Assembly: GCA_963514005.1 (NCBI GenBank)
Contig: OY740805.1
Location: 24,118,001 to 24,182,000, forward strand
Source: Raja brachyura
Taxonomy: Eukaryota
Direction: 5' to 3'
DNA length: 64,000 nt
This document shows, piece by piece, positions 1 through 64,000 of the stretch (the stretch's first letter is position 1; every line of letters starts with the position of its first letter). The notes under the pieces are model-generated. The model ran no database searches, was not told where the DNA came from, and worked only from the letters and a program-made list of their open reading frames with translations. The translations under genes were made by a program, and so were the position numbers.

Positions 1-652
1 GAAAGCAGGGCTTGACCGGGCAATGGCACTTTGTCCCTGGTCACCCGAAAGCCCTGGGACTGGTAGAGCCTGGTGGCGGGCTGCTGGTCTGTGTAGGTGT
101 AGAGGACGCACTCTCTGAAGCCGTTGTCCCGGGAGAACTCCAGCACCCGGCGGGTCAGTCTGCGGCCCAGGCCTAAGCCCCGGCATCGCCGGTCGACAGC
201 GAGACGGAGGAGCTGGCAGCAGCCCGGCTGTCCCTCAGCCGCCTGCGCCGCCACCACCCCCCGCAACCCACCTTCTTCCCCCTCTTCCTCCACCACCCAG
301 AACCCCGCCCCCGGCCTCCGCATGTACGTCCCCTCAATGTCCGCCATGTCCGCCTCCAGCATTTCCCTCAGGTAGTTGATATAGACCATGCGACAGGCCA
401 GGTAGAGCAGGGCTAGCAGTGTGGCGACGGTCAGAGCGGCCAGGCCAGCGACCAGCTGGTTCCGTAGACAACAGCCCCTGTAGCCAGGAGGAGGCAGGGA
501 GCGGCGGGCGACCGCAGGGCCCGGCGGAAGGCCGGCCAAGGCTGGTCCAGCCGACCCTCCGAGAATATCCTGCGGGCCTCCGGCGAGTCGCCGGGCCGGA
601 ACGGGCGCACGGTGAAGCGGGCATCATCTCCGGCCTTGTGGGCGACCGCCAT
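1..652 (-). CDS. NAT8/camello-family GNAT N-acetyltransferase; 3' end runs off the window; one apparent 1-nt frameshift at ~443-445
   Basis: ATG at 652-650: MAVAHKAGDDARFTVRPFRPGDSPEARRIFSEG..., hydrophobic segment, then after a 1-nt shift LAALTVATLLALLYLACR...LEADMADIEGTYMRRPGAGFWVVE...QLLRLAVDRRCRGLGLGRRLTRRVLEFSRDNGFRECVLYTYTDQQPATRLYQSQGF. This contains the NAT8-type DMxDI..Y..FWV motif, GNAT motif A RxxGxG and the LY..xGF motif. Polypyrimidine/AG acceptor upstream puts the exon start at 724. Confidence 0.85.
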
Positions 653-1184
653 GGTCCAGGGAGCCGCTGAGAGACGGAGAAGCTTCGGCCTGAAGAAGGA
701 CATGCAGGGGAGAAGGGTCCGGATCTGCAGAGAGGGAGAAAGGTCAATTGAGTCAGATATTCTCATGCATCTCTTGTTACCTCATTGAGCCAGTGAGATG
801 ATAAACAGGCCCCTCTTCCCAACTTTCCCATGCATACCAGATGTTCCATTTACGCAGGTCTCACCTGCCCATATTTTGCCCATATTACTCCAAACCTTTC
901 CAATCCATGAACCTGTCCAAATGCATTTTATAAATGCATTTTGGTGCACCCAATGTGGCTTTCAATACATCGGCCAAGATAGACTAGGAAACCGCTTCGC
1001 CGAATACTTGCTCCCGGTCTGCCAAGACCCGCTGGATCTCCCAGTCGCTAAACCTTTTTACTCCCCTTCCAATTGCTACTCCCCCTCTCTGCCCCAGGAA
1101 CATCAACTCACATTCAGACTCACGAACAGCACCTTCCCCCTTTTCTGTAACAAATTACTCGTATAAACTTCTGCAGATGCACCA

Positions 1185-1365
1185 GAGGAAGCCCTGGACT
1201 CCGTAGATGGTGGGATGCTGGACTGTGGTGGTGTCCAGGACGCACTCTCTGCCGACCCGCTGTCCCGGGCGATCTCCAGCACCCGGTGGGTCAGTCTGCC
1301 GCCCAGGCCATCGGCATCGTCGGTGAACCGAGAGGCGGAGGAGGAGCTGGCAGCCGCGCGGTTCA
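1185..1365 (-). pseudogene. NAT8-like relic, C-terminal GNAT part (copy 2)
   Basis: Frame-broken QLLLRLSVHRRCR / GLGGRLTHRVLEIARDSG / RECVLDTTTVQHPTIYGVQGF; DNA similar to ~50-230. Confidence 0.8.
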
Positions 1366-1469
1366 GGGTCATGAACCCAACACGCCAACCAGCGGGACAG
1401 GTTGCATTTCTGGAAAGAAACGTTGCGGGCAGAAACCCTTCATCACACATGTCAGCGGATAGTCTTGAC

Positions 1470-1540
1470 CTGAACAAAGGTCCAGACCCGAAACGTCACC
1501 CATTCAGTCTGAAGAAGGGTCTCGACCCGAAACGTCGCCC
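1470..1540 (+). ncRNA. Tandem pair of minimal hammerhead-ribozyme-like motifs (Penelope pLTR-derived)
   Basis: CTGAACA-A-AGGTCCAGACCC-GAAACGTC (1470-1497, degenerate core) followed 39 nt later by CTGAAGA-A-GGGTCTCGACCC-GAAACGTC (1509-1536). Confidence 0.6.
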
Positions 1541-1639
1541 ATTCATTCGCTCCATACATGCTGCTTCAGCCGCTGACTTTCTCCAGCTTTTCGTCGACCT
1601 CTTGACCCGAAATGTCACTCACTCGTGCTTATCAGTGAT

Positions 1640-2110
1640 GGAGGTGGAGGAGCTGCGGCCTGAAGAAGTTGATACGGAGGGGTCCGGATCTGCAGGGAGA
1701 TAAAGGTCAATTGAGACAGAGATTCACATTCATCTCCGCTAATCACATCCAGTCAGCGAGTAGAGAAACAGGCCATTCGACTCATCTTTCCCATCCACAC
1801 CAGATGTCCCATGTACGCAGTTCCCACCTGCCCACATTTTGCCCATATTGTTCCAAACCATTCCTATCCATGAACCTGTGTAAATGTGTTTTAATTGTCA
1901 TCTACAACGTTCGGTGTTCCCATTGTGGCTTTCAAAACATCGGGAAGACAGACAAGGAAACCGCTTCGTCGAATACTTGCACTCAGTCTGCCAAGGCCTG
2001 CTGGATCTCCCAGTTGCTAAAACGTTTAATTCCCCTTGCAATTCATATTCCACCCTTTCTGTCCCGAGCTTCCTTCTCCGCCAGAGTGAGGCCGCACCCA
2101 AACTGCAGGA
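1640..2110 (-). repeat. Duplicated 5'UTR/acceptor and intron segment of the NAT8-like unit (paralog of ~670-1090), including a shared Penelope GIY-YIG fragment
   Basis: ggtccggatctgcag...aaaggtcaattgag and tgtggctttcaa.acatcgg...ggaaaccgcttcg.cgaatacttgc occur in the same order at 670-1090 and 1640-2060. Confidence 0.8.
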
Positions 2111-3139
2111 ACAGCATTCCCTTCCACCCGAATCAGGGGACAGCTTCGTCCCCTCTGTTACCAGGCTTCTGAACAGCCCTTCCATAAGCTGGGGTACAGT
2201 CCCGATTCTCCGATCTACCTCATTATGGACAATTGTTTTAGAAAGAACATCAGATGCTGGAAAAATCGAAGGTAGGCAAATATGCTGGAGAAACTCCGCG
2301 GGTGAGGCAGCATCTATGGAGCGATGGAGTAGGCGACGTTTCTGGTCGAGACCCTTCTTCAGACTATTCACCTATCCTTTCAGACTACTTCGCATATTAC
2401 TTCTCTCCATAGATGCTGCCTCACCCGCTGAGTTTCTCCAGCATTTTTGTCTACCTTTCATTATGGATTGTGCACTTTACCTGCAACTCCAGCGATATGA
2501 CGCCAAGAACTTGCTCGTTGCTCTACCTGTTGAGCGAGTTGGGATTGATTGTACACGTATCCTTCGTTGCCTGACCTGCTTTGACTGCATGGAGAAGGGA
2601 TGGGCAGGAGGAAGGGTGAGAGGGAGCAGGGACTGGGACCTTGCTGTGAATGTGTGCCGACTTACCTACCGGTTGCTCCCCTCTCCTTGAGGACAGTCGG
2701 AGTGGAATGGGGAGTGCAGATGATCCCGCCCCCCCCCCCCCCACCCCACCAGGCCGGCCCATCCGCACCACACCGCGCCCAACCCCCAAGCCTTCACATC
2801 CCCCACCATCCACCCCTTCCCCAAACCTGGCCCTCCCTCCCCACACCTCCCAGTCCCGTCAAATCATCACAACCCCTCCTGTGATGAATAGGAACGATCC
2901 CCAAGCTGATGCAAGGACTGTCCAGGAGCGTGATAACAGATGAGAAGCCGTTCCTGAGTCTGATGGTACGTGCTTTCAAGCTTCGGTACCTTCTACCGGA
3001 CGGGTGCAAGGAGAAGAAGGAATGGCTCAGAGGTTTGACAGGTTTTTGATTATGTTGGCTGCTTTTCTGATGCAGCGTTAAATGTAGATCAAACCTCATT
3101 GCGAAACTTCCCCTCCCTATCCGTCACGCATTCCCCACA

Positions 3140-3540
3140 CCTGACCCGGCTGTCCCTCGTCATCCAGCGCTGCCACCATCTCCCGCAGCCCACCGCCTCC
3201 CACCACCTCCACCGCCCAGAACCCCACCCCCGTCCTCCCCAACTACGTCCACTCAATGTCCGCCTCCAGCTTCTGCTAGAGCTGGGCTAGCAGCCTGGCG
3301 ACGGGGAGAGCGGCACTGCTCAGCGGCCAGCCGGATCCGTAGACCGCGGCCCCGACAGCCAGGAGGAGGTAGGGCCCGGCGGGAGGCCGGCCAAAGCAGG
3401 TTCAACAGACCCTCCGAGAGACCCTGCGGGCCGCCGGCGAGTCGCCCAGCGCGAACGGGCGCACGGCGATGGTCCAGGAAGCCGCTGGAAGATGGGTGCG
3501 CTTCGGCCTGAGGAAGGGGGCGCAGAGGAGAGGGGACTCC
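3140..3540 (-). pseudogene. NAT8-like relic, N-terminal/central part (copy 3), with deletions and no ATG
   Basis: DNA collinear with ~220-720 (cccagaacccc, ctcaatgtccgcctccagc, gggctagcag, gaccctccgaga, cggcgagtcgcc, gaacgggcgcacgg, atggtccagg). Confidence 0.8.
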
Positions 3541-3859
3541 GACGCTGTGAAATCTGTACCTTATTTGGCTTCTCTGTGTTGCCTGTACCTGTCTGGCTTG
3601 TTTGTGTTGCGTGTTGCCTCACAGACTTGGAATGGATGGAGGGGAGAGGGGAGTGGCTGGAGGGAGTGTGCGATGGAGCAGGGACGGTGCTGGGGGTGTG
3701 TCGACCTATGGGTTCCTCCCATCTCCGCACATGAATACAATCATGAAGGATATGTGCTCCAGTTGCAAAGAAAGTGCAGGTAAAATAAATAATGTAAGGG
3801 CAGGGATGAGGTAGATTGACAGATTGGGAATACATTCTTATGGATCTTCACCACACTGA

Positions 3860-4132
3860 ATCCACGCCGACCATTGGTCACCCGTTCAATGCCTGTCCCG
3901 CTGAGTTCTATGTTATTCAATTTTCACATCCACTCCTACACACCAGGGCCAATTTACCTACAAACTCTTATGTCTTTGGGATGTGCGAGGAAACCAGACC
4001 CTCCGGAGAAAACCCATTTGGCCACAGGGAAAACGTGAAAACTCCACACTGACTGCTCCTAAGGTCGGGATAGAACCTGTTTCTATGCCGCTGTGCTTAA
4101 GCAGCACCATCAGCTGTGCCACTGTGCCACCA
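3860..4132 (-). mobile_element. tRNA-derived V-SINE, degenerate
   Basis: Reverse strand ggtggcacagtggcacagctg... head and V-domain-like core. Confidence 0.65.
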
Positions 4133-5411
4133 GCATTCTATGTGGTAATTGAAACTTTGAACGGATATTTAAACATTTCCTTGGATCGGATTTCGAGAGA
4201 TATGGGTCAAATGCAGGTAAATGGGTCTTGCCCAGAGGACAGCATGTAGAAAGGAACTGCAGATGCTCATTTACACCGAAGATAGCCACAAAACGCTGGG
4301 ATATCTCAGCGGTACAGGTTGCATTTCTGGAGAAAAACGTTTGAGGGTCAAGATCCTTCTTCAGACATGACAGCGGATATTATTGACCCGAAATGTCACT
4401 CATTCTTGCTTTTCAGAGATGCTGCATGTCCCGTTGAGTTACTCCAGCATTTTGGGTCTTTCATCAGCCCGAATGGCAACTTGGTCGGCATGGACAAGGT
4501 GGGTCGAAACATTTAAATCCATTCTGTATGGCTCCATGACTCAGACTGTAGCCCAGCCTATGGAGAGGTAATATGTTCCCTGGCACAATGCTGCTGCACT
4601 CCAACTTTGCTTGGAAGACAAAAGAAGGAGATAGACAGCGAAAATAAACTGTAGTAACTCAGCGGGACAATGCAGCATGTCTGGAGAGAAGGAATGGGCG
4701 ACGTTTCGGGTCGAGACCCTTCTCAGACCAGACAGGGGAAAGTGAAACGAGAGATATACCTGATGATGTTGAGAGACAAAGTACGATGAAATAAATAAAT
4801 GCAAAAATGTAACATTGATAAAGGAAACAGGCCCTTGTTAGCTGTTTGTTGGGAGAAAACAAGAAGCTGATGTGACTTGGGAGGGGGAGGGATGGAGAGG
4901 GAGGGAATGCCAGGGTTACTTGACGTTACTTTGCAGACCCGAAACGTCACCCATACATTCTCTCCATAGATGCTGTCTGTCCCGGTGAGTTACTCCAGAT
5001 TTTGGTGTCCATCTTCAGTTTAAACCAACATCGGCAGTTCCTTCCTACTCAATATTCATACCGCTGGGCTGCGGTCATTGGAATGCTGATGTAGAATCTA
5101 ACCAAGTGCTCTTCCTCTCTTCTTGATAAACTTAACAGTGCTAACAGCTGATAATAAATATTTATTTCCTTCATTCCCTCATTCTCCGAATAGTCAAGCG
5201 ATAGCCATTCAGCACGGAAACAGGCCCCTTGCCCCAACTTGCCTATGTCGACCAAGATGCCTGTTCTCACTAGTCTCAGCTGCCTGCATTTGACCCATAT
5301 CCCTCTCCATCTTTCCTAACCATGCACCCCTCTCAATGTGTTTTTAATGTGTTAATTCTGGTTGCGTCAGCTCCCTCCCTTTATACTCCTGACAGATTTG
5401 TTTGTATCTTC

Positions 5412-6100
5412 TGTAATTGAAGAGCTAATAAAGAACACACCAACTAAAGGCCCAACAAGTTTATTAGCATATAGTAAAGTTACACTACAAGTAGTCACCA
5501 CCGTGACTACATCCCGACTAACGACTAGTGGCTAAAAACATTAGTAGCATATGGTGACTGTAAGGTAAGACCCGGACTGGATTGTGGATCCGGGAGGTGT
5601 ATAACATATGTGTGTTAATATTTGAGTGGTAGCTTGCCAAGCTTATCGTCAAAAAGTTCCTTATACTGAGCGAGAATTTGTTCAGTGGATTCTTGGGTGG
5701 GGGAAAGTTGGTGCACTTCTTCTGCAATGATTATCGATCCCGTGTCCCGGCAGGCATCAATCCCAAGTAGAGTCCTTACCTTGCCTGAAACAAATAACAA
5801 AAATTGAGCTTGTGCACATGTGTCGCCAGGTGGCACTGAAGGACAACCCTGCCAACTGGGCGAACCTCTCCTCCCCCAAAAAGAATTAATGACGCTTTCG
5901 TGTTAACGACAGTTTCAGTGTTCTTGACCCTGGAAAACACAGCCAGAGACATAATATTACCACGAGTTCCTGTGTCGATCTTTGCTACAGCTGTGGTGTT
6001 GTTGATTTGGAATGTAACTTCTAGATCGCTTAGTTTACATATAATCTCGGATAGAGAATGTATTTTTAGGCTGGAAATGTCAGGATCCGACAAATTCTCA
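5412..6100 (-). mobile_element. Ty3/Gypsy-like LTR retrotransposon relic: aspartic protease/linker plus a putative LTR
   Basis: VTFQINNTTAVAKIDTG...LFGGGEVRPVGRVVLQC and LLGIDAC...QILAQYKELFDDKLGKLP; adjoining 195-bp TG...CA segment (5606-5412) contains AATAAA. Confidence 0.65.
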
Positions 6101-7225
6101 CAAGGAACGACATGGCTTGAGCTGGATTGGACAGGCCGTGGGAAATATCTTGCTGGGTCTGATTTACCTGCTGTCTGGGTTCTGAGCAGATCTACAGTAA
6201 TGACCGACACAAATCAGTTATGTAATTCCCCTGCCTTGTCATTATACCAATATTGATTTATCTAACTTCAAGTAAACCTTGCATCCCCTCTTTCTCCGTC
6301 ACTCCACCTCCCAAGTCGTACCAGCTTCAAAGTCGTCTTGTTGAGTCTCATTGTCTGTAACTTATTTTCACCCAGCACAGCTAACAATGGCCTGTTCCCC
6401 TTTCCATCATTACTTTTCTGCATATCTTCCATTCATTTGTTCTATATCTCACTACATCGCCATCTAGATATCTCATTCCCCCTTCCCCTGACCCTCAGTC
6501 TGAAGAAGGGACTCGACCCGAAATACCACTTATTCCTTTTCTCCAGAGATGCTATCTGACCTGCTGAGCTAGTCCAGCTTTTTTGGTCTTTCCCCCAGTA
6601 TACATTTGCCTGCCTCTATTTATGAGACGCACATTGACCTTCAGCCACCTTTCTCCTTTACATAATTTCATGTTTTTCTCACTGGTTACGTGAGACACAG
6701 ATTCTATTACAATGCATATTCAAGGCACGAATCATATTACATAGAAACAATGAACTGCAGATGTCGATTTGCATAAAAGTGCTGGAGTAACCCAGCTGTT
6801 CAGACAGCATCTCTGGAGAACATAAATAGTTGACGTTTTGAGGTGGGACCCTTCTTCAGACTCCTCACAAAATAAGTCATAAAGGGCTGGAGTAACTCAG
6901 GCAGTATCTCTGGAGGACATAAATAAGTGACATTTTGTGTTGGGACCCTGCTTCAGACTAATTATGGGGGAGGGGGGCGGGAAACCAGGGAAGAAAGCTA
7001 GAAGAGTGGAGTAGCTGGATAAAGCTTGACATCCCCTGTTTAAATGTAACTACGTCACTTTCAAACACAATGTAAAACCCCATCACATAACGAGCACTCT
7101 TCCCCATAGGCCCACTTTACAGAAAGATTATCAAGTAAACCCTTTTTATTTCAGAAACAAGGTCTAAAATTATAATTTCTCTGGTGTTTGTCTTCCAGTT
7201 GATCCATATACATTGGACAAGTATG

Positions 7226-8070
7226 GGGCGAAATGGTGCAGCGGTAGAGTTGCTGACTCACAGCGCCAGAGACCCAGGTTTGATCCTGACCCTGGGTACT
7301 GTCTGTCTGGAAGTTTTATTCTCCTAATTTGAGGAAGGACATCCTTGTGATTGAGGCAGTGCAGCGTCGGTTCACGAGATTGATCCCTGGGATGGCGGGA
7401 CTGTCATATGAGGAAAAGATTGAAAAGACTAGGCTTGTATTCACTGTAGTTTAGAAGGATGACGGGGAATCTTATAAACATATAACATTATAAAAGGACT
7501 GGACAAGCTAAATGCAGGAAAAATGTTCCCAATGTTGGGTGAGTCCAGAACCAGGGGCCACAGTCTTAAAATAAAGAGGAGGCCATTTAAGACTGAGATG
7601 AGAAAAAACCTTGTCACCCAGGGAGTAGCAAATTTGTGGAATTTCCTGCCACAAAGGGCAGTGGAGGCCAAATCACTGAATGGATTTAAGAGAGAGTTGG
7701 CTAGAGCTCTAGAGGCTAGTGGAATCAAGGGATATGGAGAGAAGGCAGGCACGGGTTAATGATTGGGGACGATCAGCCATGATCACGATGAATGGCGGTG
7801 CTGGCTCAAAGGGCTGAATGTCCTCCTCCTGCACATATTTTCTATGTTTCTATGTTTCTGTACATTCTCGCTGTGACCATGTGAATTTCCTCAGGGTGCT
7901 CCGGTTTCCCCCCATATTAAGACTTACAGTTTTGTAGATTAATAGCTTTCAGTAAAGTGTCTCTGGTGTGGATGATAAAACTTGTGTATGGGAGATCGCT
8001 GGTCGACACGGACTTAGTGACCCAAAGGGCATGTTTCCATGATGTATCTCTAAAGTAAACTAAACTAAAC
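7226..8070 (+). mobile_element. V-SINE interrupted by a CR1 3' fragment (~7315-7860)
   Basis: SINE head ggggcg..tggtgcagcggtagagttgct at 7226; CR1 RT C-terminus (MFPMLGESRTRGHSL) with (TTCTATGT)n tail; SINE resumes and ends in (aaact)n. Confidence 0.85.
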
Positions 8071-8204
8071 TCTCCTGTTGGTTCACGAGTCAAGAGTGTT
8101 TGGTAGTCATATTTCCCAGACAGAACAATGACATTCTTATTTGCAACAGCACAACATGTCCCCATGTTGATCCAGAAGAAAAATCTCATATACATTGCAC
8201 ATGT

Positions 8205-8733
8205 TGCACCAGACTGATTCCGGGGATGGCAGGACTTCCATATGAAGAAAGACTGGATAGACTCGGCTTGTACTCGTTGGAATTTAGAAGATTGAGGGGG
8301 GATCTCATAGAGACTTACAAAATTCGTAAGGGGTTGGACAGGCTAGATGCAGGAAGATTGTTCCCAATGTTGGGGAAGTCCAGGACAAGGGGTCACTGTT
8401 TAAGGATGAGGGGGAAGTCCAGGACAAGGGGTCACTGTTTAAGGATGAGGGGGAAGTCTTTTAGGACCGAGATGAGAAAATCATTTTTCACACAGAGTGG
8501 TGAATCTGTGGAATTCTCTGCCACAGAAGGTAGTTGAGGGCAGTTTGTTGGCTATATTTAAGGGGGAGTTAGATGTGGCCCTTGTGGCTAATGGGATCAG
8601 GGGGTATGAAGAGAAGGCAGGTACAGGATACTGAGTTGGATGATCAGCCATGATCATATTGAATGGCGGTGCAGGCTCAAACTGCCGAATGGCCTCCTCC
8701 TGCACCTATTTTCTATGTTTCTATGTTTCTATG
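8205..8733 (+). mobile_element. CR1 LINE 3' fragment with an internal 39-bp tandem duplication
   Basis: TRLIPGMAGLPYEERLDRLGLYSLE; ggggaagtccaggacaaggggtcactgtttaaggatgag repeated; (TTCTATGT)n tail. Confidence 0.9.
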
Positions 8734-9231
8734 TTGTCCCTTCACTGCTAATTCAGTCAACGTGCAGTTTAAGTTTTTGCCATGTACATGACTATGTAAC
8801 TCCTGTTTACACCATTTTTTTGAAACTATTCATGTCCATTGTTACAAATACAATTCGGATCATATAAATAAATCCTACCAACATTAAATCCAACCAACGT
8901 CTCTATTGTTAACTTGGAACATGACCACCGGATGGCGCCAGCAATGGCTGCCTTGCCAAGTCTGTCTGTCCCATTCTTCTAAGTTGTTTCAATAGTATGT
9001 GTTAAATGTATGCTTTTAGTGTTCTTTAGTTTGTTTTATGTGGGGGGTTGGGGGTTGGGCGAAACTTTTTTTAATCTCTTACCTCAATGGAGATGCAATC
9101 TTTTTCTGTATCATATCTCCGTCCGTGCTGTGGCCTAACATCGAGGAGTTGGTGGCCTTTGCTGGAGACCGAATTTGCAAGCTCCAGCCGTGGGAGTATG
9201 TGGACATATCATCGCCATTTCCCTACCATTT

Positions 9232-10545
9232 CATTTCCCTACAATTCCTTGACCTCACCATCTCTATTGCAGGTGATACACTCCTGACCGACATCCACTA
9301 CAAACCAACTGACTCCCACAGCTACCTGGACTACTCTTCCTCCCACCCTGCTTCCTGTAAGGACTCCATCCCCTATTCCCAATTCCTCCGTCTATGCCGC
9401 ATCTGCTCCCAGGATGAGGTGTTCCACACCAGGTCATCACAAATGTCCTTGTTCTTCAGTGAACGGGGATTCCCCTCCCCCACTATAGATGAGGCTCGTA
9501 CCAAGGTCTCCTCCATACCCCACAACACTGCCTTCTCTCCCCATTCCCCCACTCGCAACAAGGGCAGAGTCCCCCTGGTCCTCACCTTTCACCCCACCAG
9601 CTGGCACATACAACACATAGTCCTCCGCCAGTTTCGCCACCTCCAACTTGACCCCACCACTTGCCACATCTTCCCATCTCCCCCCTGTCTGCCTTCTGCA
9701 AAGACCGCTCCCTCCGCAACTCCCTTGTCAATTCTTCCCTTCCCTCCCGCTCCACCCCTTTCCCGGGCACTTTCCCTTGCAACCGCAAGAGATGCTACAC
9801 TTGTCCCTCCACCTCCCCCCTCCACTCCTTTCAGGGACCCAAGCAGTCCTTCCAGGTCTGACAGAGGTTCACCTGCGCCTCCTCCAACCACATCTTCTGC
9901 ATCCGTTGCTCCAGATGCCAGCTGATCTATATCGGTGAGACCAAGCGGAGGCTTGGCGATCGTTTCTCCGAACACCTCCGCTCGGTCCACAATAACCAAC
10001 CCGACCTCCCGGTGGCTCAGCACCTCAACTCCCCCTCCCATTCCGTATCCGACCTCTCAGTCCTGGGCCTCCTCCATGGCCAGAGTGAGCAACACCGCAA
10101 GTTGGAGGAACAGCACCTCATATTCCGCTTGGGGAGTCTGCATCCTCTGGGCTTAAACATTGAATTTTCTAAATTCTGCTAACCCTTGCTGCCTCCTCCC
10201 CTTCCCACCTCTCCCTCAGCCCTCGGGCCCTGGCATTCCCTCTCTCTCTATCTCCCCCACACCCAAGTCGCACTTGCTTCTCATTTTCACACAACAAACA
10301 GCTTACAATGGCCTGTTTCCTTTATCATCTATACTTTTTTGCATATCTTTCATTCATTGTTCTTTATCTCTCCACATCACCATCTATATCTCTCGTTTCC
10401 CTGATCCCTAACCAGTCTGAAGAAGGGTCTCGACCCAAAACATTGCCTATCTCCTTCGCTCCTTAGATGCTGCTGCACCCGCTGAGTTTCTCCAGCCTAT
10501 TGTGTACCCTCGATTCTCCAGCATCTGCAGTTCCTTCTTTAACAC
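9232..10545 (+). mobile_element. Penelope-like retroelement, 3' part (RT thumb + GIY-YIG endonuclease) followed by pLTR with a hammerhead-like motif
   Basis: FLDLTISI..TDIHYKPTDSHSYLDYSSSHP..IPYSQFLRL; FTCASSNHIFCIRCSRCQLIYIGETKRRLGDRFSEH; CTGAAGAAGGGTCTCGACCC at ~10417. Confidence 0.9.
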
Positions 10546-10936
10546 AACACATTATCGCGATCCCATTGCCAGGGATTGACCTCAGAACTCCAATTGCAGG
10601 AGCCTGCAGACTTTAACACTGTGGTGCTCGGGGTCCCTGGTTAGAGACCGACTTCGGGAGCTCCAAGCCGCAAAAGCTTCGACCACCCAACGTGGGAGCT
10701 TCGATCGCCCCAACCGCGAGAGAATAAAGAGGAAGAAGATTGGACTTTATTGCCTTCCATCACAGTGAGGAATGTGCGGAATCCGCTGTGGTGGATGTTT
10801 ATGTAAACTCTGATGTAGTTGTGTGTTTTGTTGGTTTTTTTGTATGGCTGTATAGTAATGTGCATATTACTGTACCTTAATCGGTACACGTGACAATAAA
10901 TGACCTTTGAAACATTTGAAGCACTGATTCGAACTG

Positions 10937-11508
10937 GGCGTGCATGGTGGCGCAGCTGCAGAGTTGCTGCCTTATGCCCCTGTCCCACTTCGGAAACCTG
11001 ACGGAAACCTCTGGAGAATTTGCGCCCCACCAGAGGTTTCCGTGCGGTTCCTGGAGGTTTTTATCAGTCTCCCTTAGGTCGAAAGTGGTTTCCGTTTTAA
11101 AAAACAGTCATTTTTTAGTCGAAGCCGGTTGCGATGCTCGTTGAAGGTGGTTGCCAGAGGACAAAAACCTCCGGGAACCGCACGGAAACCTTGGGTGGGG
11201 CGCAAAGTCTCCAGAGGTTTCTGTTCAGGTTTCCTAATTGGGACAGGGGCATTACAGTGCCAGTGACCCGGGTTCGATCCTGATTACTATGGAGCTTGTA
11301 TGTTCTCCCCGTGACCTGCGTGGGTTTTCTCCGGTATCTCCAGTTTCCTCCCACATGCCAAAGACGAATGAGTTTGTAGGTTAATTAGCTTGGTAAAATT
11401 GTAAATTGTCCCCAGTGTGTGTAGGGTAGTGTTAATGTGCGGATGTTGCTGGTCAGTGCAGACTCGGTGTGCCAAAGGTCCTGTTTCTCTAAATGAAACT
11501 AAACTAAA
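10937..11508 (+). mobile_element. V-SINE hosting the MITE
   Basis: tRNA A/B boxes, V-domain tgttctccccgtgacctgcgtgggttttctccgg, (aaact)n tail. Confidence 0.85.
10975..11251. mobile_element. PIF/Harbinger-like MITE with ~85-bp imperfect terminal inverted repeats and TTA TSD, inserted in a V-SINE
   Basis: TTA(10972-4)-TGCCCCTGTCCCA...TGGGACAGGGGCA-TTA(11252-4); flanks rejoin as the SINE sequence gttgctgccTTAcagtgccag. Confidence 0.85.
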
Positions 11509-11509
11509 C

Positions 11510-12445
11510 AACGCCTTCCGCAGAGACCATTCCCTCTGCAACTCCCTGGTTAACCCATCCCCTCCCATCCAAACCACCCCCTTCCCAGGTACCTTCTCCT
11601 ACAACTGCAGAAGATGCAACACCTGCCCCTATACCTCCTCCCTCGACTCTATCCAGGGACCCCGACAGTCCTTTCATATTCGGCAGAGGTTCACTTGTCC
11701 CCCCTCCAACCTCATCTACTGTATCCAATGTTCAAGATGTGGACTCCCAAATCAGCGAGTCTAAACATAGACTGGGCTAGCGTTTCACTGAACACCTTTG
11801 TTCAGTCCGCCTGAGTCTACCTGATCTCCAGCTTGCTAAACACTTTAATTCTCCTTCCCATTCCCACATTGACCTTTTTGTCCTAGGTCCACTCCATTGT
11901 CAGAGTGTGGCTAAATGCAAATTGTAGGAACAGCATCTCATATTTCACTTGGGCAACTTACAGCCCAGTGGTATGACTATCGATTTCTCTAACTTCATGT
12001 AACCCTGGCATTCCCTCTCTCTCTATCCCTCCCCCACCAAAGTCACACCAGCTTCTCTTTTTCACCCAACAAACAGCTAACAATGGCCTGTTTCCTTTAT
12101 CATCATCACTTTTTTGCATGCTTTCATTCATTGTTCTTTATCTCTACATCATCGTTAATATCTCTAGTTTCCTTATCCCTAACTAGTCTGAAGTGCCTCC
12201 CGCTGAGTTACTCCAGCTTTTTGTGTTTATCTTTGGTTTTAACCAGCATCTGCAGTTCCTTCATACCCATTTAAAGTAAACTAAACTAAACACTATGTTA
12301 TGATATCCCTGACCAGTCTGAAGAAGGGTCTCGACCCGAAACGTCGCCTATCTCCTTCGTTCCTTAGATGCTGCTGCACCCGCTGAGTTTCTGCAGCTTT
12401 TTGTGTAACCCTCGATTCTCCAGCATCTGCAGTTCCTTCTTTATG
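11510..12445 (+). mobile_element. Penelope-like GIY-YIG fragment and pLTR copies with hammerhead-like motif
   Basis: AFRRDHSLCNSLV...FPGTF..CRRCNTCP..QRFTC..NLIYCIQCSRC; intact CTGAAGAAGGGTCTCGACCCGAAACGTC at 12318-12345. Confidence 0.8.
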
Positions 12446-12814
12446 TTATGATCTATGATCCGATCATTTCTCACCATTTTACTGATGTCCTCCTTTTTAA
12501 TATTGTTGCACCACCTCCCCATTCGTCCCACCTCTTCTTCCTCTCGGTCCAACATCCTTACGAATACAGACATAAGTTCCGTACTGGTTTGAGATCATAC
12601 CCATTTTATGTTTTGCTATTAATTTGCTCACTTAGTTAAGCATTTAGTTAAGAGTCAAGAGACACAAGTGCCTAATTGTCATATGTAGAGAAATGGAACA
12701 AAGATATTCTCACTTGCAGCAGCAGAACAGGTCTGTGAAAATGGCACTCAATAGGTAATGTAATAAAAACAAACACAAAAAGGAAGCTGAGTAGATTTAA
12801 AAAAATATTAGTGT

Positions 12815-13405
12815 CAATAGACAATAGGTGCAGGAGTAGGCTATTAGGCCCTTCGAGTCAGCACCGCCATTCAATATGATCATGGCTGATCATCTCCAAT
12901 CAGTACCCCGTTCCTGCCATCTCCCCATATCCCCTGACTACGCTATTTTTAAGAGCCCTCTCTAGCTCTCTCTTGAAAGCATCCAGAGAATCTGCCCCCA
13001 CCGCCCTCTGAGGCAGAGAATTCCACACACCCACCACTCTCTGTGAGAAAAAGTGTTTCCTCGTCTCCGTTCTAAATGGCTTACTCCTTATTCTTAAACT
13101 GTGGCCCCTGGTTCTGGTCTCCCCCAACATCGGGAACATGTTTCCTGCCTCTAGTGTGTCCAAGCCCTTAACAATCTTATATGTTTCAATGAGATTCCCT
13201 CTCATCCTTCTAAACTCCAGAGTGTACGAGCCCAGCTGCTCCATTATCTCACGAGCCCAGCTGCTCCATTATATGACAGTCCCGCCATCCCGCGAATTAA
13301 CCTTGTAAACCTACGCTGCACTCCCTCAATAGCAAGAATGTCCTTCCTCAAATTAGGGGACCAAAACTGCACACAATACTCCAGGTGTGGCCTGACTAGG
13401 GCTCT
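12815..13405 (-). mobile_element. CR1 LINE 3' fragment
   Basis: MEQLGSYTLEFRRMRGNLIETYKIV...GTGY; (TATTGTC)n-type tail. Confidence 0.9.
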
Positions 13406-13469
13406 GTGCAAACAAAACAGAAACCCAAAGTCCCTGATTCAAACAAAGCCAAAGCCAAAGGAGCCAAAG

Positions 13470-14353
13470 GACATTTATTGTCACATACACCAATTGGTGT
13501 AGTGAAATTTGACTTGCCATGCAGCACACAGATAAAGATAAGACCCAACACTAAAGAATTAACAATGAACATAAAAACACTCCAGGTGTGGCCTCACCAA
13601 AACCCAATGGTTCCCACTGTGGCCTCACCAAAACACAATGGTTCCCACTGTGGGGGAAGGCACAAAGTCCAGTTCCATCCCCAAGTCCACCCATAGTCGG
13701 GCCTATTGAGGCCTCCGCAGTCGGCGCTACGGTGGCCCGATGTTTTAAGCCTTCTTGCCGGGTGTTGGTGTTCCGGCGTCGGGAGAGTCCTCATAGCGGC
13801 TTTGGACCCTTGGAACGGCCGCTTCCCTACCAGAGTCCGTGGCTTCCGAAGCCGACAAGGCCGCGCTGGATGGAGCTCCACAACTGGTGATCTGACCGAG
13901 AGATCCCAGGCTCCCGATGTTAAAGTTCAGCGCTGCCGCCCGCAGCCGGCCGCCCCACAGGCCCACAGCTCTGCGATGTTCACCTGCGGTCTCAGCATTC
14001 TGCAGCTCCAACGCGGCGACCCAGGCAAGGTATCGCCCGCTCTGCTCCCCGATGCTGCTCCAGCGCTGAGCCGCTGCCGAAGCCGAGGTTCTGGGCGGCC
14101 CCCTCAGGAAACGCCGCTCCAGGCCCGCTGGTAGGCCGCGAGGACGGGTCGAAGTTACAGCCCGGAGAAAAGCCGCCTCTCCGACCAGGTAGGGACCCTG
14201 AAAAGTAGTTTCCCCCTCCCCCCCCCCCCCACCCCCCACATAAAAATGACTACAACTCCAAAACAAAACACTAAAACTCACTAAGAATAAAAGAAAGAAG
14301 TTAAAAAACAGACAGCTGCAGGCTGGGCAGCCATACCAACTGGATGGCACCCC
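13470..14353 (-). mobile_element. GC-rich non-autonomous LINE-derived element (L2/Rex-type TGACAATAAA tail)
   Basis: Shares its 5' T-rich/G-run region and 3' ...gacttt..ccttcc..cacagtg...tgacaataaa end with 15568-16396; no coding similarity recognised. Confidence 0.55.
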
Positions 14354-15567
14354 CTTTAAACAAGACAGATCGTAGTTCTAAGTGTAGTTGGCAGTGTTCA
14401 ATAGCCTGATGGTGTTGGGAAGAAGCTGTACGTGAACCTGGAGGTCATGGTTTTAAGACTCCTTCACCTTCTCACCAAGGGAAGGAGTGAAATGAGAGCA
14501 TGGCCAGGGTGCCTTTTAGTAGCAGCACCTACCTACCATTGGTTTCCCTCGATGGTGGGGAGGTCAGTACCTGTGATGGAGTGGGCAGTGTCTCCTTTGT
14601 TCCTGGGCTGAGGATGCTGCCCTTGCAGACAGTGAGGAAGCGTGTCCACACATACTGTGGGATATAGATCCACCACATGAGAATTGGCGGGTGGGGTTTA
14701 ATCCGGGCAAGTGTGAGGTGTTGACCTTTGGGAGGTCGAATACCCCAGAATCTATTGCAATAAATCAGTGCCACCCCAAGTTAGCTGAGTTCAACATGTG
14801 CATCCAGACCATCGGGTTCTAAAGCGAAAATGTCTTTCTTTAATGGCCCACCCACAATGTAAGAGTCCCTTGGCACCAAACTTAAGGGTCACCCAAGAAT
14901 CCAATCTCAGGTGGCTATTCAGGGAATGGAGGATGTGGATCACGTGAAGACAGAATAGATTAGTTTAATCTGGTTTGGTACAGACATTCCTGTCATACGG
15001 TCATAAGGAATAGTAGAATTAGGCCATTCTGTCCAACAAGTTTACTCCGCCATTCAATCATGGCTGATCTATCCCTCCCTCTTAACCCCCTTCTCCCCAT
15101 GACCTCTGACACCTGTACTAATCAGGAATCTATCTATATCAGCCTTAACAATATCCACTGCCTTGGCCTCTACAGCCTTCTGTGGTATAGAATTTCACAA
15201 ATTCACTACCCTTTGATGAATGAAGTACTGTTCTTTGCTCAATGTATGTGCCTGGCCTGCTCAGTCACACATGTATAAAACCATTAGTCAGTGTGGGAAC
15301 GGTGAAGTAATGGGAGCTTAATGCCAACAGGCGGCAGCCAGCACACTGCCCCAACACAATCACAGATAGAACAGGCAGTGACAAACATCACTTGTGGAAT
15401 TTTAGAAATGGCACTGCAGTAGATTTGCTGCCTTACAGCACAAGAGGCATGGGTTCAATCCTGACTACGAGTGCTGTCTGTACGGAGTTTGTACGTTCTG
15501 CCTGTGAGCACGTGGATTTTCTCCGGTTCTCTGGTTTCCCCCCACACTCCAAAGACGTAGATATTCG

Positions 15568-16396
15568 GTGGGCGGCGCGACTCTCGTCACAGCGGCCTCT
15601 GCAGTCCGTCTGTCTTTTTTTATTTTTTGTCTCGTTTGAGTGTAGTTAGTTAGTGGGTTTTTTTGCTGGATATGTGTGGGGGGTGGGGAAACTTTAAAAA
15701 AAATTTTCACTGTACGGAGGACCCGACCTTTTCTCTGTCGGGTCTCCGTTATCGTTGGGGCCTAGAACCATGGAGCGGCCTCCAACCGGACCTGGGGCTC
15801 CAGTCGCGGAGCTGCGGACTTACTTACCATCGTGGGGCCGGCCGAGTTCGGAACGGGAGGAGCTGTGGTAGTGCGCTGCTGCTGCCCGACCCCGGAGATT
15901 CGGAGGCTTCCGCTGCAGGCCGGTGGACGGTAACACCGGGAGCTCGCGGGTCTCTGGTGGGAGACCGCATTTTGGAGCTCCCGCGGTGGCAACTTCTCCC
16001 GCCGGAGTTGCGGGGTTGAAGACGACCTGGAGCGGGGCCTTACATCGCCCGGCGCGGTTTTGATGGCCACGGGACTTGCTAGGGCCCGCCGGGGGCTCCA
16101 ACATCAAGACCCGGACTGGGGCCTTGCATCGCCCCGCGCGACATGAATGGCCGCGGGACTTATATACCATCGCCCGCCGGGGGCTTTGACTCTGACATCG
16201 GGAGGAGAATGGGGAGTGCAAGGGAGAGATAAGACTTTGCCTTCCATCACAGTGAGGAGGATATTCACTGTGATGGGTGTTTGTGTAAATTGTGTTGTGT
16301 CCTGGTTCTTTTCTTGTATGTATGACTGCAGAAACAAAATTTTGTTTGAACCTCAATGAGGTTCAAGTGACAATAAATGGTATTGTATAGTATTGT
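15568..16396 (+). mobile_element. GC-rich non-autonomous LINE-derived element inserted in a V-SINE
   Basis: Ends gtgacaataaatgg(tattg)n; SINE 5' half at ~15405-15560 and 3' half at ~16404-16525. Confidence 0.6.
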
Positions 16397-16689
16397 ATTT
16401 CTCAGATAATTGGCTTGGTATAATTGTAAAATTGTCCCTAGTGTGTGTAGGTTCTTGTACGGGGTGTTTGCTGGTCGGGGTGGACTCGATGGGATGAAGG
16501 GCCTGTTTTCCCGTTGTATTTCCAGATTGCAGGCACCCATCCTGCGTCGCTATGTTGTATAGCAGAAGCACAAACACAGTACTCTGCTTATCCACAAACT
16601 TGTTAGATGTTCACGTATATTCCTTAACACTGTGGATGCCCAATGCGGAGACTCATTGGTGTAATGTTGCCAAATTCCTCCTACCACCC

Positions 16690-16778
16690 CGTGCACCTCC
16701 CATAGTGAAGTACTGATCCCAACACATCTCTCTATCCCACTCCCATCCCATCACATAATACTGATCCCAAACACATCC
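16690..16778 (+). repeat. Degenerate ~45-bp minisatellite (continues at 22091-22270)
   Basis: Recurring ccatcacatagtactgatcccaaacacatcc-like units on both sides of the SINE/CR1 insertions. Confidence 0.6.
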
Positions 16779-17087
16779 GGGTGGCAAGGAGGCACAGCGG
16801 TAGAGTTGCTGCCTTACAGCGTCGGAGACCCCAGTGCGATCCTGACTATGGGTGCTGTCTGTGTGGAGTTTGTACGTTCTGACCCGTGTGGGTTTCCTCC
16901 GAGATCTTCGGTTTGTTCCCACACTCCAAAGATGTACAGGTTTGCAGGTTAATTGGCTTGAGATAATTGTAAATTGTCCCTAGTGTGTGTAGGGTAGTGT
17001 TAATGTGCTGTGATCGCTGGTCAGTGCAGACTCAGTGGGCCGAAGGGCCTGTTTCCGCACTGTACCTCTAAACTAAATTAAAACGAA
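16779..17087 (+). mobile_element. V-SINE, full length, ACATCC TSD
   Basis: tRNA head, V-domain, aaact tail; ACATCC at 16773-16778 and 17088-17093. Confidence 0.85.
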
Positions 17088-17100
17088 ACATCCCTCTATC

Positions 17101-20100
17101 GGGGCAGATGAGAAAGTGTGAGGCTTGCAGAATGTGGGAGCCCAGGGACACAGATGGAGCCTCTGGCTGCTACAACTGTGGCATGACTAGTGGGGTGCCG
17201 CAAGGCTCAGTGCTGGGACCCCAGCTATTTACAATATATATTAATGATTTGGACGAGGGAATTCAATGCAACATCTCCAAATTTGCAGATGATACCAAGC
17301 TGGGGGGTATAGTTAGGTGTGAGGAGGATGCTTGGAGGCTGCAGGGTGATTTGGATAGGCTGAGTGAATGGGCAGATGCATGGCAGATGCAGTACAATGT
17401 GGATAAATGTGAGGTTATCCACTTTGGTGGCAAAAACATGAGGGTAGACTATTATCTGAATGGTGGCAGATTAGGTAAGGGGGAGATGCAACGAGACCTG
17501 GGTGTCATGGTACACCAGTCATTGAAAGTAGGCATGCAGGTGCAGCAGGCAGTGAAGAAAGCAAATGGTATGTTAGCATTCATAGCGAAAGGATTTGAGT
17601 ATAGGAGCAGGGAGGTTCTACTGCAGTTGTACAGGGTTTTGGTGAGGCCACACCTGGAGTACTGCGTACAGTTTTGGTCTCCAAATCTGAGGAAAGACAT
17701 CCTTGCCATAGAGGGGGTACAGAGAAGATTCACCAGACTGATTCCTGGGATGTCAGGACTTTCATATGAGGAAAGATTGGATAGACTCGGTTTGTACTCG
17801 ATGGAATTTAGAAGATTGAGGGGGGATCTTATAGAAACCTACAAAATTCTTAAGGGGTTGGACAAGCTATATGCTGGAAGATTGTTCCCGATGTTGGGGG
17901 AGTCCAGAACAAGGGGTCACAGTCTAAGGATAAGGGGGAATTCCTTTAGGACCGAAATGAGGAAAACATTCTTTACACAGAGAGTGGTGAGTCTCTGGAA
18001 TTCTCTGCCACAGAAGGTAGTTGAGGCCAGTTCATTGGCTATATTTAAGAGGGCGTTAGATGTGGCACTTGTGGCTAAAGGGATAAGGGGGTATGGAGAG
18101 AAGGCAGGTACGGGATACTGAGTTGGATGATCAGCCATGATCACATTGAATGGCGGTGCAGGCTCGAAGGGCCGAATGGCCTACTCCTGCACCTATTTTC
18201 TATGTTTCTATGTCTATGTGCGTCCAGCTTCAGCTCCTAAAGGACCATGTTAGGGCACTGGAGAAGCAGCTGGATGACCTCAGGGCCATCTGGGGAAATG
18301 AGAGTTTCCTGGACAGGACCTACAGTGATGTTGTCACGCCGAGGTTACTGGAAGAACCAAGGTGTGTGACGGAGAGAAAGGGTGGTAATCGTGGAGTGCA
18401 GGAGACCCAGGTGGCTGTGCCTAATGTAAACAGGTACGCCCTCTTGGGAACTGTTCGGGGAGACGATGTTTCCAGTCCAAGCGGTGGACACGTCGGTGGC
18501 TCCAATCCTGGAGATGGGACTCGACCGGAGAGACCGACGTCGGGCAGAGCCCTAGTGTTGGGTGACTCCATTGTCCGAGGAGTGGAAAGGAGATTCTGTT
18601 ACGGCAGACGAGATGCGAGGATTCCCTCCCTGGTGCCAGGGTTCAGGATGTCACAAGCCGAATTATTAACATCCTCGAGAGAGAGGGTAAACAGCCAGCA
18701 GTAGTTGTGCACGTAGGCACAAACAACATCGGGAAGAAGAGGAACGAGGTTCTCCAACATTACTTCAGAGAGTTGGGAAGAAGACTGTAATGCTGGACTT
18801 CTAGGGTGGTTATCTCTGGATTGCTTCCAGTACCACGTGCTAGTGAGGACAGGAACAGGGAGAGAGGGAATCTGAATGAGGGGCTGAGGGGCTGGTGCAG
18901 GGAGCAAGGATTTAGATTTATAGACCACTGGGATCTCTTCTGGGGCAGGTGACCTGTACAAAAGGGACGGGTTACACCTTAACTGGAGGGGGACCGACAT
19001 TCTGGCAGGCAGGTTTGCTAGGTGCTGCACGTGTGGGTTTAAACTAAATAGTGGGGGGGAGGGATTGACAAATTGGGAGTATAAAGATGGAGTTGAAGGG
19101 GAAGTGGCTACAGGAAAAATTACAAAAGATGCTCAAATTAATGGGAAGGAAAGCTTGAGAATGGACAACAGAGTAAGGTCAGGGGCAATTGCGAGCGGTG
19201 CGAGGGGGGAAGTGAATACGGAGGACAAAGTGCTGTATATGAATGCGCAAAGTATAAGGAATAAAGTGGACAAGCCTGAGGCTCAGTTAGAAACGGGCAA
19301 GTATGATGTTGTGGGAATTACTGAAACATGGCTGCAAGTGGGCCGGGGCTGGGAACTGAATATTCAAGGGCATACCTCCTATCGAAAAGACAGACAGGTG
19401 GGCAGAGAGGGTGGGGAGGAATGTCGGTGAGGAATTAAATTCAGTCCCTTGCAAGGGGTGACATTGAAACAGGAGATGTGGAGTCAGTATGGACAGAACT
19501 AAGGAATTGTGAGGGTAAAAAGACCCTACAGGCCCCCAAACAGTAGCCTGGACATAGGGCGCAAGTTGAATCAGGAGTTAAAATTGGCATGTAGTAAAAG
19601 TAATGCTGTGATTGTTATGGGAGATTTCAGCATGCAGGTAGACTGGGAAAATCAGGTTGGTTCTGGACCCCAAGAAAGGGACTTTGTAGAGTGCCTTCGT
19701 GATGGATCTTTGAACAGCTTGTATAGGAGCCTACCAGGGAGAAGTTAATTCTGGATTTAGTGTTATGTAATGAACCGGATTTGATAAAGGACCTCGAGGT
19801 TAATGAGCCATTAGGAGGCAGTGACCATAACATGGTCAGGTTTAATCTAAAATTGGAGAGGGAGCAGAGTAGATCGGAGGTGTCATGTTGCAGTTGAATA
19901 AAGGGGACTATGGAGCCATGAGGGAGGAGCTGGCCAAAGTTGACTGGAAGATACACTGGCAGGGATGACAGTGGAACAAAAATGGCAGGTGTTTGTAGGA
20001 ATGATACAGAAGCTGCGGGATCAGTTCATTCCTAGGAGGAAGAAAGATTCCAAGGGGAGAAAGGGACGACCATGGCTGACAAGCGACGTCAGGGACAGTA

Positions 20101-22085
20101 CAAAAATTAAAGCAAAGAAGTACAATGTAGTAAAGATGATCAGGAAGCAAGAGGATTGGGTAATGTTTAAAGAACAACAGAAGATAACCAAAAAGACAAT
20201 ACGGGGAGAAAAGATGAGGTACGAAGGTAAGCTAGCCAAGAATATACAGCAGGATAGTAAAAGCTTCTTTGGGTATATGAAGAGGAAAAAATTAGTTAAG
20301 ACGAAAGTTGGACCCTTGAAGACCGAAAAAGGTGAATTTATTATGGGGAACAAGGAAATGGCAGATGAGTTGAACAGGTACTTTGGATCTGTCTTCACTA
20401 AGGAGGACACAAACAATCTTCCTGATATCGTAGAGGCCAGAGGATCTGTGGTGACAGAGGAACTGAAGGAAATCCACATTAGGCAGGAAATGATGTTGGG
20501 TAGACCGATGGGACTCAAGGCTGATAAATCCCAAGGGCCTGATGGTCTGCATCCCAGGGTACTTAAGGAAGTGGCTCTAGAAAACGTGGATGGATTGGCG
20601 ATAATTTTCCAATGTTCTATAGACTCTGGATCAGTTCCCGTGGATTGGAGGGTAGCTAATGTTATCCCACTTTTTAAGAATGGCGGGAGAGAGTAAACGG
20701 GGAATTATAGACCAGTTAGCCTGACATCGGTGGTGGGGAAGATGCTGGAGTCAATTATAAAAGATGAGAGAGCCGCACATTTGGATAGCGGTAACAGGAT
20801 CGGTCCGAGTCAGCATGGATTTACGAAGGGGAAATCATGCTTGACTAATCTTCTGGAATTTTCTGAAGATGTAACTACGAAAATGGACAAGGGAGAGCCA
20901 GTGGATGTAGTGTACCTGGACTTTCAGAAAGCATTTGATAAGGTCCCACATAGAAGATTAGTGGGCAAAATTGGGCCACATGGTATTAGTGGTAGAGTGC
21001 TGACATGGATAGAGAAGTGGTTGGCAGACAGAAAACAAATAGTAGGGATTAACGGGTCCCTTTCAGAATGGCAAACAGTGACTAGTGGGGTACCGCAAGG
21101 CTCGGTGCGGGGACCGCAGCTATTTACATTATGCATCAATGATTTGGATGAAGGGATTCAAATAAACATTAGCAAATTTGCAGATGATACAAAGCTGGCA
21201 GTGTGAACTGTGGGAGGATGCTATGAGAATGCAGGGTGACTTGGACAGGTTGGGGGAGTGGGCAGATGCATGGCAGATTAAGTTTAATGCGGATAAATGT
21301 GAGGTTATCCACTTTGGTAGCAAAAACAGGAAGGCAGATTACTATCTAAATGGTGTCAAGTTGGGAAAAGGGGAAGTACAATGGGATATGGGGGTCTTTG
21401 TACTTCAGTCTATGAAAGTAAGCATGCAGCTACAGCAGGCAGTGAACAAAGCGAATGGCATGTTGGCCTTTATAATAAGGGGAATCGAATATAGGAGCAA
21501 AGAGGTCCTTCTGCAGTTGTACAGACCTAGTGAGACCACACCTGGAGTATGTACGTGCAGTTTTGGTCCCCTATTTTGAGGAAGGACATTGAGGGAGTGC
21601 AATTTAGGTTTACAAGGTTAATTCCTGGGATGGCAGGATTGTCATATACTGAGAGAATGGAGCAGCTGGGCTTATACACTCTGGAGTATAACAGGATGAG
21701 AGGAGATCTCATTGAAACATATAAGATTGTTAAGGGCTTGGACACTCTAGAGCCCGGAAACATGTTCCTGATTTGGGGGAGTCCAGAACCAGGGGCCACA
21801 GTTTAAATATAAGGAGTAAGCCATTTAGAACGGAGACGAGGAAACACTTTATCTCACAGAGAGTGGGGAGTCTGTGGAATTCTCTGCCTCAGAGGACGGT
21901 GGAGGCAGGTTCTCTGGATGCTTTCAAGAGAGAGCTAGATAGGGCTCTTAAAAATAGCGGAGTCAGGGGGTATGGGTAGAAGGCAGGAACAGGGTACTGA
22001 TTGGGGATGATCAGCCATGATCACATTGAATGGTGGTGCTGGCTCGAAGGGCCAAATGGCCTACTCCTGCACCTATTGTCTATTG
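17101..22085 (+). mobile_element. Near full-length decayed CR1 LINE (ORF1 Zn-finger/leucine zipper/SGNH esterase; ORF2 APE endonuclease + RT)
   Basis: CEAC...CGMC, LKDHVRALEKQLDDLRAI, ALVLGDSIVRGV; LYMNAQSIRNK..YDVVGITETWL; [33 protein letters not shown]; (TATTGTC)n tail; TCTATC TSD at 17095-17100 and 22086-22091; many stops and frameshifts. Confidence 0.92.
17186..18218 (+). mobile_element. Younger 5'-truncated CR1 nested in ORF1 of the long CR1
   Basis: Uninterrupted RT C-terminal frame [12 protein letters not shown]...KFADDTKL...GTGY*; (TTCTATGT)n tail; host ORF1 resumes at 18219. Confidence 0.9.
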
Positions 22086-22284
22086 TCTATCCCACTCCCC
22101 TCTCATCACATAGTAATGATCCCAAACACATCCTTCCATCCTGCTCCCCTCTCATCACACAGTGCTGATCACAAATCACGCTGTGCACCTCTCCTGCCAC
22201 CGTATAGTATGAACCCAAACATACTGCACTGTCCCATTCCCCACCCATTGCATAGTGTTGATCCCAAGCTCTGCCAGCCTGCAA

Positions 22285-23182
22285 GTTGGCTGGCTGGCAG
22301 AAGACAAAGAGTGGCAATAAAGGAGGCTTTTTCTGGTTGGCTGCCAGTCACTAGTGCAGTTCCGCAAGGGTCGGTGCTGGGGCTGCTACTCTTCACGTTG
22401 TATATTAATGATTTGGACGAGGGGAATGAAGGCTTTGTCGCAAAGTTTGCGAATTATATGAAAATAGGTGGAGGGGCAGGTAGTGTCGAGAAAGCAAGGA
22501 CTCTGCAGAAGGACTTGGACAGGTTTGGAGAGTGGGCAGGGAAGTGGCAGATGGAATTTAGTGTGGAGTCATGCATTTTGGTAGTCGGAATAAAAGCATA
22601 GACTGTTTTCTAAATTCGCAAAAGGTTAATCTGCCAGTCCATATCAGTAGCAAAGAAAGTAGGGACTTGCATACAAAAATAGGGAAGTAATTTTAGGAAG
22701 GAAATGAGGGGAAATTTCTTCTTAGACTAAATTGGCATGATGACCGCCCCATGATGAGCTATTGCCGGCACTGGGCCTGTACTTGCTGGCATTTAGTAGA
22801 ATGAGGGGGGACCTCATTAAAACATACAGAATAGTGAAAGGCTTGGATAGAGAGGATGTGGAGAGGACGTTTCCATTAGTGGGAGAGCCGAGGGCTAGAG
22901 GTCATAGCCTCCAAATTAAAGGACTTCTTTTAGGAAGGAGATGAGGAGAACTTTTTTTAGTTAGAGGGTGAATCTGTGGAATTATTTGCCACAGAAAGCT
23001 GTCGAGGTCGTCAGTGGGTATTTGTAAGGCAGAGATAGGTAGATTCTTGATTCGTACAGGCTGTGGAGAGAAGGCAGGAGAATGGGGTTAGGAGGGAGAT
23101 ATAGATCAGCCATGATTGAATGACAGAGAAGACATGATGGGCTGAATGGCCTATTTCTACTACTATTCCTCATGACCTTATG
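22285..23182 (+). mobile_element. Older CR1 fragments
   Basis: [25 protein letters not shown]; ...RMRGDLIKTYRIVKGLDR; CR1 3'UTR. Confidence 0.75.
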
Positions 23183-23244
23183 ATCCCACTGCCTTGCTCT
23201 CCCCCTCTATCTCCATAATTACAAAACTCTAATCTTGGCTGTGG

Positions 23245-23245
<1 letters not shown>

Positions 23246-23280
<35 letters not shown>
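23246..23280 (+). repeat. (GT)n microsatellite
   Basis: Direct reading. Confidence 0.95.
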
Positions 23281-23282
<2 letters not shown>

Positions 23283-23799
23283 TTATTTGTTTGTGTGTTG
23301 TCACATCTTCTCAAAAAAACGACGCGCTAACGCCGTGCTCTGTTATTAAAGAAAACCCAGCAAAGGGAGACATTACCTGCTGTGGCCTCACAATTCCAGT
23401 GAGCTGTTCGATCCTGACCTCAAGTGCTGTCTGTGTGGAGTTTACACGTTCTCCCTGTGACCGTGTGGGTTTCCTCAAGGAGGCGAGATATCCTGCAATG
23501 GCCAAAGAGACATCTGGGTTTGTAGGTTAACGAGCCCTCTGTAAATTAGCCCCGAGTATGTGGGAGTGAATGAGACAATGGGATAACATAGAACTGGTAT
23601 GAATGGGTGATCAACGGTCCACGTGGAATCATAGCTGGGCTGAAGGACCTGTTTCCATGCTGTTTTCAATCAATTAACCAATCCCAGTGACTTGGATCTA
23701 AGAATCATGGAGAAATGAACAGGCCCTTCTGCCCAACTCATCCATGCTGACCAAAATGGTCCATCCCATTAGTCCCATTTGCCCATGTTTGGCCCATAT

Positions 23800-24322
23800 G
23801 GTCTCCTAATTTGAGGAAGGATATCCTTGTGATTAAGGCAGTGCAGCGTAGGCTCACAAGATTGATCCCTGGGATGGTGGGACTGTCATATGAGAAAAGA
23901 TTGAAAAGACTAGGCTTGTATTCACTGGAGTTTACAAGGATGAGGGGGTTATTTTCTAGAAACAGATAAAATTATAAAAGGACTGGACAAGCTAGATGCA
24001 GGAAAAATGTTCCCAATGTTGGGCGAGTCCAGGGACCACAGTCTTAGAATAAAGGGGAGGCCATTTAAGACTGAGGTGAGAAAACACTTTTTCACCCAGA
24101 GAGTTCTGAATTTGTGGAATTCCCTGCCACAGAGGGCAGTGGAGGCCAAATCACTGGATGGATTTAAGAGCGAGTTAGATAGAGCTCTAGGGGATATGGG
24201 GAGAAGGCAGGCACGGGTTGTTGATTGTGGACGGTCAGCCATGATCACAATGAATGGCGGTGCTGGCTCAAAGGGCCGAATGGCCTCATCCTGCACCTAT
24301 TTTCTATGTTTCTATGTTTCTA
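23800..24322 (+). mobile_element. CR1 3' fragment
   Basis: MFPMLGESR..FKTEVRKHFFTQRVLNLWNSLP; (TTCTATGT)n tail. Confidence 0.88.
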
Positions 24323-24566
24323 TATCCCACAGAAGCTTTCCTATCTATGTACCTATCCAAATGTATTTTTAAATGTTATTATAGTACCTGTATCAATTAC
24401 CTCGAGGCAGCTCGTTCTATATACCCACCACACTCTATGCGTGAAGGTTGCCCCTCAGGTTCCCAGTTGATATTACCTTAAACCTGTGTCCTCAGGTTTT
24501 TTATTCCTCAATCTGGGTAAAAGACTCTGAGCATTCACCCTATCTATTCCCATCATTTGTTTTCCC

Positions 24567-24880
24567 TGAAAAAAGGACCTTTTATTCAATTAAACACAAA
24601 TATAGAGAATAAACAGAATCAATTCTGCCATTGGCAGTTTGCAAACAACTATCAAAACGCTATCAGATTAAAATGGTGTCAACATTATCTATGATACATT
24701 CGACCCCCTCCCCCCCCCTGCACGATGATCAGCGTTCACAGAAGGCCTCCAGATTCCTCATGGACATCGCGTGCTCCATCTGCACGCGGGCACTGACGTA
24801 GACCCGGAACAGGAGCAGGCAGTTGACTCGGGTAGAACCTCGACTGCCTGCTTCTATTCCTCATGGGAGCTGAAATGTGG
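24567..24880 (-). mobile_element. Tx1/L1-clade LINE 3' end fragment
   Basis: Minus strand FRVYVSARVQMEHAMSMRNLEAFCER resembles the Tx1 ORF2 C-terminus; AATAAA near the end. Confidence 0.55.
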
Positions 24881-24894
24881 GATTGAATATAGAG

Positions 24895-25230
24895 ACATTG
24901 AAACATAGAAAATAGGTGCAGGAGTAGGCCATTCAGCCCTTCTAGCCATTCAATATGATCGTGGCTGATCATCCAAAATCAGTATCCCGCTCCTGCTTTC
25001 TCCCCATATACCTTGATTCTGTTAGCCCTCAGAGTTATATTTAACTCTCTCTTGAAAACATCCAGTGAATTGGCCTCCACTGCCTATTGTGCCAGAGAAT
25101 TCCACAGATTCACAACTCTCAGGGTGAAAAAGGTTTTCCTCTTTTTAGCCCTATATCGCCTAACCCTTATTCTTAAACTGTAACCCCCTAGTTGTGGACT
25201 CCCCCAACTTCGGGAACATTTATCCTGCAT
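24895..25230 (-). mobile_element. CR1 3' fragment
   Basis: Reverse complement of the CR1 3'UTR and tail. Confidence 0.85.
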
Positions 25231-25311
25231 GTCCCTTCTAAGTCCCATTGAAATAATAGAGGAAACTCTTAGAGGTTGGCATGGTGGTGCAGCGGAAGAG
25301 TTGTTGCCTTA

Positions 25312-25801
25312 AGGGCCTGTCCCACCAGCATGCAACTCCATGCGATGAGCGCGACCTAACGTGGTCGCTTGAGCCATCCGGCGTCGCGGGGCCGGTCCCA
25401 CTTCGATCGCCGGAGCCGTGCGGAATTGTGCAGAGTTCGTCCCGACATCGCGCGGGGCTCCGAAAAACGGACTATGTTCAAAAATTCCGCGCGGCAACGG
25501 TTTGTCGGCTCGCAGTCGCCTCGACACTTTACACACCGCCCCGACATCTTCCCACCGTGAACCTATCTGTAGGTGTCTCCATGACCCTCTATGTGTGTGG
25601 CTCCGTGGCTCTGTGTGTGTGTGTGCCTCTGTGCCCCTCTCTGTGTGCCCCTCTCTGTCCTGGCGAACTTACCTTAAGACTTCGCTCCAAGTTCGCCTCA
25701 CTTTGCACTGCGTTGCGCCACTCACCCGACCTCCGCGCGGCCCCCGCTTCTAGTTTGATCGCGCTCATCGCATGGAGTCGGATGCTGGTAGGACAGGCCC
25801 T
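25312..25801. mobile_element. PIF/Harbinger-like MITE with TTA TSD, inserted in a V-SINE (~25276-26085)
   Basis: TTA(25309-11)-AGGGCCTGTCCCACCAGCATGC...GATGCTGGTAGGACAGGCCCT-TTA(25802-4); flanks rejoin as gttgttgccTTAcagctccag. Confidence 0.85.
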
Positions 25802-26169
25802 TTACAGCTCCAGATACCTGGGTTCGATCCTGACTATGGATGCTTGTCTGTACGGAATTTGTACATTCTCCCCATGACCTGCGTGGGTTTCCTCCGGGAT
25901 CTCCGGTTTCCTACCACACTCAAAAATAAAAACGTACAGGTTTGAGGGTTAATTGGCCTGGTATAAATGTAAATTGTCCCTTGTGTGTGTGTGTCAGATA
26001 CTGTTAGTGTGAGGGGATCACCGATCGGCATGGACTCGGTGGGCCAAAGCGCCTTTTTCAGTGCTGTATCCCTGAACTAAACTACAACAGGAGGAGGAGG
26101 GTAGGAGAGAAAAAGCAGCAGAAATGGGAAAGAGAGAGATGTGGCTGAAGAAGGGGAGTGTATTGAACA

Positions 26170-26285
26170 GAAACTATTTCACTGGAAATCCCCTGCGTAT
26201 TGTTTACTCAATTTGCATGACACACTCAAAATTCAGCTCTTTCACTTTCAGTTGGCACAGTTTCAGTGTGCAAAGTCCCCACCCT
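26170..26285. promoter_or_regulatory. Candidate immune enhancer: NF-kB, forkhead, octamer, IRF/ISRE and a second NF-kB-like motif
   Basis: GGAAATCCCC 26184-93; TGTTTAC 26201-07; ATTTGCAT 26211-18; TTTCACTTTCAGTT 26240-53; GCAAAGTCCCC 26270-80, in sequence with no repeat I recognise. Confidence 0.55.
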
Positions 26286-27385
26286 GCTGTGTGTGCTCAC
26301 CACAGGTTCCAAACCAGCTATTCCTCTCCATTTTGTGACTTGCAGACTGTACACAGTCACAGTTTTATTACCAACTTGAAAAAATGACTTGTGTATGTAG
26401 CCCAGTCCATTGCATTGACCAGACTCGCCACCATTGATTCCATCTGCACTTCACGCTGCATCGGAAAAGCAGCTAACATAACCAAAGACTTGTCCCACCC
26501 CGGTTATTCCTTCTTCTCCCCGCTCCCGTCCAGCAGAAAGTGCAGAAGCTTGAATGCGCACACCACCAGACTCAGGAATAGCATTTTCCCCTCTGTTATC
26601 AGTTAGGGTCCTTCCATAAGCGAGGGTACTGTCCGATTTATCTTTAAACATAGAAATTAGGTGCAGGAGTAGGCCATTTGGCCCTTCGAGCCTGCACCGC
26701 CATTCAATATGATCATGGCTGATCATCCAACTCAGTATCCCGTACCTGCCTTCTCTCCATACCCTCTGATCCCCTTAGCCACAAGGGCCACATCTAACTC
26801 CCTCTTAAATATAGCCAATATCTCCATTGCGGACTTACTCCATTGCGGACACTGGACTTTGTCTATAGAACTGATGCACCACATTGCTCCATTCTCTTCC
26901 AAAGGGCAGTAAATCCTAACCCGGAGAATCCTGTCCGAAAGCATCATGCGCCAATATTACCCAATCACATAAGCACATCTCGTTTTATGGCAGCACTAGA
27001 ACTGTTGCTTCACAGCTTCGATCCTGACCTCCGGTGCTGTCTGTGTGGAGTCTCTCCGATCTCCCTGTGACTGCATGTATTTCGTCCGGGTGCTTCAGTT
27101 TCCTCCCTCATCACAAAAACATGCAGGTAGTAAAGGTTAATTGGCCTTCTGTAAATTGTCATACAGAGGCCTACAAAACAAAAAATAAAACTGTTACTAA
27201 CCATTGCTACTTCGATAGAAACTCCCATATCTACAACTTTGTCCAGAGATAAGCATGAGTGCACCAGATACTCCTCCAGCAAGTTCCCCCACTCCTTTCA
27301 TTGAACTATTATCTCCATATCTTATGACATAACTTTGACTTTAATAATGACAGGTCAATGTAATTTGTAATTTCTATATCTATTA

Positions 27386-27690
27386 GGGCGGCACGGTGGC
27401 ACAGCGGTAGAGTTGCTGGGTTACAGCGCTTACAGCGCCAGAGCCCCGGGTTCAATCCCGACTACAGGTGCTGTCTGTACAGAGTTTGTACTTTCTCCGA
27501 CATCTTCTGTTTCCTCCCACAGTCCAAAGACGTACAGGTTTGCAGGTAGATTGCCTTGGTATAATTGTAAATTGTGCCTAGTGTGTGTAGGGTAGTGTTA
27601 ATGTGCGGGGATCGCTGGTCGGTGCAGACTTGGTGGGCCGAAGGGCCTGTTTCCATGTTGTATCTCAAAAAAAAAAACGAAACTAAACCA
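27386..27690 (+). mobile_element. V-SINE
   Basis: gggcggcacggtggcacagcggtagagttgc head; tail gggccgaagggcctgtttcc. Confidence 0.85.
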
Positions 27691-28171
27691 TGTTGTTTTG
27701 GTCAGTGTGCATTTGATTGCCTGAATAGCCTGTTTCTAAGCTGTACAAGTCAATGACAAAACTGGAATTCCCCAGCCAATGACACTATCAATGAAATCAT
27801 CACACTGCGTCATGTGGCAAAGTACATTTTCTGGGAATGCAGTAAGTCTAGATTTTTCCTCATCTTTGGCGGCACGGTGACATTTCGGTAGAGCTACTGT
27901 TCTACGGGTGCTGTCTGTATGGAATTTGTACATTCTCCCCGTCACCTGCATGGGTTTTCTCCGATATCTTTGGTTCCCCCCCCACACTCCAAAGAGACAG
28001 ACATACAGGTTTATAGGTTGATTGCCTTATATAAACGTAAAATAAATTGTCCCTAATGTGGGTAGAGTGGTGTTAATGTCGTGGGTCGGTGTGGAATCGA
28101 TGGGCCAATGTATCTCTAAACTAAACTAAACTAAAATGCATTGTAAGCAAATGATCTAGTTATAAACACCA

Positions 28172-28810
28172 CAACTGGCCTTTATAAATCAGAGCATTGA
28201 ATATAGGAGTAGGGAAGTAATGTTAAAATTGTACAAGGCATTGGTAAGACCAATTCTGGAGTATGGTGTACAATTTTGGTCACCTAATTATAGGAAGGAT
28301 GTCAACAAAATAGAGAGAGTACAGAGGAGATTTACTAGAATGTTGCCTGGGTTCCAGCAACTAAGTTACAGAGAAAGGTTGAACAAGTTAGGTCTTTATT
28401 CTTTATAGCGCAGAAGGTTAAGGGGGGACTTGATTGAGGTCTTTAAAATGATGAAAGGGATAGAAAGAGTTGACGTGGATAAGCTTTTCCCATTGAGGGT
28501 AGGGAAGATTCAAACAAGAGGGCATGACATGAGAATTAAGGGACAGAGGTTTAGGGGTAACATGAGGGGGAACTTCTTTACTCAGAGAGTGGTAGCTGTG
28601 TGGAATGATCTTCCTGCAGAAGTGGTGGAGGAAGGATCGATTTTAACATTTAAAAGTAAAGTGGATAGGTATATGGACGGCAAGGGAATGGAGGGGTATG
28701 GTCTGAGTGCAGGTAGATGGGACTAGGGGAAAATAAATGGTCGGCACGGACTGGAAGGGCCGAGAAGGCCTGTTTCCGTGCTGTAATTGTTATATGGTTA
28801 TTATATGGTT
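28172..28810 (+). mobile_element. CR1 3' fragment, (TTATATGG)n-tail family
   Basis: MLKLYKALVRPILEYGVQFWSP...GRWD; near-identical to 30335-30686. Confidence 0.9.
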
Positions 28811-30334
28811 AACATGCAAAGGTTTGGTATGCACACATTAACTGTAGTCATACAACACTAAAGCAGGCCCTTTGGCCCAACCCACCCATGCTGATCTCGA
28901 TGCTCGGTCTATGCTAGTCCCATTGCCCCATACCCCTCTGGAGCCCCACGGACCAGCACCTGTGTGAAGGCCCGGAAGGGGGGCCAGCTGAGCCGATCCC
29001 TGATCTTCGCCCGAAGACCGGATTCAAGAAGGATGAATGACGGACGCAATGGGCAAGGAGGAGAGGAGAGGGAATGGTGTCGGGCCTACAGCGCCCTCAA
29101 GGTCAGATATGGGAGGCTTCTCTGGGACACAAAGGTGGACGGGCGAGGAGAGGGATGTCGTTTTGTACGTCCAAGGGAAGGTGATGGGTGGAGGCCTGCA
29201 GTAGCCTGGGACTTGCCTGGAAGGTGCGCCACTCATCACAACTAGAGCGCGGACTGGACTTTGAAAATGGTGCCAAAACATGGCACCTCTGGCACGCAGG
29301 CCCAGTGGACTATTTCTGTACACTTTGCTCATCGGGGAAGTATGTAGGTATGGCAATAGTCTACTGGACTGTTTGTAAGAAAATAATTTCACTGTGCATT
29401 TGGACTTTGCATATATGGCAATCATCATCATCATTGGCGGTCACTCGAAACGACTATGACTGTCCTCTCCTCTCCATAGGGTCATCTGCTAGTGAGTCTG
29501 CAGATGTCTGTAGAGGCCGATCCGTGACCCACACACGGTGCAACGTGGGCAGTGGAAACTGGCGGTGGTTGGTAGTCATCGAGCCCCCTTCTCCTCTTTC
29601 CTTCTCTGTGACACGGCGTAGTTCCATTTCGTGATGCGCAGCTCCTTCCTGCACGGATTTCCTCCTGGAGCGCCTGTCCAGCGCAATGTGCTCCCAGTTG
29701 CTCGATGCGATGTGGAATTTCTTTAGACTGTCCTTGATGTTGTCCTTGAAGCGTTTCTTTGGCCCGCCGGGGGCTCGACAACCTTCCTTCAATTGAGAGT
29801 ACAGAGTTTGATTAGGGAGACGTGGGTTGGGCATGCGGATGACATGGCCAGTCCATCGAAGTTGGTGCTGCATTATTGTGGTGGTGATGCTGGTCATGTT
29901 GGCTTCCTCCAAAGCGCTGGTGTTGGTGCGTTTGTCCTCCTAGCTGATCCTCAGAATTTTTCGTAAGAATCTTTGATGGTATTGTTCCAGGGCTCTCAGA
30001 TACCTGCAGTAGGTGGTCCATGACTCGGCTCCATACAACAGGGTGGGGAGGACAATGGCTCTGTAGACCAGCAGTTTTGTTTGAGCTTTTAGGTCTCAGT
30101 CTTCAAAGTCTCTTTTCCTGAGTCTGGTGTAGGCTCCGCAGGTACTGCTCAGGCCATGCTTGATCTCAGAGTCGACTTCAGCTTTTAAGGAAAGAATGCT
30201 GCCAAGGTTGGGGAAGTGGTCAACGCTTTCAAGAGTGGTGTCGTCCACTTTTATAGTGGGCTGGGTCAACGGTGGAGGTTGATGTAGGATTAGGACCTGG
30301 GTCTTCTTGATATTTAAGGCTAGGCCCATGGCTC

Positions 30335-30686
30335 TAGGGATAGACAGAGTTGACGTGGATAAGCTTTTCCCATTGAGGGTAGGAAAGATTCAAACAAGAG
30401 GACATGACATGAGAATTAAGGGACAGAAGTTTAGGGGTAACATGAGGGGGAACTTCTTTACTCAGAGAGTGGTGGCTGTGTGGAACGATCTTCCTGCAGA
30501 CGTGGTGGAGGCAGGATCGATTTTAACATTTAAAAGTAAAGTGGATAGGTATATGGACGGGAAGGGAATGGAGGGGTATGGTCTGAGAGCAGGTAGATGG
30601 GACTAGGGGAAAATAAATGGTCGGCACGGACTGGAAGGGCCGAGAAGGCCTGTTTCCGTGCTGTAATTGTTATATGGTTATATGGT
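30335..30686 (+). mobile_element. CR1 3' fragment inserted antisense into the RTE
   Basis: GIDRVDVDKLFPLRVGKIQTRGH...GRWD; TTATATGG tail. Confidence 0.9.
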
Positions 30687-31259
30687 TCTGTCTGCCTTGG
30701 CAAAGGTATTCAGGATGCCCTGGAGGTCTTCTGCAGAATGTGCTGCAATGGCACATTTGTCCGCTTACTGAAGCTCCATGATGGCGGTGTTACTGACTTT
30801 GCTCTTGGCCTTCAACCTATTAAGGTTGAAGAGCCCACCATCACTTCTGTAGAGGATTGGGATCTCCTGTGGCAGCTTCCAATGAGGTGAAGTATGGCAG
30901 CAATGAAGACGACAAACAGGGTGGGTGCGATGATGTATGCCTGTTTGACCCCTGCTTCCAGAGTGAAGGGCTTGGACTCAGAGCCGCAGTTGTGGAGCAC
31001 TGTGACCGACATGCCATCATGTAGAAGCCTCAATATTCTGATGTACTTGTCCTGACAACCCTACCTTGATAGTATGCTCCAAAGAGCTGCCTTTGTTCAT
31101 GGCATTTTTCCTGGAGTTGGCGTACTGTGAATATCATGTCTGCTGCACCTCTGGACTGGATGGGTGGAATCCACACTGTGATTCTGGGAGTACCCCCGCA
31201 GACAGTGGTAGAAGGAGGTTTGCACGGACACGAGCAAGGACTTTGCCTGTTGTTGACGT

Positions 31260-32485
31260 CAGGGCCGGCCTTAGGAGATGTGGGGCCTAATTGGGAACAA
31301 TTTTGGTGAGCCCCAGGTTCCCAGCCAAGGTCTGTAGAATCATAGAAATACAAATAAAGTCTTTATAGACTTTATTTCTCTATGGTAGAATGGAAGGTAA
31401 TCAAAATATATGCTTAAAAAGTGCCTGCAAGTTAATGGACCAAACAGATCTAAGCTACATTTTAATATAAAATTGCATACATGTAAGCCTACAAGTAAAA
31501 AACAAAATGTGTAGATCATCTCTGAAAAGTACATAGTTACAATACCACTTGTTTTAGTGACTGTGAAATGAAAAACAAAATTAATTAACTAGATCCTGGA
31601 AAACCAATAACTATTGGCGAAAAACCAGTCCAGGCATTACATTTTGGGCTTCAGCCATCCTACCCTTTGGGCTTCTACCCCATCCTAACTTAGTTGTGTG
31701 TGTGTGTGTGTCTTAGTCGTGTGTATGTTAGTTATCTGTGCTTGATGTGTGTGTGTGTGTTAGTTTTCTGTGCGTTATGTGTGTGTGTGGGAGGGAAGGA
31801 GAGAAGGGAGGGAGGGAGAGAAGGGGGGAAGGACAAAAGGGCATGAGGGAAGTAGAGAATGAAGGGAGGCAGGGAAGAAGAGAAAGAAGGGAGGGAGGGA
31901 CGGAGAGAAGGGAAAATAGAGAGGAAGGATGGAGGGAAGGAGAGAAGGGAGGGGGGGCGGAGAGAAGGGAAAAGAGAGAGAGGAAGGATGGAGGGAAGGA
32001 GAGGAGGGAGGGAAGAAGGGAAGGGAGGGAGAGAAGGAAAGGAGAGGGCCGGCGGCAGGAGCGGATGCCGGGGTCCGGGTGGACTGGTGTGAACTGAGGC
32101 CGAGGTTTGTAAACGTTGCTCCAACCTCCAGCCTGGCCCTCCCTGTATTGTTCACCGCGTCTCCCCGGGGCGAGAGAGGGGTGGAGCCGGGGCTGTGTGC
32201 GTGAAGCACAGCGACTGGAGGGGGGGGGGGGGGGGGAGCGCTGCCCCCGGACCGTGAGGGAATGACCCACCTCCCCCTTCACAATTCCCCCTCACACCCC
32301 CGCTCCCCGTCTATCCCTTTCTTCCCCCTCCATCCCTCTACTCTCTCTCCACCCCTCTCCCCCCCCCCCCCCCTCCATCCGGGGTAGATTTACCCAAGCT
32401 GAGAGTAGATTACTCTAGCACGGGGGCCCCTAGGCGCGGGGCCCAATTGGGAGCAATTGGTCCAATCAGCTTAAGGCCGGCCCTG
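31260..32485. mobile_element. Non-autonomous hAT-like DNA transposon with internal (GT)n and GA-rich tracts
   Basis: TIR CAGGGCCGGCCTTA...TAAGGCCGGCCCTG; degenerate 8-bp TSD GTTGACGT/GTTGGCAG; RTE coding sequence rejoins across it. Confidence 0.8.
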
Positions 32486-32687
32486 GTTGGCAGGATCTAG
32501 ATGCCCCTGAAGTTTCAACATTAAGCCTCTCCCCTTCTTAAGAATGGTCACTATTAGAGCATCCCTGAGTTCTAAGGGAAGTTCTTTTTTTTCCACCACC
32601 ACCACCGAACGTTTCCTGCTCATGTGCCTGTCCAATTTTAGTACAAAATTATTAAATTGAGTCAAATGTATTGAAACATCAGGGCAT

Positions 32688-33105
32688 TATAAGGTCATAA
32701 GTGATAGGAGTAGAATTAGGCCATTAAGTCTATTCTTCCATTCAATCAGGGCTGATCTATCTCTCCCTCCTAACCCCATTCTCCTACCTTTGCCCCATAA
32801 CCCCTAACACCTGTACTAATCAAAAATCTATCTATCTCTGTCTTAAAAATATCCACTGATGGCCTCTTCAGCCTTCTGTGGCACAGAATTCCACAGATAC
32901 ATCATCCTCTCACTAAATACATTTCTCTTCAACTCCTTCCTGAAATAAATCCTTTAATTCTAAGGCTATGACCTCTAGTCCTAGGCTCTCCCACTAGTGG
33001 AAACATCCCCTCCACATCCACTCTATCCAAGCCTTTCACTATTCTGTATATTTTAATGAGATCCCCCCTCATTCTTCTAAACGCCAGCGGGTACAGGCCC
33101 AGTGC
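32688..33105 (-). mobile_element. CR1 3' fragment, (ATGACCTT)n-tail family
   Basis: Reverse complement of the CR1 3' end. Confidence 0.8.
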
Positions 33106-34904
33106 CCATGAGTTTAAAAAAATCTATGTTTGAATATTTTCTGTTCCTCCAATTTGCGTTTAGCCTCACTCTGACAATGGAGGAGACCTTGGACAGAAAG
33201 GTCAGTGTGTGAATGGGAAGGGGAATTAAAGTGTTTAGCAACCGGGAGATCAGGTAGGTCCAGGCGAACGGAGTAAAGGTGTTCAGCAAAACACTCGCCC
33301 AGTCTATGATTGGTCTTGCCGATGAATAAGAGTCCACATATAGTACAGCACACGAACAGGCCCTTCGGCCCACAATGTCTGTGTCGAACATGAGCGCCAA
33401 GACCAATTTGCACCTGCCTGTTGCAAGGACCTCTCCTTTTTGAAAACTGCAGATGCTGCAATCGTGAGCAAAACACACTGGACTGGAGGAACACAGTTGA
33501 TCAGGCAGCATTTTTGATGGAACTGGACGCAACGTTTCAGGTCAGGACCCTGATCAGTCTGAAGAGAGGACCAAAAAGTCCATTCACCTGTCCATTCACT
33601 GCCATTACCAGTATGAAGGCACACATAAACTGGGGGAACAGCACCTCATATTCTGCTTGGGTAGCTTACAACCCAACAGCATGAACATTGAAGAGAGACA
33701 TAAACTGCTAAAGAAAGTCACGGGGTCAGGTAGCATCTCTGGACAAAAGGAATAGGTGAGGTTTCAGCTCAGAACCCTTCTTCAGTATGAACAATGAATT
33801 ATACAATTTTAGGTATTACTACTTCCTCTCCCACCCTCACCTTTCTTTACTGTGCCCCGCATTGGTTTCCCACACCTATCCACAAGATCCCCTTGCACCC
33901 TTATCCCTCTGGTTTCACATTTCACTCCTCTTCTCTCCTTACCTTACCTGATACCAAACTGTCACCAAACTTCTGAATTCTCTGGGGTGGAACCCTCTCC
34001 AAGACAGACGTGAAGCTCACCATTTGACCTGTTTTTACAAAATGTTAAATGGTCAGCTAGACATAGATCACAAGACCTACACTAACCCCAAACCAATTAG
34101 GAGCAGATGAGGGCATTCGATCCAATTTGTGGTCCCAGTCACAAAGACACTATTAAAGCATGGAATAATCTCCACCAAACCATGGTTGCCCAGCCAGATG
34201 CAACTAAATTTAAAGTGGCACTTTCTTCTCAATAACCCTCTCTGGCTAAACCCCTCCCTTCACCACCTCCAGTTTAAATTCCAGTTGGAATATTTTGGAG
34301 GACCAAGTAACCAAGAACCAAGATACACTTCTATCTCCTCAAAACCCCCCTCATCTGCATCCACTTATCAGTTGCCAGGCTTTGCGCAGCCTGCACATTT
34401 TTTCCCACCTTTCTTCCCCCTACTCCAATCAGTCTGAAGGGTCGCAATTTAAAATATTGTCTATCCATTCATTCACAAATGCTGCCTGACTCACTTTGTT
34501 GCCCAAGCATTTGGTGCTGTACTCAAGATTCCTGCAACTGCAGTTCCTTGTGGCTCTCTGCATAGATGCTGCCTGTCCCGCTGAGGTCCTTCAACATTTT
34601 GTTTTTGTTTTAAAAGTTGTGAGTTCCATAGCATTGGTTTCTAGGCTCAAGAGTTAGTCATATTCGTACAGCACGGAAGCAGGCCCTTTGGCTCAACTTG
34701 CCCACGCCGACCGAAATGTCCCATCTATGCTAATCCCACCTGCCCACATTTGGTCCATATCCCTCGAGACTATTTCCTATCCATGCCTGTCCAAATGTCT
34801 TTCAAATGTTGTTATAGTACCTGCCTCAACTACCTCCTATGACAACACGTTCCAAAAACCCACCACTCTCTGTGTGAACAGGTTGACCTCACGTCACTTT
34901 TAAA

Positions 34905-35445
34905 TCTTGGGTTACACAAAAAGCTGGAGAAACTCAGCGGGTGCAGCAGCATCTAAGGAGCGAAGGAGATAGGTGATGTTTCGGGTCGAGACCCTTCTTT
35001 AGACTGGTCAGGGAAACAAGAGATATAGACGGTGATGTGGAGAGATAAAGAACAATGAATGAAAGATATGCAAATAAGTATTGATGATAAAGGAAACAGG
35101 TAAGCTGTTTGTGGTGTGAAAATGAGAAGCTAGTGCGACTGGGGGGGGGGGGGGGGGAGATGGAGAAGGAATGGCAGGGCCCGAGGGCTGAGGGAGAGGT
35201 GGGGAGGGGGAGGGGGAGGGGGCAGTCTGGGTTAACAGAATTGAGAATATTCAATGTTTAAGCCCAGAGGATGCAGACTCCCCAAGCGGAATATGAGGTG
35301 CTGTTCCTCCAACTTGCGGTGTTGCTCACTCTGGCGTGGAGGAGGCCCAGGACCGAGAGGTCGGATATGGAATGGGAGGGGGAGTTGAAGTGCTGAGCCA
35401 CCGGCAGGTCGGGTTGGCTATTGCGGACCGAGCGGAGGTGTTCGG
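34905..35445 (-). mobile_element. Penelope-like 3' end and pLTR
   Basis: Close reverse-complement match to ~9960-10510. Confidence 0.85.
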
Positions 35446-35624
35446 GTTTTCCCTCTCACTTTAAACCCATGTCCTCTGGTTCTTGATTCCCCTTCCCTTG
35501 TTAAAAGACTGTGCACTCTCCCGATCATTCCGCTGAGTTCACATGAGCATTGGAAATGAGCCAGTTGAAACAGCGACGGTTAATCCTATTCTTGGCGAGG
35601 AAATACTGGATTCGAGGGCGTAGA

Positions 35625-35740
35625 TATAAGATCACGTGGCCTGGTACCTGCATCAGTAATTCCGGGAAGCCGTCAGCATTTACAGTTCTGAATTGTGAAA
35701 CTGAGGGCATCAACTTGTTTTCTGCGCTTTCGCTTCAACT
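35625..35740. promoter_or_regulatory. Candidate regulatory element: E-box, GAS/STAT site and IRF-like motifs
   Basis: CACGTG 35633-38; TTCCGGGAA 35660-68; GTGAAACT ~35695-702; TTTCGCTTC 35728-36. Confidence 0.4.
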
Positions 35741-37604
35741 GCCGCGCTTTAACACGGCACTCTGGTATTTCCCCCATTGCATTAACTGTTGTACGACTGG
35801 ATTGTACTCATGTACAATATGATTTCCATGGAGAGCAGCTACATTTTTCACCGCGTCTCGCAACACGTGACAACAACAAGCTAATACCATCACACGACAG
35901 CATAACAACGAGTCTGAAGAATAAGAGTCGATAGTGTTTTTTGCAATTTGTCCCAGATAGAATAATGCAAATCGTACTTGCAGCAGCACAACAGAATGTG
36001 TAAACATAGTACACTGCAAACAATATAATAACGAGAGAGAAAAGTTCAGTGTGTGTATATATTACACATACAAACACACCCACACATATATATAGATCAT
36101 TTATGTATATATACACACACGCACACATGCGTACACAAAAAAACAACCAACAACAACAAACAAATAATAATAGTGCAAACAATAATAACGTTGCCGATTC
36201 ATTTCCCCCCACAGATGCTGCCTGACCCGCTGAGTTACTCCAGCATGTTGTGTTTCAATCAAGATTCCCGATTCTGCAGTTCCTTTCGCACCCAACGCCA
36301 GCAGGTGCGCCTCTGGTCTGATCCTACACCCAGCTTTGTATCTAAAAACTATTGCTAAAGACTGTGGTCCAAATAAGCTTTTTTTTTTAAACATTCCCCT
36401 GGACGGTTTGAGCAATTGTAAATGGAATGAGGTGTAACTGAGTTTTTAACATCGTAGTTACAATTGGGGTGCGGCTGAAAAAAGTTGCTGCCTCACAGTG
36501 CCAGAGACCCGGGTTCGACCCCGACCTCGGGTGCTGTCTGACCGGCGCTTGTACCTTCTCCGTCACCTCATGGTGATCAAAGATCATAAAGAAGGCCATA
36601 GAATGAAAGATCACACTCTTGCTCTGGTATTTTTGGTGGTGATAGTCGTTTTTCCGGCTGCTCAGGTTTCTTCCTACATTCCAAAGACGTGCAGCATTTT
36701 CTAGGTTAATTGACTTCTGCGTGTTGTCTTTGGTTTGTAGGATAGATTCGTGCATGGGAGATTGCAGGCCGGTGACGAATCGCTAGGCCGAAGGGCCTAT
36801 TTCCAAGCTGTATCTCTAAACGAAACTAATTCTGGATCTGAGCGGAAATCCAACCCCCTCGGAATAATTATTTCAAATTCACATGTTTTATAAAATTACA
36901 GCAATTGATGTTGGTGTCTTGAGCAAAACACAAAATGCTGGATAAACTCAGTGTGGTTGGCAGCATCTGTGGAGAGAATAGCCAAGCGACTTAATAGAGT
37001 TCAGAGTTTTTTTTATTGTCATATGTCCCGATGTGGAACAGTTACATTTTTAGGGTCTGAGGAAGGGTCCCGACCAGAAACGACCCCCATTTCTCTCCAC
37101 AAATTCCAGCATTCGCAGTTCCTTGTACAAATGCTGAGATCCTCCAGTACATTGTTTTGCTCTAGATTTCAGCACCTGCTGTTCATTGTGCCTTATGACT
37201 CCTTCAAGTAACCCTTGCCTCCCAGCTCTCTTCATCCTCCCCCACACCGCCCCCCCCCCTCCACTTTCTCAGTTATCCGACGAGTCTGACTGTCCTCTTT
37301 TACATGTTTATCTCTGTTTGAATCGTTGTTGCCTTCTCCACTTATCTATTCTAGTTTCCTTGAACTTCATCCCCATTTTCTCGTTTTCACGCCTTACACT
37401 TCCTTATCCCTGCATCTCCCTTTCCCCTGACTCAGTCTGAGGAAGGGTCTCGATCCGAAACCTATCATGAGATGCTGCCTATCCCGCTGAGTTAATCCAG
37501 CATTTTGTGACTATCTTCGATTTAAACCAGCACCTACTCGAATACAATGGTGAGCTAGATTTGTCAGTAGATTTTGTAGATAGACTGATCAGTAATGAGT
37601 CTGC

Positions 37605-37959
37605 ATGCTGCCCCGCCCTGTGGTGGTACTGACAGTCGGGGAAAATCCAAAGTATCAGAGTCCATGCGCTCGAACATTGCCTGGGCAGATCTTGCTTCAA
37701 ACACGCCCTTCTCGCTTGCCGGATCGCAAACTCTACAGAGCTCTTTCGCCCGGAGACTGGTGACAAGCCGCTGGTGAATTTTTGCGATTGGCTTTGCTGG
37801 GTCCGATGGGCGGGGCGCTACCGTGCTATTGGTGCCGAGCCGCCGGATTGTTGCGCTCATTTCCAATCCGAGACAGACGGAGAAAGGATATCGGTCTACC
37901 TTCGATATTCCAGCATCTGCAGTTTCTTCTTAAACATAGCGATCTATCGTCTCGTCGAG
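37605..37959 (+). promoter_or_regulatory. B2M promoter: CpG-rich, NF-kB-like site, putative S-X1X2-Y module, GC boxes, further CCAAT boxes
   Basis: GGGGAAAATCC 37638-48; CCCGGAGACTGGTGACA 37749-65; GCGATTGGCT 37784-93; GGGCGGGG ~37808-15; ATTGG ~37828; CCAAT 37863-67. Confidence 0.7.
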
Positions 37960-38005
37960 ATGCGTACATTGATCCTGCTCTCGTTGGCGACGCTGTGTGT
38001 GGCGA
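37960..38005 (+). CDS. B2M: Beta-2-microglobulin exon 1 (signal peptide)
   Basis: MRTLILLSLATLCVA + 1 nt, then GTGAGT donor; phase 1 joins exon 2 in frame. Confidence 0.9.
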
Positions 38006-38089
38006 GTGAGTATACTTTGTTGCTTTGGCCAAGTGCATTGATCCAGCGGGGTCCATTCGGCTCCTTGCCCCGCTGAAAGTGATAGGGCT

Positions 38090-39880
38090 TATTTTCCAGG
38101 ATCCCCTCCCCGCTCACCCCAATGCTCCAGGTCCCATCTCTCTCCTTGAAACCTATTTACCGCCAGTCTGCTCTCTCGAAACGATCATTTGCCCCATCTC
38201 TCTCTAAAAGTCCTGCCACCCGTCCTAATACCTCGTGCCGGTCGAAAATAAATCCTCGCACTAACTCTTGTGTCCCATATCCTCCCCTCAAAACCCTTGA
38301 ATCCCATATCATCCGCCCAAAAAACCCGAGAGCTCTATATCTCCCCCCCCCCTCCGAAAATGTTCGAAGTCCATATCCCCCCCCCCCCAGTAACCGTCAA
38401 CTATAAGACATCAAAAGACCCCTCGCTAATACCCCATTCCTTCTCTCAAAAGAACCTTCCCTAATGCCCGAAGATAGACACAAAATGCTGGAGTAACTCG
38501 GCGGGACAGGCAGCATCTCTGGAGAGAAGGAATGGGTGACGTTTCCGGTCGAGATCCTTCTTCATTCGACGCCAGACCTCGCACTCGCTTACCTAGTGCC
38601 CCATTCCCTCAAAACGAATTACCCCTTACCCTCGTTTGGAGTGCTCTCACAATCACCCCATATCCTCTCGCAAAAAGAGTCCCCCCCCCCTTGTGCCCCA
38701 TATCCTCCCTCAGAAAGAGCCTTCGCTAATACCCCACTCCCTTTCCCAAAAGAGGCCTCCTTGTTAACCCTAATTCCCTTTATCCCCTCTCAAAAAGAGC
38801 CATCTCCAATGCCCCATGCTCTCTCCACATTAACCCAGATACCGCATACCTTTGACTCAAAAACCCTCAAAAGTTCCATATCCTCTATCTCAAAAAGAAC
38901 CCTCCCCATTTACCCGAATAGCTTGTCGCACAATAATAGCGATCTTCATTGACCCCTACTCTTTCTATTGGAATGAGACCGCTCCCCAGCCCTTTTAACC
39001 CCGATGTCCCGTGTGTGTGCTCTCTTTTGCTTGGGAAGAAGTCCCCTAAAATGTCCCATGTACTACGTGAAGTCGAGTCCACTCTCAGAATGAGCCCTTC
39101 CTCCGGCCTCTTGCTCCCATGTCTCTTCTCCCCTCCCCCATTTTGAAACATTGCTGAAAAACTTTTCCCATTACCCTGAATTCTCTCCTCAAAGAGCTGC
39201 CCATAAACCCCAAAACTGTGTTCCCCCTCCCTCATTCTCTCTCTCTCTCTTCAATGGACCCCCACTCCTCACGGGATTGGATAGCATTCCCGAGGCTCGA
39301 GGGATATGTGGAGAAAATGTGAACGGGGACTGAATTTGGATGATCGACTTTGACCGTGTTGTGAAAGAACATGTTCAAAGGGCTGTATGGCCTCTTGCTC
39401 CTATTTATTGTGTTCATTTAATTACCTCAGTGATCCTCTGCCCCCCTCTTTATCTGCAAGTACCTCCTCCCCATTACTGTAATGTGCTATGTCCTATCTT
39501 CGGAAAGAACCCTTCCCCCAACCCCTACTACACTGATGCCTGATGTGCACGTGATATTCACTCTCAGAAAGAACCCTCCCACTCTCTGTAATACCTCTCC
39601 GTCCCTTCTCTCTGCAAGAGGCGCCCGTTAAAACTCCGAGTCTCCTCTTTTCCAAAGAACCACTCTCCTTTTAGTCCCTCTCCTCTCTATAAGTACTCCC
39701 CATTCCCCCTACGCCTCCTTTCCCTTGGAACAAGACCCCAACCCAACCCTGTTGTCCACAATGCCCCTGCGCCCTCCCGCCCTCTCTTTTTGCAAAGAGG
39801 GTCCCTCCACTTCCCTCTCTCTGAAAGAGCAACACCCCATTAGTTCCACCTCCGTTCTTTAAAAGAAAGAGCCTTCAATT
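38090..39880 (+). repeat. C-rich degenerate minisatellite in B2M intron 1
   Basis: Recurring CCCCATATCCTC(T/C)CTCAAAAAGAG..CTCGCTAATA-like ~35-nt units; interrupted by a pLTR fragment at ~38470-38566. Confidence 0.6.
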
Positions 39881-41004
39881 AATGCACCTTGCACACGCTT
39901 CTCTCCATGTCGGCCCCCGTGAGGAGGATGCATTTGTGAAATGTAGCTGAGTTGGATTTTTAGATCTGCGTTTTGGAACCGACAGAGTGAACCGATTGTT
40001 TTGGATCCAAAACACTAAAAGTTTTGGAATCACTCAGGGGGTCAGGCGGCATTTGTGGAGGGAACGATTGGGCGCCATTTTGTGTCGAGTTTCTTCAGTC
40101 TGAATAATCCTTGTGTCTCTGCTTTAGATTCACCACAGGAAACTAGAAAGGGTTAATTAACAACCATGTCGTTAACAATCTCAGAGGAGATCACGGTGGC
40201 ACAGCGGTAGAGTTGATCCCTAATAGCGAATGTAGCACCAGAAACCCGGGTTCGACCACAACTACTGATGCTGTCTGACCTGTGTGGGTTTTCTCAGAGA
40301 TCTTTGGTTTCCTCCCACACTCCAAAGACATACAGGCTTGTCGCTTAATTGGATTTGCAAGAGAAAAAATGTTCCTGGGACGTGTAAGATAAACGTTAAT
40401 GTGCGGGGGTGGCTGGTCGGCGCGGAAGGGCCTGCTTGTGCATTATATTTCTTAACTAAACTAAATCACATGATAGAGCCCTGTTAGATTTTAGTGTCGT
40501 TCAAACTGAAACCAGGGTTTTCAATGGAAATAAACTAAGGAGGAAATTTGTTGGGGTTAATTGGAAAAATCTATTAAAGGATATAAACATGGATTAACAT
40601 TTATTGCTTTAAACATTTTAAAGCAATAAAATATCACATGCAACACATTATATTCCTTTAAGAAGCAAGGACTTAATAGGAAAAGTAATCCAAACAAAGA
40701 CTACAGGAGCAATAGTTTTACATTTAAAAGCTGACAAAAAGTTGTCAGAAAAAACACCATTAAGGTTGAGGATTGAAAATTCAACTGAAGAGAATACAAA
40801 AATTAATGAAGAAAGATGATTGAGGTTTCAAGTGTTAGGGTGTTTGTCCACTTGTGGAGCTTTATGAGTTGCTGTATAATCAGATTTTATCACCCCTCAC
40901 TGGGAAAGATGCTGGCGAGCTACCATGGTGTTGGGCGTACTTTGGGGTGTTGTACCATGAGAAGTTTGAGCTGGTTGGTCAGGAGAGTGGAGGTACAAGA
41001 GAGT

Positions 41005-41300
41005 GGAGAGGCACAGTGGCACAGCGGTAGAGTTGCTGTCCTACAATGCCAGAGATCCGGGTTCGATCCTGACTGTGGATGCTGCCTGCACAGTTGTTTT
41101 ACATTCACCCTAAAACCGTGTGCATTATATCCGGGAGCTCCGGTTCCCTCCCACACTCCAAAGACGCATAGGTTTATTGGCTTATGTAAATTGTCCCTAG
41201 TGTGCCGGATAGAACTAGTGTCCAGGTGATTGCTGGTCAGCATGGACTCAGTGAACCGAAGGGCCTGTTTCCATGCTGTAACTCTACACAAAATTAAACT
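41005..41300 (+). mobile_element. V-SINE in B2M intron 1 (another copy at ~40190-40465)
   Basis: tRNA head, V-domain, aaact tail. Confidence 0.8.
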
Positions 41301-41690
41301 AAGATGAAGTGTCTCAACCAGAAGTGTTGACTGTTCATTTCCCTTCCACTAATCCCCTCTACCTGCGCATGATCCATATCCCTCCATTCCCTGCATATCA
41401 ATGTGCCTATCTGAAAGTCTCTTAAACATTACTACTGTACTTGCCTCCACCACCAGCTCTGGCAGAGTGTTACCCATCACTCTCTATGTAAAAAAAAACT
41501 TGCCTCGCACATGTTCTTTATAATTTGCCCCTCTCACCTTTAAAACTTTGCCCTCTAGTCTTTGACTTTTCCACACTGGGGAAGAGCAGTGGTGAGTACG
41601 CTTTTGACAGGATTCTCAATCAGTGCTGGAGACCGTTGTTTGTGCCAGATTCTAATACGTCCTCATTGTGGTTCTTCTGTACATCCGCAG

Positions 41691-41969
41691 TTCCGAGTCC
41701 GCCACAGGTGGTCGTGTACACCTACAAACCCTTGGAGGAAGGTCAGGACAACATTCTCCTCTGCCATGCTAAGGAATTCAACCCACCCAACATCGAGCTG
41801 AAACTGTATGAGGGTAACAAACCTTTCAATGAAGCAAACCAAACTGATCTCAGCTTTGAGTCAAACTGGAAATTCAAATTGACCAAGTTCATCAAATTAA
41901 TTCCCAAGAAAGATGCGGAGTATTCCTGCCATGTGGTGCACATGGGTAGGACCAGTATTTACAAACTGG
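41691..41969 (+). CDS. B2M: Beta-2-microglobulin exon 2 (Ig C1-set domain)
   Basis: ccgcag acceptor; IPSPPQVVVYTYKP..NILLCHAKEFNPPNIELKL..QTDLSFESNWKFKLTK..YSCHVVH..YKL (B2M hallmarks P.VVVY, LLC..F.PP.I, DLSF..W.F, YSC.V.H); 279 nt; GTGAGT donor. Confidence 0.97.
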
Positions 41970-43051
41970 GTGAGTAAAGCATCCATTGGTCACAAATCTT
42001 ATACAGTAAAGCTTTAATCCTGCATACTTGGCACTTTGGTGGCGCTGGACAAGGAGATATTAGAAGTTATTCCCGACTAAATCACCAAAAAAATGTAATT
42101 CACTCTTTGATTTGTATGTTACATGGTATGATATACTTTCCAGTGAAGTCAGTAAGTTCAATGACATAGATTTGAGGTGAGGTCCGGGTATCAAGAACAC
42201 TGCATGAGAATGCATCTAATTTCACTTGACAGTTGCTGAACCATTCAATAGCAGATTATTGGTGCTTTGCTGCACCTGAACACACACAGCTTCATGCACT
42301 CTTTACCATATTGTAGTCCAGGCCCTTCAGCCCTAAACACAATTTCCTCAGCAACTGAATCATCCTACCACAACCCGAGAGCAGTGCTAAACTACTATAT
42401 ACCTCATTCATGAGTCACGGATTATCTTTGACCGGTCTTTGCTGTGTTTACCTTGCACTAAATGTTATTCCCTTATCATGCTCGATTGTAATCGTGTTTT
42501 GTCTTAATGCTTACTGGTTAGCACGCAACAAAAGCTTTTCACTGTACCTCGGTACACATGACAATAAACTAAACTGAAACTCTCCAACTGTACACCTAAT
42601 ATCAATGCTTAGTTAACTTCTACCTTTGAACATTACCAAGCATCCATTATTATATAAATCACCTGAATGTCTGGGTGAGATTCCTGCCTGATCCTCATTT
42701 CCAGGTATCAATTATCAGTGGATGAATTTCCAAACACTTGAAAAAGCTAAATGTGGGTCTGTCTTTTGGCATAACATCATACTCGCACCATTTTCAGTCC
42801 TGCACTAAACATGACTCTATGGTTCTAAACCGAGATTAGGATGGAGGTTCAGATAAAGAAAACAAAATAAGGAAGCTAATGAAGGCAAGTTTGGTTTGGA
42901 CAAAGGTAATGACAGACACAAAAACCTGGATTAACTCAGAGGGTCAGGTAGCATCTCCGGAGAAGAAGGAACAGGAGATATTACGGGTTGAGACCCTTCT
43001 TCAGACTTGGTCACAGACTAATGATGTTTTTGTTCTCTCTTCCACTTACAG

Positions 43052-43062
43052 AATCCTTCTAG
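43052..43062 (+). CDS. B2M: Beta-2-microglobulin exon 3 coding part (ESF-stop); exon continues to donor at 43077
   Basis: Polypyrimidine tract + ttacag acceptor; G|AA TCC TTC TAG; CAG|GTAAGC donor. A short exon 3 matches the canonical B2M layout. Confidence 0.85.
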
Positions 43063-43166
43063 GCTGCTGCACCACAGGTAAGCAAACTGACATGTCATAT
43101 GGCTACTGATTAGAATATTCTAACCTCACATTCGGACTTCTCACTCTTATTTCTTTGTTTTTGCAG

Positions 43167-44095
43167 CCTTGAACATCGACCTGATTACTGAATGATTAAC
43201 CGCGAAGTTGATCGTCTTTGAATTTAATTTTTAATTGATTTACAGTATCAGGATAAAGGCATAACTACCTGCAAGATTGGCTTCAGAACCGTAGATCCTT
43301 GTAATCGAAGCTACTGGCCGCTTGCTCTTTCCTTCGTAGTGTGAACAATAAAGTAGCTTTTAACCGCTCGCTTATTAGAAATGTAGTTTCCCCTTCCGAC
43401 TGCTGTGGCGAATTGGCCTGCAAGAAGGAACCAGTCATTTTCCTCTCTCCAGCATCCGATCCCACCCCACTACAACCCCTCCCTCCCACTTCACAACCCT
43501 GCCTAGCAATTTGGATAGCCTTGCTGTTAGAAGCCCAGATGCGATGGTTAATTTTGAGGCAGCAGCTCTACCAGCATATTCTCATTATTTCTGTACCTGT
43601 AATAATCTCAGTCTTCTTAAATAAAAAGTGTTAAAGAGCTGTTAAATGATCACAGCAATCAACCTCCACCAGTGAACCTCACAAGTACATCCCCAGAAGG
43701 ACATTGAGCTGAGAACTGTACGTCCAAAGTCACCTTTTCCTCCCATGGTCCATTCACATGGTGCATCTGAAAATACAGTTATCAGTTACTCTAACACTTT
43801 ATGCCTTTTGTCAACTGGTATCTAAAATTCCTTGTTTCTATCTTATTTTGTAATGCTTCTGACCAGTCTTCCTGCTGCACCCGTTCCCACAGTTATATTC
43901 CTCCCTGGCTATTTGCATGGTTAAGTTCATATTCAGCTGTTGATTTAAATAATACTTTTTAACAGGCACAAACATATGCCTTCATTTTTTCTGATTTTTG
44001 AAATAGAATTCTTGGATTTTAGGGGGATTCTTTTTTATCAATAATTGACTTTGATTACATGCCTAATAAAGGGTGATTAATCCATTACGCTTGCG
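43167..44095 (+). other. B2M: B2M exon 4 (3'UTR) with candidate polyA signals
   Basis: tttctttgtttttgcag acceptor ending 43166; AATAAA at 43347, 43620 and 44065, the last followed by a GU-rich tract. Confidence 0.7.
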
Positions 44096-44377
44096 TTTGT
44101 CATTTGTGAAATTTGGGTACAAGGAACCAGTGTTGACATCAGTATTGATAATACAACAACAAGCACAGGAAGGAACCCTAGCATTCACTCTCCGTCCCTC
44201 CCCCTTCCCAGTTCTCTGACCAGTCTTACTGCATCCGACTGTATTTTATCTGTTTGCTTTGTTGTTACCTTCTCCCAGCAGACAATGATCTATTCTACAT
44301 TTTCCTTCATCTGCATTCCCTTTATCCTATTTGTATACCTTTCACTTCCTTTATCTATGAATCTCCCTCTCACCTGA

Positions 44378-45030
44378 CATCCCACCATCCCGGGAATTAA
44401 TCTTGTCAACCTACGCTGCACTCCCTCAACAGCAAGAATGTCCTTCCTCAAATTAGGAGACCACAATTGCACACAACACACCTGGGGTATTGTGTGCAGT
44501 TTTGGTCCCCTAATTTGAGGAAGGACATTCTTGCTATTCAGGGAGTGCAGCGTAGGTTTACAAGCTTAATTCCCGGGATGGCGGGACTGGCATATGCTGA
44601 GAGAATGGAGCAGCTGGGCTTGTACACTCTGGAGTTTAGAAGGATGAGAGGGGATCTCATTGAAACATATAAGATTGTTAAGTGCTTGGACACACTAGAG
44701 GCAGGAAACATGTTCCCGATGTTGGGGGAGTCCAGAACCAGGGGCCACAGTTTAAGAATAAGGAGTACGCCATTTAGAACGGAGACGAGGAAACACTTTT
44801 TCTCACAGAGAATGGTGAGTCTGTGGAATTCTCTGCCTCAGAGGGCAGTGGAGGCAGGTTCTCTGGATGCTTTCAAGAGAGAGCTAGATAGGGCTCATAA
44901 AAATAGAGGCATCAGGGGATATGGGGAGATGACAGGAACGGGGTACTGATTGGGGATGATCAGCCATGATCACATTGAATGGCGGTGCTGGCTCGAAGGG
45001 CCAAATGGCCGACTCCTGCACCTATTGTCT
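44378..45030 (+). mobile_element. CR1 3' fragment (44478-45030, +) preceded by an inverted copy of its first ~100 bp (44378-44477, -)
   Basis: [20 protein letters not shown]...GTGY on +; [22 protein letters not shown] on - immediately upstream. Confidence 0.85.
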
Positions 45031-45719
45031 TGTCAGTCTGAAGAATGGTCTTGAAGTGAAACGTCACCCATTTCTTCTCTCCAGAGATGCTGCCTCTCCC
45101 GCTGAGTTACTCCAGCATTTTGTGTCTTATCAACAGTAAAGCACCGAAACAGGCCCACAGTGTCTGTGCTGAATACGATGCCAAGACCAACTTTTATCTG
45201 CCTGCACATAACCCACATCCCTCACTTCCCTGCATGTTGCTCAATGCCTGTCACTCTGGAGTGAGTTTGAAATTTGAGTAACAGGAGGCAATATTACGCA
45301 GGTGAGAGGTTCTGAGGAAAGGGAGATGTGAGGTATCCTTACGACAGAGAAGGCAGTCAACCGCCCATCAAGTGACTTGGGTTTGATTCAGATCTTGTTA
45401 CTTACGTGGAGTTTGCACGATTTTCTTGTGACCACATGGTTCTTGATGGTTGGCATGAATGTGATGGACCAAAGTGCCTGCTTCCATGCTGTATGACTCC
45501 ATAAGTGATTTGCCTGAGGCTGACAGGGGACTAACTCGGAGCCATACACCATTGACACAGACCCTTCAGCCTTATGGTGCTGACCTTAAAACATCCATCC
45601 ACATGAACCTCATTTTGTAACTTTGTCGCCACAGGAAATGTGGTGACTTTGCACTGCCTGGGTAATGTCAGCTGTATGTTTTTACCGGGTTGCATGCAAA
45701 ACAAAGAATTTCACTGTAC

Positions 45720-47870
45720 CTAACTACATGTGATAATAAAGCACGGTTGCGCAGCGGTAGAGCTGCTACCTTACAGCACCAGAGACCCTGGTGTGATCCT
45801 GACTACGGGTGCTGTCTGTATGGACTTTGTACATTCTCCCCGTGACCTGCGTGGGTTTTCTCTGGGAGCTCTGGTTTCCTCCCACACTCCAAAGACGCAC
45901 AGTCTGTAGGTTAATTGGCTTGGTATCATTGTAAATGTCCCCCTGTGTGTGTAGGATAGTGTTAGTGTACGGGATGAACGTTGGATGGGCCAAAGGGCCT
46001 GTGTCCGTGCTGTATCTCTGAAGTAAACTAAACTAATCATCCCATGAGTGATTTGTATGCATGGGAATAAGGTACATTCCCAACTGCCTGCTCAGAAATG
46101 AGGGAAAATATACTTTTTTCTCCAGTATGAAAGTGTCTGTTGTGACAGGAGTTCTGGCTTTACCATTTGAGCCACTGTACTGCATCTAGATTAATTTAGT
46201 TTAGAGATACACCATAGAAACAGGCCCTTCGGTGGAACCTGAGATGTGCCGTAGAGCCAAACGGTTCTGCCGATGGGACGCCGAGAGTGAGGAGGCCCGC
46301 CGCGATTAACCACAGAGAGCTTAGGTAGATTTTCTCCGTAGTTTAAGCAGAAAGCAAGGAGGGCCGCTGAGAACTAAAGGGACCTGGCTGGGCGGTGGCT
46401 GCCGGGAACAAAGGGGGACCCAGCAGGGAGGGCACCAAAAATTAAGGGGGAACTCGGGGAGGTGCAGAGAATAAAAGGGAGACTGGGCCAGGGTGTGCTG
46501 ATAATGAAACCAGGCCGCCTACAACCACGTGCAGAGCCATGCCTGGTCGGCCACGGCGAGTAGAAGATAAATCTGTTCGATTAACATTTTGTAACTTAGT
46601 CGCCACCAGAAATGTGGCGACTCTGTACTGCATGGGAGATGTCTGCTGGATGATTTTACAGGGTTGCATGCAAAACAAAGAATAGTTCAATAGTCCTTTA
46701 TTGTCACGTGTACCATGAGGTACAGTGAAATTTGAATTTACCGTACACTCATATAAACAGCAAGATACAAAATTACATAAATATTAAACATAAAACAGCC
46801 ACCACAGCGGCGTGTGAGAATCCCTAGGCACACAGCAAAAGTGGAGACCCACAGCCATCAGTCCAGTGTCCGGGCCACACACAGACTCTTCACCGTGATG
46901 TCACCCGAGTTGCACCGACCACTGTCGCTCTCTCTGCAGTCCCTGTGCGTCCAAACAGTCAGAAAGCCATCCACACTTGCACCAGACTCCAGGACGCTCC
47001 CGCGGCGCGACGTCCCAACAAACACCGAGACCACTGCGGTCACGGCAATCCCTCAGAATCCCCACCAGCGCAGGGAACATCCATCTTGCTTTTGGTGACC
47101 TCGCACTCCAAATACCTTGGTCTGAAGAAGGGTCTCGACCCGAAACGTCGCCTATCTCCTTCGCTCCATAGATGCTGCTGCACCCGCTGAGTTTCTCCAG
47201 CTTTTTGTGTAACCCTCGATTCTCCAGCATCTGCAGTTCCTTCTTTAACACCTTTTACCTTCTTCCTCCTTTGCCATGGTAACTTTTACCTCCTTCCTCC
47301 TTTACACTGTATCTAGGTACATGTGACAATAAAGTACAGTGGCGCCGCGCCAGAGACCCAGATTCCGTCTGTACAGAGTTTGTATGTACTCCCCGTGACT
47401 TGTGTGGGTTTTCACTGGGAGCTCCGGTTTCTTCCCACATCCCAAAGACGCACAGGTTTGTAGGTTAATTGACTTGGTATCATTGTAAATTGTCCAGTGT
47501 GTGTGTAGGATAGTGCTAGTATACGGGGCGAATGCTGGTAGTCGTGGACTCGCTGGGCTGAAGGGCCTGTTTCTGCATTGTATCTCTAAACTAATCTCCC
47601 ATGAGTGATTTTTGTGCATGGGAATAAGATACATTGCTAAGTGCCTACTTAGAAATTAGGGAAAACAAGACTATTTTTCCCCAGTGTGAAAATGTCTGTT
47701 GTCACTGGAGTTTTGGCTTTACCATTTGAGCCACTGTACTGCAGCTGGTTGAGTTTAGTTACTGATAACCTGTGGAACCTGAGAGGCGCACTTGGCAGCA
47801 GAAGGCTCATGGGATGTGCCGCGGAACCAAATGTCCCTTACGATAGGCCCCCGAGAGTGAGGAGGCCCAT
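45720..47870 (+). repeat. Local duplication: ~45720-46300 and ~47320-47870 (SINE plus unique flank)
   Basis: Both have a SINE followed by cccatgagtgatt..gcatgggaataag, ggctttaccatttgagccactgtactgca, gtggaacctgaga, ccgagagtgaggaggccc. Confidence 0.75.
47119..47250 (+). ncRNA. Penelope pLTR fragment with an intact minimal hammerhead-like motif
   Basis: GGT-CTGAAGA-A-GGGTCTCGACCC-GAAAC-GTC-GCC. Confidence 0.6.
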
Positions 47871-48190
47871 CCTTAATAATCTTATATGTTTCAATAAGAT
47901 CCCCTGCCATCCTTCTAAATTCCCATGTATACAAGCCCAGCTGCTCCATTCTATCAACTTATGACAGACCCGCCATCCCAGGAATTAACCGTGTGAACCT
48001 AGGCTGCACTTCCTCAATAGCAAGAATGTCCTTCCTCAAATTTGGAGACCAAAACTGCACACAATATTCCAGGTGTGGTCTCACTAGGGCCCTGTAGAAC
48101 TGCAGCAGGACCTCTTTGCTCCTATACTCAACTTCTCTTGGTATGAAGGCCAACATGCCATTTGCTTTCTTCACTGCCTGCTGTATCTGC
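47870..48190 (-). mobile_element. CR1 internal fragment
   Basis: [27 protein letters not shown]. Confidence 0.85.
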
Positions 48191-48236
48191 AACCAAGGCA
48201 GTTTGTGGTTTAAAGGTTATTAGGAGTTCATAGCAC

Positions 48237-49967
48237 CAGTGCTGCAAACATTGGGTGAGAGGTGAGAGTGAGAAATTGCGAGGGAGTGCAGCAACCGAGG
48301 GGGGGAGGGTGTGGGAGGGGGGTTCCCCCCCTCCCATGGTAGGAAGCTTGTGCATTTTTCTGTTTGAAATTGTGGAATCCGGTGCAGACTTTTAACTTAC
48401 ACTTAATGCAACATTTACGCTTCCAATTGGATTAGGTATAAGGTTAGGCTAAATTACATTCCTAATTACATTCCACAGTAGAGCCAGGCTCTGATCAACA
48501 GACGCAGCACATCAGTGACCTTAGTATATTCATGTATGGAATCAGATTATAATTCATGCTGTTATGCATATATAGAGAAACAAAAACACAGAAACAAGGC
48601 AAAAGGAGTCAGACTTCCATCACTGATCTGCACAAATAAATCAATTAACCTTACCCTTTGACTATAGAAACAAGACAAAAATAATGCCACATATTCAACC
48701 GTTATATGGTTCAATGAATTTAAGATATATATGTAAAACATATATATGGAAACAGGCTCTTCGGCCCACCAAGTCGACACCTACACGCCAGGGACAATTT
48801 ACAGAAGCCAATTAACTTACAAACCTGCACTTCTTTCAGATGTGGGAGAAACTGGAATTTCCACAGAAAACCATGTGGTCATAAGGAGAATGTACAAATG
48901 CCGTAGTCAAGAGCAAATGTGGATCTGTGGTGCCGCAAGGCAGCAACTCTACCAATGCGCCACCGTGCCACCCCATTATTTTTTTTTTCTCTGTAATATA
49001 TCTATTATGGTGTCACATCAATAAAGATGAACACATGATTCTGATTTCTGCCCTTAGTTGGATAACACACATCTTCAGTCATTGTGTTTTATTGCTGGTT
49101 TTCAACCTCTTCAGTCTGAAGGTCTCGACCTGAAACATCACCTATTCATTCTCTCCAGAGATGCTGTCTGTCCTGCTGAGTTATTCCAGCTTTTAGGGTC
49201 TATCTTCAGTTTAAACCACCATCTGCAGTTCCTTCTTACACTCTTTATTAAGCGAAACAGGTCCTATTTTCATAATATTGTTCACCTCAACTATGTCTCT
49301 TCTTCACCTCCGTTGCTGCAGAGAATACAATTCCAGTTATCAAATATTTCTTCAAAGTGAAACAAAAATTCCAGCCCTGCCAATATGTCCATAAATCACC
49401 CCTGGATCCTCACCAGAGCAATTGCACCCTTTCTACAATGTGTCATAGTCTCACAGCATAGAAACAAGCCCTTTGTCACAACTTGTTCATGCAGATCAAG
49501 ATGCCCCATCTAATCTAGTCCCATTTATCCACACCCCCATTGGTGCTGGGACCACATCCGTGTCTCACCTATCATACCATCTGCACGGGGATGTGAATGC
49601 GGGTGAGGCAGCATCTTTAGAGCGGTGGACAAAATTGCCGGAGAAATGCTCGAGTCTGAAGAAGGGTCAAACTCAGACATAACTGCTGCCTCACCCGCTG
49701 AGTTTCTCCAGCATTGTTGTCTACATTGCCATTTTAAATAGTATGCGATGGGCTTAAGCCAATTAAATTGCTCGTTCTTAACGGGGAACCCGCCGACAAA
49801 AAACTATTCTCATTGGTGTGTGTGGTGAAGTGTGACTTTGTTTATTTATTCATGTATTTTTTAAAATATTTTTTTGATCGTGAGAACTTCTATCATCAGC
49901 GTGAGAGCGTGAGAATTTCCTCAAATGCGTTAGTCTCACGCTCAATGCGTGAGAGTTGGCAGCCCTG
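48237..49967. mobile_element. Possible hAT-like non-autonomous element with nested SINE/pLTR insertions
   Basis: Ends CAGTGCTGCAAAC...GTTGGCAGCCCTG with subterminal GTGAGA repeats; both flanks contain AGCAC; unity of the element uncertain. Confidence 0.5.
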
Positions 49968-50811
49968 CAGCACTCAATAGCCTACTGGTTGTTTGGAAAA
50001 GGCTATTCCTGAACCTAGATGTTACCGTTTTTAGATCTCTATACCTTCTTGTTCATGGCAGGAGAAAAAATTGAAGCCAGGCCAAGGTGGTATTGGTCCT
50101 TGATGATGCTGGCAGCCTTTTCGAGGCAGTGGTTGCTGTAGATCACTTCAATGGTGGGGTGGTCAACACCGGGCACTATCATTTTGTCTTCTTTGTTCAT
50201 GGACATACAGGAAAACGCAGGATCATGTGCGAGCAGGGGAGTTTAGTTTATTTTGGCTTCATATTCCATGTGGACACTGTGGGTCGAAGGGCCTGTTCCT
50301 GTGCCGTACTCTTCTATGTAAATGTCAACAATGACCGACATAGCCACACCCCATGGAAGAGGATTAAAGGAGACTGCCAGAGAAAATGGCAAATTGTTTC
50401 ATTCACAAGATACGTTTGCAAAAGAGGAAATGTTGTCAAAGGTAAGAAGGGTCTCCACCCGAAACGTCACCCATTCCTTCCATCCAGAGATGCTGCCTGT
50501 TTCGCTGAGTTCCTCCAGCATTTTGCGTCTATCCAATCAAATAAAATGTATGTTCTGCACAGTTTCAACTTGGTCTGAAATATATCGTGCACAAATATTT
50601 TGTAGCTTATAAATGATGGGTGCTGAGTTCCTAAACGATGACCTGATGATGGGTTTCATTTTCAGACCTTCTCCCTCTTGTATAACACATTTGTTTCAGC
50701 CTCCATGGACACAAAAAGGTTGCAATGAACAGTCACATCACTCCCGTCCTGTTCCTTCCTCATTTGAGGGTCTGGTGAAGGAGCGTCATCATCAGAGCAT
50801 GCCTCACACTC

Positions 50812-52788
50812 ACATAGAAACTAGATGCAGAAATAGGCCATTCGGCCCTTTGAGCCAGCACCGCCATTCATTGTGATCATGGCTGATCGTCCGCTATCAA
50901 TAACCCGTGCCTGTCTTCTCCCCGTATCCCTTGATTCCACTAGCCCCTAGAGCTCTATCCAACTCTCTCTTAAATCCATCCAGTGATTTGGCCTCCACTG
51001 CCCTCTGTGGCAGGGAATTCCATAAATTCACAACACTGGGTAAATTTTTTTTTTCTCAGCTCAGTCTCAAATGATCTCCTCTTTATTCTAAGTGTGCCCC
51101 TGGTTCTGGACTCGCCCAACATTGGGAACATTTTTCCTGCATCTAGCTTGTCCAGTCATTTTATCATTTTATATGTTTCTATAAGATCCCCCTCATCCTT
51201 CTAAACTCCAGTGCATACAAGTCTAGTCTTTTCAATCTTTCCTCATAGGACAGTCCCGCCATCCCAGGGATCAATCTCGTGAACCTATGCTGCACTGCCT
51301 CAATAACAAGAATGTCCTTCCTCAAATTAGGAGACCAAAACTGTACACAATACTCCAGATGTGGTCTCACCAGAGCCCTATACAACTGCAGAAGAACCTC
51401 TTTACTCCTGTACTGAAATCCTCTTGTTATGAAGGCCAACATTCCATTAGCTTTCTTCACTGCCTGCTGTACCTGCACGCCGACTTTCAGTGACTGGTGT
51501 ACAAGGACACCCAGGTCTCGCTGTAACTCCCCCTTTCCTAACCTAACCCCATTGAGATAATAATTTGCTCCCTTGTTTTTGCCGCCAAAGTGGATAACCT
51601 CACATTTATCTATATTATACTGCATCTGCCACGCATCTGCCTACTCACTCAACCTATCCAGGTCCCCCTGAAACCTCCTAACATCCTCTTCACAGTTCAC
51701 ACTGCCACCCAGCTTTGTGTCATCCGCAAACTTGCTAGTGTTGCTCCTAATTCCCTCTTCCAAATCATTTATATATATGGTAAACAGTTGTGGCCCCAAT
51801 ACCGATCCTTGCGGCACTCCACTCGCCACTTCCTGCCATTCTGAAAATGACCCGTTCACTCCTACTCTTTGCTTCCGGTCTGCCAACCAATTTTCTATCC
51901 ATGTCAACACCCTACCCCCAATACCATGTGCTCTCATTTTAGTCACCAGTCTCCCGTGCGGGTCCTTATCAAAGGCTTTCTGAAAGTCTAGATACACTAC
52001 ATCCACTGGCACCCCTTCATACATTTTACTTGTCACATCCTCAAAAAATTCCAGATTAGTCAAGCATGATTTCCCTTTCATAAATCCATGTTGACTTGGA
52101 CTAATCCTTTTACTGCTATCCAAATGCTCCATTATTACCTCTTTAATAATTGACCCCAGCATCTTTCCCATCACCGAAGTCAAGCTAACTGGTCTGTAAT
52201 TCCCCACTTTCTCTCTCGCTCCGTTCTTGAAAAGTGGGATAACATTAGCTATGCTCCAATCCACAGGAACTGATCCTGAATCTATTGAACATTGGAAAAT
52301 GATCACCAATGCGTCCACTATTTCTAGAGCCACCTCCCTGAGGACCCTGGGATGCAGAACCATCAGGCCCAGGGGATTTATCATCCTTCAGTCCCATTAT
52401 AGAAAATAGATGCAGGAGTAGGCCCTTCAGCCCATTTAGTATCCCCAATGCCTGCTTTTTCCCCATATCCCTTGATTCCGTCAGCCCTATGAGCTAAATT
52501 TAACTCTCTCTTGAAAACATCCAGTGAATATCCTCCACTGCCTTCTGTGGCAGAGAATTCCAGTCACAACTCTCTGGGTGAAAACATATTTCCTCATCTC
52601 AGTCCTAAATGGCCTACCCCTTATTCTTAAACTGTGACCCCTGGTTCTGGACTCCCCCAACATCAGGAAATTTTTTCCTGCAACTACCCTGTCCAATCCC
52701 TTAAGAATTTTATGTTTCTACAAGATCCCCTCTCGTCCGCCTGAATTCCAGTGAATACAAGCCCAGTCGACCCATTCTTTCATCATCA
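50812..52788 (-). mobile_element. Two adjacent CR1 fragments (50812-52400 RT to tail; 52400-52788 3' end)
   Basis: [43 protein letters not shown]; CR1 3'UTRs. Confidence 0.9.
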
Positions 52789-53299
52789 CCGATTGAATTA
52801 CATGAATGAACAGTCAGTCCCAATATGGTCAGCATGGATAAGATGGACTGAAGGGCCTATTTCCATGCTATACCTATGACTCTTGTGGATCTCCATTGGT
52901 CCTTTTGCCAATCTAAGTCCAGTCTCCATTTTCTTGGAGACACAAGACCTTCTAACCTCTCACCTCTCCTCATGGGTTCTGTTATTACCTAATTTTCCTA
53001 TTAGATTCCAGTATGGGAGCCTTTGTTCCTGGTCATCACCTTTCCGCAAGTCTCCAACATCTGCCATTTCTTTCCTACTCTGACTACCTCCATCTATCAT
53101 CTGCCTGCCTCTGCCTCTCAACACCATCCCTCCCCATCTCCACATGTCATAGAGAGATGCAGCAGGGAAACAGGCCATTCAGCCCATCAGGTCTGTGCCG
53201 ACCAGCAACCATCCATCTACACTATCCCTTCATTAATCTCATTTTTATTCTCTTCACGTTCCTATCAACTCCCCCCCCACATTCTACCACAAGGGGTGA

Positions 53300-53715
53300 T
53301 CATTACAAGGGATGTAATGCTATTGAGCTATATGCTGCTGGTAAGGCCACATTTGGAATATTGTGAGCAATTTTGGGCACCTTATCGGAGTATGGATGTG
53401 CTGGCTCTGGGGAGGGTTCAGCAGAGGTTTACAAGAATGATCACACAAATCAGTGGGTTAACCTATGATGAGCGATTGCCGGCACTGGGCATGTATTCGC
53501 TGGAGTTTCGAAGAATGAGGGGGACCTCATTGAAACATACAAAATAGTGAAAGGCTTAGATATAGAGTGGATGTGGAGAAAATGTTTCCAATAATGGGAG
53601 AGTCTAGGACTAGAGGTCATAGCCTCAGAATTAAAGGACGTTATTTTAGGATGGAGATGTGGAGAAATTTCTTTAGTCAGTGAGTTGTGAATCTGTGGAA
53701 TTCTTTGACACAGAA
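53300..53715 (+). mobile_element. Older CR1 fragment
   Basis: [29 protein letters not shown]. Confidence 0.8.
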
Positions 53716-54444
53716 TAACTATCAGGAGACTCAACAGGATGACAGTGAAATTTGTATGACGATGGGTGGGGGAGATGGAGAGAGAGGGGATCCAAGGGTT
53801 ATTTGAAGTTAGAGAAATCAATATTAATACCGCTGGGTTTTAAGCTGCCTAAGCAAAATATGAAATGTCGTTCCTCCAATTTACATTTGGCCTGACTGAC
53901 AATGGAGGTGGCCCAGGACAGAAAGGTCAGTATGGAAATGGGAACGGGAGTTAAAGTGTTTGGCAACCAGGGGATCACGTTGGCCGATTATGTTGGCTGC
54001 TTTCCCGAGGCAGCGTGGAGTGTTGATGGAGTTGATAAGATGGTGCATCTCCAGACTTTGTTAAATGTCATTGGAGACTTGCTGAATTTCCTCAGCTTTC
54101 TGAGGAAATAGAGGCACTGGTGTGCTTTTTTGGCAAAAACAAAGTGCTCCAATTTCCTCTCACATTTGAAAGACGTGTTGATTGATAGATTAATTGTCCA
54201 TATTAGATCATAAGGTCATAAGTGATAGGAGTAGAATTAGGCCATTTGGTCTATTAAGTCTGCTCCACAATTTAATCATGGCTGATCTATCTCTCCCTCT
54301 TAACCTCTGTGGAGGCCAAGTCAGTGGATATTTTTAAGGCAGAGATATATAGATTCTTGATTAGTACAGGCATCAGAGGCTATGGGGAAGGGCGAGAGAA
54401 TCGGGTAAAGAGGGAGAGATAGATCAGCCATGATTAAATTGTCA

Positions 54445-55632
54445 GCATGGATAAGGGAGAACCAGTGGATCTGTTATATCTGGACTTTCAGATGGCTTTC
54501 GACAAGGTCCCACACAAGAGATTAGTATGCAAACTTAAAGACACGGTATTGGGGGTTCAGTATTGACATGGATAGAGAACTGGCTGGCATACAGGAAGCA
54601 AAGAGTAGGAGTAAACGGGTCCTTTTCAGGATGGCAGGCAGTGACTAGTGGGGTACCGCAAGGCTCAGTGCTGGGACCCCAGCTATTTACAATATATATT
54701 AATGATTTGGACGAGGGAATTGAATGCAACATCTCTAAGTTTGCGGATGACATGAAGCTGGGGGGCAGTGTTAGCTGTGAGGAGGATGCTAGGAGGCTGC
54801 AAGGTGACTTGGATAGGTTGGGTGAGTGGGCAAATGCACGGTAGATGCAGTATAATGTGGATAAATGTGAGGTTGTCCACTTTGGTGGCAAGAACTGGAA
54901 AGTAGACTATTATATGAATGGTGGCCGATTAGGAAAAGGGGAGATGCAACAAGACCTGGGTGTCATGGTACACCAGTCATTGAAAGTAGGCATGAAGGTG
55001 CAGCAGGCAGTGAAAAAAGTGAATGGTATATTAGCATTCATAGCAAAAGGATTTGAGTATAGAAGCAGGGAGGTTCTACTGCAGTTGTACAGAGCCTTGG
55101 TGAGACCACACCTGGAGTATTGCGTACAGTTTTGGCCTCCTAATCTGAGGAAAGACATTCTTGCCATAGGGGGAGTATAGAGAAGGTTCACCAGACTGAT
55201 TCCTGGGATGGCAGGACTTTCATATGAAGAAAGACTGGATAGACTCGGCTTGTACTCACTAGAATTTAGAAGATTGAGGGGGGATCTTATAGAAACTTAC
55301 AAAATTCTTAAGGGGATGGACAGGCTAGGTGCAGGAAGATTATTCCCGATGTTGGGGAAGTCCAGAACAAGGGGTCACAGTGTAAGGATAAGGGGGATGT
55401 CTTTTAGGATCGAGATGATAATTTTTTTTTTTTCACACAGAGAGTGGTGAATCTGTGGAATTCTCTGCCACCGAAAGTAGCTGAGGCCAGTTCATTTGCT
55501 ATATTTAAGAGAGTTAGATGTGGCCCTTGTGGCTAAAGGGATCGGGGGTATGGAGAGAAGGCAGGTATGGGATACTGAGTTGGCTGATCAGCCGTGCTCA
55601 TATTGAATGGCGGTGCAGGCTCGAAGGGCCGA
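54445..55632 (+). mobile_element. CR1 RT-to-3' fragment
   Basis: [34 protein letters not shown]. Confidence 0.9.
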
Positions 55633-56265
55633 AAGATCCATCTTGTTGCGTTTGTCTTCAACATAATCAAAGGCTGCTCGCACCCCGAACATTCTTTCAT
55701 CTCCCCCCTCCCGTCAGGCAGAAAGTGGAAAAGATTGAAAGTACATCTTAGTAAATTCAGGAACAGCTTCTTCTCCACTGCTATCATCCTGTAACGGACC
55801 TCTTATATACTGAGGATGAATTCCAAATCTTCTAATCGATCTCATTGCACCCCTTGCATTATGTTTTAAACTGTACTTTCACTGCAGCTATAACATTATA
55901 TTCTGATCTGTTTATTTTCTATTTTGTCCGACCTGTTGTACTCATGTACAGTATGATTTGCCTGGATAGCATGCATTGTGTGTTGGTACACCAAACAATA
56001 ATAAACCATTACATCCTCCATATTTGACTTTGGATTCCAGTTTCCATGTATGGCATTGACTGGTGCTTAGTGACTGAATAGTAATATATTTGTGGTTTAT
56101 GCACTGGGTTTAAATGCTCACAGTGTGGTGTAAATTTCTGGTAGCTTAGAGGCACCAACCTCACAAAGTAATGGAAATGTTGCTGTTGTTGGTGAGTTTT
56201 ATCTTGTGACATTTAGTTACTGATTGGCCTGGGTGTTTACTATGGTTCTAAAACCTCAATGTTAC

Positions 56266-56438
56266 CGAGGCGGTTTACATTTGAGGTAAATATTCATTTT
56301 CACTACTCCAAAAGCAACGGTATGTTGCCCGATCAGAGAAACAACAGCACATGGTAACTGACCCACACTCCTTCCCTGGAAGCCACACTGCTTCCCCAGA
56401 AACCACACTACTTTGAAGGCTGAAACTCTGACTGCAGT
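56266..56438 (-). pseudogene. Putative exon D of an unidentified multi-exon gene relic
   Basis: cacag|TAVRVSAFKVVWFLGKQCGFQGRSVGQLPCAVVSLIGQHTVAFGVVKMNIYLKCKPP|gtaac; phase 0 to 2, open frame; weak polypyrimidine tract. Confidence 0.5.
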
Positions 56439-56699
56439 CTGTGCAACCACACTTAACACTCTACATAAACCGCTTGCATCTAACCCTGGGCATGCCATTG
56501 TATTCTATTATATCTCTATGCTCAAAACTAATTTCCAATGGGGGGACATCTGTTTACACCTGAGATAGCTCTGGCTGGATGATAAAGAGCATTGAACATG
56601 GAAAAACTTGCATAGCTTACAATCCAAAGGTATGAACATTAATTTTTCTAATTTTAGGCAACCTCTATCATCCCCCCCCTCTTCCCCTTCAAAGTCCAA

Positions 56700-57430
56700 T
56701 GTCCGTAAGGAGGTAGGTTATATTGACACTGTACGCGAGGAACTGTTCAGAAGTCTGATAACTTTAAGTCTGAGGGGAAGAAGCTGTTCCTGAGTCTGGT
56801 GCTACGTGCTTTCAAGCTTCTGTATCTTCTGCCAACCGGAGCAGGTAGAAGAAGGATTGTCCGGGGTCAAAAGGTATTTGGTGATGCTAGCAACTTTCAC
56901 GAGACAGTGTGAAATGAAGTGGTCTGGGCTGCATCATGAATCTTTGTAATTTCTTGCTGTCTTGGGCAGAGCTGTTCCCAAACCAAGCTGTGGTGCAACC
57001 TGATAGTATGCTTTTTACCGTGCATCTTTAGAAGTTTGTAAGAGTCATTGGAGACCTGCCAAATTTCCTTAGTCTCCTGAGAAAGTAAAGACGTTGATGT
57101 GCCATTTTTTGCTGTCGCTTCAATATAGTTAGTCCGTGACAGATTGTGCTAATTTACGCTGAGAAACTTGAAGCTCCTAATCATTTTCACTTCGCACCGC
57201 TGTTGCAGATTGGGGCACGTGCTCCACCATGCTTCTTGAAGTCGATAACTTGCTGACATTGAGGGAAAGGTTGATATTCTGACACCTGAAACCAAGTTCT
57301 CTAACTCCTTCCTGTACTCCGCCTCATCATTGATTGTGAACTGGCCCACCATGGTGGAGTCATCTGCAAACGTGTAGATGGAGTTGAAGCACAATTGATT
57401 TGCGAGTGTGTGGGGAATGTAGTCAGGGAC
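56700..57430 (-). mobile_element. Rex1/Babar- or L2-group LINE fragment
   Basis: SIYTFADDSTMVG..NDEAEYRKELENLV; 3' accagactcaggaacagcttcttccc. Confidence 0.7.
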
Positions 57431-58285
57431 TGAGAATGCAGCCTTGCACATCTTTCCTTACTTGTTGAATTCCATAATCGACAGCCCTTTGTTGCCTCCA
57501 CCGATCAATCCCAATCTATGTCATTATCTCCACCCCTCCCTCCATCTGCCCATCTTTGCCCTCCTCATCTGAATCCACCCACCGCTTGCCAGCTCCAGTT
57601 AAACTACTCCAGCGCACTTCTTTATACTTGCTACCTCCCTTCTACACGCCAAGTCCTGATGCAGAGTCACCACCCAAAAGGTCGACCGTCCCTCTGCCTC
57701 CACAAATGCTGTCTGACCTGCCGCCTTCCTCCATCAGCAGGGTGTTTACTCAAGATCCCAGCATCTTAAGTCTCTTGTCTCTCCACCATAACTACCAGAG
57801 GCTTCAGTTGGGTGCATAGTGGCATAGCTGGTAAATCCATTGCCTCACAGAGACCCTGGTTTGATGCTGAGACCAATGCTGTCTGTGTGGCGCTTGCCTG
57901 TTCTCCCTGTGACCACATAGATTTCCTCAGTTTTCTTTCAACATCATAAAAACGTGCAATTGGTAGACAAACTGAACACTGTAAATTGCCTGTACTGGTG
58001 GTCAGTGGTAGAATCTGGGGACAGTTCGTAAGAATGTGAGGAGAATATTAAAATGGGATCAATATAGCATTAGTGTAAAAGGGTGGTTGATGGTCAGCAT
58101 GGACTATGTGAGCTGAAGGGTCTGTTTCTGATGCTGTACCTCTCTGTGACTTCAAGGTAGGTTTGTGGGGAGTGAAGGAGAGAGGGTCATATTTTGTGCA
58201 TGTGTTGGAGGGAGACGCAGCAGCAGAGTTTGAGTGCCGATGATCCAGAGGCTGCTGATGCAACATATAGGGCTGGTGGACTCAC

Positions 58286-58446
58286 CCATTCAATAATAAA
58301 CAGCACATTGATGTTCAATTTGTGTTCCAGATCAGATGAGAACCTCATTCCATTAAAATTCCTCCATCACAAGATCAGTTTGGGACGCTTGCTTTCACAA
58401 CCTTCACTTCCATTTGCAACTCCCAAGATAATGAAGTGGTCCAAGC
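58286..58446 (-). pseudogene. Putative exon C of the unidentified gene relic
   Basis: tttttccatatacag|(G)LDHFIILGVANGSEGCESKRPKLIL*WRNFNGMRFSSDLEHKLNINVLFIIEW|gtgagt; phase 1 to 0, one TGA. Confidence 0.6.
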
Positions 58447-59192
58447 CTGTATATGGAAAAACGTGAGGAACATTCATGTATGACTCAAAGTAACTCCAGT
58501 GCTGTGCCACCGTGCCGCTCACAAGTGGCAAGAAACATTTTCACTTATCCAACAAGAGGAATATTAACAATTTCTCTAAACATGCAATACACACAAGATA
58601 CTCCATAGTATAGGTGTCTAAAGGTTGAGGAGTTTAGTTCAAAGATATAGCATGGAAATACCCCCATTGGCACACCCTGTTCACTGCGACGTTACCTGTT
58701 CACTCTGAACATTACCTGTTCACGCTAGTTCTGGAGTGAACTTGCAATAGATTCTGAATAAGGGTCCCAATCTGAAACGTCACCTATCCATGTCCTCCAG
58801 AGATGCTGCCTGACCCATTGTGTTAGTCCAGCCCTTTAGATTTTTTTCGTAAACCAGCATCTGCAGTTTGTTGTGTTTACGTAATAGTTCTATGGTATCT
58901 CATTTTCTCATCCACTACCCATACGTTAGGGCATGTTTACAGAGAACAATTAACTTACAAATCCTCATATCTTTGGGACGAGGGAGTAAATCAGTGTACC
59001 CAGAGGAATTTCCACGCATTCACAGGGAAAATGTGCAAACTCCACATAGACAGCACCCAAGATCAGAAACGAAACTGGGTCTTTGGTGCTGTGAGGTAAC
59101 GGCTGTACCCGCTCTGCCATTGCCCTGCCCTGTAATCGTGTGTGCAGTCGGATAGACATGATTGTACTGGAAAGAGTGCAGATGAGATTTAC

Positions 59193-59268
59193 CAGAATGT
59201 CTATACATTTGTGACAGTGATATCCCCAATTCTCATAATAGCAATGAAGATGTCATAGGAGCAAGATT
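59193..59268 (-). pseudogene. Putative exon B of the unidentified gene relic
   Basis: tttctgtgttcttgaag|NLAPMTSSLLL*ELGISLSQMYRHS(G)|gtaaat; phase 0 to 1, one TGA; donor overlaps a CR1-like scrap. Confidence 0.55.
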
Positions 59269-59329
59269 CTTCAAGAACACAGAAATCATGTAGGTCGTAT
59301 CTCAAGTAAGTAGCAATGCTGTATAGCAT

Positions 59330-60583
59330 CAAGCTACTCTTCAACATTTATGTGAGTGTCATGCAAACTACCTCGTCCAGGAAGTTTGCATAAGCAGATG
59401 ACCTTGCCCTTGCCTACCAGGGAGCTGCCCTTGAGGATATCAGCAGAGTGCTAACCCAAAACTTGAAGGGAATGGAGGAGTACACCACCTTCTGGCGACT
59501 TCGCCCTAACCCATCTAAGACAACTCACTGCCTTTCACCTCAGCAACCGGCTCGCCAATGCAAAGCTCCGAGTGTCTTTTGTGGTAAGCCGGTGAAGAAT
59601 TAAGAATTCTCCAAGTACCTCGGAATCACCCTCGATCGCACCCTCACCTATCGTGAACACCTGAAGAGGGTGGCTGATAAACTGAAAGCAAGGGTCAACA
59701 TCATCAGGAAACATGCAGGTAATAGCAGGTAAATCCACTGCACACACCCTCCGCACCGCAAGCTTAGCTGCCGAGTTTTGTTCAACAGCTTGGGCTAATA
59801 GCTGCCACACCAAACAAATTGATACTGTCCTTAACTCTGCAATGCGGGTCACCACAGGGACACTTAAGTCAACACCTTTGCAGTAGCTCCCAGTCCTCTC
59901 TCATTTCGCCCTTCCCAGCATACGCAGATGTTGAAAGATTGGTGCACCATGAAGGCCAATCCTGACCTTCCCATCCATGCTGACGAACAATCTGCCCAAC
60001 ATGCGTCTGAAGTCATGCTTTTGTAGTTACGCCCACAAGCTTAGTAGCATCGCGGCCTACTGCACTCCGCAGTCTGAAGTGAACTCTCTAGTGAGAGCTT
60101 GTAGTTGTTTAGTCTAAATAAACAGTGTATAACCTGACATGGTGTGAGCTCTTTATTATTAGAAGGACTCCAAACCAACAGGCCCGCAAACCCTTCCGGT
60201 CTTCCGTTAAATCCCTGGAAGACTTTGACTCCAAGACCACGTGGCGCAGAGTCTGGAAAGATGCCAACGCCAACGGAGAGGTCATCACAGATCCCACAGT
60301 GAAACCACCTGGCTTAGACCCTCACAAGCAATGGCTAATCCTGAACAGAATCCGCACCCTCCATGCAAGAACAGCCCATCACCTGCATAAGTGGGGAATG
60401 ACTGACAGCCCTGCCTGTGACTGTGAACATCCAGACCAGACCATCCCACACATTTGGAATGACACTGAGGCTTTTCCCTGGTGGCATCAAAGCCATCCAT
60501 CCAGTAGCTGATGCTGTCCTGGCGTGGATGTATACCCATGATCTACAACTTTAGGCTGTGCACGCCATACGCAAGAAGAAGAA
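59330..60583 (+). mobile_element. Vingi/ingi-like LINE 3' part
   Basis: LFNIY..KFA*ADDLALA..WRLRPNPSKT, KYLGITLDRTLTY, LNRIRT..HKWGMTDSPACDC..QTIPHI; ccatacgc(aag)n tail. Confidence 0.75.
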
Positions 60584-60614
60584 GGATGTTGTCTGGGATG
60601 GAATGTTTCAGTAA

Positions 60615-61105
60615 TGAGGCGAGTCTGGGCCCCATATCCGAGGAATGATGTGCTGGCTCTGGAGAGGGTTCAGAGGATGTTAACGAGAATGATCCCAGGA
60701 ATGAGTGGGTTAACATATGATGAGTGTTTGACGGCACTGGGCTTCTATTCACTGGAGTTCCGAAGGATGAGGAGGGACCTCATTGAAACTCTACTCTGCA
60801 TAGAGTGGGTGTGGAGAGAATGTTTCCACTAGTGGGAGAGTTGAGAATCAGAGGTCCTAGCCTCAGAAGTAAAGGACATTCCATTTGGAAGGAGATGAGG
60901 AGGAACTTATGAACATGGGTTCTTTTGTCAGAGGGTGGTGAATCTGTGGATTTCATTGCCATAGAATGAGTGGAGGCCAAGTGAATGGATATTTTTAAGG
61001 CTGCGATAGATAGATTCTTGATTAGTATGCATGTCAGGGGTTATGGGGAGAAGGCAGGAGAATGGAGTTAGGAGGCAGAGATAGATTAGCCATGTTTGAA
61101 TGGGC
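60615..61105 (+). mobile_element. Older CR1 3' fragment
   Basis: WAPY..DVLALERVQR..LGFYSLEFRRMR. Confidence 0.8.
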
Positions 61106-61545
61106 AGTATGGCCTAAATCTGTTCCTATCACTTATGAACATGGGTTTGTTTTCCTTGGAGCTTTGGAGGTGGAGGGGAAGCCTAGCAAATGTAAACAAA
61201 GTAGATAGGATAAATGATCATTTTTATCTTGTGACATATGTTCTCACCATGGAGGTGTCTCCAACTGAAAGACATAGTTTTAGGGTAAGGATTATAATAT
61301 TTTGAGGGATCTGAGAAATAACATTTTCAACCAGAGGGTGGTTGGAATCTAGAACGCATCACCTGAGGCGATGGTACAGATAGAGACATTCACAACATTT
61401 AAGAAGTGTCAAGCTCTTGAATTGCCAAGGCACAACAGACTATGGCACAGGTAAATGGAATTTGTACTGATGGGTACTGTATGGTCGGCATGGACATTGT
61501 GGGCCGAAGATTTCTAAGACTCTATGACAATAGCATTACCCTTAC

Positions 61546-62841
61546 CTGTGACATCATCCGTCCATCTGAATATCCACTCACTCCACAAATCGGCTGGAGT
61601 ACGTCATCAAACAAATTCTTGTCAAAGTATCAATTGAAATCTGAAAAGTAATCAATATTTTAAATACCCTCAAATCCGTGATGATTTGAAAAAACACATA
61701 CAAGGATATCAAACTCTAACCTCAGATTTATTAGATGAAGGAATGAACAGAAAGGCAGAATCAAGCAATTTAATATCATATTTATATAATATAATTTTAA
61801 ATATAGAAACACCAACGACAGAGGCAATTAGAAAGGACTGGGAACAAGAATTATTGATAAAAAATTCCGAATGACAGATGTGAAAAAAGCCTATTATTAA
61901 TACATTAATGTTCGATTAATGTAAGGCATAACTTAATTCAATTTAAAATTTTACATAGATTATATTACTCGAAAACTAGACTAAACAAAATATTTCCAAA
62001 CATTTCCCCCATTTGTGACAAATGTCTAACTCAAAATGCCACTATAGCACATTCCTTTGTCTCCTGTACAAAACTTCATAAATTTTGGAATAAAATCTTT
62101 GGAACTTTTACAAAACTATTTAACATAAAATTGAACCCCAATACAGAACTGATTATCTTCGGATCAATGGAAGAGGGACGTAAGCTAACTACGTTCCAAG
62201 AATCTCTCTTTAATTATGGTTTAATAAAAGCAAAATAACCTATACTTAAATTTTGGAAAAACGCATCCACGCCAACGTTTAAAATGTGTATTTCAAATAT
62301 GTCGGAAACGTTACATCTTGAAGAAATGAGATTCCTCCTATTAGGCAACGTAGACCAATTCTTAAAGATTTGGTCTCCTTTTATCGACTTCTTACAAGCA
62401 TATGGTGCAACATAACCTTAGAAATTAAATGGTTCAGAACCGGGTGACGGGTGGGTAAAGATATTAAATAGGTATAATCTCTCCTAATTTCTCTTCCTTC
62501 TTTCTTTAAAAAAAAAAATCTCTTTAGCTTCTTCTTTCTGTCTCTCTCGCTATTAGTTTCTACTCTCTTGCCTATCTATCTCTTTTCCGGGCTTTTCTTA
62601 TTATATCACAAATTAGCATCATCGCAATTGCCTACGACACTCTCTATTTTCTTCTTTCTATCATTGTTCTTTTATTATTAAATTAAAAATAAGAAGTTGT
62701 ACAAGAACTGTAATATGTATGTATCAGGTACTTAGGTACCACATTACTGTATTTACTTCTAATGAAAAAAAGTATCAATTGAACGCGTGTACTTTACCAC
62801 CTACAAGGGCAAAGGCAGAAGACGCACCAGTGTACCAGTAC
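61546..62841 (-). pseudogene. Putative exon A of the unidentified gene relic (62841-62769 joined to 61623-61546), split by an L1
   Basis: After removing the L1 and one TSD: tttcattag|g YWYTGASSAFALVGGKVHAFN*YFDKNLFDDVLQPICGVSGYSDGRMMSQ|gtaagg; 151 nt, phase 2 to 0. Confidence 0.6.
61639..62768 (+). mobile_element. 5'-truncated L1-clade LINE with a 15-bp TSD
   Basis: WEQELLIK..LIQFKILHRLYYSK..CDKC..HSFVSC..FW (L1 C-terminal Cys-rich region); A-rich end; AAAGTATCAATTGAA at 61624-61638 and 62769-62783. Confidence 0.88.
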
Positions 62842-63099
62842 CTAATGAAATTGTTGTCATAAAGTTGTGCCGCACAGAAACAGGCCCTTCGGCCCACCAC
62901 ATTCATGCCGACCATTGCACCCATCTATGTTAATCCAACTTACCCTCTATCTCCTCCCAGAGCAGATTACTAGAGTTGTACTGCAAATCCATTTTGCTGC
63001 ACAACAGACCATTTCTTGTGAGTTATATGCATCATGTATGGACAAAGAAAATAGAGCAGGAATGGACAATTTGGTACTTTGTTCCTACCGTGTCTTCAG

Positions 63100-63277
63100 A
63101 TCAAATGTCTTTGGGATGTCTTTGGGATGAGGCCAGATCACCCGGAGAAAACCTATACGGTCACAGGGAGAGCGTGCAAGCTCCACACAGAAGGCACCCG
63201 AGGTCAGGATTGAACCCAGGTCTCTGGCGCTGTGAGGCAGTAGCAGTAGCTCTACCCGCTGCACCACTGTGTCGCCC
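63100..63277 (-). mobile_element. V-SINE 5' half
   Basis: gggcgacacagtggtgcagcgggtagag head on the minus strand. Confidence 0.75.
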
Positions 63278-64000
63278 ATATCAGCAAGTACTCTCTATCC
63301 CGCTGTAAAAAAATGTCTAACCTGGATACACTCAACGATTAGAATCCACACTCCACTGGGCTAAAATTAGCCTAATCGACTGAGTGGGCTCCAATATTAA
63401 GTGAATTCAGATACCAACAACCCTCTAATTAAACACTAAATTAAGTCTTATTCTGAAACTGAGAGAAGGGACTGCAGATGCTAGTTTTCAGAAAAAGACA
63501 CAAAGTGCTAGAGTAACTCTGCACGTCAGGCAGGATGACCAGAGAGACAGAGAATATTGCATTGTAATACTGTACCCTATATGCTGTTTAAAGATACAGC
63601 ATGGAAACAGACCTTACGCTTCACTGTGTCCACACCAACCATTGATCACCTGTTCACATTCGTTCCCTGTTATCCCACTTTCTCATCCACTATCTTCATT
63701 CAAAACAAGCACACTCAGCTGCCTTTAAATATCAACATTATCCACTTGCTCACCAGTTGGTGGTACAGTAGCGCAGCTGGTAGACTCACTGCTCACAGCG
63801 CCAGAGACCCAGGTTCAATCCTGACCTCTGAATCTGTCAGCATGGAGTTTGCACACTCTCCATGACGATGTTGGTTTTAGTTTGGAGATGCATCATAGAA
63901 ACAGGCCCTTCGGCCTACCGAGTCCACGCCAACCGTTGATCACCTGTTCACACGAGTTCTATGTTATCCGACTTTCTCATCCGGTCCCAACACATTAGGG

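What the first reader, a model, noticed from the sequence alone, without database searches (positions are those of the whole stretch)
10972..25804. Two different Harbinger-like MITEs inserted at the identical TTA in the tRNA head of two SINE copies
Seen: MITE A (10975-11251, 277 bp) and MITE B (25312-25801, 490 bp) differ internally but share related TIR starts (TGCCCCTGTCCCAC / AGGGCCTGTCCCAC). Both duplicate the TTA in SINE sequence GTTGYTGCC-TTA-CAG, between the A and B boxes. They are the only two such MITEs I found in 64 kb, and both hit the same nucleotide. Known: PIF/Harbinger elements make TWA/TTA TSDs and some have extended target preferences. Inference: a DNA-transposon family that targets an abundant SINE/tRNA-like motif as a safe haven.
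Basis: partly seen in the sequence, partly recalled or inferred. Interest (0 to 1): 0.7.

Follow-up and report, generated by a model that had tools for sequence, protein, structure and literature searches.

The report
Ordinary MITEs sharing one SINE site
Two small cut-and-paste transposons did land at the same three letters in two copies of a common repeat, but the one family that could be tested sits mostly elsewhere in related genomes, so this looks like ordinary target-sequence preference plus luck, not a dedicated safe-haven system.

Summary
MITE A (10975-11251) and MITE B (25312-25801) have related inverted ends, each duplicates TTA, and both sit at the same position of a tRNA-derived SINE head. 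They are independent insertions: different interiors, host SINEs 75% alike, unrelated flanks. Chance is 1.2e-5 for this site class and about 1e-3 for any shared repeat site. The safe-haven reading fails for MITE A. In contigs of four related organisms it has roughly 1,500-3,500 copies, and its ends run into heterogeneous DNA. Depth continuing into the SINE flank is 0.4-1.1%; simulation gives 14-16% for strict targeting and 4-7% for 25-30% targeting. So about 0-8% of copies sit at this site, against 0.4% for random TWA. The flanks show a weak extended preference (G-K-C-T outward from TWA), as known for PIF/Harbinger; the SINE site fits one half of it. Best reading: ordinary PHIS-type MITEs at an abundant, perhaps mildly favoured site.

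The parts
10936..10971 (+). 5' part of tRNA-derived SINE head (host A), A-box-like motif from 10948
   Evidence: aligns with other SINE heads; box position
10972..10974 (+). left TTA target-site duplication of MITE A
10975..11251 (.). MITE A, 277 bp, non-coding, about 100-bp imperfect inverted arms; high-copy family
   Evidence: laid by 8,919-21,665 contigs per run in 4 of 4 runs
11252..11254 (+). right TTA duplication of MITE A
11255..11512 (+). rest of host SINE A, B-box-like motif 11272-11280, body and tail
   Evidence: BLAST to intact copy 76% over 245 nt
25274..25308 (+). 5' part of SINE head (host B), A-box-like motif from 25285
25309..25311 (+). left TTA duplication of MITE B
25312..25801 (.). 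MITE B, 490 bp, 48-bp inverted arms, internal TIR-like word at 25389-25401, no protein-family hit
25802..25804 (+). right TTA duplication of MITE B
25805..26086 (+). rest of host SINE B, B-box-like motif from 25822, body and tail
   Evidence: BLAST to intact copy 74% over 287 nt
16811..16819 (+). empty paralogous target site GCC-TTA-CAG in an intact SINE (others at 15430 and, with one mismatch, 45768)

Best explanation
Two non-autonomous MITEs of the PIF/Harbinger-like (PHIS) kind were cut and pasted independently into two old copies of a tRNA-derived SINE. SHOWN: inverted ends, 3-bp TTA duplication, empty paralogous sites, independence. SHOWN for MITE A in related organisms: high copy number, mostly non-SINE flanks, and a weak preference for G-K-C-T just outside the TWA. 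INFERRED from the known family: a DDE transposase and a Myb/SANT partner, encoded elsewhere, bind the shared CCTGTCCCAC ends, make a staggered 3-bp cut at TWA and read a few flanking bases. INFERRED: the SINE site recurs at high density (6 TTA-type heads in 64 kb), lies in a GC-rich context and fits one half of the preferred site (outward TAA-GGCA; the other side reads TTA-CAG and does not fit). It is therefore a common, mildly favoured site that takes a few percent of insertions at most. A double hit is then a roughly 1-in-1000 event, noticed in a large scan.
For: Loose ends at the right TIR end: 64 and 63 contigs on the TAA side, and 68, 80, 101 and 93 on the TTA side, with agreement of only 0.33-0.41. 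Random flanks give 0.38 and all-SINE flanks 0.79-0.86. Flank consensus is GTCT (2 of 2 listed TAA groups) and GGCT, GGCT, GGCT, GGAT (4 TTA groups); random window TWA sites give G at +1 with C at +3 in 0.03-0.08% of draws. Depth in the second SINE-flank bin is 0.68, 0.37, 0.90 and 1.06% of the last MITE bin. De Bruijn simulations give 0.03-0.9% at f=0, 0.4-1.8% at f=3%, 0.8-1.7% at f=6%, 1.2-1.4% at f=10%, 4.4-6.6% at f=25-30% and 14-16% at f=100%. None of the 15 listed long records that reach the right TIR end runs on through the SINE flank to the end of the stretch (table 8, a selected list). PIF/Harbinger elements have 9-15 bp target preferences (PMC2836001). Harbinger3_DR prefers AAACACCWGGTCTTT, whose right half also begins GTCT (PMC3016246).
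Against: A toy weighting by the flank rule lifts this site class only from 0.38% to about 0.5% of the weight, so sequence preference as measured does not by itself give a several-fold enrichment. The depth data allow f=0 if empty SINE contigs leak into the flank bin. The test used related organisms (best share of words 0.41), contigs rather than reads, MITE A only, and my own stand-in for the tool's aligner. The bin just at the junction is 21-29% in the data and 18-22% in low-f simulations, which I did not explain. No transposase was found.
Confidence: 0.55

Rival explanations
1. Pure coincidence: the MITEs insert at TWA with no net enrichment for the SINE site, and a double hit was picked out because half the window is repeats and many windows were read.
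For: Two random TWA picks are homologous in some repeat with P = 0.6-1.0e-3, and up to 3.7e-3 with flank weighting. The depth ratios of X15 and X16 are about what leak of empty SINE contigs alone gives in simulation. The downstream half-site does not fit the flank consensus.
Against: For this specific site class P = 1.2e-5. X1 and X4 show more flank depth relative to their SINE depth than X15 and X16 (1.05 and 1.93% against 0.56 and 0.53%). X16 record 17 is one further SINE-MITE A junction, with 14 other letters and 2 gaps in 98; it may be an independent copy or an orthologue.
Confidence: 0.27
2. True targeting: at least MITE B's family is steered to the anticodon-loop position of tRNA-like SINE heads, by a longer recognition sequence or by tethering to Pol III factors, and uses SINEs as a safe haven.
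For: 2 of 2 such elements in the window, and 2 of 6 TTA-type heads occupied. Precedent for DNA transposons that target tRNA anticodon regions exists in Dada (PMC8869645). MITE B's flanks are untested.
Against: MITE A shares the terminal motif, and so probably a related transposase, yet is at this site in under about 10% of copies. Dada has no terminal inverted repeats and makes 6-7 bp duplications (PMC3706591). A 2.1-kb stretch with the same end motif at both sides on one metagenome contig shows no SINE head next to its ends, by eye.
Confidence: 0.13
3. SINE+MITE composites amplified by retrotransposition or segmental duplication, so that the site looks like a hot spot.
For: MITE B has no run of 4 or more T on the SINE strand, so Pol III read-through is not excluded by terminators. 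A further junction exists in another organism.
Against: The two MITEs differ internally. Host SINEs are 74.6% alike, within the 70-84% range of all 15 pairs, and 500-bp flanks share no BLAST hit. MITE A has three T4-T6 runs on the SINE strand and stretches the A-to-B-box distance from 44 to about 324 bp. A composite could not explain two different MITEs at one site.
Confidence: 0.05

Closest known systems
PIF/Harbinger transposons and Tourist-like MITEs (PIF/mPIF, Ping/mPing, zebrafish Harbinger3_DR)
   Same: 3-bp TWA duplication, terminal inverted repeats, short non-coding high-copy derivatives, extended target preference; the outward GTCT consensus resembles the right half of the Harbinger3_DR target.
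   Different: No autonomous partner seen; MITE A's TIR starts with T, not the usual A or G; Harbinger3_DR duplicates CWG and not TWA; the preference here looks weak.
NuwaII group of the PHIS superfamily (target C|TNA|G)
   Same: G is the commonest base just outside TAA in MITE A's flanks, which means C-TWA-G.
   Different: Only TTA and TAA were seen as plurality; both window sites read C-TTA-C; cannot be told from PIF/Harbinger without a transposase.
Dada DNA transposons (target tRNA, U6, U1 and 5S genes)
   Same: Insertion into a tRNA-like sequence between the Pol III boxes; several Dada families use the anticodon region.
   Different: Dada lacks terminal inverted repeats, makes 6-7 bp duplications and is strictly target-specific; MITE A has TIRs, a 3-bp duplication and mostly other targets.
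HE1 V-SINE of sharks and rays (host repeat)
   Same: tRNA-derived head with A- and B-box motifs, about 300 bp, high copy. HE1 is listed as the shark and ray V-SINE (PMC4824008). The identification with HE1 is recalled, not aligned.
   Different: Not compared with an HE1 consensus, as no repeat library was available.

Membership tests
PIF/Harbinger (PHIS) MITE | TWA target-site duplication, confirmed by empty sites | tested here: met
   TTA on both sides of both elements; empty sites at 15430, 16811, 45768; other MITE A ends stop at TTA or TAA
PIF/Harbinger (PHIS) MITE | terminal inverted repeats, short, non-coding, high copy | tested here: met
   roughly 2,900-7,000 ends per run for MITE A (rough); MITE B's copy number not tested
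PIF/Harbinger (PHIS) MITE | first TIR base usually A or G | tested here: inconclusive
   B starts with A, A starts with T; the rule is 'usually'
PIF/Harbinger (PHIS) MITE | extended target preference of 9-15 bp | tested here: met
   G-K-C-T outward from TWA, P at most 0.0008 against random window sites; plurality consensus only, MITE A only, copies may be shared between organisms
PIF/Harbinger (PHIS) MITE | autonomous partner with DDE transposase and Myb/SANT ORF sharing the TIRs | not testable with these tools
NuwaII (PHIS) | target C|TNA|G | tested here: inconclusive
   G is the plurality base outward of TAA; both window sites have C on the 3' side
Dada | no terminal inverted repeats, 6-7 bp TSD | tested here: not met
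   TIRs and a 3-bp TSD
Target-specific (safe-haven) transposon | most copies at one site of a multicopy target | tested here: not met
   MITE A: about 0-8% of copies; MITE B not tested
HE1 / V-SINE (host) | tRNA head plus 80-bp V domain and LINE-like tail | not tested
   box motifs seen; no tRNA or Rfam hit in the window; family name recalled

The most novel reading that the evidence does not exclude
A PHIS transposon lineage, represented by MITE B, is strongly and specifically steered to the anticodon-loop TTA of tRNA-derived SINE heads (and perhaps of real tRNA genes), beyond what its flank preference predicts, for example by its Myb/SANT partner contacting Pol III factors bound at the A and B boxes. 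It would be a TIR transposon that parasitises and silences SINE promoters.
Probability: 0.12. Interest if true: 0.6.

Novelty: new member of a known kind. Interest (0 to 1): 0.2.

Why it matters
As it stands, little: nested insertion of TWA-targeting MITEs in a repeat-rich vertebrate genome is expected, and the flank consensus adds one more extended Harbinger-type target. It is a caution for presence/absence markers, since recurrent insertion at one SINE position creates homoplasy. If MITE B's family proved strictly targeted, it would add a TIR-bearing lineage to the few known target-specific DNA transposons (Dada, Pokey, CryptonV) and offer a transposase with a harmless multicopy landing site.

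Tried and rejected
No whole genome is held for this window, so the decisive census was not possible. MITE A's end motif gave 0 matches in viral contigs and 0 in metagenome contigs. A looser end motif gave 48 metagenome loci; none had an inverted partner within its own locus, and only L034 and L035, on one contig, form a pair. The other 46 were treated as chance. ARAGORN and Rfam found nothing in the window. Earlier-findings look-ups by sequence and by genome were empty. My first bound on the SINE share (f of 10% or more rejected because the loose-end consensus carries no SINE signal) was set aside: contigs with the upstream SINE flank are laid on the left junction and so drop out of that group. 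It is used only to show that many flanks are heterogeneous. The joint likelihood rests and is dropped too. A TTAA duplication (piggyBac or Kolobok type) was considered for MITE B and rejected, as the right side reads TTTA and the empty site has one TTA. The 9-bp duplication starting at the same TTA in the SINE at 27386 was considered as an excision footprint and left open; I recall it as a SINE subfamily trait. Runs other than the four laid were not used as evidence. Eight literature searches listed no paper on these elements or on Harbinger MITEs targeting SINE heads, judged from listings; Repbase and Dfam could not be searched, so the families may already be catalogued.
Full report
Context. 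The window is repeat-rich vertebrate DNA: about half is covered by internal repeats, with reverse-transcriptase fragments and a beta-2-microglobulin exon. The SINE and LINE look like those of sharks and rays; that label is recalled, and only shows that HE1 is the shark and ray V-SINE. No whole genome was held.

The observation. MITE A is 277 bp and folds back over about 100 bp. MITE B is 490 bp with 48-bp arms. They share only short terminal words. Taking out each MITE and one TTA restores the SINE head, in register with empty copies at 15430, 16811 and 45768. A scan for TWA-flanked inverted repeats found these two and one AT-rich pair that is at the level of shuffles. Of 19 heads aligned, 6 have TTA at this position and 2 of these are occupied. 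The site class holds 7 of 1859 TWA sites. The chance of both landing there is 1.2e-5, and the chance of two picks being homologous in any repeat is 0.6-1.0e-3.

Independence. The host SINEs are 74.6% alike, inside the 70-84% range of 15 pairs among six copies, and their outer flanks share nothing. With different interiors as well, these are two separate insertions. MITE A also puts three T4-T6 runs between the Pol III boxes, whereas MITE B has none on that strand.

The test of targeting. Twenty runs from seven coded organisms held 0.21-0.41 of the words around MITE A. I laid four of them, from four organisms, on MITE A with 33 and 20 bases of SINE flank. Between 8,919 and 21,665 contigs per run were laid. 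Peak depth divided by 31 and by single-contig depth, read by eye from table 8, suggests about 2,900-7,000 ends, or 1,500-3,500 copies; this is rough. At the right TIR end, groups of 63-101 contigs leave the stretch after TTA or after the T of TAA, into long flanks with agreement 0.33-0.41. Random flanks give 0.38 and SINE flanks 0.79-0.86. So MITE A is widespread outside SINEs. These groups cannot give the SINE share, because SINE-flanked contigs are placed on the junctions instead; I therefore set aside the bound. The direct measure is depth in the second flank bin, which is 0.68, 0.37, 0.90 and 1.06% of the last MITE bin. I simulated MITE ends, SINE-site copies and empty SINEs, built k=31 unitigs and laid them with blastn (14 settings, one run each). 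Strict targeting gave 14-16%, a share of 25-30% gave 4.4-6.6%, 10-12% gave 1.2-2.7%, 3-6% gave 0.4-1.8%, and 0% gave 0.03-0.9% depending on whether empty SINE contigs leak in. The data fit a share between 0 and about 8%, against 0.38% for random TWA choice. Limits: related organisms and not this genome, contigs and not reads, a stand-in aligner, and a junction bin that is higher in the data (21-29%) than in low-share simulations (18-22%). One contig of run X16 spans the left junction at single-copy depth with 14 other letters and 2 gaps in 98, so other SINE-site copies, or an orthologue, exist. MITE B was not tested, as only one laying was allowed.

Target preference. The loose-end consensus begins GTCT after TAA in both listed groups, and GGCT, GGCT, GGCT, GGAT after TTA (after TTA a first C cannot appear in these groups, since it matches the stretch). 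Random TWA sites from the window give G at +1 together with C at +3 in at most 0.08% of 4000 draws. This is the extended preference known for the superfamily: 9 bp in plants and 15 bp in vertebrates (PMC2836001, passages), with AAACACCWGGTCTTT for Harbinger3_DR (PMC3016246, passages) and C|TNA|G for NuwaII (PMC4482050, passages). The SINE site reads TAA-GGCA outward on one side, 3 of 4 fitting, and TTA-CAGY on the other, which does not fit. A toy weighting raises its share only to about 0.5%, so a several-fold enrichment, if it exists, is not yet explained by sequence alone.

Mechanism. Shown: TIRs, TWA duplication, independent insertion, and for MITE A high copy number, mixed flanks and a weak flank preference. 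Inferred from the family: mobilisation in trans by a DDE transposase and a Myb/SANT protein. No such gene was found among 196 of the 201 window ORFs of 85 aa or more; 5 low-complexity ORFs near 31.7-32.3 kb were left out. Inferred: the SINE site is common and perhaps mildly favoured, and the double hit is a rare event found in a large scan. I put 0.55 on this, 0.27 on no enrichment at all, 0.13 on real targeting by at least MITE B's family, and 0.05 on composite amplification.

Comparison. These work like Tourist-type MITEs of the PIF/Harbinger (PHIS) group and meet the DNA-level criteria; the defining transposase is missing, so PIF/Harbinger and NuwaII cannot be told apart. They are not Dada, which lacks TIRs, makes 6-7 bp duplications and is strictly specific (PMC3706591 and PMC8869645, passages). 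Eight searches listed no paper on these elements (listings only, no supplements read), but repeat libraries were not available.

Verdict. A real observation with an ordinary best explanation. The safe-haven claim fails for the family that could be tested and stays open for the other. Interest 0.2.

Noticed in passing
window 41690-41974 (+): Beta-2-microglobulin exon (Pfam C1-set; best PDB matches are beta-2-microglobulins, E 3e-28).
   Followed up: partly
window 3-623 (-): Open frame with a GNAT acetyltransferase domain (PF00583, E 3.6e-16), probably a host gene exon.
   Followed up: no
window about 18150-22000 (+): Long LINE copy broken into several frames, with an RVT_1 hit at 20697-21203; many 3' fragments of related LINEs occur through the window.
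   Followed up: no
window 9020-10179 (+): 301-aa frame followed by a weak GIY-YIG hit (E 5.7e-4, below cut-off); Penelope-like retroelement remnant by recall.
   Followed up: no
window 54276-54433: 158-bp stretch with a perfect 14-bp terminal inverted repeat and TTAA on both sides; either another MITE or a fold-back of LINE tails.
   Followed up: no
window 27400-27425: SINE head with a 9-bp tandem duplication that starts at the same TTA the MITEs use; the head at about 40190 has a similar extra 9 bp. Subfamily trait or footprint, not resolved.
   Followed up: partly
L034 184-202 and L035 901-919 (one metagenome contig): The same end motif as MITE A on both sides of about 2.1 kb in AT-rich DNA; TTA on the left and TAA on the right; no frame over 93 aa in the parts seen, 273 bp unseen.
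   Followed up: partly
window 11074-11166: Most laid contigs differ from MITE A in its middle, and run X4 has a different interior from X1, X15 and X16, so several subfamilies share the 100-bp arms (table 7).
   Followed up: no

Follow-up and report, generated by a model that had tools for sequence, protein, structure and literature searches.

The window, i.e., the whole stretch of 64,000 nucleotides of Raja brachyura DNA analysed here, contains the B2M gene on the forward strand (37960–44070, ATG at 37960). Its coding exons are located at 37960–38005, 41691–41969 and 43052–43077 (the stop lies inside the third of these), and its last exon begins at 43167; this four-exon structure is based on splice sites read by eye. 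The assignment to B2M, proposed in an earlier note on this DNA, is borne out by the Pfam C1-set match in exon 2 (2e-15) and by the best PDB matches, all of which are B2M (3e-28). According to parts of PMC10751288, elasmobranch B2M is linked to the MHC, and its neighbours vary except for BRD2. The main text of that study does not name NAT8-like genes among these neighbours.

At the other end of the window, a GNAT acetyltransferase coding exon (1–724, reverse strand; PF00583, 1.5e-16) was found, which we take to be NAT8-like. NAT8 is expressed in kidney and liver. The reading frame of this exon shifts near 430–445, reflecting either a pseudogene or an assembly error, and a 5′ exon was not located in the window. 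Two decayed GNAT look-alikes lie near 1150–1750 and 3250–3540, within the first 3.8 kb. Between the GNAT exon and B2M, no other host genes were recognised, only transposon fragments; this search covered 154 stop-free non-repeat stretches by eye and 12 frames by Pfam, which small or non-coding exons may escape.

In mammals, the B2M promoter carries proximal kB and ISRE sites. The CpG-rich proximal promoter of the skate gene (37639–37832, forward strand) contains, according to the motif scan, a kB-like site with one mismatch (37639–37648), which was overlooked in the earlier note, an X-like word (37749–37762, three mismatches to the consensus) and ATTGG boxes at 37787 and 37828. The X-like word is positioned 21 bp ahead of the Y-box-like site, which is a class II-like X-to-Y spacing. 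It is possible that this promoter holds an SXY module, here predicted in a cartilaginous fish; B2M promoters contain SXY, as stated in parts of PMC4374748, PMC7573153 and PMC4243378. No exact ISRE was found over 37400–38100, in agreement with the earlier statement that the proximal promoter lacks a clear one. Two ISRE words with one mismatch each do occur, one inside a repeat at 37415 and the other in intron 1 at 38075.

Upstream of B2M, a single-copy island (26089–26441, no strand assigned) was delimited by self-BLAST of the window and by contigs of three relatives. No further copy of it occurs in the 64-kb window, of which ~48% is self-repeated. On the left it is flanked by an element at 25803–26088 (forward strand; window self-matches, relatives' contigs), presumably a SINE in view of its tail and many copies in the window. 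On the right stands a forward-strand fragment at 26395–26640 (window self-matches, contig of relative E), which we take to be the 3′ part of a LINE reverse transcriptase; the final ~45 bases of the island are part of it. Further to the left, an element (25311–25802) whose 50-bp terminal inverted repeats are 90% complementary is inserted in a SINE, with an apparent TTA duplication; it presumably belongs to the PIF/Harbinger-type MITEs, which it resembles. A 103-codon stop-free frame across the island gave no Pfam matches, and Rfam gave none over 25200–27950 at E up to 1. Self-BLAST, Pfam, Rfam and the relatives' contigs together describe the island as single-copy and non-coding, as expected of an inducible distal enhancer.

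Words of the island are present in 20 sequencing runs from 10 studies under 8 organism labels, with shares ranging from 1.00 to 0.07. No library type is given for any of these runs, and none is listed as RNA, which tells neither for nor against transcription. Four of the 20 runs (relatives D, E, F and G) were compared with 26060–27900 at 80% likeness. In relatives E, F and G the element is spanned by a single contig each, at depths of 18, 23 and 38, compared with 1e4–1e7 for the flanking repeats; low-depth relative D gave one short piece inside the island, with flanking repeats at 1e4–1e6. The 'apparently unique', not high-copy, island of the earlier note is upheld by the self-BLAST and by the single contig per relative, the copy number being that of the relatives' contigs at 80% likeness and not of the source genome. 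Cover is missing over 26122–26245 in D and over 27238–27299 in E. Divergence from the window amounts to 8–10% in E (31/377), F (26/249) and G (24/294), and to 2/151 in D. Two contigs, those of E and G, cross the left junction between the SINE tail and the island, and the E contig also extends into the LINE fragment on the right, so that the order of these parts is shared.

Within the island, the stretch 26170–26285 contains five motif words described in the earlier note, all of which were found where they had been placed, between the SINE and the LINE fragment. These are an exact NF-kB consensus site (26184–26193, reverse strand), an exact forkhead (FOXA-type) word TGTTTAC (26201–26207, forward), an exact octamer (26211–26218, forward), an exact IRF/ISRE site on the reverse strand (26240–26253, GAAANNGAAA with 5′ AA) and a kB-like site with one mismatch (26270–26280, reverse). 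The exact AANNGAAANNGAAA at the IRF/ISRE site is the sole one in 64 kb. A RUNX core (26299–26304, reverse strand), overlooked in the earlier note, was added by the motif scan. Of the consensus words used in the scan, those for ISRE and HNF4 come from PMC6954429 and PMC3384313, respectively; the others are those that we assume for their factors. The exact kB, exact ISRE and one-mismatch kB sites all lie within 97 bp, and the IRF site sits between the two kB-type sites. The nearest base of the cluster, 26285, is 11.7 kb upstream of the B2M ATG, and B2M is the nearest host-gene coding sequence found.

The last of these sites allows two readings. The earlier note called it an immunoglobulin kappa-type kB site; it is indeed kB-like with one mismatch, but it is equally good as an HNF4-specific word on the forward strand (26271–26279, 8/9 match). 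The one mismatch to HNF4 falls at the last position, which may vary in the HNF4-specific word (PMC3384313, in part), and the letter spoiling the kB match is among those that HNF4 requires; it is unchanged among the listed variants.

The content and layout of the cluster, together with the pattern of change in relatives discussed below, lead us to regard it, tentatively and with slightly less than even confidence, as a candidate IRF- and NF-kB-inducible, single-copy distal enhancer of B2M. On a more general level, the stretch 11.7 kb upstream of B2M is a plausible, unproven inflammation-inducible enhancer of an ordinary kind. The tie of the element to B2M is distance alone, and the GNAT gene is a possible second target.

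The pattern of change in relatives was assessed from 40 of the 135 variant rows. The counts use the 24 rows within 26105–26353, the span common to E, F and G; the others, of which 4 lie left of this span, 6 right of it and 6 in a control stretch, do not enter the counts. Substitutions without a placement number 6/31 in E, 6/26 in F and 9/24 in G, and, judging from depth, we infer that overlapping pieces hide rows in the SINE tail, at ~26141–26165, at ~26202–26222 (E and G) and at ~26231–26248 (F). At each of the two kB-type sites, all three relatives have single cover. Among the listed variants, there is no change in the kB site 26184–26193 in these three relatives or in the dual-reading site in D, E, F and G, and the IRF site is likewise unchanged, firmly in E and G and with uncertainty at ~26240–26248 in F. 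No listed indel alters the spacing from the IRF site to the second kB-type site; a 3-base deletion in G falls between the kB and IRF sites.

Taken together, the kB, IRF and second kB-type sites, a three-site subset chosen after the data had been seen, have no listed changes at 35 positions versus 18/81 elsewhere in 26170–26285 (one-sided p 0.0008), 23/149 at the other positions to 26353 (p 0.006) and 24/214 over the whole span 26105–26353 (p 0.02). Counting the five named motifs together gives 3/50 versus 15/66 at other positions of 26170–26285 (p 0.012), and significance is lost over the wider limits (p 0.08 and 0.25). Circular shifts of the motif positions did as well in 1/116 and 2/184 cases, the true register included. 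Because 9 of the 24 variable sites are shared, E, F and G are not independent. The pattern of 0/35 versus 18/81 suggests a footprint of constraint, not proof of it.

The octamer, which the earlier note counted as part of the element, drops out: it is broken by 26213 T>C in all three relatives covering it (E, F and G), and in F also by 26212 T>C. The forkhead word carries 26206 A>G in the same three relatives and still fits TGTTTRC; a second short piece overlaps it in E and G, where further changes are possible. The RUNX core carries 26302 A>G in F and still fits TGYGGT. Both degenerate consensus words are those we assume for these factors, and the rough chances that the listed changes keep the consensus are 0.29 for FOX and 0.11 for RUNX. 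The immunoglobulin kappa-type octamer/kB enhancer of B cells serves as a comparison system here. In the source genome octamer and kB words stand together in the same way; unlike in that system, the three relatives covering the octamer lack it, and the window yielded no immunoglobulin gene.

Adjoining the cluster, and beyond the limits given in the earlier note, a 41-base block (26303–26343) is free of listed changes in all three relatives and has been assigned no known motif; its chance is 0.01–0.09 per given block at plausible rates, the search not being allowed for. The island as a whole does not differ significantly from the neighbouring control stretch (26/249 versus 18/280 in F, 24/294 versus 20/387 in G), which includes SINE sequence and may itself be constrained. 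This control (27088–27411) is well conserved in F and G, and the contigs contain insertions relative to the window of 4 bases (F and G) and 24 bases (G). Of the conservation in relatives that the earlier note had named as a check, there is a suggestion at the kB, IRF and second kB-type sites, which are free of listed changes, but not at the octamer, and the island is conserved no better than the control.

The strength of the cluster was compared with order-3 Markov simulations, from which both the motif weights and the null windows were derived, using a broad panel of 30 words and an immune panel of 15 words. Under both panels the cluster is the best 110-bp window of the real 64-kb sequence. 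Its score was reached in 38/150 simulated windows with the broad panel and in 2/150 with the immune panel; in a second simulation, the immune panel reached it in 7/400 windows with the octamer and in 234/400 without it, and the broad panel without the octamer in 145/400. The octamer supplies most of the excess over chance, and in view of these counts the cluster is unusual solely for immune words with the octamer counted. The 'dense cluster' of the earlier note is, therefore, the top one in the window, but its excess over chance is only moderate. Addition of HNF4 to the broad panel gave 6/400, a figure that is not counted since the HNF4 word was chosen after the site had been seen.

Two other places in the window attracted attention. 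A second short island (27689–27870), 1.5 kb nearer to B2M, contains a kB consensus (27764–27773), a GAS word (27829–27837) and, near 27806, a half site resembling CRE/AP-1; its cover in relatives is partial and in part multi-copy. The third-ranked cluster (56551–56660) is situated in non-repeat DNA downstream of B2M and contains FOX, NFAT and MEF2 words, with an exact HNF4 word close by at 56690.

These counts bear directly on the possibility that the cluster has no regulatory role and is a chance gathering of short words in single-copy DNA of an ordinary, slowly evolving kind, which we consider a serious prospect, of roughly one-third weight. Apart from the frequency with which the broad-panel score is reached, a kB and an IRF word alone fall within 110 bp in 71/400 simulated windows, the octamer is not common to the relatives, and at the rate of change of the control (~6–8%) the 0/35 result itself has a chance of 0.05–0.13. 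The base rate of ISRE occupancy is also low: in activated mouse dendritic cells, IRF3 occupies less than 1% of the canonical ISRE words (PMC6954429). On the other hand, the listed changes gather in the spacers and spare all three Rel/IRF-type sites, those in the FOX and RUNX words stay within consensus, and the best immune cluster of the window adjoins an interferon-pathway gene without an exact ISRE in its promoter.

Since the dual-reading site is equally an HNF4 word, an epithelial FOXA/HNF4 reading rivals the lymphoid one. In this case the stretch would be an epithelial enhancer primed by FOXA and HNF4, with GNAT or a gene outside the window as the main target and with IRF and NF-kB as inflammatory inputs. 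The retained FOXA word and the HNF4 reading suggest that epithelial priming may take place. As in FOXA–HNF4 epithelial enhancers (PMC3384313, in part), a FOXA word, here kept through its degenerate change, and an HNF4 word matching at 8/9, with its mismatch at the variable position and the kB-spoiling letter preserved, occur within one nucleosome length. The GNAT exon, ~25 kb from the island on the side opposite to B2M, turns its 5′ end towards it. Yet the 8-letter HNF4 word is common, with 10 occurrences in the 64-kb window, and the FOX–HNF4 centre-to-centre spacing (~69 bp) falls outside the 15–60 bp at which cooperative FOXA1–HNF4A sites are enriched (bioRxiv 10.64898/2026.05.27.728252, in part), although this preference is a soft one. 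Moreover, unlike those enhancers, the cluster also has IRF and kB sites, which suit B2M better, and the GNAT exon is twice as distant as B2M and its frame is shifted. We consider this explanation unlikely.

That the island is instead a transposable-element relic (e.g., an LTR), or that it belongs to a non-coding transcript as its promoter or an exon, is very improbable: by eye, the purine run 26090–26160 followed by TG at 26159 is reminiscent of a polypurine tract and LTR start, and the 41-base block is without a listed change, but E, F and G each yielded one contig at a likeness of 80%, below which an old relic would escape the comparison, a single short piece of the island stands against the abundant flanking repeats in D, terminal repeats were looked for in the island and not found, Rfam matches are lacking, CpG is depleted (observed/expected 0.1), and a change present in all four relatives (26296 C>T) removes the +5 letter of a splice-donor-like word on the reverse strand near 26300. 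The LTR reading of the purine run, a high-copy repeat and a splice donor near 26300 were rejected on these grounds.

Returning to the inducible distal enhancer of B2M, its activity could be realised as follows. A constitutive factor (FOXA, RUNX, and either HNF4 or a second Rel dimer at 26270–26280) would open the chromatin. Interferon, TNF or Toll-like-receptor signals would then trigger the binding of IRF1/2-type factors to 26240–26253 and of Rel dimers to 26184–26193, leading to increased B2M transcription. The module would loop over 11.7 kb to the SXY-like B2M promoter at 37.7–37.8 kb and supply it with an ISRE input. The octamer would be a lineage-restricted extra outside the shared core.

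The combination of kB and ISRE is the inducible module of class I genes (PMC3021195, in part). Like HLA class I enhancer A (kB1, kB2)/ISRE, described in the same source, the cluster has two kB-type sites and an ISRE within ~100 bp, and like the HLA module it adjoins a gene of the class I pathway with an X/Y-like layout in its promoter. The likeness is one of motif content. The HLA module is placed within ~200 bp of the ATG beside SXY, whereas the present cluster is 11.7 kb off; here the two kB-type sites enclose the IRF site, and one of the two reads equally as HNF4. The closeness of kB and ISRE is thus shared and the proximal position beside SXY is not, and because of this position the cluster is not filed as an enhancer A/ISRE module; at best it may act like one.

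The mammalian B2M promoter belongs to the same gene and has proximal SXY (PMC4374748, PMC7573153) and kB words to which the SXY-like and kB-like words of the skate promoter correspond, but in the skate there is no exact proximal ISRE, and the window's single long IRF word is the one in the distal cluster. Another parallel is HLA-G (PMC3021195, in part), in which the proximal ISRE is missing and an upstream ISRE supplies the interferon response; that ISRE lies at 744 bp and its function has been shown, whereas the present one lies at 11.7 kb and is predicted from sequence. Our literature search, outside of which most subscription papers fall, found no paper on a B2M enhancer in sharks or rays and nothing directly relevant on a B2M promoter of these fish, a distal mammalian B2M enhancer, a B2M promoter ISRE or an HNF4A–B2M link.

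A bolder version of the distal enhancer can be formulated, in which the interferon-response site moved from the promoter to an upstream module at 11.7 kb that joins IRF/NF-kB to FOXA/HNF4 priming; we regard it as rather doubtful. If it were true, B2M induction would be wired for gut or gill epithelium through a distal enhancer and the promoter would retain the SXY module; a single lineage would have gained an octamer that could extend the activity to B cells.

As the kind of element is well known, the gain would be evolutionary detail and not a new mechanism. The fragment is short and suited to reporter assays as it stands. No living group with MHC-based immunity is older than the cartilaginous fish, whose B2M is still MHC-linked (PMC10751288, in part). 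Validation of the element would reveal how class I presentation came under interferon and NF-kB control at a time when B2M still lay in the MHC, and whether the kB/ISRE module could once be separated from the SXY module.
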